Notes under the pieces: generated by a model
The model's database searches: none
What the model saw: the letters and a program-made list of their open reading frames with translations, nothing else
Told to the model about the DNA's origin: nothing
Program-made: the position numbers and the translations under genes
Part shown: piece by piece, positions 1 through 64,000 of the stretch
Position numbering within the stretch: the first letter of the stretch is position 1
Layout: the number at the start of each line of letters is the position of its first letter
Source: Haplodiscus bocki
Taxonomy: Eukaryota
Length of the DNA: 64,000 nt
Assembly: GCA_965655095.1 (NCBI GenBank)
Contig: OZ296648.1
Span: 46,004,001-46,068,000 of the forward strand
Direction: 5' to 3'

Positions 1-245
1 TTATAAAGAATCTGTTGAGGAAGAACTTCTAACCAAATTTTTTCATGCCCTGATAAAGAAATTTTTTCCTATTCATATAAATGATCTAAGACTTCAAGTA
101 GATCATAGATCTCCTAAAAGGATTCAAATATTTGAACAGTACAGAACCTATCCTGCTAATGCTAAATTATTCATTATATTAATTAGATTGACAATTTGAA
201 ACGATTTCAGATGGAGATAAAATTACGGAAACTAAAGTTATTTAA
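1..245 (+). pseudogene. Major capsid protein, C-terminal fragment
   Basis: ...PIHINDLRLQVDHRSPKRIQIFEQY...LFIILIR...SDGDKITETKVI* aligns by eye with the C-terminus of the element 2 MCP (PIQVIDIRFQVDHITPEK...LIIILIRHKQIEMISDRNKIIEIKVI). Confidence 0.75.
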
Positions 246-247
246 AA

Positions 248-730
248 ATGGAAATACTTAATTTAAAGACTTTATGCAGAAATATAACACAAAAAAATGA
301 TACTATGAATGAACTTGGTTTCAAAAGGGTTTATAGTTTTTTTGTTTATCCTAAAGGTTCGAAAATGAATTCAGACAAAAGATTCGTAAATATTGATAAT
401 GGTTGTATGTGAGGGTCTCATTGGACTTGCTTTTATATAAAAATATTGAATCATACCATTCTGACCCATTTGTAGGAGCTCCAGAAAAATTGTTACTCAA
501 TCAATTACCAACCAATAATTTATCACAATTAAAAAATTCAAGAATTAAAAAGTTTAAATAGTTATAAATATCATAATTACTTATCAATTACCCAGCAATA
601 ATTTACCATCATTAAAAAATTCAAGACACAAATAGTAAATTAAGTGGATCTTACTGTTTATACTTGTTCTATCTAATTGAAAAAGTTAATTTTTACGAAG
701 CTATTTTAAAAAGGTATTTTGTTAATTAAG
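248..730 (+). pseudogene. Adenain-like cysteine protease (frameshifted)
   Basis: FVNIDNGCM*GSHWTCF (catalytic His), then SDPFVG and KIQDTNSKLSGSYCLY, where the catalytic Cys position reads Ser. Small internal duplication near 497-626. Confidence 0.8.
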
Positions 731-2047
731 TGCCAATAAAGGTATTTGGTAACATTTCTTCCTGACATAATATTGGTAATAATTTTGAAACAAGCATAAT
801 GGTACAAAAAAGTTTTTTGAGAACTAATTATATAGAAAGTAATATTGAAGAAAACATTGTCAAGAAAAATCAATTCAAAATTGAGAATATACCTGGTCCT
901 ATAGAAAATTCAGATGCTGTATGTGATTCTTACGAAGATGTTGGATTGAATGATTTGAGTATAAGAGGAAACAACGCTCATGTTGCCTTTAACGATAAAA
1001 ATCTTCGTTCTGTAAACGATAATGTTCGTTTTGTTGAAGTAATTAGATTGCCTGCAGTGGAGAACACATTACACCAAAATTTTACACTGATGAAGCTTTT
1101 TTTCATAGTGTAGATGAATCATCATTGTTAAGATTAAATCCTAATGGACAATTAAAACTAGATGAACAATATTCTATAATTCTTAATTCTACTTTAACAT
1201 CGTCAAAAACATTAACTGAAAAACCTATCAAAACATATAACTCTTATGAAAACAAAAGAATTAGACGAGATTTATCATCAGTATTTAGCAATCAAGATAA
1301 TGATTTTGATAATCCAGAATTAATTAATTTGGATAGTGTCACAGTTAATAGAGAGCCAAATTCAGATAAAGGAGTAGCCAAAAAAATGTTGACAATTCAA
1401 TAGGTGGTGGTAATATTCTAAGATTTGTTGGAACACCAAAAAACTATCCGAAAGTTTCTGTTGGCAATGATATTTATATTTTAACTAAAAATGATAAAAT
1501 ACAAATAACTGATACAACCATTAGTAACTCGGGTAAATCTGGCGTGAGTGTTTTACTTTGTTGGAAAAATGTTTGTAATGGTAGAAATACTAATGGAAAA
1601 AAGTCAAATTTCATGAAAACAACAAAATCTGCCTCTCCAACAGGTATTTCAGGGGCAACAAAGCTACCTCCAATTTGCAAAGGTTGTGTGTATATCGAAA
1701 CAAGGTCAGGTGATTCTGGAGCTGATATTATCTTTTGCAGTTTCGAAAGAACTGATATTATTCAAATTACTAAGATAACATTCTGTTATAATAGATTTTC
1801 ATCAAGCGACCCTATTTTAGGAGCAATGGGTAGGTTCGGATATCAACTTCTATAGGGTGATACTAAGTGGAGTACTCGATCTAATACACCTAAAAACGAT
1901 CGATATAGCAACTCATCAACAGATTGGTCTCTAGTTAGTTTGAAATTTATTGTAGAAAATTATGGATTAAAACTGATTTTTGATCGAGTAGACACACAAC
2001 AGGCTAATATGTGCTGTAATAATATTATAATATCACATTCTGTATAA
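730..2047 (+). pseudogene. Putative fibre/spike-like virion protein
   Basis: Fragments 799-1113, 1125-1403 and 1544-1855 are homologous to 25262-26588(-). Contains NQDNDFDNxxLxNLDSVTVNREP-type repeats. Confidence 0.5.
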
Positions 2048-2518
2048 GAAATCGAACTTTTAATTTATTATAAAGGTTTATTCGAATCAATAACAGATTA
2101 AAGAAAGATTGTATAATTAATATTTTTAATCAAAAATGATGTTGATTTTTTAATTGAATGTGGTAATATAAGAAAATGATATTAGTCGTCTATGTTTAGA
2201 GTGTAAAAATATAATAATGGAGCACAAAGATGAATATTTAGTTTTATTTTAAAAAAGAAGTAGAAGAAACTATTACTGAAAGAATTTTGAATAGATAAAT
2301 GGAAGACTATTTTTCAACGATGTTTGAAGATGTTAGACGAGAAAGATCGTTGGTATAATCAATGTCTTTAACAAATCCAGATAAATTAAAACAATCCAAA
2401 ATTACAGACGTTGAATTATCATCCATAAAAGATCTTGCTCTTGGAAAATTAGATAGACAGAGAGTATTAAAGAATACATTGTTGTATCATTAAGAGAATA
2501 ATATTTTCTGTTTAATGA

Positions 2519-3141
2519 ATGGCTAATCCAAATTTGAAAAAAAAAGATCTAACCTTTTTAAAAGTGACAACCGAAGGTGATGAAATTAAAGAATTAAAAA
2601 TTGAAACGGAAAAACATGATCTTGAAAAAATATCAAAATCACTCAAAATTGATAATGAATGTTTTAGGAAGAAATTTAAATCCTCAAATAAAAAGAAAGA
2701 TATATTAATTATCACAGAAATTTTCATGAGATCTGCTTCCACAAAAAACTCTAGTACAATAGCATTATTAGCAAGATTAAATCAAAAAGCAGGTGTTGTA
2801 ATAACAACTAGTACAGCTTTGTTAACTAGTAGTGCTATTTTAATCACGAGTGAATACATATCAAAATTGAAGATACGATGTACAAGATTACAAGATTGGA
2901 TTAAAGTAATTAATTTTGGATATGAGAGAACTTTGAACCAATTGATGGTAGATAAAAAACTGACAAAAAGCATGGGAATTGAAAAAGATAAAAAAAAAAC
3001 CAATATATAGGCAAAACATCTGATATTATGAAAAATACTCAATTCAAGATTGAGGATCTATTTGGTCATAGTATAAGTAAAGATTTTGTTTCACCAGAAC
3101 AAATAACTAAACATACTACTTTATTAGCCGCAATATTGTGA
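2519..3141 (+). pseudogene. Polinton protein with hydrophobic hairpin (membrane-associated?), copy 1
   Basis: Charged N-terminus, then hydrophobic ILIITEI...AGVVITTSTALLTSSAILIT. Homologues at 5643 and at 24165-24775(-). Confidence 0.55.
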
Positions 3142-3411
3142 ATGAAAACTTTTGTATAAGAATAAATAAATTTTTATCTAGAAAGAAAAAATATTTCGAT
3201 TTTCAACTGAGCGCTCCTCCTGAATGTGATTTTTAGTATTTAAATAATTCAAGTTGAAAACAATCTTTTTGCTTGGGAGGTCGTCATTATTCTAAGAAAA
3301 ACAACATAATTGAATACGATGAGAGAAATCCTTAAACAAACAAAATTGTTGAAAATTTCAAGGGTATTTGTGGTATTTTTGGCGGTAACGAATCACAATT
3401 TTTTACTAAGT

Positions 3412-3845
3412 AAAAGACACGAGGAGAAGATTTCATGGAGCAAGGAAATGTAAAAGTAAACACTGTTCACCTATGTCAAATTCAGCATGATTTGATCTAA
3501 ATAGTAATGGCGATAAACTTAAATTACATGATGTTTGACATAATCCAAAAGGCAAATGTCAGAAACAATTAATATTTGCTGTTTACTACTAAAGAGTTTA
3601 AACTCGAAGGAGCAGGGTTCAAAACTACAATGAGGATAATATTCAAAAGAAGTCAAAAAGCATGGAACTCTTTTCTTAAACCAGCAGTAAACATTCTAGC
3701 ACCTGTTTTTGGTATGGCTGTCGCAGCAAAAAGCAAAATTCCACAAGTTTGTCAAGCTACTCCGAAAATTTTGAAAAATATAACAGGAGGTACGATTTTA
3801 AGCTTAACTGACATGTGTGGGGATGGATTGAGAAAAGCAAGGTGA
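3412..3845 (+). pseudogene. Putative core protein with adenain cleavage motifs, copy 1
   Basis: Cys/His N-terminus, then KLEGAG|F and MCGDG|L, matching (M/L/I)xGx-G. Homologue at 23484-23910(-). Confidence 0.55.
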
Positions 3846-3873
3846 ACTAATTCAAATAAAGTTTGGTAATAAA

Positions 3874-4477
3874 ATGGATGAAATGGTTAAAGAAATGTTG
3901 TGAATGTGGAATTGAAAAATTAAATGAAGAGGTTTGTTTTAGGAAGTTTAGTCAAAAAAAACCTTCGTATACAATGTAGAAATATCGAGCAAAAAGAATG
4001 AAGAATAAATGATTATGAAAAAGTAAATCATTATATGAGAACTATAGTGAAAAAAAATAAAGAAAAAAAACAGATTTTCGTGATAAGAGAAGAAAAGAAA
4101 CAGATGTTAAATTTCGTTTAATTAATGATACAAGATGTCGTTACATCATGCACTGAATGGTAAATCGAAATTTTCTTCTACAAAAGATGTTTTGGGTATA
4201 GTTATTGTTACTTATAGAGAATGGATCGAGTTTCGATTTACACCTGAAATGAATTGGAGAAATATCGATATGGATCATGTCAGACCAATCGTTTGATGTA
4301 TACAATAGCGGAGAAAAGAAACAACATTTTAATTGGAAAAACACTCAACCATTACAAAAAGATTTTTATTTTCAAAAAGGAACTGAACTTAGATTTTTTG
4401 ATTATCAACTAGAACTTGTTGAAGCATATCAATTTATCAAAATAAATGAAGATGGATCAAACGAAGATTTTCATTGA
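3874..4477 (+). pseudogene. EndoVII/HNH-like nuclease with N-terminal Zn ribbon, copy 1
   Basis: KCCECG N-terminus, then EMNWRNIDMDHVRP / SFDV...HFNWKNTQPL...QKG. Confidence 0.65.
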
Positions 4478-5300
4478 TGACATATAGTAAACCTCCTGAT
4501 AAAATTTATGAAACTAATAAAATAGTATATGTTCACTTTGATGAAACATGGAGCATTGATTTAGCTGAAATGATTGAATATAAGGTTTCAAACAATATAG
4601 GTTTTGGGTAGATATTCATAATTATTGATACTTTTAGTAAAAATACTTGGACTATTCCTCTAAAAAGATCAAAATGCTCGAAAAAACTAATGAATTTTCA
4701 AATTTTACATCTACATCAGAACGAAGACCTATAAGAATAGAAATGGATGGGGGAGAGGATATTCAAATTTCTGTTTTTCAAAACTTTTTCAAAGGTATTT
4801 TTATACAACATTTTTCAGGATTTTCTGATAAAATCCTGTATTGCTGAAAGAGTCACTAGAACGATAGGGAATTTTTTTTGAAAAACCAGTGTTTGAAAAA
4901 GGGAATGCCGATTGGATAACCGAACTTCAGTCTATCATCAAACAATATATTATCACAATTCACCATTCAATGGAAAAGACTCCATTTCAAGCTAGTAAAA
5001 ACGCAAAATTAGACGTAGTATTTTCCAATCTTCAAGATCGAAGAAATAGAAAAAAACCAAAATTTAGATTAGGACATTTATTTCGTACATCTTATATTCA
5101 AAACGTGTTCTCGAGAAGTGAGAGTAGAATTTATATCTATGAGCTTTTTAGGAAAATCGAAGTCATTCATTATACTATACCATCATATAGAAGCATCTCT
5201 TGGCCAGAGCGATAGAAACAAAACTTAAAAAGATCACCAAAATTAACCTTAGAAGAATATATTTGAGTCAAGACAGAACTAAAACTATTTCAAACAAAAT
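4446..5300 (+). pseudogene. Retroviral-like (rve) integrase, copy 1
   Basis: WSIDL (D1), IIDTFSK, RIEMDGGE (D2), IAERVTRTI (E), IHHSMEKTP, PKFRLG. Contains stops and frameshifts. Confidence 0.9.
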
Positions 5301-5642
5301 AATCCCTTTTAAATGGAATTAACTGAAGACCAAAAGATTTGAAAATATGGTGTAAAACGTGGAAATTGAAATCGAAAAACCCTTCTTTCATTTTAATTTT
5401 AATTTACTTGTACTTCATGTGGTATAACGTTATATAACGAAAAAACAAACTTAGTAAATTTTCGAAAAAAAAGAATTTTGTCATCAGATTGAAATATGCC
5501 GGACACGAAATTTTTTGTTTTTCTATAGATGGTTATAAAAAAGCTCAATGTAAAGATCTTGCTCTTGGAAAATTAGATAGACAGAGAGTTTTAAAGAATA
5601 CATTCTTGTATCATTAAGAGAATAATATTTTCTGTTTGATAA

Positions 5643-6262
5643 ATGGCTAACCCAAATTTGAAAAATGAAGATCTAAGCTTTTTAAAAGTGACAACCGAAG
5701 GTGATGAATTTAAAGAATTAAAAATTAAAACGAAAAAACATGATCTTGAAAAAATATCAAAATCAATCAAAATTGATAATGAATGTTTTAGGAAGAAATT
5801 TAAATCCTCAAATAAAAAGAAAGATATATTGATTATCACAGAAATTTTCATGAGATCTGCTTCCACAAAAAACTCTAGTACAATAGCAATATTAGCAATA
5901 TTAAATCAAAAAGCAGGTGTTGTAATAACAACTAGTTCAGCTTCGTTAACTAGTAGTGCTATTTTAATCACGAGTGAATACATATCAAAATTGAAGATAC
6001 GATGTACAAGATTACAAGATTGGATTAAAGTAATTAATTTTGGATATGAGAGAACTTTGAACCAATTGATGGTAGATAAAAAACTGACAAAAAGCATGGG
6101 AATTGAAAAAGATAAAAAAACCAATATTGAGGCAAAACATCTGGTATTATGAAAAATACTCAAGTCAAGATTGAGGATCTATTTGGTGATAGTATAAGTA
6201 AAGATTCTGTTTCACCAAAACAAATAACTAAACATACTAATTTAATAGCCACAATAATGTGA
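5643..6262 (+). pseudogene. Polinton hydrophobic-hairpin protein, copy 2
   Basis: Duplicate of 2519-3141. Confidence 0.55.
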
Positions 6263-6534
6263 ATGAAAACTTTTGTATAAAAACAAATAAATTTATATCT
6301 AGAAGGAAAAAAGATTTCGATTTTCAACTGAGTGCTCCTCCTGAATGTGATTTTTAGTAATTAAATGAATTCAAGTTGAAAACAATCTTTTTGCTTGGGA
6401 GGTTGTCATTATTCTAAGAAAAACAACAAAATTGAATACGATGAGAGAAATCCTTAAACAAACAAAATTGTTGAAAAATTCAAGGGTATTTGTAGTATTT
6501 TTGGCGGTAACGAATCACAATTTTTTACTAAGTG

Positions 6535-6967
6535 AAAGACACGAGGAGAAGATTTCATGGAGCAAGGAAATGTAAAAGTAAACACTGTTCACCTATGTCA
6601 AATTCAGCATGATTTGATCTAAATAGTAATGGCGATAAACTTAAATTACATGATGTTTGACATAATCCAAAAGGCAAATGTCAGAAACAATTAATATTTG
6701 CTGTTTACTACTAAAGAGTTTAAACTCGAAGGAGCAGGGTTCAAAACTACAATGAGGATAATATTCAAAAGAAGTCAAAAAGCATGGAACTCTTTTCTTA
6801 AACCAGCAGTAAACATTCTAGCACCTGTTTTTGGTATGGCTGTCGCAGCAAAAAGCAAAATTCCACAAGTTTGTCAAGCTACTCCAAAAATTTTGAAAAA
6901 TATAACAGGAGGTACGATTTTAAGCTTAACTGACATGTGTGGGGATGGATTGAGAAAAGCAAGGTGA
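6535..6967 (+). pseudogene. Putative core protein, copy 2
   Basis: Identical 89-aa ORF at 6698-6967. Confidence 0.55.
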
Positions 6968-6995
6968 ACTAATTCAAATAAAGTTTGGTAATAAA

Positions 6996-7597
6996 ATGGA
7001 TGAAATGGTTAAAAAAATGTTGTGAATGTGGAATTGAAAATTTAAATGAAGAGTTTTGTTTTAGGAAGTTTAGTAAAAAAAAACGTTTGCATACAATGTA
7101 GAAAAATCGAGCAAAAGAATGAAGAATAATTGATTACGAAAAAGTAAATCATTATATGAGTACTATAGCGAGAAAAATAAAGAAAAAAAACAGTTTTTCG
7201 TGATAAGAGAAGAAGAGAAACAGATGTTAAATTTCGTTTAATTAATGATACAAGATGTCGTTACATCATGCACTGAATGGTAAATCGAAATTTTCTTCTA
7301 CAAAAGATGTTTTGGGTATAGTTATTGTTACTTATAGAGAATGGATCGAGTTTCGAATTACACCTGAAATGAATTGGAGAAATATCGATATGGATCATGT
7401 CAGACCAATCGTTTGATGTATACAATAGTGGAGAAAAGAAACAACATTTTAATTGGAAAAACACTCAACCATTACAAAAAGATTTTTATTTTCAAAAAGG
7501 AACTGAACTTAGATTTTTTGATTATCAACTAGAACTTGTTGAAGCATATCAATTTATCAAAATAAATGAAGATGGATCAAACGAAGATTTTCATTGA
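6996..7597 (+). pseudogene. EndoVII/HNH-like nuclease, copy 2
   Basis: Duplicate of 3874-4477. Confidence 0.65.
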
Positions 7598-8420
7598 TGA
7601 CATATAGTAAACCTCCTGATAAAAATTATGAAACTAATAAAATAGTATATGTTCACTTTGATGAAACATGGAGCATTGATTTAGCCGATATGATTGAATA
7701 TAAGGTTTCAAACAATATAGGTTTTGGGTAGATATTCATAATTATTGATACTTTTAGTAAAAATACTTGGACTATTCCTCTAAAAAGATAAAAATGCTCG
7801 AAAAAACTAATGAATTTTCAAATTTTACATCTACATCAGAACGAAGACCTATAAGAAGAGAAATGGATGGGGGAGAGGATATTCAAATTTCTGTTTTTCA
7901 AAATTTTTTCAAAGGTATTTTTATACAACATTTTTCAGGATTTTCTGATAAAATCCTGTATTGCTGAAAGAGTCACTAGAACGATAGGGAATTTTTTTTG
8001 AAAAACCAGTGTTTGAAAAAGGGAATGCCGATTGGATAACCGAACTTCAGTCTATCATCAAACAATATATTATCACAATTCACCATTCAATGGAAAAGAC
8101 TCCATTTCAAGCTAGTAAAAACGCAAAATTAGACGTAGTATTTTCCAATCTTCAAGATCGAAGAAATAGAAAAAAACCAAAATTTAGATTAGGACATTTA
8201 TTTCGTACATCTTATATTCAAAACGTGTTCTCGAGAAGTGAGAGTAGAATTTATATCTATGAGCTTTTTAGGAAAATCGAAGTCATTCATTATACTATAC
8301 CATCATATAGAAGCATCTCTTGGCCAGAGCGATAGAAACAAAACTTAAAAAGATCACCAAAATTAACCTTAGAAGAATATATTTGAGTCAAGACAGAACT
8401 AAAACTATTTCAAACAAAAT
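7566..8420 (+). pseudogene. rve integrase, copy 2
   Basis: WSIDLADM etc.; same disabling lesions as copy 1. Confidence 0.9.
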
Positions 8421-8432
8421 AATCCCTTTTAA

Positions 8433-9740
8433 ATGGAATTAACTGAAGACCAAAAGATTTGAAAATATGGTGTAAAACGTGGAAATTGAAATCGAAAAAC
8501 CCTTCTTTCATTTGAATTTTAATTTACTTGTACTTCATGTGGTATAACGTTATATAACGAAAAAACAAACTTAGTAAATTTTCGAAAAAAAAAGAATTTT
8601 GTCATCAGATTGAAATATGCCGGACACGAAATTTTTTGTTTTTCTATAAATGGTTAAAAAATAAATCAATGTAAAGATTTTGATGAAAGATATGAAGCTT
8701 TATCCACATTGAAGAATTAAAAAAATGAAAATTAAAAGAACTTTTCCGAAAAATATGAAGCTGTTAATTTAAATCCTGATTTAGAACAAAATTAGTACTC
8801 TAGAACAGTTGAAGGTATATATAAAATTGGACATGATTCTATTAGAGTATTCAAATGGTTAGCTTATTATGATAGACTTTTTGATGAAAATAAAATACCT
8901 TTTGATTTGATGGCGAGAATTTAAACTTGTCTAACTGAAATATCTTAATGATAAAAATTACGTAGAAGTAAAAAGCAAATGAAATTTTAATCATCCCACT
9001 GAAAATATTATATTAAGACTTAGAGTACAACCAAAATCTTTGAGAACCCAATATCAAGTTCAAGTAAACACTCAAATTAGGAAAAATCTGAAAGTAATTA
9101 AAAAAACTACTGATGAATTGATAGTTAAAAAGCATCCTAAAAAGAAACAGCTAATTTTTCAACAACGTAAAAAATAATCTACCAGATTGTCCTTTCTATA
9201 ACCGAAATAGTTGGCTTGAGTTTGATAAAAGATGGTTTTGTCAAATTTGTATATATATCATTACTAAACAAAAACATCAAATAGATTAAAAAATCTCATA
9301 GACAACATCTGAATTTTTCAACTAGATTACCATACGCTGATAAAAAGAATAAAGAGATTTATTTTAAAATGGTTAAAACTAAGTATGGTTCAACAGTAGA
9401 AATGCTTAACAAAATACAATTTTGAAATTAAAAACAAAATTGAAATTTTATCAAAATATAGATAATTATTATGAAGAAAGGAATTATCATAGGCAAAATG
9501 GTACTTTTCATTTCGCAGAACCTCCTTCCGACAGAAACGTTAACGGTGTTAGTAAAATTTATCATGAAGTATTCCTGTTAATGAAATTTTTACAAAAAAA
9601 ACCTCAGGTTAAAAATATGAAAAATAAATACTATGGTTTGTATTATGCTGTTCTTAAAATAGAAGTGGAAAAGAGAATATGGAAGATAAAAAAGATTAAG
9701 ATATAAAACCTTTTTATGATAATAATATTATGCCAAATTA
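8433..9740 (+). pseudogene. Two conserved hypothetical Polinton genes between integrase and pPolB
   Basis: EQN*YSRTVEGIYKIGH, LRTQYQVQ, FSTRLP and SKIYHEV..MKFLQKKPQV match 20037-21350(-) in element 2. Confidence 0.65.
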
Positions 9741-9841
9741 AATTATTGATGGAAATCATGATGCAATGTTAAAATAGAGAAGAATGAGATCTCAGATAAA
9801 TCAGTTCAAGCTTTTTATCCTATATAAAAAGAGACGCACAA

Positions 9842-12800
9842 ATGGAAAGCCGCAGATGTGATAATTGTAAAATTGATGTTCAATGAGCATCTTGTGCTAA
9901 ACCCTTCAGAAGTAAAAAAACTTTTAGGAGTTATGAAACGAAATGAAATGATTATTCCAGAATGGTTATTTCGAAAACTTATGGGATTTGAAAAAAAAAA
10001 TCTTTCACCTTTATGGGAAATAGCAAGATTTTATATCAAATTAGATGATAAACAACTAACTAGAGAACTGGCTACAAGGATGATAAATCCCTAATATTTC
10101 ACTGGAAGAGCAATAAAAATCGGATTTAATATAAAATTAGGTAGTCATCATATCAATCATTCTATTTCTGAAGTAATTATTGAATCAAATTATGTGGAAA
10201 TAGGGATTGAAACCATATATGTCAAAAAATCATGAAAAAGTGGGCTACTATTTATGCGAGATTAGTAAATCGATATAAATTTAAAAATAAAACAGTATTT
10301 TCAGCTCAATTCGTTAAACAGGGTGAAGATAATCAAGTATTAGAAAAAACTGATTTATTCCTTAATTTGCAAAATAATCAAAATGTAACTGAATCTGGTA
10401 TTGATAAAGATGATTTTAAATCTCCAGTAGAACGCCAAATTCAGAATCAAGAAATGAAATATAATGGATGGAGATTTGATGATATTAATGTAGAGACAAT
10501 ATAATTTTACAAAACTACTGAGATGAATGGTTCAAGTTATATAAAAAATCCTTTGAGAAGTTCTGCTATCTTGAAAATTCAAAATTGAGATAAGTATTGT
10601 TTTACTTGGTCGTCCTTAGCCTACATTCATCTTATAGCAGATTCAAAAAAAGTCATCCAACAAGAGTTTCATTTTTGAACAATTTTTTAATGAATTCAGC
10701 ATTCCAAGTTTCGATTTCACTAAAGAGCTTAAATGTAGTAATGTTTATATTTTTGAGATGTTAAACATTCTATCTATAAACATATTTGAATTAATTTTTC
10801 ATCAAGATAAAAACTAAAAGAAACATGAATTGATACCTATTGAAGTTAGCAAAAACGAATCAGATAGAGTTGTTGACTTGAAAAAATATAAAAACCATCA
10901 CGTTCTCATTAAAAAAATACACGCATTTTTAGGCAATCATAATTGTAATTATGTTTGCAGACAGTATTTATGTTCTTTTTCAAGTCAAAATGTACTAAAG
11001 AAACATAAACAACGTTGTGAACAACAAGACAAAAATAGCATTAGAACTTCAAATGATTCTCATCTTTTTTGGTAAAAGCACTTTCATAAGAATCCTTTAC
11101 ATTTTAAGATTTATGCAGATTTTTACACTGTAATTGAAATTGTTTTTTTTTGGTATAGGAAATACAACAACTTCTTTTTTTTTAAGTAAAATCCTGTGTG
11201 TAATGGATACTATAGTATCTGAATTGGATGATGTTTTAAAAAGTGGTTATTGTGAATCTCCTCTAGCATATGATAACGTAGATTGGTTTTGGATTAGGTT
11301 ATTAGATTAGAACTTAAAATGCTTTTTTATTTTAAAAACACTACTAATGAAATTATAATGAGTGAAGAAGATGAGACACATACCAATATTTGTAGATTTA
11401 GTCAGAACGAAATAACTGTTGACAAAATTAGAGATCATTGTCACTTAGCCGTAAATATAGAGGTCCAGCTCATGAATCATGTTATATAAACGTTACACAA
11501 AAACAAACCATTTCATAGCCCTAATGTTTCAGAATTTTTTTAATATTGATTGTCATCTACTTTTTAAAAAGCTAAGTGATAAAATGAATGATAAAGTAAA
11601 ATTTGATATTATACCTAAGACAAATGAAAAATTTTTTTCAGTAACATAAGTTTCTATTCGGTTTATTGACAGCTATAGATTTTTATCAAGCATTTTATAT
11701 TCGTTAATTAAAACGTTAGATAATGATGATTTTAGGATTTTGAAAGATCAATTTCCAAATAATTGGCAAGGTCTAAACAAAAAAGTAGCATATCCATTTG
11801 ATTTCTGTAAAAATATCAATGAATATCAAAAATCTGTTGATAATTCAAAAGGGAAAGACTTCTTCAGTTAATAAAAATGCGTATGCAAATGCTAATGAGA
11901 CAGAAATAACAAAAAAATTAATAATTTATTTGATATCAAAAACGGAAAAGACCTAACTAAATTATACTTAAAAAGTGATGTTACTTTCATAGCTGATGTT
12001 TTCGAAAAACATTTAAAAAATCAGTCAACGAATTTGATATCAAACCTCTGTATTGTGTAAATCTACCACGATATAGTTGGTTGTGTGAACTAAAATATAC
12101 TGATATTAAATTACAAACACTTCAAGATAAAGAATTATTTTAACATTAGAGAATACTATTAGGGGAGGTATCAGCTTTGTGATGGGTGACAGATATGTAA
12201 AATCAGATGATATTAAAAAGATAATATATAATGATATACTGATGCTATTATATTTTAGGTTTAGGCTATGATTGAATTTCTACCTTATGATGAATTTCAC
12301 TTTGATAAAATTGTTAAATTAGAAGCTATTTTGAATACTCCTGATGATAGTGATATTGGTTAATTCGTTAGAATTGGTATCGAATATCCTGATGAAATAA
12401 ACGAAAAAAAAACAATTTCAACTTGCTCCAGAAAATAAAAAAAGTAACCCTCATATACTTGCACCATATGTGAAAGGAAACAAGCTAAATACTTATACAC
12501 AATGAAAGAAATTGATATGTGATTGGACTGATAAAAAGAATTAGTGGATTCATCATAGAATGGTAATTTTTTATATTACACATGGGATGGTAATTGATAA
12601 AATACATGATATAATTTCATTTAAATAAAGTAAGTGGTTAGAGGGATATATAAACTTTAATACACAAAAGAGAAATAATACTAAAAATAAAGTTGAAAAA
12701 GATATCTACAAATTATTCGATACCATATTTTATGGAACAACAATGGAAAATGTTCGTAACTGAATAAAAGTGGAGTTTATTAGAAAAGATGATACTGAAA

Positions 12801-13462
12801 AAATTATAAACAACAATCAAAATTAGTTTTCAACAGAAGTCATAAATACTACACATATTTTGATAGTTATAATTTCAAACAAAACGAGGTTCTTATGCAC
12901 AAGCGTATTTACTTAGGGTTTGCTGTGTTAGAGTTGGTTAAAGTGTTGATGTATGAAACATAATATAATAAATTAACACCCTATTTTGGAGAAAAACTAT
13001 ACAAATACTTTATATGGATAATTTATGATGAGTGTGGATACAGAGGTTACTATATAAGACTTTAAAAATCTGGAAAACTTATTTGATTTTGATTTCAGCA
13101 ATATGAGTGAAAAAATTGAACTATTTAGTAAAAGAAACAAAAAATTTATGAGAAAACGTAAAATAGAGACTCCTAAAAATATTTCGGTTGATGAAGTTGT
13201 TTGTCTGAGAAGTAAAATGTATGCATTTAAATGTGCAGATGATAGTAAAGAAACTGAAACTTGTTTGTAAATCGTATTGAAAAAATACTAAATTTGACGA
13301 ATAAAAAAGTTGTTTGATGGTTAAGAATATCATTGAGAATGTGATATTTATATAATTTGATCTCCTAATCATGAAATATACCCCCAACGAGTAGAAAAAG
13401 CTATACTAACTGCATTTGATAATAAACGATGTTATGAAAATAATGTTAAACGTAAATTTTAG
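9842..13462 (+). pseudogene. Protein-primed family B DNA polymerase with EndoVII-like insertion and N-terminal Zn finger
   Basis: GWRFD, DKYCFTWS, IYADF, RDHCHL...YRGPAH, RFIDSYRFL, IRGGIS, FYGTTMENVR, IYLGFAVLEL, LYMD, CLRSKMYA, LTAFDNKR. Many frameshifts. Confidence 0.9.
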
Positions 13463-13481
13463 GGATGAAGATTATAATTGT

Positions 13482-13753
13482 ATGATAATGTATACTCATT
13501 CAGAAATTTCAACAAAAACTCCACTAGCCAATTTTCTAATCAGTGGAAAAGTAAAACTAACATTAAAATTTTTTTCAAGTATACCAAATATAAACAGAAG
13601 TTTCTAGTTTTCATTCCCAATACCGATAATGCATTGACAATTTTTTGAATAATATCACAAAATTGAGAATATGTAAATTTTTTTTGTAATGATGGAAATA
13701 ATCCTTTTCATAGAGCTGGTAGGAAATGGTTTTTAGACAATCAATCACCCTAG
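13482..13753 (+). pseudogene. Small hypothetical gene, homologous to 31695-32178
   Basis: IPIMH*QFF*IISQN*EYVNFFCNDGNNPFHRAGRKW versus FLWRNFFLNIANKRDYVNNCCSRPLNSFDRHCHEW. Confidence 0.5.
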
Positions 13754-13870
13754 AAAGTCTATGAAAAACTGTACGTAGTTTTATAATAAAAAATTGTTAA
13801 AACTTCATACCAGTATAAAAACCCAAACTTTCAAGTTCAACTCATACGAATTAAAAACAAAACCAATACA

Positions 13871-14235
13871 CATGTGCATTGACATACCTATAGTAAACTG
13901 AAAGCCCATCGGGAGTCCGTTCCTCTAAGAGTTTCCACACCAAGGATCATCCTTTTCAAGAACTGTGCATTTGGTGATTATCCGCCTACGGCATGTAAGA
14001 TATAACAAAGACTGGGGATACGTAATAAGAAGTGAACCCCAACACTTCAGCTATGCCTTAACTTCGTCAATGCTATATCAACTAATCCATAGGAGACGGA
14101 ATAGGAAGAGAAAAACTAGTGTATATATACATGGAAAGTATTGTCAACAAAGCTAGCATGTATATTTTGTGTTTTGTCGACATATTTGGTAGTGGTGATT
14201 TTTTCAGCCTCGCTTACAATGTAAAAGTGCACGTG
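13871..14235 (+). ncRNA. Candidate structured non-coding RNA of element 1
   Basis: Closing helix CATGTGCATT/AGTGCACGTG, several nested helices and a possible pseudoknot. G-U pairs favour the + strand. T-run at 14241-14245. Confidence 0.4.
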
Positions 14236-14327
14236 CAATATTTTTGTTAGTTCTATGTTTATGTAATTGTAAATATTTATAGCGAAATTTTTCATGTGTT
14301 GTGGAGAAAAAATAAGTCAGTTAAAAC

Positions 14328-14556
14328 GTTTTTTCTCATTCCTGTGTACACCCATTGGTAAAACCATTTGAAAATTTTTTGCAAAATCGTTTTTTTATTC
14401 TTGTGTACACCTTTTGATAGAACTATTTAAAACTTTTCTGCAAAAATGATTTTTTTTATTCTTGTGTATCCCCATTGATAATTTTTTTTTAATTTTTGCG
14501 TCTGCGTCCTTTTAGCCGTACAACTTGGCCGTACAATTTGGCTGGACAACGTAGCT
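14328..14556. repeat. Subterminal repeats of element 1
   Basis: Three ~60-bp units containing ATTC(C/T)TGTGTA(C/T)(A/C)CC, then three 13-bp GCCGTACAA(C/T)TTG-like units. Confidence 0.8.
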
Positions 14557-14723
14557 GTTGAATTTAATGTGGCTCGCGCGGCTGGCCTCATTTTTTTGTT
14601 TATATACTACTACTATAATCTTCCGACAAAAGCCGTTATGCCTCTCATTCGTTCATCGAAATGTTTTCAAAACCCGATTTTATTACAACACCAAACGGCC
14701 GCCATACTATCGCGGGTTTACAG

Positions 14724-14890
14724 CCATAGTCAAACATGCTGACCATGCTATGACATGGTATGATTATGGTGATTCATACTCACCATGGTTTGATCATGGC
14801 AAGATCATGGCATGGTCATCTTGACAAATAGCATGATCATGGTATGGCCGTCATGGAAAATAGCCTTACCATGTCATGGTGACCATAGTC
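14724..14890. repeat. CATG-rich interspersed repeat
   Basis: Dense CATG/CCATGG/TGATCA palindromes; the same texture recurs at 15320-15413, 33513-33544 and 36810-37225. Confidence 0.6.
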
Positions 14891-15032
14891 AATTTTATAA
14901 CGTAATCCGAACGCTATTTATCCATCCAACTTTGTTAAATATTGCCCAGGTGGTATTCAGTTACTTTTTAAAGTGGAATGTAAAGAAAAATTTACCAACA
15001 GAATTTACCCGAACAGAATTTACCAAAAATGA

Positions 15033-15065
<33 letters not shown>
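15033..15065. repeat. (TC)n microsatellite
   Basis: Direct reading. Confidence 0.9.
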
Positions 15066-15413
15066 AAATTTCTAAATTACCAAAAATAAGAAAAACCTGT
15101 ATTATATGTTATATTGAAACCGTTTTCCAATAAGAACTTGCTGTTTGGTATTTACTGAAGAAAACTCTAAGATTACCTGGAGTATTTTTTGTTCAATTTT
15201 GCTCACTCGCCACCCGAATATCGTGAGTTCCTCTAAAGCCAGTCAATTGTGCTTTATAATGGTATATGACACGAACTATTTGAGAAACATGGATAAAGTC
15301 CCTTTTTTTAAAAAAAAAACATGCAAAACAGGATGATCATACCATGATTATGGTATGAATCATGGAAAACATAGTAATCATACCATGATCATGCCATGAA
15401 TCATGGCGACCAT

Positions 15414-15553
15414 AATAATATAGGATATTCCGGATAATACCAGTAGCTCCTCACTATCGCTCGTCCCACTGATATTATCCGACAAACTCCACGCTCGCTC
15501 GTCACTTCGTTCCTCGCAGGCTTCCTTCCAGTCAGCCTCTTGCTCATATTATT
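15414..15553 (+). repeat. Left TIR of element 2
   Basis: AATAATATAGGATATTCCGGATAATACCAGTAG...TTCCAGTCAGCCTCTTGCTCATATTATT matches the reverse complement of 33373-33512 with scattered mismatches. Confidence 0.95.
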
Positions 15554-15585
15554 GGCTGCACCACTTACTTATGGTGATTTTCAAA

Positions 15586-15960
15586 ATCTGTGATCTCCAT
15601 GTCCAGAGCTTTCCAACGACGCATCACATGTACGTCTATCTGAAAGTTTTATAACCTCTACAAGTTTAAAGTTTAGGGTTTGAGATGATGTAACTTTACC
15701 TGTGTACGTCCGATCAACCTGATATTCACCATCTGTGATCTCCTAGTCAAGAGCTTTCAAATGATTTATCACATGTACGTTTATCTCACATTTTGTAATC
15801 TCTACATGTTTAAGATGTAGGGTTTGAGAGGGCATAAATTCACGCGAGTACGTCCGATCAAACTGATATTCATCATCTGTGATCTCCTTGTCATGAGCTT
15901 TCCAATAATGTATCACAAAAACATTTGTTTTAAAATTTTATAATCTCTACATAGTTAAAG
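15586..15960. repeat. Subterminal tandem repeat, ~145-bp unit x2.6
   Basis: ATCTGTGATCTCC at 15586, 15731 and 15875. Confidence 0.9.
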
Positions 15961-16149
15961 TACGTTTCCAACCGTTCCTATAACATAGCACCCAGTACAA
16001 ATTCCATATTTTTCCACATTCATAAAACATGTGAAGATTACGAAATCAGTGAATTTTTGAGCTACAGAAAAGTATAAAAAACCATGAGAAAGGTCTTGAA
16101 CAATGCCAATCAATGAATATAATTTCGCAAACACCAACTGAAACCTTAC

Positions 16150-16405
16150 TTTTGAAAAACCCAAAAAACCCTAAAAATAACCCTGAAGCTTAGTATGTCA
16201 ATGGAAAATTTTTTGATAAATTTGACAAATTATATATCGTTGAAAAGGTCTTCAAAAGTTCTTTTCAATGAAAATATTTTGGAGATCGTTGACTGAAACC
16301 ATACCATCAGAAATACCCAAAAACCCTGAAATTAACCCCGAAACTTTGTATGTCAATAAAAAATTTTGAATAATCTAGGAGTGTTATATATTGTTGAAAA
16401 GGTAA
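16150..16405. repeat. Subterminal direct repeat, ~155-bp period x2
   Basis: AAACCCT.AAA.TAACCC.GAA.CTT.GTATGTCAAT...TTATATAT.GTTGAAAAGGT at ~16166 and 16321. Confidence 0.8.
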
Positions 16406-16481
16406 GTAAATGTAGAACTCGAAAGTGATATTTTCGAATACATCAATTGGTCCTTATACATTTAAAAGTTAACAAATGTGT

Positions 16482-19400
16482 TTAAACGATTATATACTTA
16501 GGAAGCATATGACCAAACTCGCTTGGAGGTTCCCGTTTTAATTCAATTAGATTAGTTGAGAATTCCTTCTTCAGGTTGACTAGTTTATCACAATTATCAC
16601 ATAGAATATCTTTTTCACAATCAATACAATCTTTCATTTTTTGTAGAAATACAACTCCTTCACTAAATGATTTTTTCGAACTTAAAGGTACTTTAGCATT
16701 TAATTTATCACCATCTGCCATATTAAAACATTCTTTTCTATCTATTTTTTCACTAACAGAAGTGAAGCTTTTGAAGGTTTTGTGCTCGCCGATAACACCA
16801 AACATTTTCAGTTAAACAATATTTTTCCGGAGCTGGAAATAACCCACACCAAATGCCTCCTTGTCCATAATCGTTTTTACCTTGTAATCTATTCACACCA
16901 ACTAGTCCAGCCTTCTCTAATTTATCCCAATTTTTGTTTTCAATGTACAATGGGTCAGAATCTGTATAATAAACATCATTAGTATAAAATCCAACAACCG
17001 CGTGCACAAAATCGGTCATTTTTCGTTTACTGTTTGATAAAACGAAAGCACCTAGGTGAAGAGGCATGGTGTTCACTTTCTTAACTTCATCTTGTAAGCC
17101 TTCATCATCTTTCATTTTCACGATATAATTTCCAAAAATAGTTTTCTGAAAATCTAAAACGCGTTCATCATATTCAGTCATCATCCAATAATCAGATTTT
17201 CATCGGTAACTTTCTTCAATGCCTTTACGTATTTGCTCACCGTGTAAAGAATTCATAATTAATTTAACTAACAACTGCATAAAATCAATTTTTTCATCTT
17301 TTTGTTTTTGTCGTAGTTCAAAAAATTTATCAATTACTTGTTTAAAAGGAGATACTTTAAAATTTTCTCAAAAAGTAACGACTTCATAAATTCCTATTAC
17401 TTCTCCACCAATTTTAACAATTTTCTGGATATCAACGGATGTTAAAGTATCAATAATATAACCTTTGCGCATGGGGTTAATTTCCATTTTCTTTACTCGT
17501 TCTACAACTGGAATATGTTGAACGATAAGATTTTTAGGATTATAATACTTAATTGTTGAAACTGCACTTCCTTGAGTGAAAGTTGGATTATTGAATTTGT
17601 TAACGAGGTCATCATTCATATCTTTCGTGTAAGCATAACCAGTTTCTTTTTGCCATCGCTTTGCAATATCTCGCTTAAGAGAAAGCAGTACAGAGAACGT
17701 CATTTTTAACATAAACTAACCATTCATCTTTTTATCCTTATAATCATTATAATCAATTTCATCATGATTCATTTCGGTTTCTAATGATTCTTTTTGTAGT
17801 TTAAAAGTTCTTCCTAATTTCTTTAAGGAATAATTTAAATGAGTCATACCACATCTAAAATGGAAATGTTGAGGAATTTGTTTTTTTTTCAATATAACCA
17901 TTAAAAACTTTTCTTTCAGTAATACCCTTGCCGTTTTTATCACGCGAAAAGCGGGATANNNNNNNNNNNNNNNNNNNNNNNNNNNNNNNNNNNNNNNNNN
18001 NNNNNNNNNNNNNNNNNNNNNNNNNNNNNNNNNNNNNNNNNNNNNNNNNNNNNNNNNNNNNNNNNNNNNNNNNNNNNNNNNNNNNNNNNNNNNNNNNNNN
18101 NNNNNNTAATTACTGTTCAGATTTTGATGAAAATTGGTGAGTAGGGAGGCAATGATCATATGAAGACCGAGTTCAAAGTTGGGCGTGATCCGGATTGAAA
18201 TCCGGATCTGAGATCCGGATCAATGTTTCTCATAAACTACAGGTCGGATTTTGTTAGTGGGAAGATATAGCCAGTCATTCAGTGCAGTAGTGGTTCATAA
18301 TTAAATAAAACTTATTCCAACGATGACTTCCGCAAGGTTGGACGAGTGGTATATATGCGAGTCTCGGGAGCTGGAGATTGCGGGTTCGATCATCGGTGAC
18401 AACAGATAATTTTTCATTTTTGTATTTTGTTACTGTTCTGATCCGCGGGACAATTACAAAAATTTCGTGGTCACCGGGGATTCAACACAGAATCTTCATC
18501 TCCGGAGTCTCCCGTCTGAACCACTGCTATACACTGCCACAACATGACCAGAGAAATGGTCGTTTATAAATCTGTGTGGACGCAAAGACATAAAAAGGAT
18601 CAGCAATCTGAAATATCAACGACTGGGTTACAATCCAGTATATCGGCGGGTCCAAGGGCTTTCGCGGGATCTGCCCTCTCCGAGTCCCATTTTTTGCCTT
18701 GTTTATTATATTAACAATTCTTTTATCACAAGACAAATTATTCAAAACAATCCAGGTATCAAAACCAGATCCGTTGTCAGCATGAAGTTGTAAATTTTAT
18801 TCAAGAATTTTTTTTATTATCTTTACGTTCTTTTCCTTTAAGTTTCAAACAGAAATCTAAAGATTTTTCAAAACATTTATCAACATCAAAGACAATAGTG
18901 TCCTTTTTACATTTCTGTTTTTCATCTTGTGTTAAATTACGATTATATCTACCAGCTAGTTTACTTAATCGGTAAAAACAAAATACATGTTGTCCAGCCC
19001 TATCTGCTTTATGAGTTTCAAGATCGTAAACGACAAAATTAGTCAAATGTGATTCAATTTTTTTAGGAGTGTATATATATTCAAAATGAGATTTAACGTT
19101 TTCTTCCGTTATAAAATTATCAACTTTTTTAAAACTATATTTCAATTCTTTGATAGCTTGATTAAATTTAACACCTTCTGATTTCCATATTAAACAAGAA
19201 TGATTATTGTATGAAAATAAACCAATCTTTGTTTCTGTAGCTGATTATGAAAAGATTCTTTCACCATCATAATATGCTAAATTCAAATTGTTGGCTCTAC
19301 AAAAAGGTTGAATTCCAGCTTTAGTCTTTATATTTGATCGTCTTTTTTCATTTCGGATGAAGTCTAAATATTGTTCTTTATAATCTTCACCTGTTAAGAA

Positions 19401-19986
19401 ATTAATATATTCAACGAAACAATAGCCTTTAGTTGGTATAAAACAATTATTACCTCGATATTGAATAAATTCATATTTGAAGTCACAAACATTGCCGTAT
19501 TGACTTTTGTTTACTTTATTAAATTGAGGAGTTTTGATTATGTAAAAATAACCATTAAAATTAGCATCTTCCGCATCATAACTTTCATCAATTGCGTTAA
19601 TATAAGATTCATAATCATCAATATTGGTAAATCTAATATGAGTTTGTCGAATTTGATCACAAACTTTTAAACAACCAACCATTTCGAATTCACCAGTATA
19701 GTCTAACAATACTTCTTGTTTAATTTCATGCAAATTTTCATCAAAAACTTCTATTTTATTTACTTCTCCTAAAACACTTTCTTATTTAAGGGATTGTTAG
19801 CGTATTTAATTCTAATTAATAGATTTTCTACTTGTTTAGTTTTATCAATATTTTCAATTTTCTTTTTTTTTCAGATTTAATTTTGTTTAATAACAATTTC
19901 TGAGTATCAGCCATTTTAATTTTTCGTTCAGTTCTTCTTTTTCTACTTCTCGTTAATTTATTATTCTCGTTTTTCATTAATATCAT
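16482..19986 (-). pseudogene. Protein-primed family B DNA polymerase of a different clade from element 1 (interrupted, internally deleted)
   Basis: VVYDLET (ExoI), LHADNGSGFD (ExoII), SLKKLGRTF, YVKNDV (ExoIII), KLIMNSLHG (motif B), PLHLGAFVLSNSKR, YYTDSD (motif C), GKNDYG. Confidence 0.9.
17939..18703 (-). mobile_element. Non-autonomous DINE-1/HINE (Helentron-type) element, copy A, inside pPolB (contains an N gap)
   Basis: Reverse complement of 21744-22416. AACAAG end, subterminal inverted repeat ATC(C/A)CGCGAAA. Inserted in a T-run with no TSD; removing it restores NIIKNGKG. Confidence 0.75.
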
Positions 19987-20036
19987 TTATATAGCAAGAA
20001 ATATTTGAAATTTTTTTTATCAGATCTCAAATTTCT

Positions 20037-21350
20037 CTACCTCAAAAATGTGTCACGAGGGTTATGATTAGGTATAAAAAAATCATTAAATTTAATATAA
20101 ACATTTTCATACTGATTACCTACAATTTCTTTTTCATGTCTATTTTTAATAACAGTATAATATAAATCATAATAATTAATATTCATACTCCTAACTTCAG
20201 GCTTAGTTTGTAGATATTTCATTACCATCAATACTTCATGGTTAATTTTACTAGTTCCTTGAACGTTTTTAGCAAAAGTATCTCCATCCATCCTAATATT
20301 CATATTATCATAATATTTACTTATAATTTTATGAAATTTCAATTTTGTTTCTCCTTTTAATTCTCGTAATTTATTACTCATATCTTCTGTTGAATTATAT
20401 GTTGTGTTAACCACAGAATAAAATTTTTTTATTATCTATTTATTAGCTAATGGTAGTCTAGTAGAAAAATTATGATCTTGTCCGAGAACTTTTATATCAA
20501 ATTGATGTTTTAGTTTGTTAACAATCTATTCACAATTACAGAAAAAAGTAGCCTTTATCAAACTCTAAAAAATTGTTTTGTTTACAAGTAGGACAATTAG
20601 ATGGCCTAAATTAGGTTGTTGATAACTTGATTGTTTCTTTTTAGGATAATGTTTAACTTCTAATTTTCCTTTATTTTCAACTACTTTTTGCTTTCTCCTT
20701 ATCCGAGTCTCATTTTGAACTTGATATTGAGTTCTCAAAGGAGTTGGAGGATCTCTTTTTCGTAATATTATTTTTTCAGGAGGATGAATTCTATATAGAG
20801 GATCTTTTACTTCAACTTAATATTCTCCATTAAAATATTTCATTATTTAAAACTGTCAAAACACTAGACATTAAATCAAAGTAATTCAAATTAGCATAAT
20901 AAGACCTATAATATTAAATTAACCATTTCATTAATGTAATATATAATGTCCGATTTTGTAAACACCACTCGCTGTTCTTGAATAATAATTTTGTTCAAAA
21001 TCAGGATTTTCTAACATAACTTTATGTTTCTCCATCAAGATTTTGGTTATTTTTAATTTTTTATTTTTTAGTATTGGTAAAACTTCATATATTGTATTAT
21101 AATCATTACCTTCATACTATTGATGTACTTCTATGCAAATACAAATAAATTTTTACTCAGCATATTTTAATCGATTGATAAAATTAATTTTTTTCAGTTG
21201 TATTTTAGAGAGCCCTTGTTTTCTTTTGGTAAGTTGAAACCACACGAAAAACAAGTGAACACGTATTAGTATGGAAGAAGAGTATTTCGATTGCAGGGTT
21301 GACAACTTTTTCCATTTTTCTCAAATATTTCATTTTTAGTTAATTCCATT
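20037..21350 (-). pseudogene. Two conserved hypothetical Polinton genes
   Basis: Homologous and collinear with 8433-9740(+). Confidence 0.65.
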
Positions 21351-21359
21351 TGTTGTTTA

Positions 21360-22888
21360 TTATAATATTGAATTAAATTTAGTTTTTTCATAACTTTATT
21401 ATTTTCTCCTCAGGATAATATTTTTGGTAGCAATAGGTTTTCATTACATCTCTCGGTTAAATAGTCAATTCTATATGATGGTATGCGGTCAAGTATGATT
21501 TCTGTTATTGTGTATAATTTATAGCTGTAATGTGTACTGTCTCCTCTGCTAAAGACTTTCTTAATATCAACTGTACGAACTAATTGTCCCAGTTTAAAAT
21601 TTGGTTTTCCAATTTCTCTATTGTTTTTGGGATTTGAATAGACTTCTTTTTCATTTGATTTTTTAAAAGCCTGAAAATGAGTCTTTTTAATACTATGGTG
21701 AAGTGAATTATTATATTTCTTAAAGACAAATGGTAGTTCTATTAACAAAGAAGCCAAAAAATGGCACTCTGAGAGCGCAGATCCCGCGAAAACCCTTAGA
21801 ACCTCCGATATCCTGGATAGTAACCCAGTCGTTGCTATTTCAGATTGCTGATCCTTTTTATGTCTTTGCGTCCACACAGATTTATAAACGACCATTTCTC
21901 TGGTCATGTTGTGGCAGTGTATAGCAGTGGTTCAGACGGGAGACTCCGGAGATGAAGATTCTGTGTTGAATCCCCGGTGACCACGAAATTTTTGTAATTG
22001 TCCCGCGGATCAGAACAGTAACAAAATACAAAATTGAAAAATTATCTGTTGTCACCGATGATCGAACCCGCAATCTCCATCTCCCGAGACTCGCATATAT
22101 ACCACTCGTCCAACCTTGCGGAAGTCATCGTCGGAATAAGTTTTATTTATTTATGAACCACTACTGCACTGAATGACTGGCTATATCTTCCCACTAACAA
22201 AATCCGACCTGTAGTTTATGAGAAACATTGATCCGGATCTCAGATCCGGATTTCAATCCGGATCACGCCCAACTTTGAACTCGGTCTTCATATGATCATT
22301 GCCTCCCTACTCACCAACTTTCATCAAAATCCGACCAGTAGTTTATGACGAATCCTGCTAACAAACAAGCAAACAAACACACGAAGGCGATTGCAAACTC
22401 CCGATTTTTGCGGGATAATTAGCGTATCCTTTTTCAAACACTGTTTTTTTTGGTAAATTACGTACAGTTTTGATAACTCGTTCAGCAATTGAAGGACTTT
22501 ATCTGTGAATTGTGAAAAATGTTGTGTATATTTAGTTTTGGAAAATTTTGAAATATAATATTATAAAATTCAGTACCTCTATCAGAATCCATTTTGATAG
22601 GCTTTCGTTTTGATGTTGTTAAAATATTTGAAAATTCATTTGTGATAGTTTGACTATATTTATTTTTAAGTGGTATACACCAGAGAAATTTTGAGAAATT
22701 ATCGATTATAGTAAGTATGTATCTAAATCTTGTGTTATTTGAAATTTTATAATCCGAGAAATCTGCTAAATCAATACCCAGATTTCATCAATATGATTAA
22801 ATAAGGTTTTATTAGTTTTAAAATTTCTCTTAGGTGGTTTAGAAAATATCTCATCAATGAACGTTCTCGTTAAATCATTCTTGATCAT
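21360..22888 (-). pseudogene. rve integrase, interrupted by HINE copy B
   Basis: FIDEIFSKPP, HIDEIW, IIDNFSK, IAERVIKTV, YNNSLHHSIKKT, FKLGQLVRT, FSRGD. Confidence 0.9.
21744..22416 (+). mobile_element. Non-autonomous DINE-1/HINE-like element, copy B (673 bp)
   Basis: Starts AACAAAG with stem-loops GCCA-AAAAA-TGGC and CTCT-G-AGAG. subTIR ATCCCGCGAAAA (21781) pairs with TTTTTGCGGGAT (22405-22416). (ACAA)n microsatellite near the end. No TSD. Confidence 0.75.
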
Positions 22889-23452
22889 TTAATTAGATAA
22901 ATTGATACGCCTTTATGAATTCTAATTGATAATCTGAAAAAATAAATTCCGTAACCTTTTGCAGATGAGCATTTTTTAATGAGGGCTGAGTATTTTTCCA
23001 ATGGAATGCTTCCTTCAATTCGTCATTTTAGATACATCAAATAAACAAAAAGGCTTGACGAGGTCAGTTTCTGTGTTATCCCTTGTCATATCAGGTGACA
23101 TTTGCCATATCCACTTTTTACAAGTCTCAATATTAATACCTAAATTTTCTTTCGTTGAAGAAGGTTTTGATGTTCTTTTTAGAGCTTTTGAAATTCGACT
23201 TCTTGTTTTACGAATTAATTGAAAATTATTATCTGTTTAATGTCAATTCTTTTTTTAATCGTTAATTATTTCCTTGTTTTGTTAAGAATACATTTTCATT
23301 TTTCCTTTCTTTTCAGATTTATATACCCTTTGTTTAATTTTTGCTCACTGTGCACATTCGTTTTTCAATTTTTGATTGATGTTTCTAAAATAAAAGTCTG
23401 TTAATATTTTTAAAACTCTACAATCAGAGCATTTCTTCATCAAATCATCCAT
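22870..23452 (-). pseudogene. EndoVII/HNH-like nuclease with N-terminal Zn ribbon
   Basis: MDDLMKKCSDC..., RSRISKALK, DNTETDLVKPFCLFDV, AFHWKNTQP. Orthologous to 3874-4477. Confidence 0.65.
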
Positions 23453-23483
23453 TTTAATTTATAAACTTTATTTGAAATAATTT

Positions 23484-23910
23484 CACATTACTTTTAATCT
23501 CAAACCACGTCAGTGCATGTCAGTGAGACTCCAAATTTTTCGTCCAGATATACTTTTCAATATATTAGTTGTTGCTGCTCCAACTTGAGGATTTTTAGAT
23601 TTTGCTCCGACGGCCATACCAATTACCGGTGCCAGAGTGTCGATTGTTGGTTTTAAAACTTTATTCCAAGCTCATTGAGATCCCTTGAATATCTTTTTCA
23701 TAGTATTTTTAAGCCCATTAACTTCTAATTGAAATTGTCTAGGACTAAAGTTTTTTGCTTTTGGCAATTACATTTAAGATTATGGCACATATCATGTAAC
23801 TTCAACACAGTACATTTTTTATTCAAATTACACCATGTTGAATTACTCATATCTGATCGATGTCCGCGTTCGCATTTTGCACTTCTCACAAAATCTTCTG
23901 CTTTAGTCAT
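23484..23910 (-). pseudogene. Putative core protein
   Basis: KLHDMCHNLKCNCQKQ...AWNKVLKPTIDTLAPVIGMAVGAKSKNPQVG...SLTDMH*RGLRL. Confidence 0.55.
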
Positions 23911-24069
23911 TTACTTAGAGAAAATTTGGTTTTTAATACGACCGCAATTACTACAAGTTCCTTTGATAATTTTTACAACTTTTTTAATCTTATGGCTTTT
24001 CTTTTCATATTGATTTATACTATTAGTGTTACTATGATGTCTTCCACCAACACACCAAGTCTTTGTCAT
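23911..24069 (-). CDS. Small Zn-ribbon protein (52 aa)
   Basis: MTKTWCVGGRH...IKGTCSNCGRIKNQIFSK. Decayed homologues near 3240-3411 and 6366-6534. Confidence 0.6.
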   Translation of the reverse strand: MTKTWCVGGRHHSNTNSINQYEKKSHKIKKVVKIIKGTCSNCGRIKNQIFSK

Positions 24070-24164
24070 TTTTTGACTAAAAATCATATTCAGGAGGAAC
24101 ACTCGGTTGATACTTAGTATTGTTTTTCTTTTTAGGTTAAAAAATTTAAATTTAATATTCGTAT

Positions 24165-24775
24165 TTATATTCACATTATTTTGGCTCAAAAAAGTATTAA
24201 GTATAGTTATTTGTTCTTGACTAAAATTATCTTTACTTATAACATCACCAAAAATATCTCCCGCCTTAGAACTAGTATTTTTCAAAAGTCCTTTTCTTTT
24301 ATCAATGTAATGATTATAAATCTTCTTCAATTCTTGTGATTCCTTTTCATCAATTTTTTTATCTACCATCGACTGTTTCAAAGTCTTTTCATATGACAAA
24401 GTAATTACTTTTATCCAAACTTTCAATTTTGTAATTTTAATTTTGAAATATATTCATTAGTGATTAAGATGGCAATACTGGTTAATAAAACGGTACTACT
24501 TGAAAAAATATTACCTGCACCAGGATTAATCAAACCCATCTTTGAAGTACCTATTATCGATACTGACCTAATCAAAGTTTCAGTGACATTTAATATTACT
24601 TTCTTTTTATTTAAATTTTTATACTTTTTTTATAATATTCATTATCAATTTTAAGACTCTTTAGAATATTTTCATGATCGTGTTTTTCCGTTTGATTTTC
24701 AAGTTTCTTTTCATCATCTCTCGTTTTTATTTTTAACAGTTCTGTTTCGTTGCTTATATTCGGGTATGTACTCAT
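24165..24775 (-). pseudogene. Polinton hydrophobic-hairpin protein
   Basis: EKHDHE..LKSLKIDNE...GTSKMGLINPGAGNIFSSSTVLLTSIAILITNEYISK...KQSMVDKKIDEKE. Confidence 0.55.
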
Positions 24776-24996
24776 TTATTATTTAGAAATTGTTCTTCTA
24801 ACAAATCCATTGCAACAATCGCTTTCAAGGTGCGTTGTCTATGTATTTTATCCAAAGCAAGGTCTTTTACAATATTTATCTCATCACCTGTATATTTACT
24901 TTGTTTTAACATATCTGGTTCTATTAACGATAGTAATAATATTATCGATCATTCATATCTTATATCTTCAAACAAGTTTGAGAAGTACTGTTCCAT

Positions 24997-25236
24997 TTAT
25001 TTATTCAGAAATCTTTCAATGATTACTTCTTCTTTTTTTATATAGTTAAGGTATTGTTTATATTCTTCTAACAAATTAAATTTAAATTCTAAAGATAGCA
25101 GATTAATAACAATTTTACTAAAACCAACTTCTTTTAATAATTTTTTATTATCTTTAATTGAAAACATTAATGAAACTATTTTTCTATAATCAAGTATTGA
25201 TTCAAACAAATCTTTAAAATAATTAACATTATCCAT
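24997..25236 (-). CDS. Hypothetical Polinton protein (79 aa)
   Basis: Intact ORF; decayed homologue at ~2050-2298(+) (LFESITD*RKIV). Confidence 0.6.
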   Translation of the reverse strand: MDNVNYFKDLFESILDYRKIVSLMFSIKDNKKLLKEVGFSKIVINLLSLEFKFNLLEEYKQYLNYIKKEEVIIERFLNK

Positions 25237-25261
25237 ATAAGACTCACAATTGTATTTGTTT

Positions 25262-26588
25262 TTAATATACAGAATGTGTTAATGTTACCTTACTAAAACA
25301 CATATCAGCATGGGCACTATCTATCTTATCAAATATTAATTTAATACCATAGTTCTCTACAATGAAATCTAAATTTAAAAATGTCCAATCAGTTGAAGTT
25401 TCACTATATTGAGTATTTTTAGCGTTAGCATATTGACTATTCCAAAAGTTATCGTCCAATAACAATTGAATTCTAAAGCGTCCCATTGATTTAGTACCAC
25501 CCGCTGAAAATCTGTTACAATAGAATAGTATATTACTAATTTGAATGATGTCTGTTCGTTCGAAAGAAACAAAAACGTTTTCTCCGTTATTATTTGAACT
25601 TGTCTCTATATACATAAAACTATCATCAATCGATAACAAGCTTTTTGCTCTAGAATCGCCCGTTAGACAGTTTGTCTTGGTTGATTTTATAAAGTTTTGT
25701 ATTTTACCATTGTTCTTTTTATCATTACATTTAATATTCCATCGTTGTGATAGGTATCCTCCTATGTTAGGAGTTTTAAGATTTGTTGTTTCAGTTATTT
25801 GTGTTTTATCATGTTTAGTAAGATTATATGTTTCATTTCCAACAGATACTATGAGATAGTTTTGTAGTGTTTGATTAAATCTTAAAATACTATATTTATC
25901 TAAATCACAATCGATATATTTTTTATTTGCTAATTCATTATCTGAATTGAGATTCCTTTTAACAGTGATACTATCTAAATTTGTTAATTTATTATCGTTG
26001 AAATCATTATTTTGATTATTTTTTACCAAATCTATTTCTTCATTATAAAACGACAATCCCATGTCTCTTCTGTTTCTTTTATTATCACTATGAAATTGAT
26101 CTACATAAGCTTTTGTTATTACTTCATTGTCATTTCCAGCTGGTTAATTCAAAGTAATACTATTTATATTAGTTAAATTAATTTTATTAAAATCGTTATC
26201 TTGATTAATTCTAACTAACGAAGATTCGTCTGCAGTATTATCAACATATAACTTAGCTGTTAAATGAGAATCAATTTGAGGTAAATGATTAACTTGAATA
26301 GATCTTGCGTTGGTAATATTTCTACCATTCAGATCTATATGTGCGGTGTTTTTCAATAGACTTGGATCATTGAATAAATTATCAACATAAAATTTTACTA
26401 CAAGCTTCTCTAATACTAAAAGGATCTGGTAAATTTTTAATTCTGTATTGATTTTTTAAGTCAATGTCTTCTTCTATATTAGATTCTATATAAATAGTTC
26501 TCAGATAAGGTTTTTGTACAAATGGACTAGTATCAATTTTGTTATCAGATTTATTTGAGTTACTATTACCAAATACATTTATCGGCAT
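25262..26588 (-). pseudogene. Putative fibre/spike-like virion protein (three fragments)
   Basis: Repeats ending TAKLYVD, ITKAYVD and ANKKYID, preceded by N-D-F-N-x-x-x-(L/I)-T-N; beta-rich C-terminal domain. Confidence 0.55.
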
Positions 26589-26990
26589 TATTTAGGTTTA
26601 AAAAATACATTTTTGAAAGAGCATCATAATATTTCATCCTTTCAATTAAATAGAAAAGGTACAAACAATATGATCCACATAATTCACAACTTGTTCTTGT
26701 ATTTTATAAATATGATAAGTTATCGGTTTAGGTAATTGATTTAGTAAAAATTTATCAGGCTGGCCACCAAAACTATCATAAAAATAGGAACTGGTATGTT
26801 TTATTATGAAACAGGTCCAATAAGATCCTCCTAAACTTCCGTTATCAATATTTACAAAACCTTTATCTGAATAAATTTTACTATCTCTTGGATTTATAGG
26901 ATAATTATATGTTCTTTGTAATTCAGATTCATTCATAGTATCATTCTTTTTATGTTTTTTCATAAAATCATTGAAACTTAATATTTTCAA
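26588..26990 (-). pseudogene. Adenain-like cysteine protease
   Basis: FVNIDNGSLGGSYWTCF (His replaced by Tyr), FYDSFG, IQ, and after a frameshift ELCGSYCLY. Confidence 0.85.
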
Positions 26991-28247
26991 TTTTTTTTAT
27001 TACTTTAATTTCGATAATCTTATTTCTATCTGAAATCATTTCAATTTGTTTATGTCTAATTAGGATAATAATTAATCTTTCATTGTCAGGATCTTCAAAA
27101 AATTCCTCAAAAATTGTATTTTTTCAGGTGTAATATGATCGACCTGAAATCTGATATCAATTACTTGAATAGGCTAGAAATTTTCCATATCAGTATAAGA
27201 TATTTAAAGACTGAATAATTGCTCGACGACATAATCTCTATAGAATAACTTTGAATCTCTGTATTGATCTAAATTTGAATTTTCTTCAAAATTTGTTGAA
27301 ACACCATCTCTAGGGTAACGAGCTCCATCGATTTCAACAAAAAAAATAGTAACATGGTTTGTGCCAAAAATTCCAAGATTATTAGCTTTATTTGGAACTC
27401 TTACTCTATGCTGAGTTTGAAAAACTCCTATTAGATATATAGGTGAATTAATATGTTGAGCGCTGCCGATATCCAATTGAAGTTCTCTACCATCATTTGA
27501 GATTTTACGTTCGATATACCATGAATCAAAAGTAATAGTGTGATTATTCATAATAGATTCATTAAACATAACTTGAGTTTGAGTATTTAGAACTAATACA
27601 GGCACGCATAGATAAAAATTATTGATTGTTACATTGATATCAGTAGCTTTTGTTGGTAAAATAATATCTTGTAGATTAGCTGTTTTGAACGTGGTATGAA
27701 ACCCTAGATTTTTAGTTATCTTTTCAAAAGTTTTACAAAATCCAAAAAAATGTTCTATTGCTAGTTCTCCTTTGTATTTTCCTTTATTGGCATCTATGTG
27801 ATTGTTAATTAGTATTCGTTTTAAGAGAATAATATCATTGAGTGCGCTTTCACCACTTTTGTCCAAACATGAAGATGAATCACTATCTTTAGATGTTAAT
27901 AAGCGCATGATTGTTTTAACTTGTCCAACAACTTTATTAAGTTCGAGATCTGAACCTCCTGTTGAACTCAGTCTAGCTTCTTTGAAACAATAAGCTAAAG
28001 TGTTATTTATCAATCTTATATTACTAGCGTTAGTAAAAGCACCGGCGGTATCTCGTACTTTTATATCAAATTCAAGGTAAGCATTACTAATCTGATGATA
28101 GTTATTCTCTCCAAAAATGAATTCTACTTTTTGATCTGGATTGTTTAAAATTGCTCCCTGTTGGTGGTATGTTTTTGAATATTCTCTCTTAACGATAGTT
28201 TCATCATATAGTTCATTATATAATAATCGGAAATCTTCTAAACTCAT
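26990..28247 (-). pseudogene. Major capsid protein (double jelly-roll type)
   Basis: 347-aa ORF plus a stop-interrupted tail. NAYLEFDI, RLINNTLAYCFKEARL, VGQVKTIMRLL and VEIDGARYP are typical of Polinton MCPs. Confidence 0.85.
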
Positions 28248-28676
28248 TTATAATGCAAGAAGCCAGTTCCTGATAATAGTTTCTGTTTGAATGTTTGAAG
28301 ATTTGGAAGTAAATTTGATTGAGTTTTTTTAGGTTCTTGTTTAATTTTAGGTTTATGTTTGATAAATTGTAATCTCGATATTATTAATGTCTTCGGCATT
28401 TATTAAGTATTAAATACTTTTAATTGTAAGTATACTCTAGTATATATAATAAATAATATTGTATAATTACACTTGTTCGATTGAATTTGATATACCTGTA
28501 TGAATAAATAATCAAAATAGTATAATAACACGTATTTGAAGATATAATATTCTCATACTTGTATGAATATTCTATTATTATAAAACTTTCATACTTATAC
28601 GTATCACATAAATTTTATAAATGTATAAATACTCTTATCATTGTAAGTAGACTCAAGTGTAAGTACGAATTTAATT

Positions 28677-29447
28677 TTAAGTATCTATATTTTGAATTTC
28701 TTTCGGCGATAAACTGAGTGATATTGATTGACCGTTAAATTATACCAAATTTCCATTTTCATTTTTCAATTTGAAGCAAATGTTTGAAATAACATCTTTG
28801 GTTTCCATCATATACCAAGTAAGTCCTCCAACAAACTTTCCAACAAACTTGTACCCCGGACTGACCGTCATTGTCCAATTGTGAAAAATTCCATTTCTTT
28901 TACCTCTGAAAATCAAACCTTTAGTTATATCAGTTTCGAGAAAAATTTTATCAAATGATAAAATATCAACAAGATTAGGTGATAAAAAACATTCTTGGTA
29001 TAAAATAGTCTCATTAAATCCTAGAAGATTTCTAATACTATCATCGAATACAAAACCGATAATCGCTCCCTGTGGTGAGGTTTCTATAAAACTACCTCAC
29101 GTACTAAAATTTGCTTTTATCGTGAATGGATAATCTGCCTCGGTGTAATGACATTTATCAATAATTATCCTCTTAAGTTCAATTTTTAAACTTCCAATTC
29201 CATAAGCACCTGGTGGTATAGTTTTTTTCTTGAATCAAAATTTATTATTTGAAATTGTCACATTGAAAACATCATTATAACCAGTCAAGAAAGTCACAGT
29301 TATTTTAAATTGGTTATTATTTGTTTGTAATCGTTGAGAAAGATGCTCTTCAAGAGTAGATTTATCCATAACAACTAACATGTGTTCTTCAATTTTAGCT
29401 ATTGTAATAAACGCTATTTGTTCTAATAGTCTATTAGGTACTTTTAA
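28677..29447 (-). pseudogene. Minor capsid protein (penton)
   Basis: FNVTISNNKF, IPPGAYGI, FTIKANFST, SIRNLLGF, VSPGYKF, KNENGNLV*FNG. Confidence 0.8.
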
Positions 29448-29700
29448 TTATTCAGTAGGAAATTTGTTAGGAGCATTTCGATATTGTCGTTGGTTCTGAT
29501 TTTCAACACTTTTATATAATTCATCAATTAAGTAACTTACTTCTGTGAGAGTATCAGTATGGCCAGATAATTTTAATCCTAGTAATACTTCAAGTCTAGT
29601 GTAGATATCAATTATGTTAGAGGCTATGATAATTTTTACTCCTTCTCCTTGTAAATCATTAGAGTTGTCTGTAAGTTCATCGAAAGTTTTGTTTTGACAT
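29448..29700 (-). pseudogene. C-terminal remnant of a conserved Polinton virion-module protein
   Basis: LQGEG...SNIIDIYTRLEVLLGLKLSGHTDTLTEVSYLIDELYK resembles the RL.LL....AG......E...I..EL motif. Fused in frame to the upstream gene. Confidence 0.55.
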
Positions 29701-30246
29701 TTTTCAACTAATGTATGAGAATATTTTCTGATTAAAGGATGGTTTTTACTACGATTTAAAGAGTTTATTAACTGGGGATCTCTATTAACAACAAAATTCA
29801 ATCTTCTTTCAACCATATGCATGGGTTTCTTAATATAGTGTTTGTATGTTATATTACATTCATCGAAGATGAATTTGATAATCATTTGAGTGATTTTATA
29901 AAATTTAAAACCACTTGATTTAAGACAATCAATATAGTATAGTAAAATAACTTTTCATGTTGTTAGCATTTACATTATAAAAATAATCATTTTCTGTATT
30001 TGTTGTGAAATTGTTATCAAATTCAATTTTAAATTCACAATTAAAAAGATGAAAATCAAAATTTTCCTTAAGAGTAGTGTTATAATCAGTTAATATTTTA
30101 TCAAATTCATCTAAATTAACATTAGAGTTAGTATGTTTTTTATATAAGCTTTTATCATTTTTCCTACGTAAAGTAGTTATGTAATTTTTGTATTCAGATT
30201 CATTTTCGATAATCGATCGGTCACATACTGCACAAAGGATGCTCAT
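29700..30246 (-). pseudogene. Hypothetical CxxC accessory gene
   Basis: MSILCAVCDRS...NITYKHYIKKPMHMVERRLN...HPLIRKY. Confidence 0.5.
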
Positions 30247-30258
30247 ATTTAATATTGT

Positions 30259-30435
30259 GAAATTATTTGAAATGACTTTTTAATTAATGTCTCTTACGAA
30301 TTTTTTTTATATGAGTTCTGGATTTCAAACGACTTTTAAAAAAAACCGTTCAATACATAAATTATCACATATATCACAATGTAGTCTATATTCACAATCT
30401 TCACAATAAATAACTTGTTGATTATCACTATTCAT
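30259..30435 (-). pseudogene. Small Zn-finger gene
   Basis: YCEDCEYRLHCDICD..., then after a frameshift LKSRTH. Confidence 0.45.
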
Positions 30436-30744
30436 TTATTTAGATAAAATTTTTTGAAATGATTTATATGATATTATCAAGTCAAAGATGAAGAAGATGA
30501 GAATCATTAAATTGGTATTACGTTTTGTTAAACAGTAAAAGAATGACGAATAATTTTGATGATTTTGTAAATGTAATTAAAAAAGATCCAAAAGTGCGAA
30601 TTAAAATAAACGATATGTTAGATAGATATAATAAATTACCTTAAAAATATCAATCAAAAATAGGATATGATACTTTGATTCAGAATGTTATTCTTAAAGA
30701 ATTAATAATTATGATGGGTACAACGATAGCAGATTTAGATATAG

Positions 30745-31343
30745 AAATGAAAATGAAAATTAGGAGAATAGAAAATTTAGAAAAAAAACCAACTCACAAA
30801 TTTTTGAAAGAGTCCGGTAACCATTTGTATTCAAAGTCCTGTGATGTTGATTCATGAAATTTTCTAATCAATTTACGATAAAGCATTGATTTTGGTTGTT
30901 CTAGATAATGTTTTTGAGTTATGTGTTTTGGATCTGATATAAAAACTATCTGTATTTCGGGAACTTTTCTTGGATCACATTCATAAGAAAGATAAATTGA
31001 TAAAACTCTTTGTAGAAAACCACTAGCTGGTTCTGTTGTCTAGGTTGATTAATGTTCACTTTCAATGTTATAAGTGACATTATTTGATACACCTTTTTTA
31101 CGGTTAAGAGCGGATTCACCTTCAAATAATCTTAAGATAATTTTTACTGAGAAGAAATTGAATTTTTTTTGTATGTTCGATAAAGTATGGGTTAAATATA
31201 TCTTCAAATCTGATTACTTCAACATCCTTCATAACATATCGATTTAATATCAGATTCGAATAATACTTATGTTTCTTTGACTGATTGTGTTTTGTTTTGT
31301 ACCTCTCTTGCAAAAATGTATTACATAATTCACACCTAAACAT
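30745..31343 (-). pseudogene. U1/matrin-like C2H2 Zn-finger gene
   Basis: CELC-x11-H-x5-H in ORF 31122-31343; the reading continues through frameshifts. Confidence 0.5.
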
Positions 31344-31368
31344 TTATTTACATTTTTTTAAATTATAA

Positions 31369-32445
31369 ATGGAAGTGGAAACAGTTGCTGATTGTTTGAA
31401 TATTTTTGATGATGCTATAGTTGAAGGCGTTATTACTATTACAATTTTAGAAAACATTCATAAGTACTTGGTAGAAAGAGAACATAGTTGGTATATCGAG
31501 GAGAAAATTGCTCTAACAAACGTGCTTAGACGAATAAATTAAATAATAGACAACTATAAGGATTTTGCGGAGGATTTAGGAAACGAATATATAGAGTTAA
31601 GGAGACTAATAATGGTTTGGTTATCAGTATGTAATACAAAGCTTGAAATTAACAAACAATAATAATTTTATTTCGCAGAAATTGGGTTATATAAATGATT
31701 GTTACTAGTGAATACATTCACAAAAATCCCGAATTAAATGAAATAAATGATATTATACATGAAACACGAGTAGAACATGATCGAAAAAAAGGAAGTAATT
31801 TAGCAGAAGAGGTTGAGATTAAATTGAATGTTACATTTTTGGAGAAAATAAAAAATAAAACAAAAAATGTTGCAACATAAAATATAAAAAATCAATTATA
31901 GCATCTCAAAATAGATATGAGTTTATTGAAATGAACAAATTAACAGTAATAATAACAACAAAAAGTATTTAAAAAACGTTATGAGCACTTCTATGAAATG
32001 TGACAATATTCTTTTTTTGTGGAGAAACTTTTTCTTGAATATTGCAAACAAGAGAGATTATGTAAATAATTGTTGTAGTAGACCACTTAATAGCTTTGAT
32101 CGACATTGTCATGAATGGTATATATATAATTCTGGTAACAATTTCGATGAATTACCTGATGTTGGTTTCTATTGGTAAGGATTTGTTTTTTTTATATAAA
32201 TGAATACAATAAAAGATATCTTAAATTTTTGTAATGATTCAATCTTTTATGATTATAAAAGTTAATGTATTGTTCAAGAATTAAATCAAGTGTGTAAATG
32301 TATATTTAATAATTTTCATAAAACAACACCTGTTAGTAGAATATTAGTGTCATTATCACTTATGGATGTTATAATTTTTAAAATTAATGATAATGATATT
32401 GAAAATGTTATTGAAATTATTCATGGTTTGAGAGAAAATGTTTAA
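31369..32445 (+). pseudogene. Cluster of small accessory genes on the + strand (starts at 31369, 31695, 32200)
   Basis: Each starts at ATAAATG and gives plausible but interrupted reading frames. Confidence 0.45.
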
Positions 32446-32723
32446 AATATGCTCTCATTCGAGAAGCTGTTAAGAGATAACAATGGTAAATTGATGACTG
32501 AGGATGAAATTTTACCGAAATAAAATTATTAAATGGTTGTAAAAGTAAAAGAAAAATATGAAAAGACTAGATACGTTAAAAATAATGATAAACCTAAAAA
32601 GTAAAATTAACGAGGACAAATAGATGTATTATTATTACAACTGTAAGAAGAATTTAACATTTTTGTGAGTATAATTGCTCGTATTCATATTTTTATATTT
32701 GTAAGTATCTTTATCATGATATT

Positions 32724-32927
32724 TTACTTAAAAGAATAACTTAATTTTGAATAGTTTTTCAAAATCTTTTTGGCTAATTTTAGAGGAGGTTTGGGTAAGG
32801 GTTTTGGGGATAATACCATTTGTATTTTTCCATTTGAAATATCACTTATGAATTGTGTGACTTGATTTTCATTACCTTCATTTTCTAGAAAACTATCACC
32901 TAAACAAAATTTTTTATCTTGTTCCAT
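32724..32927 (-). CDS. Hypothetical 67-aa protein
   Basis: ATAAATG start; Pro/Lys-rich tail. Confidence 0.4.
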   Translation of the reverse strand: MEQDKKFCLGDSFLENEGNENQVTQFISDISNGKIQMVLSPKPLPKPPLKLAKKILKNYSKLSYSFK

Positions 32928-32950
32928 TTATTAAGAATAATTTATTTTAA

Positions 32951-33100
32951 ATGGTTGTAAAAGTAAAAGAAAAAATTGAAAAGACTAGACATGTTGAAAA
33001 CAACGACAAATCTAAAAAATACATTCTACGACCACAAAGAAACGGAAGATATTATGAAAGAATTCTATCTAATAAAAAGAGATCTTATAAGTTTTCTTGA
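32951..33100 (+). CDS. Small basic 49-aa protein, with a truncated paralogue at 32533
   Basis: MVVKVKEKIEKTRHVENNDKSKKYILRPQR... versus MVVKVKEKYEKTRYVKNNDKPKK*. Confidence 0.45.
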   Translation: MVVKVKEKIEKTRHVENNDKSKKYILRPQRNGRYYERILSNKKRSYKFS

Positions 33101-33124
33101 AAGAACAATTTCATTTTCATCTGT

Positions 33125-33356
33125 TTGAGCTAGAACATTCGATCGAGCTAGAACATTTACCCGAACATTTGATCGGGGAGTTGTTCGGCGCGAGAACAAT
33201 CACCTAAATTTTTGTAGACGACTTTTTTCTTATGCAGCTCCAAAAGTGGAATGTGTATGATTTTTTTATTAGTGGAGTGGAAAAAATGATGATGAATTTT
33301 TTATTAGTGAAGAGGAAAATGATGATTAATTTTTTATTAGTGTGGAGGAAAAAAAA
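33125..33356. repeat. Subterminal short repeats of element 2
   Basis: GAGCTAGAACATT x2 plus GAACATT; three ~32-bp ATGA..TTTTTTATTAGTG..G.GGAAAA units. Confidence 0.8.
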
Positions 33357-33372
33357 GCGAGGCGTAGCCGAG

Positions 33373-33512
33373 CAATAATATAAGCGAGAGGCTGACTGGA
33401 AAGAAGCCGGTGAGGAACGAAGTGACGAGCGAGCGTGGATGTTGCCGGATAATATCAGTAGCGCGAGCGATAGCGAGGGTTACTGGTATTATCCGCAATA
33501 TCGTATATTATT
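33373..33512 (-). repeat. Right TIR of element 2
   Basis: Reverse complement of 15414-15553, followed by the TSD GACCAT. Confidence 0.95.
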
Positions 33513-35644
33513 GACCATGCTAAGAAACATGTTTTTCCAACCCGATAAGTTTTTCAACACCATCAGACAAAAAAATGGATGCCCCAATTTGATAATCCGA
33601 CGAGACATTGGAAGATGCAAATTCAGAAAAGTTTCGAAAAGCCCTCCCTCTGTGAATAAATTTTTTTTAAAAAACACAAAGTCCTAACCATTGAAAAACT
33701 TTTTATCCTTCATAAATACCCAAACATTTCCGAAAACAGAATATCAAGTACTTTCTTATTACCCTCTTGCAAGTTCCAAACTTTTTTCGAAAATGTTCAT
33801 ACTGAAAAGTACTAAAATGTGTGTCAAAGCGGACGTTTTAGTGACCAAATCCGGCAATTTTGCTGATATCAGCGAAAAGCAAGTTGTTTCTATCTGTCAG
33901 AAGGACGCAAAAGTGGTCAATTTGTTCAAAAATGGAGTCATGTCACCATGATTTGATTTCTCTATGATTCGTGAGTTACCTCACTAGTCCTGTTTTCGTT
34001 GCTTTTGGACATTCAGACAATATTGAAATTGATTGGAATATCTGAACTACTTATGGTCTGAGAGCTGTTTTCCACGGCGTTTGAATTCCAGCAAATTTAC
34101 TATATGTATGAAGTTTTGATTTGATTTAGCTCCAATGTGGTGATTCATAGATCAAAGCAGTGGATGAGTTATACTTACAAAAAGATTTAAGTGGGAGGTG
34201 GTTTTGCAAAAGTAACGCTGTATGTCGGAAGTTATCACTGAGGTAAATGTGGTTGTACTGGTAACACATCCAATCGGGAGCTAATTCCAATGAGCCTAAT
34301 TGAAGCTGATTACATTTGTTTTCACATTTTGATTTCTAGCGCCATGGTATCAACAAAGAATTTTTCGCATTGCATCATTAAAAATAATACGTCAAAATGT
34401 GGTTTTTTTAGGCGAATTAGTTCTTGACTAAAATGATTTCTACGTGCTTTCATTTCCGTCAAATTTTCAGCGCATTTTTCTAGCACTCATAGGAACATAC
34501 TGTCTGCTCTTGAAAAACATTGAATGTTTCTCACTTTAGGTTCATTTGCAATCACTTTTTAGGGCGCTTTGTGTTTGGCTTTTTAGCAAACAGTATAATG
34601 CACTTGTAACTCATCGTGCATTACGTTTCTTTGTAAATATCATCATTGGATTGCTGTCTGAAGCGAGGCTAGGTGGAGCTCACTTTATTCTATGAATTTT
34701 TATTTTTTTTAGCGTTTTGGATTTCATTTGTGAATTTTTCAGGTAGCAAAAAATCCCAAAAGACCCTCTGCAAAAAAGGTTGGCACTGATGAAACATTGG
34801 GAGAAATTTGCGTGTCTGCAATTCATTCTTTTTCCAAAGATCCAATTTTTTCAAACGTCAGAAATTCTTGTCCTGCGAATAAATTGAGCTACACCGGTGG
34901 CACCAATATGGGTCTTTCTCAACCTTGTCTTTTAGTCAAGATTGTGTAGGTGATGATGATCAAGTGAGTCCTCAAATTTGTCATGATAAAAATTTGGCTG
35001 CTTCAGAGTGAGTCTCTGACACCAACTTTTGTAAAAAAAAATAAAAAAACAAGACGCCCAGTAAAATGCGGGATAATTTTTGCCTTCCAATTTGCCGAGC
35101 AAACATTGAAAGAAAGCGTGTAATTCGAAGCAACAGAAGCCAGAAAATTGTTCAAAAGTTGCCTTAGAACTTGAATAAAGTGAGATTTTTCTCAATTTCT
35201 GCAAAACTAATTTTTTGGCAATAAAACAATTTTTGGTGAAAAGCTACTTTATTAGACTATTTTTTCGAAAAATTTGGAAGAAATTCGAAATAGAAATTTT
35301 CAACGTGCAATTTTGCTTGTCATGCAATTTGCAAATTTCATGTTAGAAAAACCTAAATGTTGATGCAAGACTTTCCTTCCATGTAAAAAATATGGGCAGA
35401 AAATAAAACATTTTATGTAATTGGAAATGTTGAAAATAATATTCAAGCAGTGAAATTAATTTTTTTGTGCATAGTATTTGTTCCAATCGCAATAATGATC
35501 ATTAGAATTACCAAATCCATACGTTTTGCATCTTTTGACAGATGATTCAAATTTGAGAAGTTCAAAGATCACAGAAAAGAAAGTTGAGCGTAAATTTTTT
35601 GAAATTTAAAATAGTTGCACCACGTTTTTGGTTGTGACACGTGT

Positions 35645-36010
35645 CCCTGCGAGTTTCATTTCAGCTCGTGTTGTGGTGGCAGAGATTATTGCGTAGCTGA
35701 CATTATTTCTACCAGCTCTTATCAGAATTGATGCTTTCACCACTGTTTCAATAAGTATCAGCGCTGCTTTAGCAAATTCAGAGCTGATTTTATTTTCTCT
35801 CAAAGTTGTATCTTCAGCGCTGTCACATTGAGTCTGAGGAAATCAGAGTTGCTCATTCGCGATCAGCGCTGGTTTCTTTACTGTTTGAATTTTTAGCGCT
35901 TTTCAGAGATTTTGTGGTACTTTGCCGTACTGAGTCAGCACTCAAACACCATGGGATAGCTTTAATGTCTTCTGATTCAGTGCTGAATTTATCGGAGATT
36001 TTAAACCGGA
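35645..36010. repeat. Degenerate interspersed repeat with TCAGCGCTG/CAGAG motifs
   Basis: TCAGCGCTG at ~35758, 35814 and 35863, plus variants; MITE-like texture. Confidence 0.5.
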
Positions 36011-36809
36011 CATGGCTTCATAAACATGAAAAAAATAAGCTTGCAAATAACCAAAAGTTTTCAAATTTTTGTGCCGATTGTGAAGAAGTCCAGCAAAGCT
36101 TGAGTTCTCATTTGTCATTCGAAGATTTGCGCTAACCATAGAATATCATGATTTTCTGTCAAAGAATATTTCTCTGAAAGAATACATTGGAGACCTTTTG
36201 GTGTTTTTCAAAACTTCCCTTTTTACTTGACGGAATAGTATAAAGCTTTGGGAGAATTAAAATGTCAGAGAAGAAAATTGGGCATTTCATTGCAATCTTA
36301 TAGAAAAACAAACTCATTACAATTTTTCAGTTTCGATCCAAAAACAGGAACAAGTTCAGAATCTTCCCCCTCCCAATTGCATTGGGGGGGGGGGGGGGTG
36401 GAGATAAGGAACTACGTAAATAAAGGATGTGCGTTATAAAATTCCGGCAAGTATATTGAAATGCTGATAAGTGTTGAAACTGGTAACTTCGCGGGCGGTG
36501 TGTGTGGCCTTGCACTATCGGGGATGCTTTTCTGGCGCCTTAATAACAACTGGATATTTGAATTTTTTGTTTTACTGAGTTCGAAGATGCGTTGCAGGTG
36601 AACTTCTTCAAACTGATTGGTTGATCTGCATTTTTAAGGTTAGTATTGTGGGTACAGATTATGAACTAGGTGCATGCACAGGAGGTCTCGAGATTGCGAT
36701 TATGGACCAAAAGCAATCTGCTACATTGCAAAAACAACATAATTCAATACATCTTGGAGCGAAAGCATCGCAAGATCTTGAAAGGTCCGCGTGTCTAAAA
36801 GACTCTTTA

Positions 36810-37225
36810 GCATGAGATACTCCTACTTGTCATTTAACACTCATGTTATGCCAGCCAGCAGGATCACTCATGAATAACCATTCATGCATAATCCATGATC
36901 ATGGTATGGTATTCATCAATCATGGATGATATTTCATGAAATAATAAAGTTTCGGAATTGGTTCCCGGAACGGCGCTCCAGATTTTCTCATATTGCAGAT
37001 CTCACATCAGTTACAATCCTGACCAAAGCAAAAAAAATTCAAAAATACTACTTTGTAAGACATAAATTTTCATGGATGTAACATGGATGATTCATGGATG
37101 AAGATCCATCATTCATGGGAGCTTCATTATTCATTCATGAAATTCCATGTTTCACGTACTCTCTTCTTGAGCAATCCATGATCATAAATAATTTTACTTG
37201 AACTGCCATGTACAGTCAACCTGGG
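36810..37225. repeat. CATG-rich interspersed repeats (two patches)
   Basis: Dense TCATG/CCATG words. Confidence 0.55.
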
Positions 37226-37902
37226 TTGATTACTCTGTGTTGCAAAAAATGCATTCATCAACATTTTTCCAGAAATACTTTGAAAGTAAATACTGAAGTT
37301 TTCGGTGCGCTTCATACAAAGAGCAAATTATAAAACTCTTTTAATGGCCTAATAACGACGCCAACTGCGCACTTGAGATCAAAGGGTGCATCTTGATATG
37401 ATTGAGCATGAGAATATAAGTTTCAGTTGCAACTTGTAAATTTTCAATCCGTCTACTTTTTTCGCCTTCTAGCGTAAAGTGTACTCACTGAAAAGCCGAT
37501 AGTTGTTCGAATCATCCAAATTCAACTATAACAATTGAGTCATTGAAATTTTTCATCATGTGTGAGTTCTGAGTAAAGATTTCGCTAAAGGATAAAATTT
37601 AACAAAATTCCAGAAAATTTATTTGCAGTTGTGAGCAGTTTTGAAACTTTAAGTGACCAGAATACGGACAACTTGCCTATTCGTGTTTAAAATGTAAAGT
37701 TTTCATAATTTCGAGGGTTCCGGTATTTCTATCGAAATTACATCATAGTTAATTTGAACTTTGAAATAATATATAACATTTTAATCTTTACAGTTCGAAG
37801 TTTGTATCGGTTTATGGTTTTTCAAAAACTAAAAATTCATGGTTATCGAAGCTAGCAATTGTATGCTTTCAATTTACGGAATGAATTGATCAAATGTGAT
37901 GT

Positions 37903-38763
37903 ATGACAGAGAATTATTTGGCAGAGGGTGATTCCGTAGTAAGATCTGTCAAGAGCCCTCCGACGGACGTGAGACCTGACATGCCTTCATATGTGGACGA
38001 GGAACTGAAAAGTTCTTCCGAGTTTCCATTCATAAATGTAAGGTTGTCGCAAGCGGAGACTTTTGTAAAGACTGCATTTGGGAGTAACCCTACGCCTCCG
38101 GAATCTGAGCACACCGTATCCACAGAGACTGCCAGACGACCCACAATTACCATTTCCAGTTCCAACGACACTAATTCGCTAGAGAGTCGCAACAGTGACG
38201 TGTCTGGGTTCTGGGGAGGCACTAAGATGAGTGATGCCCCCAAAACTAGAGAGCCTGTTAAAACTCAACAGGACTCACAATTACCCAGTGACGAAGGAGA
38301 CACGACTCAATCTAAAACTTTCAGCACTTCCACTTCCGGTAATACTGAGTCTGCGCCTTCGGAAAACAGTCAAATCTCTGGGTTTTGGGGCGAAAGCCAC
38401 AGACCCGAGGAGGGTGACACAGCTGATGCAAATACATATATTACAAATGGTACAAATACAACAAATACAACAAATGCTCATAGAAATATAATTTCTAATT
38501 CAAAAACAAACAGGAAAAAGTCAGCAAGCGTGGTGAAATCGCGGAACCCAACAATGAACAAAGTGACGGAAGATGAGTCACCCACGCTGGGTTCTGATGA
38601 TTCTGAGTTCTGGGCACTGACTGAACCAGAGAACAGCAAATACGACGAATATGAAGATTATGAAACTGTAGATAACACAACAATGGGAACGGTTGATGAC
38701 GAAGACAGAAAAACGACCACGCAAAAGGTGACGTCACGAAAAGGGTCTAAGAAGAAAAGGTGA
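37903..38763 (+). CDS. Intact 286-aa Ser/Thr/acidic low-complexity protein (host gene or terminal exon)
   Basis: The only long uninterrupted ORF in the host part; raised GC; AATAAA at ~38813 and ~38868; basic C-terminus RKGSKKKR. Confidence 0.65.
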   Translation: MTENYLAEGDSVVRSVKSPPTDVRPDMPSYVDEELKSSSEFPFINVRLSQAETFVKTAFGSNPTPPESEHTVSTETARRPTITISSSNDTNSLESRNSDVSGFWGGTKMSDAPKTREPVKTQQDSQLPSDEGDTTQSKTFSTSTSGNTESAPSENSQISGFWGESHRPEEGDTADANTYITNGTNTTNTTNAHRNIISNSKTNRKKSASVVKSRNPTMNKVTEDESPTLGSDDSEFWALTEPENSKYDEYEDYETVDNTTMGTVDDEDRKTTTQKVTSRKGSKKKR

Positions 38764-39049
38764 TCTTATTGAGTTGTCATTGTTTCACCTACTTTTTTTC
38801 AGTTGTCATTTTAATAAAAAGTTGTATTGTTTTCATATTTTAATTAAGTAAAAATTTGAAGACTTTGAATAAAATCTGCCATTGATCTGAGATTAAAACA
38901 AGAAAAAATTACTAAGTTCATAAAGTTATTGCAACTTTTATAAACGCGACAAACTATCTAGGCAACTGGAAACAATCGATGTTTTCTCCCAATCATACAA
39001 AAAACTTACAATTTCAGATTTTGACTACAGCATCAAAATATATTTTTGC

Positions 39050-39600
39050 CATTTTATAATCCAAAAAGATGCTTTGACTCGGTCACGTGGGATATACTAT
39101 ACGATGGACGTCAGTAACTGAAAAGATTGAAGCGCGAATTTGTATTGTTTTGTATTCCTGTTCTTGTGAGCATCAGAATGGCTACACAGATAAACTTCCC
39201 TTTAACTGGAGAAAGCAAGTTCTTCTTCAATGACATTAGCGAAATTGGACAGTAAACAGTTGGGAGTTCCAAAAACCAGTAGCGGCTTCTGTGACTGAGC
39301 TGGTTTGTTTTCATAACGCACTTTTTTTAAGCAGCATTGTTTTTAACCAGACGTCCAACAACTGTCCGCAATTACTCACATGTATAATGAATGCACTCTC
39401 TCTGGGCGTAGCTTGCTTTGCTTATCAAGCGTGAAGCAATTTCATTGAATGTTGAAACTCATTCAGTTGATGCAAACTGTTGGTCATTCAACCGTTTTTT
39501 TTCACAACCGTTGGTCATTCAAGAGTTTTTCACAATTATGTTCTCCTTGAGAAAGTTGTTTGTTTCTACAATGTTTGCATACACTTTTAGGTTTGTTTGT
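39050..39600 (-). mobile_element. Degenerate non-LTR retrotransposon APE-endonuclease remnant
   Basis: PNCLLSNFANVIEEEL...VYLCSHSD...QYKFALQSFQL resembles the YRPP...GDFN...PTR region. Confidence 0.35.
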
Positions 39601-39970
39601 ACACTTTTATGTAACAGAAAGATTGCATAGGTTTGACTGACTCCTTCCCATCCCCCAACAGTAGCAAGTAATTGTACACCCGTTTCAGAATGAATGAGCG
39701 ATACTCTTCATTTGAAAAATTTTAATCACACATGAATAAGAAGCACTTTTAAATAACTTTCAATTTTTTCAGCTTTTTTTGTCAAATTCTTCATAGATGA
39801 TCAAGTTTTATTCTTCTCATTCTTCCCCTAGAAATTCAAATACAAGGAATTTTGAAAATTTTTCGAAAAAAAAGGTTTAAGAAACTCCCACTAGAATTCT
39901 TTTCAAAAAATCTTGCACTTCATTCGGAAATATGGAGTTTGAAAAACTCTGGTTCAGCTGAAACTTAAAC

Positions 39971-42749
39971 ATAAATGGCATCTAGGGAAGCTTCAGATTG
40001 TTCAGTAACAGATTCCTCTGATACTCATCAGCCGGAGCAATGAAAAAATAAAGACTAAATGATCACCAATGATGAAACTAAGCATTTCAGTATGAACAGG
40101 TTCTATATTTCCAATAGTTTGAATGAAGGCATGTTCCTTTTCGTAGAGGTGATCGGGTTATTTCAATAGGGAGGACAATTTTCAAGTATGATACAGCAAA
40201 CACTTAAACGGGCATCTTAATAAGACTTCATCAGACAAAGTGTGAGCATTGAACTCAATTCAAATGAGAAAAGAACTATAAAAATTTCCAAATATTTAAT
40301 CTAAATACTGACAAGTTTATTCAAACCAACATGGCAAAGGAAATCGCAGTGTCATCAAAAATTGTATATCCAAGTGTCAAGGATTTGTTTGGCCAAATTA
40401 TATCGCGTATGAAGGCAAAATATGTAGAAAAATTTATCTGAAGAATAGAATTACACATTTGGAACTACGAGCATCTGAGCAAGAAAGAGAAAGCTTAGAA
40501 ACCTATCATGATCAACAATGCTCCGATATTTACCAAAGACAATTCAGAGACAAATGGCTGACTTATTCGAACATTTTATGGAAAACGAAATTACTCAACT
40601 AATTTAAAGCCTGCCATTACCTTGGAACACCATAAAACGACAAAGCAACGCAGTATGTATGAAATTAAAGTAATTCCAAGACAAACTCGAAAGTATAAAA
40701 GCAAACCCCACCACCGCCCATTTCAGTTACAAGCCAAACTGGCGAACTGTATGTATCCAGCGGCAGAACTGCTTCATCAGCTTTTAGTCAATTTTGTCAT
40801 ACTTCTCTGAATTTTTTTGTGCTAGAGACTTCACAAACATCTCTAAGTCTTCAAATTGAGTTCCTATGGGACTACTGTTCGAAAAGTTTGAGAGTAGCAG
40901 ATTTACATCGCGTTTTGGAGCTTCTAGAGAAGTGTTTCCTCAGAACAAACTAAATCGTCTACCGCCGCGCTGTTCTTGAGGTCTAAATATCAGCATTAAC
41001 AGTTTTTTGGAAGTTTCTGTCGCATGTCAGCCCGCTTACTAAAGTCACTTTCACCAAAACTATTCACTACTTTTGCAATCTTTTCGACAATACCCGACTT
41101 CATCTATGCCGTGATCCAAAATTTGGCCTTCCTCTCTCCTGCTTCATAAACTCATGAGTCTACTACTTACTACTCACTGACTGGAAATGTGCGGTTAGAG
41201 CATCATCATTCTTACGGAATTTGGTCACCTGACAAGTTCTGTTGGCTGCAACTAGCCCATTTTCCTCAGCGTTTGACTTCTCTGCCGTGTTTTTGTAGTT
41301 TCTTTTAAATACCAATTTAAAAGTTTTTCTGCTGATATTCCTTCTTCCCAGTTAGTATCTCAGAGAAACTCAGAGATTATGGCAGGCTTTAAATTAGTTG
41401 GAGTAATTTCGTTTTCCATAAAATGTNNNNNNNNNNNNNNNNNNNNNNNNNNNNNNNNNNNNNNNNNNNNNNNNNNNNNNNNNNNNNNNNNNNNNNNNNN
41501 NNNNNNNNNNNNNNNNNNNNNNNNNNNNNNNNNNNNNNNNNNNNNNNNNNNNNNNNNNNNNNNNNNNNNNNNNNNNNNNNNNNNNNNNNNNNNNNNNNNN
41601 NNNNNNNNNNNNNNNNNNNNNNNNNNTTACATCGCGTTTTGGAGCTTCTAGAGAAGTGTTTCCTCAGAACAAACTAAATCGTCTACCGCCGCGCTGTTCT
41701 TGAGGTCTAAATATCAGCATTAACAGTTTTTGGAAGTTTCTGTCGCATGTCAGCCCGCTTACTAAAGTCACTTTCACCAAAACTATTCACTACTTTTGCA
41801 ATCTTTTCGACAATACCCGACTTCATCTATGCCGTGATCCAAAATTTGGCCTTCCTCTCTCCTGCTTCATAAACTCATGAGTCTACTACTTACTACTCAC
41901 TGACTGGAAATGTGCGGTTTAGAGCATCATCATTCTTACGGAATTTGGTCACCTGACAAGTTCTGTTGGCTGCAACTAGCCCATTTTCCTCAGCGTTTGA
42001 CTTCTCTGCCGTGTTTTTGTAGTTTCTTTTAAATACCAATTTAAAAGTTTTTCTGCTGATATTCCTTCTTCCCAGTTAGTATCTCAGAGAAACTCAGAGA
42101 TTATGGCAGGCTTTAAATTAGTTGGAGTAATTTCGTTTTCCATAAAATGTTCGAATAAGTCAGCCATTTGTCTCTGAATTGTCTTTAGTAAATATCGGAG
42201 CATTGTTGATCATGATAGGTTTCTAAGCTTTCTCTTTCTTGCTCAGATGCTCGTAGTTCCAAATGTGTAATTCTATTCTTCAGATAAATTTTTCTACATA
42301 TTTTGCCTTCATACGCGATATAATTTGGCCAAACAAATCCTTGACACTTGGATATACAATTTTTGATGACACTGCGATTTCCTTTGCCATGTTGGTTTGA
42401 ATAAACTTGTCAGTATTTAGATTAAATATTTGGAAATTTTTATAGTTCTTTTCTCATTTGAATTGAGTTCAATGCTCACACTTTGTCTGATGAAGTCTTA
42501 TTAAGATGCCCGTTTAAGTGTTTGCTGTATCATACTTGAAAATTGTCCTCCCTATTGAAATAACCCGATCACCTCTACGAAAAGGAACATGCCTTCATTC
42601 AACTATTGGAAATATAGAACCTGTTCATACTGAAGTGCTTAGTTTCAACATTGCGATCATTCAGTCTTTATTTTTTTATTGCTCCGGCTGATGAGTATTA
42701 GAGCAATCTGTTACTGAAGAATTTGAAGCCTTCCCTAGATGCCATTTAT
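39971..42749. repeat. Inverted repeat, arms 39971-40617 and 42102-42749
   Basis: ATAAATGGCATCTAGGGAAG...AAAGCCTGCCA and its reverse complement. Confidence 0.9.
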
Positions 42750-43349
42750 CATAACAAGTTTTTGTTAACTCTAATCACAAAATTACAAACACTTTCCTAT
42801 CAGCAAGATGCAAGTGTAGTTGTGTGTAAACGTAGAGAAAAGCTCACTTTCAACGGATACCCAAAAACGTCGCAACAAAACATGAAAACATTTGTGTCAA
42901 AGATACCGTGAAACGGCCGCTGAGGCAATGAGAGGAGTTGTTCGTGAAATGGAAGCAAACTTCATCACTCGATGTGATCGAAAAATTATGTCATGAACAG
43001 CTCAAATTTACAGAGGAAATCAAACAGGCTAAAAAACGCTAGACTGAACAGCTTGAAAACTGACACTCTAAAGAAAGTCAGCCTTTCAGAAACACAGTAG
43101 AGCAAATTCTGCAATGTACTCAACAGATGTTCTTTCCGAGGTTTTCATTGGTATCTTCACGATCATAGCTAAAGCAAGAGATATGAAAAACTAATTTTTC
43201 AACAAGAAACGATCCTGAACTTTTGAGCTGGAAAATTTAACCAAAAGAAGTTAATCCTGTAAATTTTGAAGTGAAGAAACTAAACGTCGAGTAGATCTGA
43301 TGGAAAAGAAATCTGGAGGATGAACATCCATTTCCCCCTAAAAATTGCA

Positions 43350-44250
43350 TAATCAACAACAGCTATCAATAAATGCGGTACACAAGTAAACAAAATCATC
43401 ATATTAAAACCAACTTACAAACAAGGAAAAGTCACAAGACTATCTAGTTACAGACCAAAAACAATCATTAGCTAGTTCTCAAAATGTATCAGAAACTAAC
43501 AAAACAATGATTATACACTTGACCAAAAAATTGGACTTCCTGAAATCGGCGCCAGGACTAAACGAGCACCCTTGACGCTGTGCTTAGTGCATGTTTTGCA
43601 CTGTTTGAACTCAATGCATCTCCTCAAAGTAAAAACGTTGATGCTACTAATTTTATGAAAGCGCTCGACAATCGAAATCACGAAAAAAACATTTGGATAA
43701 ATTGGTGGCCGTATGAATCCAAGGCGTAACACTGAGCTGACTCTAGAGCCATTTCCATACCAGAAAACACCTTGTCAACATCACAAATGGCAGTCTCCGC
43801 TGAAAAACATGAAAATAGAAGTCCTCCATTTCATTGCTTTGAGAAGATTGTTTTACTTGATTTACATAAACGATTTGCTCGCTTGTTTGATGAAGAGTAG
43901 TTGATCCTTCTTTTTTTGCAAATGAGTTCACTGTTTTGAAACCATGCCGCTTTAAAAAAGGGTTGACGAACGATTCAAAAAACGTTAGAGAATTGCAGAA
44001 GATAAACGGGATGTCATTGAGTGTTGAAAAAGCGAAAGCTCTCTTGATGATTTCAGTGCTAAAAAAATTAAACTAAAATTGAAATTTCATCTTCAAAATA
44101 GTTAAGAGGACTTTACTGAGCGTTTAATAAACATTGGCGTTCTTATTTGTAATCGGCTAATCTTCAAGCAGCATGTAATTGGGGTAGAGCAAAAAATATC
44201 CAATGTGTGTGTGACATAATCTATCATTTAAGCAATAATCCATCAAAAGT
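43350..44250 (+). mobile_element. Degenerate LINE (CR1/L2-like) reverse transcriptase remnant; its 3' part is re-copied at 48173 and 51036
   Basis: KPTYKQG...SSYRP, FMKALD, LFYLIYINDL, FFANE (decayed FADD). Confidence 0.65.
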
Positions 44251-47200
44251 TTGTTCTCAGTTGTCTTTCTGTTGTTAATTCAAGCAAGTTATTCAGTGTG
44301 AACTACACTAATCGTGAGTGAAAGTGTATCAACACGAGCTCTGGATGAAATTTGGAAACTCAACGAAAAATTGTCAGAGCAAAGAATTTTTCGAAACATT
44401 TCGACTTGGATTTCCTAAGTGCTTAAAAGTTTACCGTTGAAAGTGATCGAAGGGGCTTCAAAATTTCGAACAACCAAGAGTTCACAACCTACTTTCAGAA
44501 AATCAATGATTTCGTACTATTTTGCAAACCTGAACTAGTGGACAAGATCTTCCAGTTGTTTGAATGCGTGTAATTGAAAACCTTTCAAATCAAGGATAAT
44601 GAGGTGGGTTGTAATAATTTTTTTGGCACACTTTCTGGCGCCAATTTTACCAAATTAGCGTAACTTTCGAAAAGTTGTTTAGTACTTCATCTATTTCCTA
44701 GTATTACCTGTCAAAAAAATTGTATGTTGTAGCGGAAATCTCGGGAGTCTACTACAGATGTGTTCCAGAGTCACTGCAATTATGGTCTAAAACTACGGAA
44801 GATAATCTATCCAATCAACAACAAACTTCAGGCCGTGGTTTTACTTTGTTGTCAGGGCCTGATGCATCGCTGGCAACAAACGGCGGAAAATGAAGCAATG
44901 ATGTAAGCTAATGAAAGCTCTGACTGTACTCTAGATTCCATTCGGATCCCAAACACATTTTGCAAGGGTGTTTGAAGGATTCCAACAAACTTTTATTGTA
45001 TTTCGTTTTTGTGTCTATTTCAGACTGTAACTTTTGGTTTTCTTCCTGTTTCAAAATTCTTACAATCTCTTCAATGCGCACCTAAGAAAGCAAGATAAAA
45101 CACTGAACACTGGGTTGTTTCTTTTTTTTAACTGCGAGAAGCGTTTGTCCCATCGTCCCTTATTATCGGAAATTTTCTGCGCGTTCACATTTGCAGCGAA
45201 AATTTCAAGCCATCTTAGGTTACACCGCTTAAGTAGTGAAGCTGACCGAGATGACCAATGTAAAGATGGCAGAATGATGATACTTCCCACCGTGAAAACC
45301 GTAAAATTCAAACCGAAACAGATATACAAGAACAATAAATTGTCTGTCTGTGCAGACGGACGATAAAATTTCAACTTGAGCAGCTAGTTACTGGTTAAGG
45401 AGGGTAACTTATGCCAAAAAAGTTCAATCTTTTGATCCAAATAAAAAAATTAACACTTCATTTCACTTATTTCAACCATCGACGACAATCTCGCAGCCAA
45501 ACAAGAAACAAAATAACAGTTCAAAATTTTCAAAAGAAGAGTGAACTGAACATGTCGACCGCTGGTCAAAATTTTAAAATTGGAGTGGATTCAACTGAGA
45601 TGATTAAAAATTACTGAAGAAAACAATCGGACAGCAAGGCGAGGAAATTCACCAGTATTGAGACGGAAACATCCTCGGTTCGGAAAAGAAGATATAATCT
45701 TCTGCGTCGAATTTGCAGTGAAGCAGACTCCTTTAAACAATTGCGTAGTGAAAAAAATATTGAAGCAAGCATGACGATACAATCAACTTCAGAAAAGATT
45801 TCGGTGATCTCTCACAAAACTTCCGTCATCAAGGCCTCCTAAACATTAACATCACCGAGGAGGTCTAACATGGTGGTAAAAAATTTTAGCCGTCAAGAAA
45901 TTGAGATTGTCGAACTAGCCACTAGCTGAACGAAGCCAAACTGGGCACGAACACAGAAGACCACAGGAGTCAGTTTAGGACTTCGATAGTCAATAAAACA
46001 ATTAGCCCAAACTTTCAAAAGCATTACCTACCTCCGTGCAAGTGTTTGCCGGAAAGTTAAAAAGCTTCGAGTTTTTCTTAGAATTGTTCACCGGCAACCC
46101 GAAATTATACAGTAAGGGAAATGTCGATTTTCTTTCAATCACTGCTAAGAAGAAGCTTTACTGCTAAAAAAACCTCAAAAATATCAATAAAACAAAGAGA
46201 CAGCGTTCAAATTATGTCCTAAAAAAAATCGGTCTGTGGGGTCACTGGAGAATGAATGAAAACGTTCAGATTGAGGTTCATATTGCTTAACAAAATGTAG
46301 CAATGTGCTGGATTGACATTGTTGATGACAAAAGTATTCAGCATGTAAAAAATATCATGCCCGTGCCTTATGTCAGTGATGATATCACGAAAACTTTTCA
46401 ATCATCAAATTGTTAGATCTCTTTGTTCAAGAGGTGTTTATTCAATCGAAGTGTATTTTACGTCCAAGCTGATCTTGATGGAGATTCCTCCAAGCTAATT
46501 CATGGACTTCCTGTGGTTTCTGCAGAATATCCACCTGGTATTCTTGATCTAAGTCAAGCACTCTCGTGGTGAATACGGGGTACAGATGAGCCAGTGGAAT
46601 TGACTATTCGGTCGATGGCATGTATTGTGAGAAATATTTATCGAACGCTGACAAGTAGTGGTATAATCAATGGCAACTCCTTTTAGCTACCCGCTTCATT
46701 CCCTCAATGTCGGACCGCAAGATACGTACGGACAGGAACTGCAACAGAGTACGATGTTACCCTTCTCTTACACACTGCGGCTTGGCAAGATTGCCTGTTC
46801 AGAGTACCTAAAATACTTAGGACAATGGGGTAAATTGATTTCTCGTTTGAGCAAAAAAATTTTCCTTTGTCTGGCTGAGATTACAATTTTCCAAACCCAG
46901 GAAACCCAATATTTACTTTTTTCCCAATGACAATGTTTTGGAAGGCATACTGGCGTGCAGTTTTGATAATACAGCTTTCTTGACTGGTAGGCCTAACAGT
47001 TATACAGTCGAAGACCTCACTTTGTAATCCGAGTCACTAACAGTGTTGTCCAATATAGTGAACGAACTTTTGCTTTACTTCAAGGTTCGTTCAATGGTGA
47101 CTTTTGCGAATATTGTCAAAAATTAACAGCTCTGGCCTAGCTATGGAATGTTGAAATTGAGAAGTGGATCGATCTTGGATGTCTTCGTGAAAACATCACT

Positions 47201-50200
47201 CGTTGCTCTTTCACAAAGAGATGTTTCCTTTCTTCTCTTGAACCTACTCTTTTTTGCAAAGGACAGTACTTTAAAACAAGATGCAATATCGATGTAATTT
47301 TAACAAGCGTATGGCTTGAGTCACTGCGTCCGCCCGTCACTGCGTTTTTAGTAAATCATCAACAGGGTTGACGATGACTGATTGTTCTTTCAAAACGGCT
47401 GAGATGGAATGACCTTGAGGTTGTGTACACTCAAGCTCAAGGCTGGTAACGACGTCTTCAGGATTAATTTGGCTTTTTAGAGGGCACGTGCCAGTCTCTC
47501 ATCAATAGTCAAGCTCTACAACAAAAAAAACAGTCTGAATAATTATCCGAAGTCTGAGTCTCGCAGACGCGCGTCGAAAAGAAAATGATTTTCATGAAAA
47601 TGAAGTACCATCTGTCAACGACACGAGCTTCCGCGAACGGTAAATCAGATGATTAGAATTGACAGACCTTCTACCGTGATATATAGATCGCAGTGCTTTA
47701 CTCCTCTATTTATGCTCCTTCTGCAATCTTCCTGACAATCTAACTTTGCTAGCTTCTCTTCATTGAAAAAAGTTCCTTTCTTCTTTAGGAAAAGCTAAAG
47801 CAATTGCATTTCAGTTGTTTTCTTAATCGGCTACAGAATTTAATCAGCTGCGGGGGTCCTATGGAATATGACGTGCTTCCTTGTCAAAATCGTCATAGGT
47901 TGTATCTGGCACAACGGATAACCTTCTGAAACTCCCGGTGATATTTTGCGAAAACTATGACGTTGCACAATTGATCTTTCTTTCTTCGCCTACATTCTGC
48001 ACGCGAAAGTTGTCTTTCACGTGTGTGTTTTCTTCAAGGGTGTCTGCCAACATACAGCAGCTTGCAACAAAAAATGACCCTGCTAAGGTAAAATAAAGTT
48101 TCGTCACTGCAGGTGAGAGGTTACTTGTGATTGATCGCTATATCATTCATTTGACAAAAATCAAATGGATTCACAATCGAAATCACGAAAAAAACATTTG
48201 GATAAATTGGTGGCCGTATGAATCCAAGGCGTAACACTGAGCTGACTCTAGAGCCATTTCCATACCAGAAAACACCTTGTCAACATCACAAATGGCAGTC
48301 TCCGCTGAAAAACATGAAAATAGAAGTCCTCCATTTCATTGCTTTGAGAAGATTGTTTTACTTGATTTACATAAACGATTTGCTCGCTTGTTTGATGAAG
48401 AGTAGTTGATCCTTCTTTTTTGCAAATGAGTTCACTGTTTTGAAACCATGCCGCTTTAAAAAAAGGGTTGACGAACGATTCAAAAAACGTTAGAGAATTG
48501 CAGAAGATAAACGGGATGTCATTGAGTGTTGAAAAAGCGAAAGCTCTCTTGATGATTTCAGTGCTAAAAAAATTAAACTAAAATTGAAATTTCATCTTCA
48601 AAATAGTTAAGAGGACTTTACTGAGCGTTTAATAAACATTGGCGTTCTTATTTGTATTCGGCTAATCTTCAAGCAGCATGTAATTGGGGTAGAGCAAAAA
48701 ATATCCAATGTGTGTGTGACATAATCTATCATTTAAGCAATAATCCATCAAAAGTTTGTTCTCAGTTGTCTTTCTGTTGTTAATTCAAGCAAGTTATTCA
48801 GTGTGAACTACACTAATCGTGAGTGAAAGTGTATCAACACGAGCTCTGGATGAAATTTGGAAACTCAACGAAAAATTGTCAGAGCAAAGAATTTTTCGAA
48901 ACATTTCGACTTGGATTTCCTAAGTGCTTAAAAGTTTTACCGTTGAAAGTGATCGAAGGGGCTTCAAAATTTCGAACAACCAAGAGTTCACAACCTACTT
49001 TCAGAAAATCAATGATTTCGTACTATTTTGCAAACCTGAACTAGTGGACAAGATCTTCCAGTTGTTTGAATGCGTGTAATTGAAAACCTTTCAAATCAAG
49101 GATAATGAGGTGGGTTGTAATAATTTTTTTGGCACACTTTCTGGCGCCAATTTTACCAAATTAGCGTAACTTTCGAAAAGTTGTTTAGTACTTCATCTAT
49201 TTCCTAGTATTACCTGTCAAAAAAATTTGTATGTTGTAGCGGAAATCTCGGGAGTCTACTACAGATGTGTTCCAGAGTCACTGCAATTATGGTCTAAAAC
49301 TACGGAAGATAATCTATCCAATCAACAACAAACTTCAGGCCGTGGTTTTACTTTGTTGTCAGGGCCTGATGCATCGCTGGCAACAAACGGCGGAAAATGA
49401 AGCAATGATGTAAGCTAATGAAAGCTCTGACTGTACTCTAGATTCCATTCGGATCCCAAACACATTTTGCAAGGGTGTTTGAAGGATTCCAACAAACTTT
49501 TATTGTATTTCGTTTTTGTGTCTATTTCAGACTGTAACTTTTGGTTTTCTTCCTGTTTCAAAATTCTTACAATCTCTTCAATGCGCACCTAAGAAAGCAA
49601 GATAAAACACTGAACACTGGGTTGTTTCTTTTTTTTTAACTGCGAGAAGCGTTTGTCCCATCGTCCCTTATTATCGGAAATTTTCTGCGCGTTCACATTT
49701 GCAGCGAAAATTTCAAGCCATCTTAGGTTACACCGCTTAAGTAGTGAAGCTGACCGAGATGACCAATGTAAAGATGGCAGAATGATGATACTTCCCACCG
49801 TGAAAACCGTAAAATTCAAACCGAAACAGATATACAAGAACAATAAATTGTCTGTCTGTGCAGTTATACAGTCGAAGACCTCACTTTGTAATCCGAGTCA
49901 CTAACAGTGTTGTCCAATATAGTGAATGAACTTTTGCTTTACTTCAAGGTTCGTTCAATGGTGACTTTTGCGAATATTGTCAAAAATTAACAGCTCTGGC
50001 CTAGCTATGGAATGTTGAAATTGAGAAGTGGATCGATCTTGGATGTCTTCGTGAAAACATCACTCGTTGCTCTTTCACAAAGAGATGTTTCCTTTCTTCT
50101 CTTGAACCTACTCTTTTTTGCAAAGGACAGTACTTTAAAACAAGATGCAATATCGATGTAATTTTAACAAGCGTATGGCTTGAGTCACTGCGTCCGCCCG

Positions 50201-53200
50201 TCACTGCGTTTTTAGTAAATCATCAACAGGGTTGACGATGACTGATTGTTCTTTCAAAACGGCTGAGATGGAATGACCTTGAGGTTGTGTACACTCAAGC
50301 TCAAGGCTGGTAACGACGTCTTCAGGATTAATTTGGCTTTTTAGAGGGCACGTGCCAGTCTCTCATCAATAGTCAAGCTCTACAACAAAAAAACAGTCTG
50401 AATAATTATCCGAAGTCTGAGTCTCGCAGACGCGCGTCGAAAAGAAAATGATTTTCATGAAAATGAAGTACCATCTGTCAACGACACGAGCTTCCGCGAA
50501 CGGTAAATCAGATGATTAGAATTGACAGACCTTCTACCGTGATATATAGATCGCAGTGCTTTACTCCTCTATTTATGCTCCTTCTGCAATCTTCCTGACA
50601 ATCTAACTTTGCTAGCTTCTCTTCATTGAAAAAAGTTCCTTTCTTCTTTAGGAAAAGCTAAAGCAATTGCATTTCAGTTGTTTTCTTAATCGGCTACAGA
50701 ATTTAATCAGCTGCGGGGGTCCTATGGAATATGACGTGCTTCCTTGTCAAAATCGTCATAGGTTGTATCTGGCACAACGGATAACCTTCTGAAACTCCCG
50801 GTGATATTTTGCGAAAACTATGACGTTGCACAATTGATCTTTCTTTCTTCGCCTACATTCTGCACGCGAAAGTTGTCTTTCACGTGTGTGTTTTCTTCAA
50901 GGGTGTCTGCCAACATACAGCAGCTTGCAACAAAAAATGACCCTGCTAAGGTAAAATAAAGTTTCGTCACTGCAGGTGAGAGGTTACATGTGATTGATCG
51001 CTATATCATTCATTTGACAAAAATCAAATGGATTCACAATCGAAATCACGAAAAAAACATTTGGATAAATTGGTGGCCGTATGAATCCAAAGCGTAACAC
51101 TGAGCTGACTCTAGAGCCAATTCCATACCAGAAAACACCTTGTCAACATCACAAATGGCAGTCTCCGCTGAAAAACATGAAAATAGAAGTCCTCCATTTC
51201 ATTGCTTTGAGAAGATTGTTTTACTTGATTTACATAAACGATTTGCTCGCTTGTTTGATGAAGAGTAGTTGATCCTTCTTTTTTTGCAAATGAGTTCACT
51301 GTTTTGAAACCATGCCGCTTTAAAAAAAGGGTTGACGAACGATTCAAAAAACGTTAGAGAATTGCAGAAGATAAACGGGATGTCATTGAGTGTTGAAAAA
51401 GCGAAAGCTCTCTTGATGATTTCAGTGCTAAAAAAATTAAACTAAAATTGAAATTTCATCTTCAAAATAGTTAAGAGGACTTTACTGAGCGTTTAATAAA
51501 CATTGGCGTTCTTATTTGTATTCGGCTAATCTTCAAGCAGCATGTAATTGGGGTAGAGCAAAAAATATCCAATGTGTGTGTGACATAATCTATCATTTAA
51601 GCAATAATCCATCAAAAGTTTGTTCTCAGTTGTCTTTCAGTTGTTAATTCAAGCAAGTTATTCAGTGTGAACTACACTAATCGTGAGTGAAAGTGTATCA
51701 ACACGAGCTCTGGATGAAATTTGGAAACTCAACGAAAAATTGTCAGAGCAAAGAATTTTTCGAAACATTTCGACTTGGATTTCCTAAGTGCTTAAAAGTT
51801 TTACCGTTGAAAGTGATCGAAGGGGCTTCAAAATTTCGAACAACCAAGAGTTCACAACCTACTTTCAGAAAATCAATGATTTCGTACTATTTTGCAAACC
51901 TGAACTAGTGGACAAGATCTTCCAGTTGTTTGAATGCGTGTAATTGAAAACCTTTCAAATCAAGGATAATGAGGTGGGTTGTAATAATTTTTTTGGCACA
52001 CTTTCTGGCGCCAATTTTACCAAATTAGCGTAACTTTCGAAAAGTTGTTTAGTACTTCATCTATTTCCTAGTATTACCTGTCAAAAAAAATTGTATGTTG
52101 TAGCGGAAATCTCGGGAGTCTACTACAGATGTGTTCCAGAGTCACTGCAATTATGGTCTAAAACTACGGAAGATAATCTATCCAATCAACAACAAACTTC
52201 AGGCCGTGGTTTTACTTTGTTGTCAGGGCCTGATGCATCGCTGGCAACAAACGGCGGAAAATGAAGCAATGATGTAAGCTAATGAAAGCTCTGACTGTAC
52301 TCTAGATTCCATTCGGATCCCAAACACATTTTGCAAGGGTGTTTGAAGGATTCCAACAAACTTTTATTGTATTTCGTTTTTGTGTCTATTTCAGACTGTA
52401 ACTTTTGGTTTTCTTCCTGTTTCAAAATTCTTACAATCTCTTCAATGCGCACCTAAGAAAGCAAGATAAAACACTGAACACTGGGTTGTTTCTTTTTTTT
52501 TAACTGCGAGAAGCGTTTGTCCCATCGTCCCTTATTATCGGAAATTTTCTGCGCGTTCACATTTGCAGCGAAAATTTCAAGCCATCTTAGGTTACACCGC
52601 TTAAGTAGTGAAGCTGACCGAGATGACCAATGTAAAGATGGCAGAATGATGATACTTCCCACCGTGAAAACCGTAAAATTCAAACCGAAACAGATATACA
52701 AGAACAATAAATTGTCTGTCTGTGCAGTTATACAGTCGAAGACCTCACTTTGTAATCCGAGTCACTAACAGTGTTGTCCAATATAGTGAATGAACTTTTG
52801 CTTTACTTCAAGGTTCGTTCAATGGTGACTTTTGCGAATATTGTCAAAAATTAACAGCTCTGGCCTAGCTATGGAATGTTGAAATTGAGAAGTGGATCGA
52901 TCTTGGATGTCTTCGTGAAAACATCACTCGTTGCTCTTTCACAAAGAGATGTTTCCTTTCTTCTCTTGAACCTACTCTTTTTTGCAAAGGACAGTACTTT
53001 AAAACAAGATGCAATATCGATGTAATTTTAACAAGCGTATGGCTTGAGTCACTGCGTCCGCCCGTCACTGCGTTTTTAGTAAATCATCAACAGGGTTGAC
53101 GATGACTGATTGTTCTTTCAAAACGGCTGAGATGGAATGACCTTGAGGTTGTGTACACTCAAGCTCAAGGCTGGTAACGACGTCTTCAGGATTAATTTGG

Positions 53201-53905
53201 CTTTTTAGAGGGCACGTGCCAGTCTCTCATCAATAGTCAAGCTCTACAACAAAAAAAACAGTCTGAATAATTATCCGAAGTCTGAGTCTCGCAGACGCGC
53301 GTCGAAAAGAAAATGATTTTCATGAAAATGAAGTACCATCTGTCAACGACACGAGCTTCCGCGAACGGTAAATCAGATGATTAGAATTGACAGACCTTCT
53401 ACCGTGATATATAGATCGCAGTGCTTTACTCCTCTATTTATGCTCCTTCTGCAATCTTCCTGACAATCTAACTTTGCTAGCTTCTCTTCATTGAAAAAAG
53501 TTCCTTTCTTCTTTAGGAAAAGCTAAAGCAATTGCATTTCAGTTGTTTTCTTAATCGGCTACAGAATTTAATCAGCTGCGGGGGTCCTATGGAATATGAC
53601 GTGCTTCCTTGTCAAAATCGTCATAGGTTGTATCTGGCACAACGGATAACCTTCTGAAACTCCCGGTGATATTTTGCGAAAACTATGACGTTGCACAATT
53701 GATCTTTCTTTCTTCGCCTACATTCTGCACGCGAAAGTTGTCTTTCACGTGTGTGTTTTCTTCAAGGGTGTCTGCCAACATACAGCAGCTTGCAACAAAA
53801 AATGACCCTGCTAAGGTAAAATAAAGTTTCGTCACTGCAGGTGAGAGGTTACATGTGATTGACCGCTATATCATTCATTTGACAAAAATCAAATGGATTC
53901 ACAAT
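43668..53905. repeat. Segmental array A-X-B-A-B-A-B, AB period ~2864 bp
   Basis: A at 43668-45355, 48173-49863, 51036-52727. B at 46997-48177, 49861-51040, 52725-53905. Copies near-identical; junction microhomologies ACAAT and CAG. Confidence 0.95.
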
Positions 53906-56900
53906 TGTTTCTCTCTTTTTCACTCGCGCCAAGCCACTACAATGCAGTGATAATGCTAGAAATTTTTTTTGTCGTACATTCAGCCCCTTGTTGTCTCAAT
54001 ACACATGCGCAGTCAATCGTCAAATCATTTCTTTGACTCAAAAAGTATACCTGCCCAAGTCTTTTTTGTGCCCCAAGAAGATGTTGTTATTTTCCAACAG
54101 AACGCTCAGCTTGCTTTCTGTCCCAGATCCGCATGTTCTAGCAACGGACGTTAGTCCCATGCCTGATTTTGGCTTCAGTGAATCTCGGCCCAGTTCTTTG
54201 CGTCTATCTCAGAAACAAGACTCAAGGGACAATCAGATCCTGTTGAAAAATCATTTTTAAAAGAAGAGCCAGATAAAAGTTCATCAATTACCTTCACGTC
54301 ACGCACATTCACGTTCAAACTGGTTTTCACCGTACGTTTGTCTCTACTTCTGTTTGTCTTTAACTTGCGTTGATTTCTTAGCTTTTAGGAATATAACTTC
54401 TGCAACATGGACGGCAGTATCGAAGATTCCAGGACTCTCCTTGTGTTTTCTCAACAAACAGTACAGAGTGGAGTTTGGTTGGCAGATAATTACAAGGTCA
54501 GCTAAACCAACAGATGATTGACCAAGACATTTGCCTTTCTCGTTACTAAGAACCGTTTCCAGACACAAAAACAATCCAGTTCCGTTCCAACTGGTATCTT
54601 CTCTGATTTTGCCTCCCGTGATCCAAATTAGCTTCTTCCACTAACTTGACTGGAAAATGGGCACTCTAGTACAAACTTCATTAACCGTTGCAGGCAAACA
54701 GTCACAGTCCTGTTTGTTTTCCCTGATGGCTATTTTCAACATGAGCTACATTAGCGCTTCGTACTGACGACTTACTTTTTTCTATCCAGAAGCCCTGATG
54801 ACCGATGAGCCTGCTCCTATGTCAATCATTCCTCTCAAAATCACACGAAGTTACGTGTGAGGAAAGTCAAAATATTTGAAGAATTGTGATGAAAAGGGAT
54901 GTCCCGGGCTACAATAGTATTGTTTGGAGATTCAATCGAGAATAATGTTGTTTTTCTGCGCAAAACCTATCCTGGAGATCACGTTGCACAACTGCCACAG
55001 TGTGTTTTTGAGGTTAAAGCTCTTCCTTGAACAACATAATTCGTACTGGTGCAGGAATTCCTATTGATTTATAATTTTTCCATAGGTAGTAAGTTAACGA
55101 GGATACAAATTGAGTCCACTTTCCAAGTCGGGAAGGCTCAAAAAGGGTTCAAGTTGACAATTGCAATGGCGGTTTAAGTCCATTGAGATGAGGGTTTCTT
55201 CAGCATTTTGATAATTTGCGTGTTATCTCAAACAAGAGAACTAGATACTGGCAAAATCTGATTGTTCACATGCAATCAATAAATACAGTTCTCCTCCTTC
55301 AACCCTTGCTGCTTGGTTAACTGGAGCTTGTTGTTTTCAGTACCAGGCTCGGGTTACATCTCTAGGAACTTAGGTTTCTATCAAAGCAACACAAATTATC
55401 CACTCCTTCTTCAATTAGTTGAAAATGTTCAGTTCGGGGTGATCCAATTTTCAGAGTTGAAATTCCGTTCCAAAATGGACATTGGGTAGCTTCCATTGGT
55501 TGCTCTGAAGTGTTGGACCTATGGGGAAGCGGGTAGTCCCTGGCTTTGATTTCAAGTTGAAAGCATCTGCAATACATAATAAATTTTGCTCCGATGATTA
55601 TCATCCCGCAGGCACATGTTCCGCATTTTCTGGAGGCTTGAGTTCTTTCAAAGCTGCCCGGGAGGTATTGCTTGTGAACTAGGGACGAAGTTGGTAAAGA
55701 AAAATCAATTTCCTGTTCACTTTCTCTAAATAATTGTCGCTCATTCTTTCAAAACTCAATTGAAAAATGAAATAAACTTTTGGGTTATTCTCGTTCCGTT
55801 TCAGACTTATTCATTATGAGGTTTCTTTCTTCACCTTTGGAGTAATTGATCACCAGGCACACCTTTCGTGAATATTCCAGCGATCTTTGGGAAATTTGAA
55901 TACATGCCTTGTAATAGTAATCCGGCATCAAATTCTCCTTCTTGACTTCCATTGGAAGCTGTGGGTCTAACTTTCATGTCATTTCTTTGCAACAGCGGAG
56001 ATAAAACCGTAGTGATTGTCTCAGGTTATCTATTATCAGTCTGTTCAGGTCTATATTGGATGCAATGTGGGAGGGCTCGCGTTTCCTTGGGGTCTATGTA
56101 TTTTTTTCTCCTAAAAACAGAAGGAACCCCCCAGAAGTTTCATAGTTGTCGTGGTAGAATGAAGAAGTTGCACTGCTCCAAATATCATCCGTGCCAAGTT
56201 TCCACCGTTGTTTAAAATTGCGTTTGCATTCTGCTTTTGCTGGCTGTTCGGTATGTTTGGGTCGCGGTAGTGCTCCAGAGTTTTTGGATTTAGTCAGAAA
56301 CGAATCCACCCCCAGTCATCGTGTCTACGCTGTGAGATCTCGTCCTGGATTATCCCGTTTGAGACAAAGTTCTGTGGTTCCACTGACATGTGGAAGCTCC
56401 CAGTAGGTCTGTGGTTTCTTCGAATGGCTCTAAAACCTTCGAGGAGTTCTTTAACTCATTCAATGAAAATAGTCAGAGAAACATCTAGAGAAGCTACAGT
56501 GACATTCAATATGTTGAATGAGAATTGGACATGAACCATCTATTGTGTAACCTATAGGGTTCCTGGCTCTTTACGTGTCTGCAAATTACGCACTGAAATT
56601 TCCAAGTTTTGGAAGCATTGCGTTAGTTTTCTCTCTCCAATCTTCTTTGCCGCTACCTGCAAAATTTGATTTCACGGCGTAGAGATTGCAAGCGTTGATA
56701 CTTCTCTTGAATGACCTGCTCATGCTCAGTTGGGTCGAACTTTTGCTTCTCATGTTGTCCTCTTCCTGCATGCAAAAGTAGAGGGAGAATTTTCGAAAAT
56801 TCAGATTTCTGAACTGAAATTAACTGTAAAACTCATGTTATCGCAGATTTTTCCTTCTGTTAACACACATCTGTCATCAATTTGCAAATCTCTGGTGTTG

Positions 56901-57200
56901 TATGATGGTGCAGGGCTCAGATAACTTTCCGGACTGGAATTGGTTTGATTTCCACTTCAAGCATTGCGCGAGATGCACATCTTTGAACTTTTCCAAAGAG
57001 AAGGAGTTCACATGGTTCTTTTTTTTGTTGTTTCTGCGGCTTTCATATTGTCGTTTCCGGTTGCAAATAGTTGCATTAGTCCCCCTTGCTTGTTCATGAC
57101 GATACTTTGACTTTGACGTTCTGTTCCATGCCTCAACTCATTTTTGCTGCCAGGTTTGACCAGAAGGATTATCAATGCATACCACAACGCGATTTTTAAA
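46250..57200 (-). mobile_element. Highly degenerate Ty3/Gypsy-like gag-pol remnant, broken by the array
   Basis: Protease-like MIDIGAGSSVI near 54830 and integrase-tail-like QEVHELAWRNLHQDQLGRKIHFD near 46450-46510. Boundaries uncertain; no LTRs seen. Confidence 0.45.
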
Positions 57201-60200
57201 AGAGTGATTCTTCGCAAAGAACTGAAGAAAGAAAATCTTTATTTTTGAAGCCACTTCTCGAACATTGCGAATTTTTAGATTTCACTACCAACCAAAAAAA
57301 GGAAAGGAAGAATTTGTTTTTGTCAACGAAGACTAGGTTAGCCTAGCTTGAAGTGACCGCAAAGTTTGATTTTTGCTTCCTGTCTCTGTAATTTGACTTT
57401 GGTTCTATTATCTCAATTGACGTCATGGACCTTTTTCGGACTCCGTTTAGAATCAATAAACTGTTCCCTAGAAAACCCAGAAGTGACAATTGATATAGCC
57501 AAGGGTGAAATCGGGGACTTACAGGAGAGAAAGAAATTTTTTTCGCTGTTTTAAGGCCCAACATTTGTTCCTTCACACAGGAAATAATCAAGGCCTAAAT
57601 TGTCAATCAAAATTTAACTGCGCCTTGCACTAAACTTGTCAGTTTCAACGTCATCCCAGCATTAGTAATTCACAAACAAAAAAGCGTTTGATGCCTATTT
57701 AACCTACAAAATGATCAGAAAATGACTGTATGCATTGAATTGCTTTCCAACTGAATTGTAGTTTGTAGCCACACTCGGAACCAGATTTGGATTCCCTCAA
57801 GTTTTATCCAAAAGTGAGGTTTTCAGCCCTTCCAAATGCAAAAGCGAACATCTAGAAGACACTGCTCATAGTCCAATTGTCAGCTGAATTCTCGTCGGAT
57901 TCTTTCAGTTATGTAGGACAAGGCAAAAGGCTGCTTCTCGTGGTACCACCTATAGCTAAGTGCTGAGCGCTTAGAATTAAAAATACGCACACTTTACTCG
58001 TTTTTGCAGGAGTTTGGGCGCGACAGATTAAACATACTGCTCCGATCTTGCTAAAAAAAGTCTATAACAGCTCGTTATGATAAACACCTGACCAATTTGA
58101 GTTTTTTTTGTTGTAAAATGTAACAGTGCTTTTTCTGACAGCTTCTTTAAAACTGTGAAAAACTGGCCTAATTTTATGGAATTGATGCTTACTTGGGCGC
58201 GTACATGGCTACTATTGGGTTCCAATTAATGCAATTAATCAACATGGCCGCAGCTACTACTATTTTTTGTAAAGCTGAGTTTCCAGGTAGCTAGAGTCCC
58301 TTCTTGCCATAATAAGTCTACATAATAAGTCGATTTCAAACATTTCAAGTTTTCACTCCAAGTAGATAATGTAACTGCTGTAAAAATTTTCGGAAATTTT
58401 TACATTGATCCAATCATGTTCAAACATGGCAGACGGTCCCGCATGCTCCCACTGATTAAAAATCTCTGTTTAAATAGGGCGCAATTAAATTCAGGGGAAC
58501 CTTTGGATTGAAGAATCAGCACTTCTTCTGGGATGTCCCAAAGTCATGTCTGTACTTCAAAGTTTTTTGTCTCTTTCAACCACTACAAGTCCGAAGACCC
58601 TGAAAGCTGGCAGAATGACTTTGTCTGCTCCGCCAAGTTCGGATAAGGCCTGTCGAAGTTTATGTTGCAGCTGGGACACACCACAATGTGCTCAGCCTTT
58701 TCTTTCCCAAAGTGCGCCTATCCAAACATCCAAGTTTCCACAAAACATGTCCTAGTTTGGTCTGCATAGAATCAAACTTAACTAATAGCTCAGAAACTCA
58801 TGTCGAATTTTCTGCATTCGAGGTAAGAATAGCAAGATTTGAATCCTTAAATTTTCAGCATCTTCGAACACGTTTCTTCTCTAAACACCCCAACATCAAA
58901 CGCTTTTTGGCAGTTTCGATGTGAATTTTTTGAGAACAGCCCCATCAAGTGGTTTTTTTCATAGAAGTTGCTTCTTTGTCCGTCAAAGGCGTTTTAAGAC
59001 TCCAACCGGCCCAATTTATGGTCTTCAACCTTCTTTTTTTTGACTTTCTTTTTCCTTAAAACAAAACGGAGCACGGGGTCGTTCGTTGATTCTGGTTCTG
59101 TCAAGGAAAAGCACTTCTTGAGCTGAAATCACGCTACAAACAACTCCTAGGGCCAAAAAAAATAGGCAAAGGCTCAAAAAGGACGGTCCGATCTCAGGGT
59201 CCTCATCAGCATTGAAAATGAGAACCAAAATACACGAATTCTAAAAACTTAGCTTTCTTGTGGGAAAACTCCAAAATGAACCCTCCGCTGATTGTTTCCT
59301 GACAACCTGACTTGTTGTAAGGAACGTTCCGAGTGATTTTTTGGGTGTTTGGCGGTGACATCACGCACTTTCTTCAATCACCACTTTTCCGTTTCTTCAG
59401 TTTTCAGCTTCTTTAGGTTTATGTCGGCATTTTCTTGTTTTTCTTGCCTTAGTTCTTTTTTTAAAGCCTGCCAATTTTCGCACGATGAACGAAGGTTAAA
59501 TTGGTGTAAAAGAATTCATAATACACTCCTATCCAGGGTGTTAAGAATCAATGAGACAAAACACGTAGATCGTCCTATCACTTCGACAGAAATTCGGTCA
59601 CAAAAGGGAAGAAGGGAACGCAATTGAACGTTTCTCTTTTGGCTGCTCTCATAGAGTTTTTAGGAAAAACTTACGGTGTCTCAAAAAGTCTGGGATTAGA
59701 ATTCGAAATTGAGAGAAAATTCCTGAGTAGCTATTCTGAGTAACGGGTAAGTTATCAAGAGTTCACCTTTTTTGGGTGACTGCTTGGCTTTTTGGGCCGG
59801 CTTCTGACGGCAACCCAACCGTTGAAACATGGCTAGATAGACTGAAAGAATCTAAGCTAGAAGACCTAAAGAACCCTCGGTTGAAGCCTGGATTTACAAA
59901 GATAATATTTTTGAGCTTTACTCAAAAACTCAAACTGCTGTTCTTGCTCTGAAAATAGCAAAATCACAAATGGACTATCATAATTTGTAAGGGTTATTGT
60001 AATTCCAAGAGTTTTCTGACGCCACGAGTTCAAATTTCGTTTGGAGTCATTCATTGGAAGCGGTTTCCAACAATGTTGAAGCGGAATCATCCACATTTCT
60101 TTTTAAATTAATTTCAGGGCATGGCTACTCGCCAATCGCTCTGTGGTTGCCCATCAGAATTGTTATGCAGTTGAATTTTCGGGCGGGTACTAAATACAAA

Positions 60201-62938
60201 TGGTAACGTATAAGATTGCCAAGTACAGGACCATGAAAAATTTTCTATGCCCTTGATTCCCAGAAATTTTGATGCTCTTTTTTGGTTGAGTTTTGGGAGG
60301 AGAGGGAAGATTATATCGTGCATTGACATATCTATCACGACAGTCAGATTTAGCCTTCTGACTCAGACTGGAGGTCGCGCTGAAAATCTGCGTTGCCCCG
60401 CCCTGATGCTGCTGTGTTTCACTGCTCAGTAGCTAAAAAGTTGAAAACAAGAATTTCAAAGACATTCCTTTTACTTCACCCAATATCATTGGAAGAATAA
60501 GATCTTAACCTTTATATTCCAGTGTAGCGCTTTTGGGGTCTCGTTTCTGTGATCTGGGGCTTTTGTGATTGGAGGTTCGGGATTTGTTCTATCTTTTTTT
60601 GCGTTTTCTCCTCGTTCCTCGTGGCCGGCTTGTGTTTTCCAGTCTTTATGATTCTGGACTGCTAATTTGATGCCCAGCATCATAAAGAATATCTCAGAAG
60701 AAATTTCGATCTTTTTTCCAAAATTGTGCGGTGTCAGATCGAATGTTTTTACTACTATAACATATGAAAAACCTTAGACATTTTTTTTCAAATCATAATT
60801 GAAGGGTCTCCCAAACGTAGTAGCTTTTTTGAGCTGTTGGTAAGTTTGCGTCGGGTCATCATTTGTGGTAATTGCTGACTAAGCTTCAGTTCCAAAATTC
60901 AAAATTTCGAACAATCTTTTCCAAACGAATTTAGAGCTGTATTCAAAATTATCATATGTGTAATAATTGTCTGGACTGCCGCTGTAATCTACAGCTGTTA
61001 AACTTTGGATTAAAATTGCTGAAATTTGCACGCTTCCATTTCGAATTCTGCACCCAATGATTGCTCGAAAACACGATGCAATTACAACATTTATTGATTT
61101 CCGATTAAGTAAAGTTACGGGTCTATTACAGTGGCCACCATGTAGTTGACCAAAATAAAGAGACTGCACACAAGTGAAAAATGGCCTTAGAATAGTCTGG
61201 AGGCCAGGAACGCAAAAACGCAAGGAACGTACGAAAAAAATGGGTATTCGATCCAAAACATTTCGTGATACGCCTAGTTGAAAAAAAGATTCAATGAAGA
61301 TTCCTGCAAGATACCTTCAAACTCTTCCAAGATAATGCATCATTCTTGCAAGTATCTTGCAAAAAACAAATGCCTCGTGCAAAAATCTTGCAACAATTAG
61401 ATTTTTTGTGCAACAAAGAAGTGCACGTTGAAGATTTTTCATGAGTCTTCCAATGGACGTTTCAAGATGTGGCAAGGAAGGTTTCAAGTTGCTTGTGTTG
61501 CAAATGGCACTCAAAAATGAAAGTTTAAATCCATTAAAATATATCTTGATCTGATAAAAGAAGCTCCCAAAAGTCTTAAAATGAAACAGAATCAAAAGAG
61601 AAAGTATAATTACTGTCTATGTCTTTGATTTAATAAAATTATTCCTCATCGAGTGTCGTTGCTGCTGACTCTTCAAACAATAAGTTCCTTTCTCTTTTCA
61701 GTTTTTTGGCCCCAAATCTAAAAATGGCAGCGGTGACGATTTCCGACAGTCCTTCTAGTGTTGCTAGTAAAATGTTTGTTTGATCAGGATTGTTCACAGC
61801 CCGGGTCCAATAAACAACTGTCATTTAACGAATTTTCCAACAAAAAAATGAAGTAGATATCTTCGGCTAATTAGTTGGTATATATTGGTTTCTGACGACC
61901 GTAAACTGCTTTTTGAACATTTTAGCGACTTAATTTTGCTCAAGTGGTATGCTTCAATGCTTCAGAGCTTCATCTTCCGCAGACTCCTCAAAAAATTTTC
62001 AGCGACCATTTTTTACACTTTGGATGCTGTCAAGACTGGAAAAATTTTTGGTTGAGTAAACTGGGATTTTTCATGTTGCCGGCTTTTCTGCGGGAAGAGT
62101 CAATTTACGAGTTAATCAGGCTGTTGCATGCATAGTTTTTCATCTCTGGATGATTAGTTTTTTCCCAACAGTCATTGATCTGCTGCTTCTATACATCAAA
62201 ACTTTCAATCTGACAAACGTTTGGCCCGATTCGTTTGGGTGAAAACGAAACTAAAAAAAACATTGAAATTGTCCTCTGGACACTTGGAAGGCAGTTTTGA
62301 AAATCTTGCCGAATAATTTTCCTGTCAAACACCTAAAATTTTTTGCTGAAATTCCGAGAAGGTTTTGAATTTTACGTTTTTTTTAATTATTTTCCCTCCA
62401 AAGTCTTCTTCTATACTGTTGAATTCAGTTTTAATCCCTGTTGAAAGTATGAGTTGCAAAATCGGATAAAAATTCTGAAGTTTTGGGTTATTTAAAAAAA
62501 TTGCTGAAAAATTTCCACTGTACACAAAGAAATGAGTTTTCAGAAAAAGAATATTTGTCCATTACCCATTAACCTTAAAACTGGTGCTTATTTCTGTCAT
62601 TGAACTACATCGAATAAAACTAAAAAACACTGGCTTTTTTTCTTTTCATCGTGTTTCACTGTGTTAATCACCGACAATCCTGAGTAAATTTTCAGATAAT
62701 TTCTCCATTCTGATGAAATCTCTTTCAGCAAAATTCTTTTTTAATAAGATTGCAAACATGTACTGACATGGCAAATGACTAACTAAAGGCGTAAGAATCT
62801 ATTTAAAGCTGAAATAATTAATTACAGGCGTCAAAGTTATCTGCGCGGGCGGATCTAAGAAAAAAGAGCATCAAACTGTTTTTCTGAAAAAGTCTCCCAT
62901 TGCCGCAACTGAGTGTTTGAGCTCAACTTCCTATCTTT

Positions 62939-63010
62939 ATACATTGCCGAAGTGTACCCAATCCTAATGCCTCGCCGAAGTGTACCCTATTTAAATACAT
63001 TGCCGAACTA
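62939..63010. repeat. Short tandem repeat, ~28-bp unit x2.5
   Basis: GCCGAAGTGTACCC x2 plus TACATTGCCGAA. Confidence 0.75.
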
Positions 63011-64000
63011 TTGCTTATGTTCTCTTGTAACAGGGTCAATAGTCTATCTTAATACATGGAGGCGGCTCCAAAACCACCTGATTGACTCAATCTTTTAGTA
63101 CTCAGAAAAGACATTTTTAAGAATAATTATCATTTGACACGAATTCTACATTAAATTTGCCTACATTAGCGTTCTTGAAAATTCATGTTTTTCTTTCAAA
63201 AAACCCATTTTTTGTCAAAAAATTAGTTTTCGTTTGTTTTTTGAGAAATCCTACTATTTCGGTCGCATTGTACTTCGAATTTGCTGAAACTTGGTGATAA
63301 TTTTTTCCATAGAAAATTTTTTAATTAGCAAGTAAATGTAAAAAACGCACTCGTTAAGTGGATGTTTTTCCTTACATAGTTTAAACTTGGGTAGAAAATA
63401 ATAATAAGCATGGCTTATAAAGAAGACGTTAAGTGTCACTGAATTATATGCGGAAACTGAAATATATAGTCAAACTTTTCATTAGCATTTGTTACATTCT
63501 GCACTAATTTCAATTTTTCAAATGGGTTAAACAAATACACGAGGCTCACGGACGCAAAGGCGCACTGATTTTTGTTGCCAGAACCCCAAAAGAGAAATAC
63601 TGAGAATTTTACTATAAAGGGGAATTATAAAAGGGAACATGCATGACAAAAACATGCAATGTTGGATAGATAACTAAGTTCAACAGTTTCAAATGATGAA
63701 GCACAAAAATTTAACAATCTGAAACATCTCAATACTGGCCGAGCCACTTTGGGCTACTCAAGATTTGTTGGTTAAAAATTGGAGCATTTCAACATCTATT
63801 GATTATTTCCTTGAACTCGTGCCTCACAAAGTTTTTGCTTTCAGTTTCGAAACCACTGAAAGAATTCAGCCCTTAGGCCGAAACCGAACTTGTTTGTCTT
63901 TTTACGCGAGCTAAGTAAAAACTTTTGGGGCCGCATTGGAATCTGGGAAGACCAAAGGTGTTTTCTTTTTCATTCATTTCTTCCTGTTTCAGGTTTTTGG

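Follow-up and report, generated by a model that had tools for sequence, protein, structure and literature searches.

How do two Polintons with the same gene chassis, lying side by side in one genome, come to carry DNA polymerases that cannot be aligned with each other? The question is raised by the window, the whole stretch of 64,000 nucleotides that was analysed, drawn from a eukaryotic assembly of 1.5-Gb. A sequence-only reading had seen here two sister elements, onto whose shared capsid and integrase chassis a protein-primed family B polymerase (pPolB), its terminal protein and matching ends had been exchanged as a unit. The polymerase exchange is real, yet these are not two sisters that swapped once.

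The two elements are independent insertions with their polymerase ends facing. Element 1 (1..14611, plus strand, beginning 5,235 nt before the window) is a decayed Polinton of 19.8 kb with a type-A polymerase and AGT-type ends, whose ATPase (assigned by match) and minor and major capsid genes lie in the part preceding the window. Its TIR extends over 1175 bp (13440-14611 versus -4078..-5235, 89.5%), the right copy (13440..14611, plus strand) holding 59-bp repeats at 14323-14481 and the type-A terminal motif, and its TSD matches at 5/6 positions. Self-blast also reveals a tandem duplication of 3.1 kb within this element (2428..8682, plus strand; 2428-5561 versus 5552-8682, 97.5%), which includes the integrase region. 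A host spacer of 802 nt (14612..15413), with CATG-rich repeats and a TC microsatellite, separates it from element 2 (15414..33512, minus strand), a decayed Polinton of 18.1 kb with a type-B polymerase and AAT-type ends. The TIR of element 2 is 141 bp long (15414-15554 versus 33373-33512, 88.7%), its left, AAT-type copy (33373..33512, plus strand) being defined by the TIR self-match and the adjoining TSD, which is perfect, 6 bp long and present at 15408-15413 and 33513-33518. The termini are therefore as the sequence-only reading described them, and TIRs and subterminal repeats do differ between the two elements; the subterminal repeats of element 2 (15575..16403; units of 144 bp and ~155 bp) are not type-specific genome-wide. 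Any meaning in the tail-to-tail adjacency was set aside informally, given the separate TSDs and the abundance of the family.

Among 28 ORF pieces of the window searched against Pfam, the rve integrase alone scored above the curated cut-off (PF00665, E 9e-9, in element 2, with a collinear copy in element 1). In element 2 the gene (21100..22830, minus strand) is split by a 600-bp host repeat (21743-22343), a second, inverted copy of one lying inside the polymerase (18108..18708; 96.5% inverted match), with collinearity resuming on both sides of the latter. An inversion between the two copies was ruled out, because gene order and strand stay collinear. The major capsid protein (MCP), a double jelly roll (27207..28247, minus strand), is assigned through homologs in other copies that match PF21738 (E 1e-12 to 2e-7); the piece in the window itself has no Pfam match. 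A putative adenain-like protease fragment (26649..26996, minus strand) was read from translation, motifs and position. A putative minor capsid protein (mCP; 28743..29447, minus strand) was placed by position, and neither it nor the protease gave a Pfam match in the window pieces or in sibling copies. Sibling copies also carry an A32-like ATPase that matches PF04665 (E 2e-4, below cut-off); element 2 has no ATPase, and ATPase DNA is present in 36/40 stretches compared. The left arm of element 2 contains a copy of a small ORF (32947..33085, plus strand; 86% over 139 nt), which in many copies of both types is found directly 3' of the polymerase stop. TIRs, TSDs and element lengths likewise fit Polintons, for which the range is 13-25 kb.

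Sensitive blastn aligns positions 50-9828 of the window with 27193-19986 at 64.6-66.5%, the alignment ending at the polymerase start, and the collinearity of the two elements extends upstream of the window. The two polymerase starts are 9842 and 19986: an N-terminal homolog aligns from 9842, and full-length type-B homologs align from 19983, with an ATG at 19986. No match at E<=0.01 was returned by tblastn between the two polymerase regions, and all the motifs quoted in the sequence-only reading were found in the six-frame translation. A collinear chassis with pPolBs that cannot be aligned is thus confirmed, while the description of the elements as sisters is not, as their identity per chassis segment is 63-71%, under the sample median in 7/7 segments, and the three nearest relatives of each do not include the other.

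The type-A pPolB, with an EndoVII insert (9842..13460, plus strand), was recognised from its motifs and has many stops and frameshifts. The type-B pPolB (16485..19986, minus strand), delimited by tblastn of homologs P0015 and P0099, is broken by the 600-bp insert and frameshifts, and ~167 codons are gone near 17647. Natural uninterrupted type-A ORFs of 1216 and 1178 aa are present in the same genome and match EndoVII (PF02945) at E 2e-4 to 6e-4, below cut-off. We take the EndoVII insert to be a mark of the Beta/Group 1 class of pPolB. These ORFs gave no direct match to PF03175 in Pfam; exonuclease and polymerase motifs, and atlas clusters with PF03175 (score 0.97), point to a protein-primed family B polymerase. 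Type-B homologs of 1082-1083 aa do match PF03175 (E 1.4e-17 for P0040, and 3.5e-14), and fold matches to pPolBs (E 5e-26) place type B in the same family.

Between the two types the best blastp match is 40 bits and global identity is 27.9%, with five shuffles giving 22-33%, whereas polymerases within a type are 86-87% identical and the MCPs of one A and one B copy 71.8%. In a 16-row tree, B groups with nine outside pPolBs, and the branch leading to A measures about 2.5 changes per site. None of the best 150 relatives of B is closer to A, and one homolog search found close relatives of type A alone. Judged from these comparisons, pol A and pol B belong to different lineages and are not sisters. 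Since identity is at shuffle level and the tree places B with outside pPolBs, they are not sister polymerases at the depth of MCP or integrase, and the earlier claim of different-lineage pPolBs on a common chassis is upheld.

In the atlas, A has EndoVII-plus-PolB clusters as neighbours, mostly arthropod among those with a record, and B has PF03175 clusters in which Preplasmiviricota and Parabasalia are listed; a second cluster of B lists Parabasalia, with 4 members having a phylum. Type B could be a candidate for the pPolB2 class of Jeong et al. (bioRxiv 10.1101/2023.08.22.554363), for which grouping with Metamonada, oomycete and mollusc pPolB2 would be the mark. Type B has 343 representatives at E<=1e-30, its nearest full-length outside relative being about 40% identical and its nearest named relative, from Macrostomum lignano, 34-36%. 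Viral-contig scans found no relative of the type-B polymerase or MCP, and a metagenome scan found one 2.2-kb contig only. A model of type B (P0040) reached a pLDDT of 83.6 with a 50-row alignment and 30.7 from the single sequence. Its top three fold matches were densovirus-labelled PolBs (12-13% identity, TM 0.45-0.52), with tectivirus, adenovirus and adintovirus matches within three orders of E of the top; for comparison, a typical Alpha PolB matches a bidnavirus PolB at E about 1e-60 (PMC8502044). For the suggestion that type B is bidnavirus-like there is a structural ranking with densovirus-labelled PolBs first, a weak one at 12-14% identity. Alpha PolB has been defined as the pfam03175 type, and the divergent Beta PolB as <30% identical to it (PMC8502044); by these definitions A would fit Beta/Group 1 and B would fit Alpha/Group 2. 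The clade names rest on Pfam, the atlas and descriptions in papers, because named reference polymerases are absent from the tree. Both types have Cys and His motifs at vOTU-like positions, which may be read as vOTU by analogy with the account available in PMC11161782.

Genome-wide, first-look candidates for the two types number 3474 and 5971, which are not copy numbers. A further 38 stretches of 20 kb were taken, 20 by similarity to the MCP of element 2, 10 by pol B and 8 by similarity to the MCP of element 1; the A copies in the trees thus stem from MCP-chosen sets, with no pol-A-chosen set included. Together with the window pair, 37/40 stretches could be typed by polymerase (18 A, 19 B), and the remaining three (L079, L123 and L125), with no polymerase in range, were left out of the trees. 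The 20 nearest-MCP relatives of element 2, itself type B, comprise 15 with pol A, 4 with pol B and 1 with none, and the 8 nearest-MCP relatives of element 1, itself type A, comprise 4 with pol B, 2 with pol A and 2 with none. In the pol-B-chosen set, MCPs (present in 9/10) are 57-84% identical to that of element 2. On DNA trees of eight chassis segments, with 34-36 rows each, polymerase type changes 7-11 times (shuffled means 11.6-12.3), which tells against a single exchange event, and on the tree of the pre-polymerase gene 214/500 shuffles equal the observed clustering by type. The AU test rejects holding the B copies together for MCP (7e-6), the integrase halves (0.001 and 0.010) and the pre-polymerase gene (0.004), so that a split by polymerase type is rejected in 4/5 segments, integrase included; for the short protease the result was not significant (p 0.063). 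The MCP is still clustered by type (1/500 shuffles), partly a sampling effect, and the trees are star-like with low support (2-11 starred branches of 31-33), the copies being decayed. Shuffling among copies extends to the capsid, protease and integrase genes and their neighbours, whichever cassette is present, and the integrase is unlinked to both polymerase and end type.

The genome ends were surveyed in 75 distinct copies, of which 22 were untyped (17 with no motif in range, 5 with no polymerase end). Right ends match the polymerase in 53/53 of the others (38 A-A, 15 B-B, 0 mixed), left ends do so in 12/12 typed copies, and the terminal motifs were matched by 0/500 shuffles. For the pairing of end and polymerase the Fisher p is 1.6e-13, the 53 copies not being independent events. 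The proposal that terminus type co-segregates with pPolB type across the genome is well supported by these counts. Between polymerase stop and terminus, a block of at least 60 nt is common with the other type in 45/53 copies, the longest such sharing being 87% over 713 nt; both window elements are among the 8/53 copies that lack one. In none of the 53 copies does a cross-type block begin within 157 nt of the end, and together these two results mean that TIR interiors are shared, type specificity being confined to the tips. At either end of the element, the outermost ~160 nt correspond to the cassette carried. In element 2 the type-specific terminal region is 15414..15570 (minus strand), a putative replication origin. 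The two end types are themselves homologous in register and without gaps: 17/25 fixed positions agree (p 1e-4), including the first A and the T of each triplet and CCAG at 27-30, against at most 10 when the alignment is slid.

The limits of what was exchanged can be placed on both sides of the polymerase. A TATA-like motif common to both types (9820..9829, plus strand) is the last shared sequence 5' of the polymerase ATG, and 17 A and 14 B rows have the same sequence up to it, with one B row misplaced. On the 3' side, the small ORF directly follows the stop in 28/38 A and 6/15 B copies, lies elsewhere in 2 A and 4 B copies and is absent from 8 A and 5 B. The exchanged unit is the polymerase ORF, from start to stop, flanked by a promoter and a small ORF that both types have in common. 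Polymerase, TIR and subterminal repeats do not form one physical unit, since the spacer is common to both types in most copies and the polymerase is bounded by shared DNA.

These observations are probably best explained by a single Polinton population, large and freely recombining, in which two unrelated protein-primed polymerases are interchangeable and, as had been proposed, paired with their ends. One ancient non-homologous replacement would have produced the second type, and homologous recombination in the shared chassis would have reassorted the two types many times since. Protein-primed replication starts at the terminal repeat, where terminal protein and polymerase act. Panhandle formation has been put forward as a way for ends to regain homology, although direct evidence of panhandles is lacking (PMC11886824, in the text available). 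Taken together, initiation at the repeat and panhandles would allow a non-cognate end to be rewritten from a usable one. The end pairing most likely persists, in a judgement that we hold about evenly balanced, because each terminal protein and polymerase would prime on its own end only, a mismatched end being rewritten by panhandle repair or lost. The integrase, shared by both types, would in this explanation read those positions that the two ends have in common. Type B is probably the second arrival and the rarer lineage, a guess that draws on its rarity and on (AGT)2 ends being more common than any other among vertebrate Mavericks (PMC8097293). The fullest version of this reading is tentative, and we place it slightly short of an even chance: the two terminal-protein and polymerase cassettes would each need their own origin (AGT versus AAT, outer ~160 nt), the shared integrase pool would read the 17 positions in which the ends agree, the B end would have been remodelled from the A end after the polymerase arrived, and mismatches would be repaired through panhandles. 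The population would then amount to a reciprocal experiment of nature on Polinton ends.

The pairing may be functional or passive, as an identical pairing would result from patchwise gene conversion, without functional specificity. The chassis could move between two lineages by such conversion or by double crossover, while the polymerase and the two termini, seldom spanned by a tract, would remain associated; neither polymerase would then need its own end. This is a serious possibility, though one that we stop short of calling probable. It accounts for the matching right and left ends without selection, and similarity among chassis segments, which are decoupled, does fall with distance (age-corrected Spearman 0.64 for mCP-MCP, 0.31 for MCP-PRO, 0.29 for mCP-PRO and <=0.22 for the other 18 pairs); perfect TSDs are also kept in 7/11 two-ended copies. 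However, B copies include MCP alleles that have diverged strongly (57-68% nt), and A and B copies are found in each of the two main MCP clades, which shows that large blocks of poor homology do move. The polymerase, moreover, is flanked by shared DNA and hence convertible, yet there are 0 mismatches in 53 copies.

The model of the sequence-only reading, in which a foreign Polinton donated polymerase, terminal protein and whole TIRs in a single block transfer, after which the families evolved apart, is now improbable and largely refuted. While it explains why end type tracks polymerase type, and why TIRs and subterminal repeats differ between the window elements, separate chassis clades are rejected by the AU tests in all but the protease segment, the spacer is common across types, the same ORF follows the stop in copies of both types, and the two end types align in register as homologs. 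Both window copies are heavily broken and a stretch of N lies inside pol B, as would fit two polymerases that are one fast-diverged lineage, or a product of decay or misassembly in the window. That reading is refuted: both types are abundant, exist as uninterrupted natural ORFs that are alike within a type and at shuffle level between types, and leave no relative among the best 150 of B on the side of A.

In the population of interchangeable cassettes that we favour, roles are separated: end type shows no linkage to the integrase but complete linkage to the polymerase, and the ends themselves divide into shared and type-specific positions. From these positions, predictions at the level of single bases can be made for assays with short oligos. 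In a genome like this one, Polinton families cannot be defined by a tree of the capsid, the integrase or the polymerase taken singly.

Polymerase swaps are already published, in nematodes and in the Alpha and Beta adintoviruses. In nematode Polintons, nearly identical chassis carry either pPolB1 or pPolB2, two distant polymerases (16% identity) that coexist within the same genome (Jeong et al., bioRxiv 10.1101/2023.08.22.554363), and, as here, chassis trees are interspersed and one class has an endonuclease insert. Both nematode classes are placed in Group 2 in that study, which describes their TIRs as highly conserved between classes. In the present genome, by contrast, each type has ends of its own, the two polymerases appear to form a Beta/Group 1 and PF03175-type pair, and the junctions on either side are mapped. 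Adintoviruses likewise have Alpha (pfam03175) and divergent Beta PolB classes, and some Alpha PolB contigs carry Beta-class virion genes, which was read as horizontal transfer (Starrett et al., PMC8502044). That swap was inferred across hosts from protein clusters, and the accessible text mentions neither recurrence within a genome nor a link to end sequence (PMC8502044). The end motifs of vertebrate Mavericks are (AGT)2, the commonest, (AG)3 and (AC)3A (Barreat and Katzourakis, PMC8097293). Type A resembles them in its (AGT)2 ends and 6-bp TSD, while those motifs do not include the (AAT)2 of type B, nor does the accessible text link motif to polymerase class (PMC8097293). A link of end motif to polymerase type within one population was not found in the literature searched (main texts, largely open-access), and strict pairing of cassette and end with an unlinked integrase is a new detail in the sense that we did not find it in print. 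Replicase and terminal repeats have been proposed to form a unit, as replicative end modules, alongside widespread mosaicism of replicases (Barth et al., PMC11296320), and replicases reassociate widely with capsid modules in the mosaicism of Polisuviricotina (bioRxiv 10.64898/2026.10.13.758929). Both accounts, in the parts available, argue for end recognition by polymerase and integrase from gene order, and expect replicase and integrase to be paired at the ends (PMC11296320; bioRxiv 10.64898/2026.10.13.758929); here, in contrast, the integrase is unlinked, and there are three separate islands, not one block.

At least four deep lineages of the major capsid protein (MCP) gene sit on one common chassis, the shared non-polymerase genes of these Polintons, with the MCP genes of L093-L112 (further copies in the same genome) at 57-86% nucleotide identity to that of element 2. 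Capsid alleles are therefore swapped as freely as polymerases. Segments containing the MCP gene also form tandem arrays with periods of 2.7-4.3 kb at three genome loci (G000 C1:16451393-16470575, C4:32023833-32077401 and C2:17637938-17644435), and the 3.1-kb duplication of element 1 and the repeats of L093 are similar to these. With no bearing on the main finding, window 39971-53905 holds nearly identical units of 2.9 kb in tandem, along with 1.7-kb copies (99.5-99.8%), and an N stretch there is flanked by a 649-bp inverted repeat; these repeats are either a recent duplication or an assembly artefact.

Exchange could be promoted by the EndoVII insert of the type-A polymerase or by a small ORF upstream of the integrase (window 7249-7594, + strand, and 22850-23236, - strand). 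The latter has no Pfam match, and its DHxxP motif resembles that of HNH homing endonucleases. In one copy, L123, the expected polymerase position is taken up by an ORF of 992 codons (L123:517-3492) whose N-terminus resembles an endonuclease; judged by its motifs, it is probably a LINE.

In 29 of 38 type-A right ends (e.g. L057/L058, L077/L078 and L025) the terminal motif recurs as an inverted copy 278-540 nt further inside the element. This copy was found in none of 15 type-B ends, nor in element 1 of the window. Among the type-A copies that were folded, two have an outermost segment of ~310-330 nt that pairs into a near-perfect hairpin, with z about -19 and -24 relative to mononucleotide shuffles.

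Many ORFs of element 2 start with TAAATG (e.g. 28247, 19986, 31343, 32927 and 23910). Across 11 elements this motif occurs 249 times on the sense strand (170 expected) and 149 times antisense (109 expected), and in host DNA 7 times (8-10 expected). The motif resembles the poxvirus late promoter, an analogy that hints at possible transcription by a helper virus. The type-B terminal inverted repeats, in the window (15470-15530) and generally, carry GCTC-type repeats after a short hairpin, which look like parvovirus Rep-binding elements.

Follow-up and report, generated by a model that had tools for sequence, protein, structure and literature searches.

Polintons are regarded as viruses akin to adenoviruses, and the closest described counterparts of the locus analyzed here are the adenovirus VA RNAs I and II, likewise non-coding RNAs of a linear, protein-primed dsDNA virus lineage. 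According to one account, VA RNA carries box A in its terminal stem and box B in a stem, has a pseudoknotted central domain, ends in U4, and acts as a decoy for Dicer and exportin-5 (PMC7589676). Type 2 promoters, which serve tRNA, 7SL, VA and EBER genes, have two published consensus boxes, TRGYnnARBGG near +12 and GGTTCRAnYCY near +54 (PMC7279448). On a term search, the adintovirus paper refers neither to non-coding RNA nor to VA RNA or polymerase III (PMC8502044). Among the listed open-access papers we found no Polinton ncRNA, and the words of the core motif described below were also unmatched; provisionally, such an RNA is absent from print.

The window studied here is a 64,000-nt stretch of the 1.5-Gb Haplodiscus bocki genome (G000:C1:46004001-46068000), positions being counted from its first letter. 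An initial annotation had placed a structured plus-strand RNA of about 365 nt at 13871-14245, downstream of a Polinton pPolB gene, and tentatively likened it to VA RNA. The words it named are all where it put them, and the island is indeed less AT-rich than its surroundings (GC 38.7% vs 25.5-25.8% in the flanks), with no frame that carries a coding signal. The central idea of a Polinton ncRNA analogous to VA RNA has been strengthened, whereas the strand, the ends, the terminator and most of the helices had to be replaced. Nor is the island simply downstream of pPolB; it lies inside a TIR, and the left arm holds a second copy. The island almost certainly contains a structured RNA gene, on the minus strand from about 14097 to 13859, with 14100-14275 being upstream flank and not RNA. 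Its features are as follows.

13440..14611, no strand: right TIR of Polinton element 1, 1,175 nt, 89.5% identical to the left arm
14130..14275, minus strand: conserved upstream block with repeated palindromic words of the GTCGAC and CACGTG types
14120..14129, minus strand: TATA-like word at -32 to -23, from motif counts
13859..14097, minus strand: predicted RNA gene of 239 nt; motifs place its start at a conserved G and its end at the first T4 run
14079..14089, minus strand: box A position, +9 to +19; the window copy departs from the box at two places
14028..14038, minus strand: B-box-like word GGTTCACTTCT, +60 to +70, overlapping the core hairpin; putative promoter role
13853..13862, minus strand: T4-G-T5 run, predicted Pol III terminator

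The left TIR arm of element 1, which carries the second island copy, lies outside the window (G000:C1:45998765-45999922); the element has an AGTAGT-type terminus, and its 6-nt flanks agree at five of six positions. In all eight mapped elements the island sits within the TIR, one copy per arm, about 340-750 nt from the terminus, and many island copies form inverted pairs 8-37 kb apart. A DNA search of the genome, in which 40 of 3,458 candidates were scored, returned copies at 81-94%, and exact matches to a 15-nt core word number 2,597, compared with one for the reversed control. Among 29 close copies, chosen by similarity to a query reaching ~45 nt past both island edges, pairwise identity reaches 0.75-0.9 across ~13825-14260 and falls to 0.3-0.5 on either side. 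Eighty loci were sampled from the more than 2,597 copies in the genome, and at 54 of them a Polinton protein match lies within 1.5 kb, the probe set being one that may contain a few flanking non-Polinton frames. Flank DNA resembles that of mapped elements at 21 of the remaining 26, and two of the last five are known TIR arms, which leaves L042, L063 and L104 without an assigned context. A Polinton setting is thereby established for 77 of the 80 loci, and the pattern that a SINE or MITE would leave, dispersed solo copies with TSDs of their own, is not what we see.

The carriers are recognizable as Polintons by their TIRs and pPolB, with PF03175 in the polymerase of one of them, and their TIR termini are unrelated to each other. 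Three have the polymerase type of element 1, which matches none of three pPolB probes, and five have the other type. That the neighboring element 2 has no equivalent of the island, as the initial annotation had noted, is correct; the link it drew to polymerase type does not hold, since the gene occurs in elements of either pPolB type and element 2 lacks it despite sharing the type of the five carriers. The gene is therefore dispensable for some Polintons. Within the TIR, it is inverted and points outward in the young family B (L089-L108, L109-L111) and points inward in seven other mapped elements; the window copy, which is decayed, points into its element.

Some further observations concern these elements and their relatives. 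The RNA gene has also multiplied within Polinton-derived tandem arrays of 3.3 kb and 5 kb (L081; G000:C1:60239265-60259426). In L004/L005, and again in the window copy and L002, pair-breaking or loop-letter changes are common to both arms of one element, so that either defective copies were replicated or the arms were converted after insertion. Long-contig records P0001-P0091 hold many full-length pPolBs (1,190-1,320 aa) with ~80% and ~48% identity to a carrier's polymerase, and one main pPolB type scores no Pfam family. At 14340-14480, the TIR of element 1 contains ~60-nt repeats whose unit resembles the terminal sequence of the L109-111 and L115-117 carriers.

A protein-coding exon could in principle underlie the conserved island, and a stop-free minus frame of 145-174 codons does span it in three related copies (L009, L011, L012). 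Codon periodicity is, however, absent (p = 0.88), pN/pS lies between 0.77 and 0.98 whichever of the six frames is read, and the variants shared in the open minus frame comprise 9 silent and 28 replacing changes. Diverged families, moreover, differ by arbitrary indels of any length. We reject a coding exon, together with the 365-nt plus-strand RNA, as having next to no chance of being right.

The window copy taken singly folds like its shuffles (z -0.4) and could not have carried a claim of structure: on neither strand did the 365-nt interval beat its shuffles (z -0.49 on plus, -0.41 on minus), and RNAalifold of 30 close copies on the plus strand gave -9.7 kcal/mol with no covariation term. Excess folding energy is found in young copies; values for family B run from -1.1 to -5.7, and one young copy scores -3.87 on the minus strand, with centroid and MFE structures identical, vs -1.14 on the plus strand. 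Across 55 copies (20 shuffles each), mean z is -1.33 in the sense of the gene and -0.48 in the opposite sense, with the minus strand better in 37. Helices of at least 6 bp kept in 75% of 26 copies number 156 on the minus strand (column shuffles, 104 +/- 13) and 83 on the plus strand (72 +/- 12). While the initial annotation had held that wobbles work only on the plus strand, the family result is the opposite: G-U cells outnumber A-C cells 118 to 27 in the minus sense, and 84 to 2 in P2, P3, P4 and S2, an excess for which only the minus strand accounts. The fold derived from the copies consists of the following parts.

13982..14096, minus strand: P1, 14096-14086 with 13992-13982, closing the 5' domain and bordering box A
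14003..14075, minus strand: P2, 14075-71 with 14007-03, 92% paired, and within it P3, 14068-66 with 14012-10, 97% paired
14049..14057, minus strand: P4, a 3-bp hairpin with a variable loop, stacked directly on S1, 95% paired
14029..14048, minus strand: S1, the 6-bp core hairpin, 14048-43 with 14034-29; loop of 8 nt here, 9 in most copies
14028-18, minus strand: 11-nt linker between S1 and the C run of S2
14013..14041, minus strand: S2, predicted pseudoknot stem, loop GGGG 14040-37 with CCCC 14017-14
13864..13969, minus strand: 3' domain with hairpins 13969-35 and 13934-895 and terminal hairpin 13893-64 (family A/B form; the hairpins of other families differ while lying in similar places)

Across families, compensatory changes beyond chance, the hallmark of a structured ncRNA, are found on the minus strand. 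An example is pair 14047/14030 in S1, which is A-U in 12 and U-A in 13 of 26 copies. A pattern allowing G or C at both of its places gave 162 matches (control 0), and among the 100 matches listed there were 83 G-C, 13 C-G and 4 mismatched, so that the pair occurs as all four Watson-Crick types across families. It also tops 32,640 column pairs by mutual information in 84 copies (z 13.8), the list below it being mostly family signal. The next pair, searched with a pattern that left the partner arm free, is compensated at 18 of the 20 loci fetched; pair 14046/14031 has two Watson-Crick forms in genome copies and four once metagenome rows are added. In P2/P3, one pair is G-C in 21 copies and A-U in 10, and G-U swaps are many.

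In an unfitted alignment of 37 copies, the seven-helix model pairs 87.1% of 1,322 cells, compared with 38-59% for slid controls, and holds 57 two-sided changes where shuffles give 24.6 +/- 3.6; neither the count of pairs that changed on both sides (10) nor that of additional pair types (34) exceeds shuffles. P1 is misregistered in this alignment, with 70% of its cells paired and register shifts between families. An alignment of 84 copies fitted to the model, and hence leaning toward it, has two-sided change in 22 of 31 pairs, P1 reaching 77% paired with 9 of 10 pairs changed on both sides. We regard P2, P3, P4 and S1 as well supported and P1 as supported with shifts of register. Support is weak for a 4-bp UUAA helix that would create a three-way junction: 83% of its cells are paired, and one of its pairs is disrupted in 13 of 37 copies. 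By analogy with H-type pseudoknots, the UUAA stretch may instead be a linker lying in the groove of S1. The 3' half takes at least three forms between families, each with a stem just before the T run, and the cells of the terminal hairpin comprise 245 Watson-Crick, 53 G-U, 10 A-C and 52 other (30 copies).

Of the helices proposed for the plus strand, CTGAAAG/TTTTCAG and CACCAA/TTGGTG turn out to rest on letters private to the window copy (13900, 13940, 13943), contigs from four sequencing runs having been used solely to tell such letters. The closing helix, TCCGTTCCT/AGGAGACGGA and GGCAT/ATGCC are lost in diverged families, and T4-T6 runs lie within the proposed plus-strand RNA itself (13952-56, 14199-14204). 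The interleaved TGGGG, GAAGTG, CCCCA and CACTTC had been read as a plus-strand pseudoknot, which would need a loop of 1-2 nt across a 5-bp stem. Here the GAAGTG/CACTTC stem is real and TGGGG/CCCCA near invariant, whereas the strand is not the one proposed: loops of 2, 2 and 11 nt on the minus strand give the usual H-type layout. S2 is complementary in 96% of cells with zero two-sided change, and as modeled from invariance and geometry this predicted stem is compatible with the copies.

For the ends of the gene, we relied on the 55 of 84 deduplicated copies in which both a start word and an anchor were found, the 29 copies that lacked one or the other being dropped. With the conserved G as its start and the first T4 run lying 130 nt or more beyond the anchor as its end, the gene is ~240 nt long in families A and B, 242-250 and 208-219 nt in others, and 208-261 nt in most copies; 40 of the 55 have no earlier T4 run. 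Box A was sought with a pattern that relaxes the published consensus slightly at position 2; a matching word falls between +7 and +24 in 39/55 copies and in 0/465 control windows. The TATA-like word occurs at -36 to -21 in 41 copies, starting at -32 in 26 of them, and in 85 of the 465 control windows. With the terminator, these counts fit the type 2 promoters of VA, EBER and 7SL genes (PMC7279448). GGTTCACTTCT is one conserved place off box B, lacking the conserved A; as it is equally invariant in the metagenome instances described below, one of which (L126) also contains a complete B box elsewhere, structure alone may account for the constancy of the word. The palindromic upstream block likely represents upstream promoter elements. 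The upstream regions of host U6 and 7SL genes have no clear block in common with the RNA gene, and a weak 10-mer at -46/-47 is shared by family B and one 7SL copy. Taken together, we think it quite probable that the RNA is a Pol III product. While inspecting these host genes, we also noted 5'-truncated U6 copies in a dispersed repeat family with shared flanks (L141-L145, L147), possibly a U6-derived repeat, and an array of over 20 7SL genes in tandem, spaced ~1.06 kb apart (G000:C4:50874250-50928780).

Set against the VA RNA sources (PMC7589676, PMC7279448), the predicted RNA resembles VA RNA in having box A at a terminal stem, a B-box-like word at about +60 within a hairpin, a predicted pseudoknotted center and a U4 end. 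It differs in its length of 210-250 nt vs ~160 nt, in a P1 that closes only the 5' half and is followed by further hairpins, in being encoded twice, in TIRs, and in its invertebrate-type host context. It has neither an Rfam match nor the GGGU/ACCC central stem (the partner strand is AUCCCC), and membership in the adenovirus VA RNA family was accordingly rejected. With EBER1/2 and 7SL-type genes it has in common a predicted type 2 internal promoter, a TATA-like word at about -30 and likely upstream factor sites (PMC7279448); there is no sequence or structural family match to them, and the upstream words differ.

The two arms of an element offer a separate view of the gene. Counting gap-distal differences in the eight mapped elements, arm divergence is 84/1,867 (0.045) in the gene and 59/1,348 (0.044) in the upstream 170 nt, compared with 485/4,956 (0.098) in the rest of the TIR (p = 1e-13); it is lower in the gene in 8/8 elements and in the upstream block in 7/8. 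The halving could reflect lower mutation under bound factors, conversion, or host selection. Part of the sharp conservation island may thus be mutational, an explanation that does not extend to the covariation across families.

We also searched metagenomes with a 19-letter pattern that leaves both variable pairs free. In 14 of its 15 matches the shared linker and C run follow outside the pattern, both free pairs being complementary in 12 of the 14, and a 45-nt hairpin/pseudoknot core is common to these 14; the fifteenth, within a bacterial-type coding region, was discarded as chance. By flank similarity the matches fall into eight groups. One (L135) comprises the entire Polinton RNA next to a pPolB fragment (127 bits), while the seven others keep only the closing stem, a P4 of widely differing length, S1, the linker and the C run. 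Judged by their make-up, these non-Polinton instances appear to be eukaryotic repeats. L126 is a tRNA-headed unit with a full B box before the core and a T run after it, L128 has two tandem cores, and L132 lies near a DDE_1 frame. In L125 and L127 the core is followed on the same strand, after 150-200 nt, by a twister-P1 match that stays below the gathering score (E 1e-10 and 8e-10). G-U pairs, twister and B box all agree with the minus-strand sense. Viral contigs gave 0 matches, or 2 and 4 that lacked the rest of the motif, with no pPolB relatives among them; prokaryote genomes gave two pattern matches, within coding regions and without stem or C run, and phage records chance matches only. 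Small and recurring outside Polintons, the core is a new RNA motif whatever its function. As a side observation, the L125 and L127 repeat units combine a recurring 20-nt word, the core and a twister ribozyme, and are retrozyme-like.

Our leading explanation, which we hold to be evenly poised, is a non-coding TIR gene, likely transcribed by Pol III; the product, an RNA of 210-250 nt whose core is a predicted pseudoknot, would act in trans as a decoy against host RNA defenses. TFIIIC would bind box A and the B-like word, the TATA-like word would help to set the start, polymerase III would stop at the T run, and two gene copies per element genome would double the dose. The long imperfect stems (P1-P3 and the terminal stems) would engage dsRNA-handling proteins, Dicer for example, the compact core would bind a conserved host factor or stabilize the RNA, and the product would serve as an abundant decoy, as adenovirus VA RNA and EBV EBERs do. 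Reasoning by analogy, we give even odds to decoy function being its main role. Retention of the gene with both pPolB types and unrelated TIR termini speaks for this explanation; the presence of the core in contexts without sign of a virus speaks against it. A structurally selected Pol III RNA across polymerase types suggests an infection cycle that manages host RNA defenses, and a short abundant RNA would provide a sensitive marker of Polinton activity.

The same Pol III RNA might owe its core to another function, the 45 nt forming a self-cleaving ribozyme of an undescribed class that processes the RNA or read-through transcripts. Like the Schistosoma hammerhead SINE-like elements, twister and pistol, the core is a small conserved fold in mobile elements, near invariant between free flanking stems and found in seven other flank contexts, in tandem copies, adjoining twister in two instances, and once within a unit that also bears a full B box and a T run. 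Its hairpin and UUAA linker resemble P1 of pistol, whose P2/P3 are absent from the core. Ribozymes commonly ride in retroelements, Pol III SINE-like repeats included (PMC6765202), and because the spread of the core among mobile repeats fits this pattern, we keep a ribozyme in consideration as an unlikely alternative: the core matches no known ribozyme model, an RNA whose gene sets its own start and end has no need of cleavage, and a neighboring twister makes a second cutter less needed. In a broader form that we put forward tentatively, the core could be an undescribed catalytic or factor-binding module of many eukaryotic mobile elements, which Polintons built into a Pol III gene in their TIRs; thousands of factor-bound, germline-transcribed copies would account for the halved decay rate, and the boldest version would again be a new self-cleaving ribozyme. 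Quite unlikely, in our estimate, is a nuclease-blocking knot like the flavivirus class 1 xrRNA, the main job of which would be to leave a stable 3' fragment. Here a variable hairpin is set without spacer on a hairpin of fixed length whose pyrimidine-G-rich loop is predicted to pair downstream, a layout that resembles P2/P3/Pk2 of subclass 1b (PMC7527734), and portability across unrelated RNAs would suit a stability module. Yet no strand between S1 and the next helix could form Pk1, no fixed base triple partner is evident and two S1 pairs vary freely, which, with the missing Rfam match, led us to reject membership in the class; furthermore, the P1 equivalent is weak, the core is locked in closing stems on both sides, its predicted distal pseudoknot has 4-5 bp vs 3, and the carrier is a DNA element.

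Other readings place the function in the DNA or the virion. TFIIIC/TFIIIB at both ends might act in cis as a chromatin barrier or open domain, the RNA being secondary. The gene's presence in both TIRs in either orientation would suit this, as would arm divergence halved alike over gene and upstream 170 nt, which lasting factor occupancy could cause; since compensating changes and wobble asymmetry in six helices would be left unexplained, along with the core outside Polintons, we consider it very unlikely. More doubtful still is a packaging or replication RNA on the virion motor or polymerase, for which phi29 prohead RNA is the parallel, or a structure in displaced ssDNA. The terminal position in a protein-primed genome would be apt, the loop-tail pairing could be intermolecular, and the linker has a self-complementary stretch; against this, the same RNA accompanies two unrelated polymerase types, is absent from element 2, is free in orientation and has its core in non-viral contexts, and Pol III signals point to RNA, not DNA. 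We disfavor, with little probability left to it, the insertion into an ancestral TIR of a passenger, such as a SINE of tRNA origin, that was thereafter copied with the element. Such an origin would explain a box A/B-type promoter and cores in repeat-like units, one of them tRNA-headed, but the copies are not scattered, being near Polinton proteins or within element-like flanks as described above, no tail follows the terminal stem, ARAGORN found nothing in 16 loci, and structure is kept while TIR flanks drop to 30-50% identity.

Further identities were examined and set aside. ARAGORN reported no cloverleaf in 16/16 loci, which removes tRNA and tmRNA, and Rfam returned nothing over the RNA at gathering; with E allowed up to 5 or 1, the matches were no more than chance would give. 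Known self-cleaving ribozymes were excluded in that no Rfam ribozyme model matches the core, the twister matches lying outside it. Group I introns, RNase P/MRP, telomerase RNA, 7SK, HDV and hatchet were dismissed as well, their order of elements being unlike that of the RNA and Rfam being silent.

Finally, the surroundings of the gene are themselves rich in repeats. Element 1 contains a ~3.1-kb tandem duplication at 2428-8682, the copies of which are 93-99% identical. The stretch separating elements 1 and 2 probably holds a small DNA transposon: a CT microsatellite is enclosed there by palindrome-rich repeat arms of very high copy number (14713-14900 and 15313-15413). Element 2 (15414-33512) is bounded by short TIRs (15414-15554 / 33373-33512); it contains three repeats of 144 nt (15575-15961) and, at 18108-18708 / 21743-22343, an internal inverted repeat of 601 nt (97%). 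An element at 39985-42734 and 43655-53551 has 478-nt perfect inverted arms, a 724-nt internal duplication and near-identical 2,864-nt tandem units.
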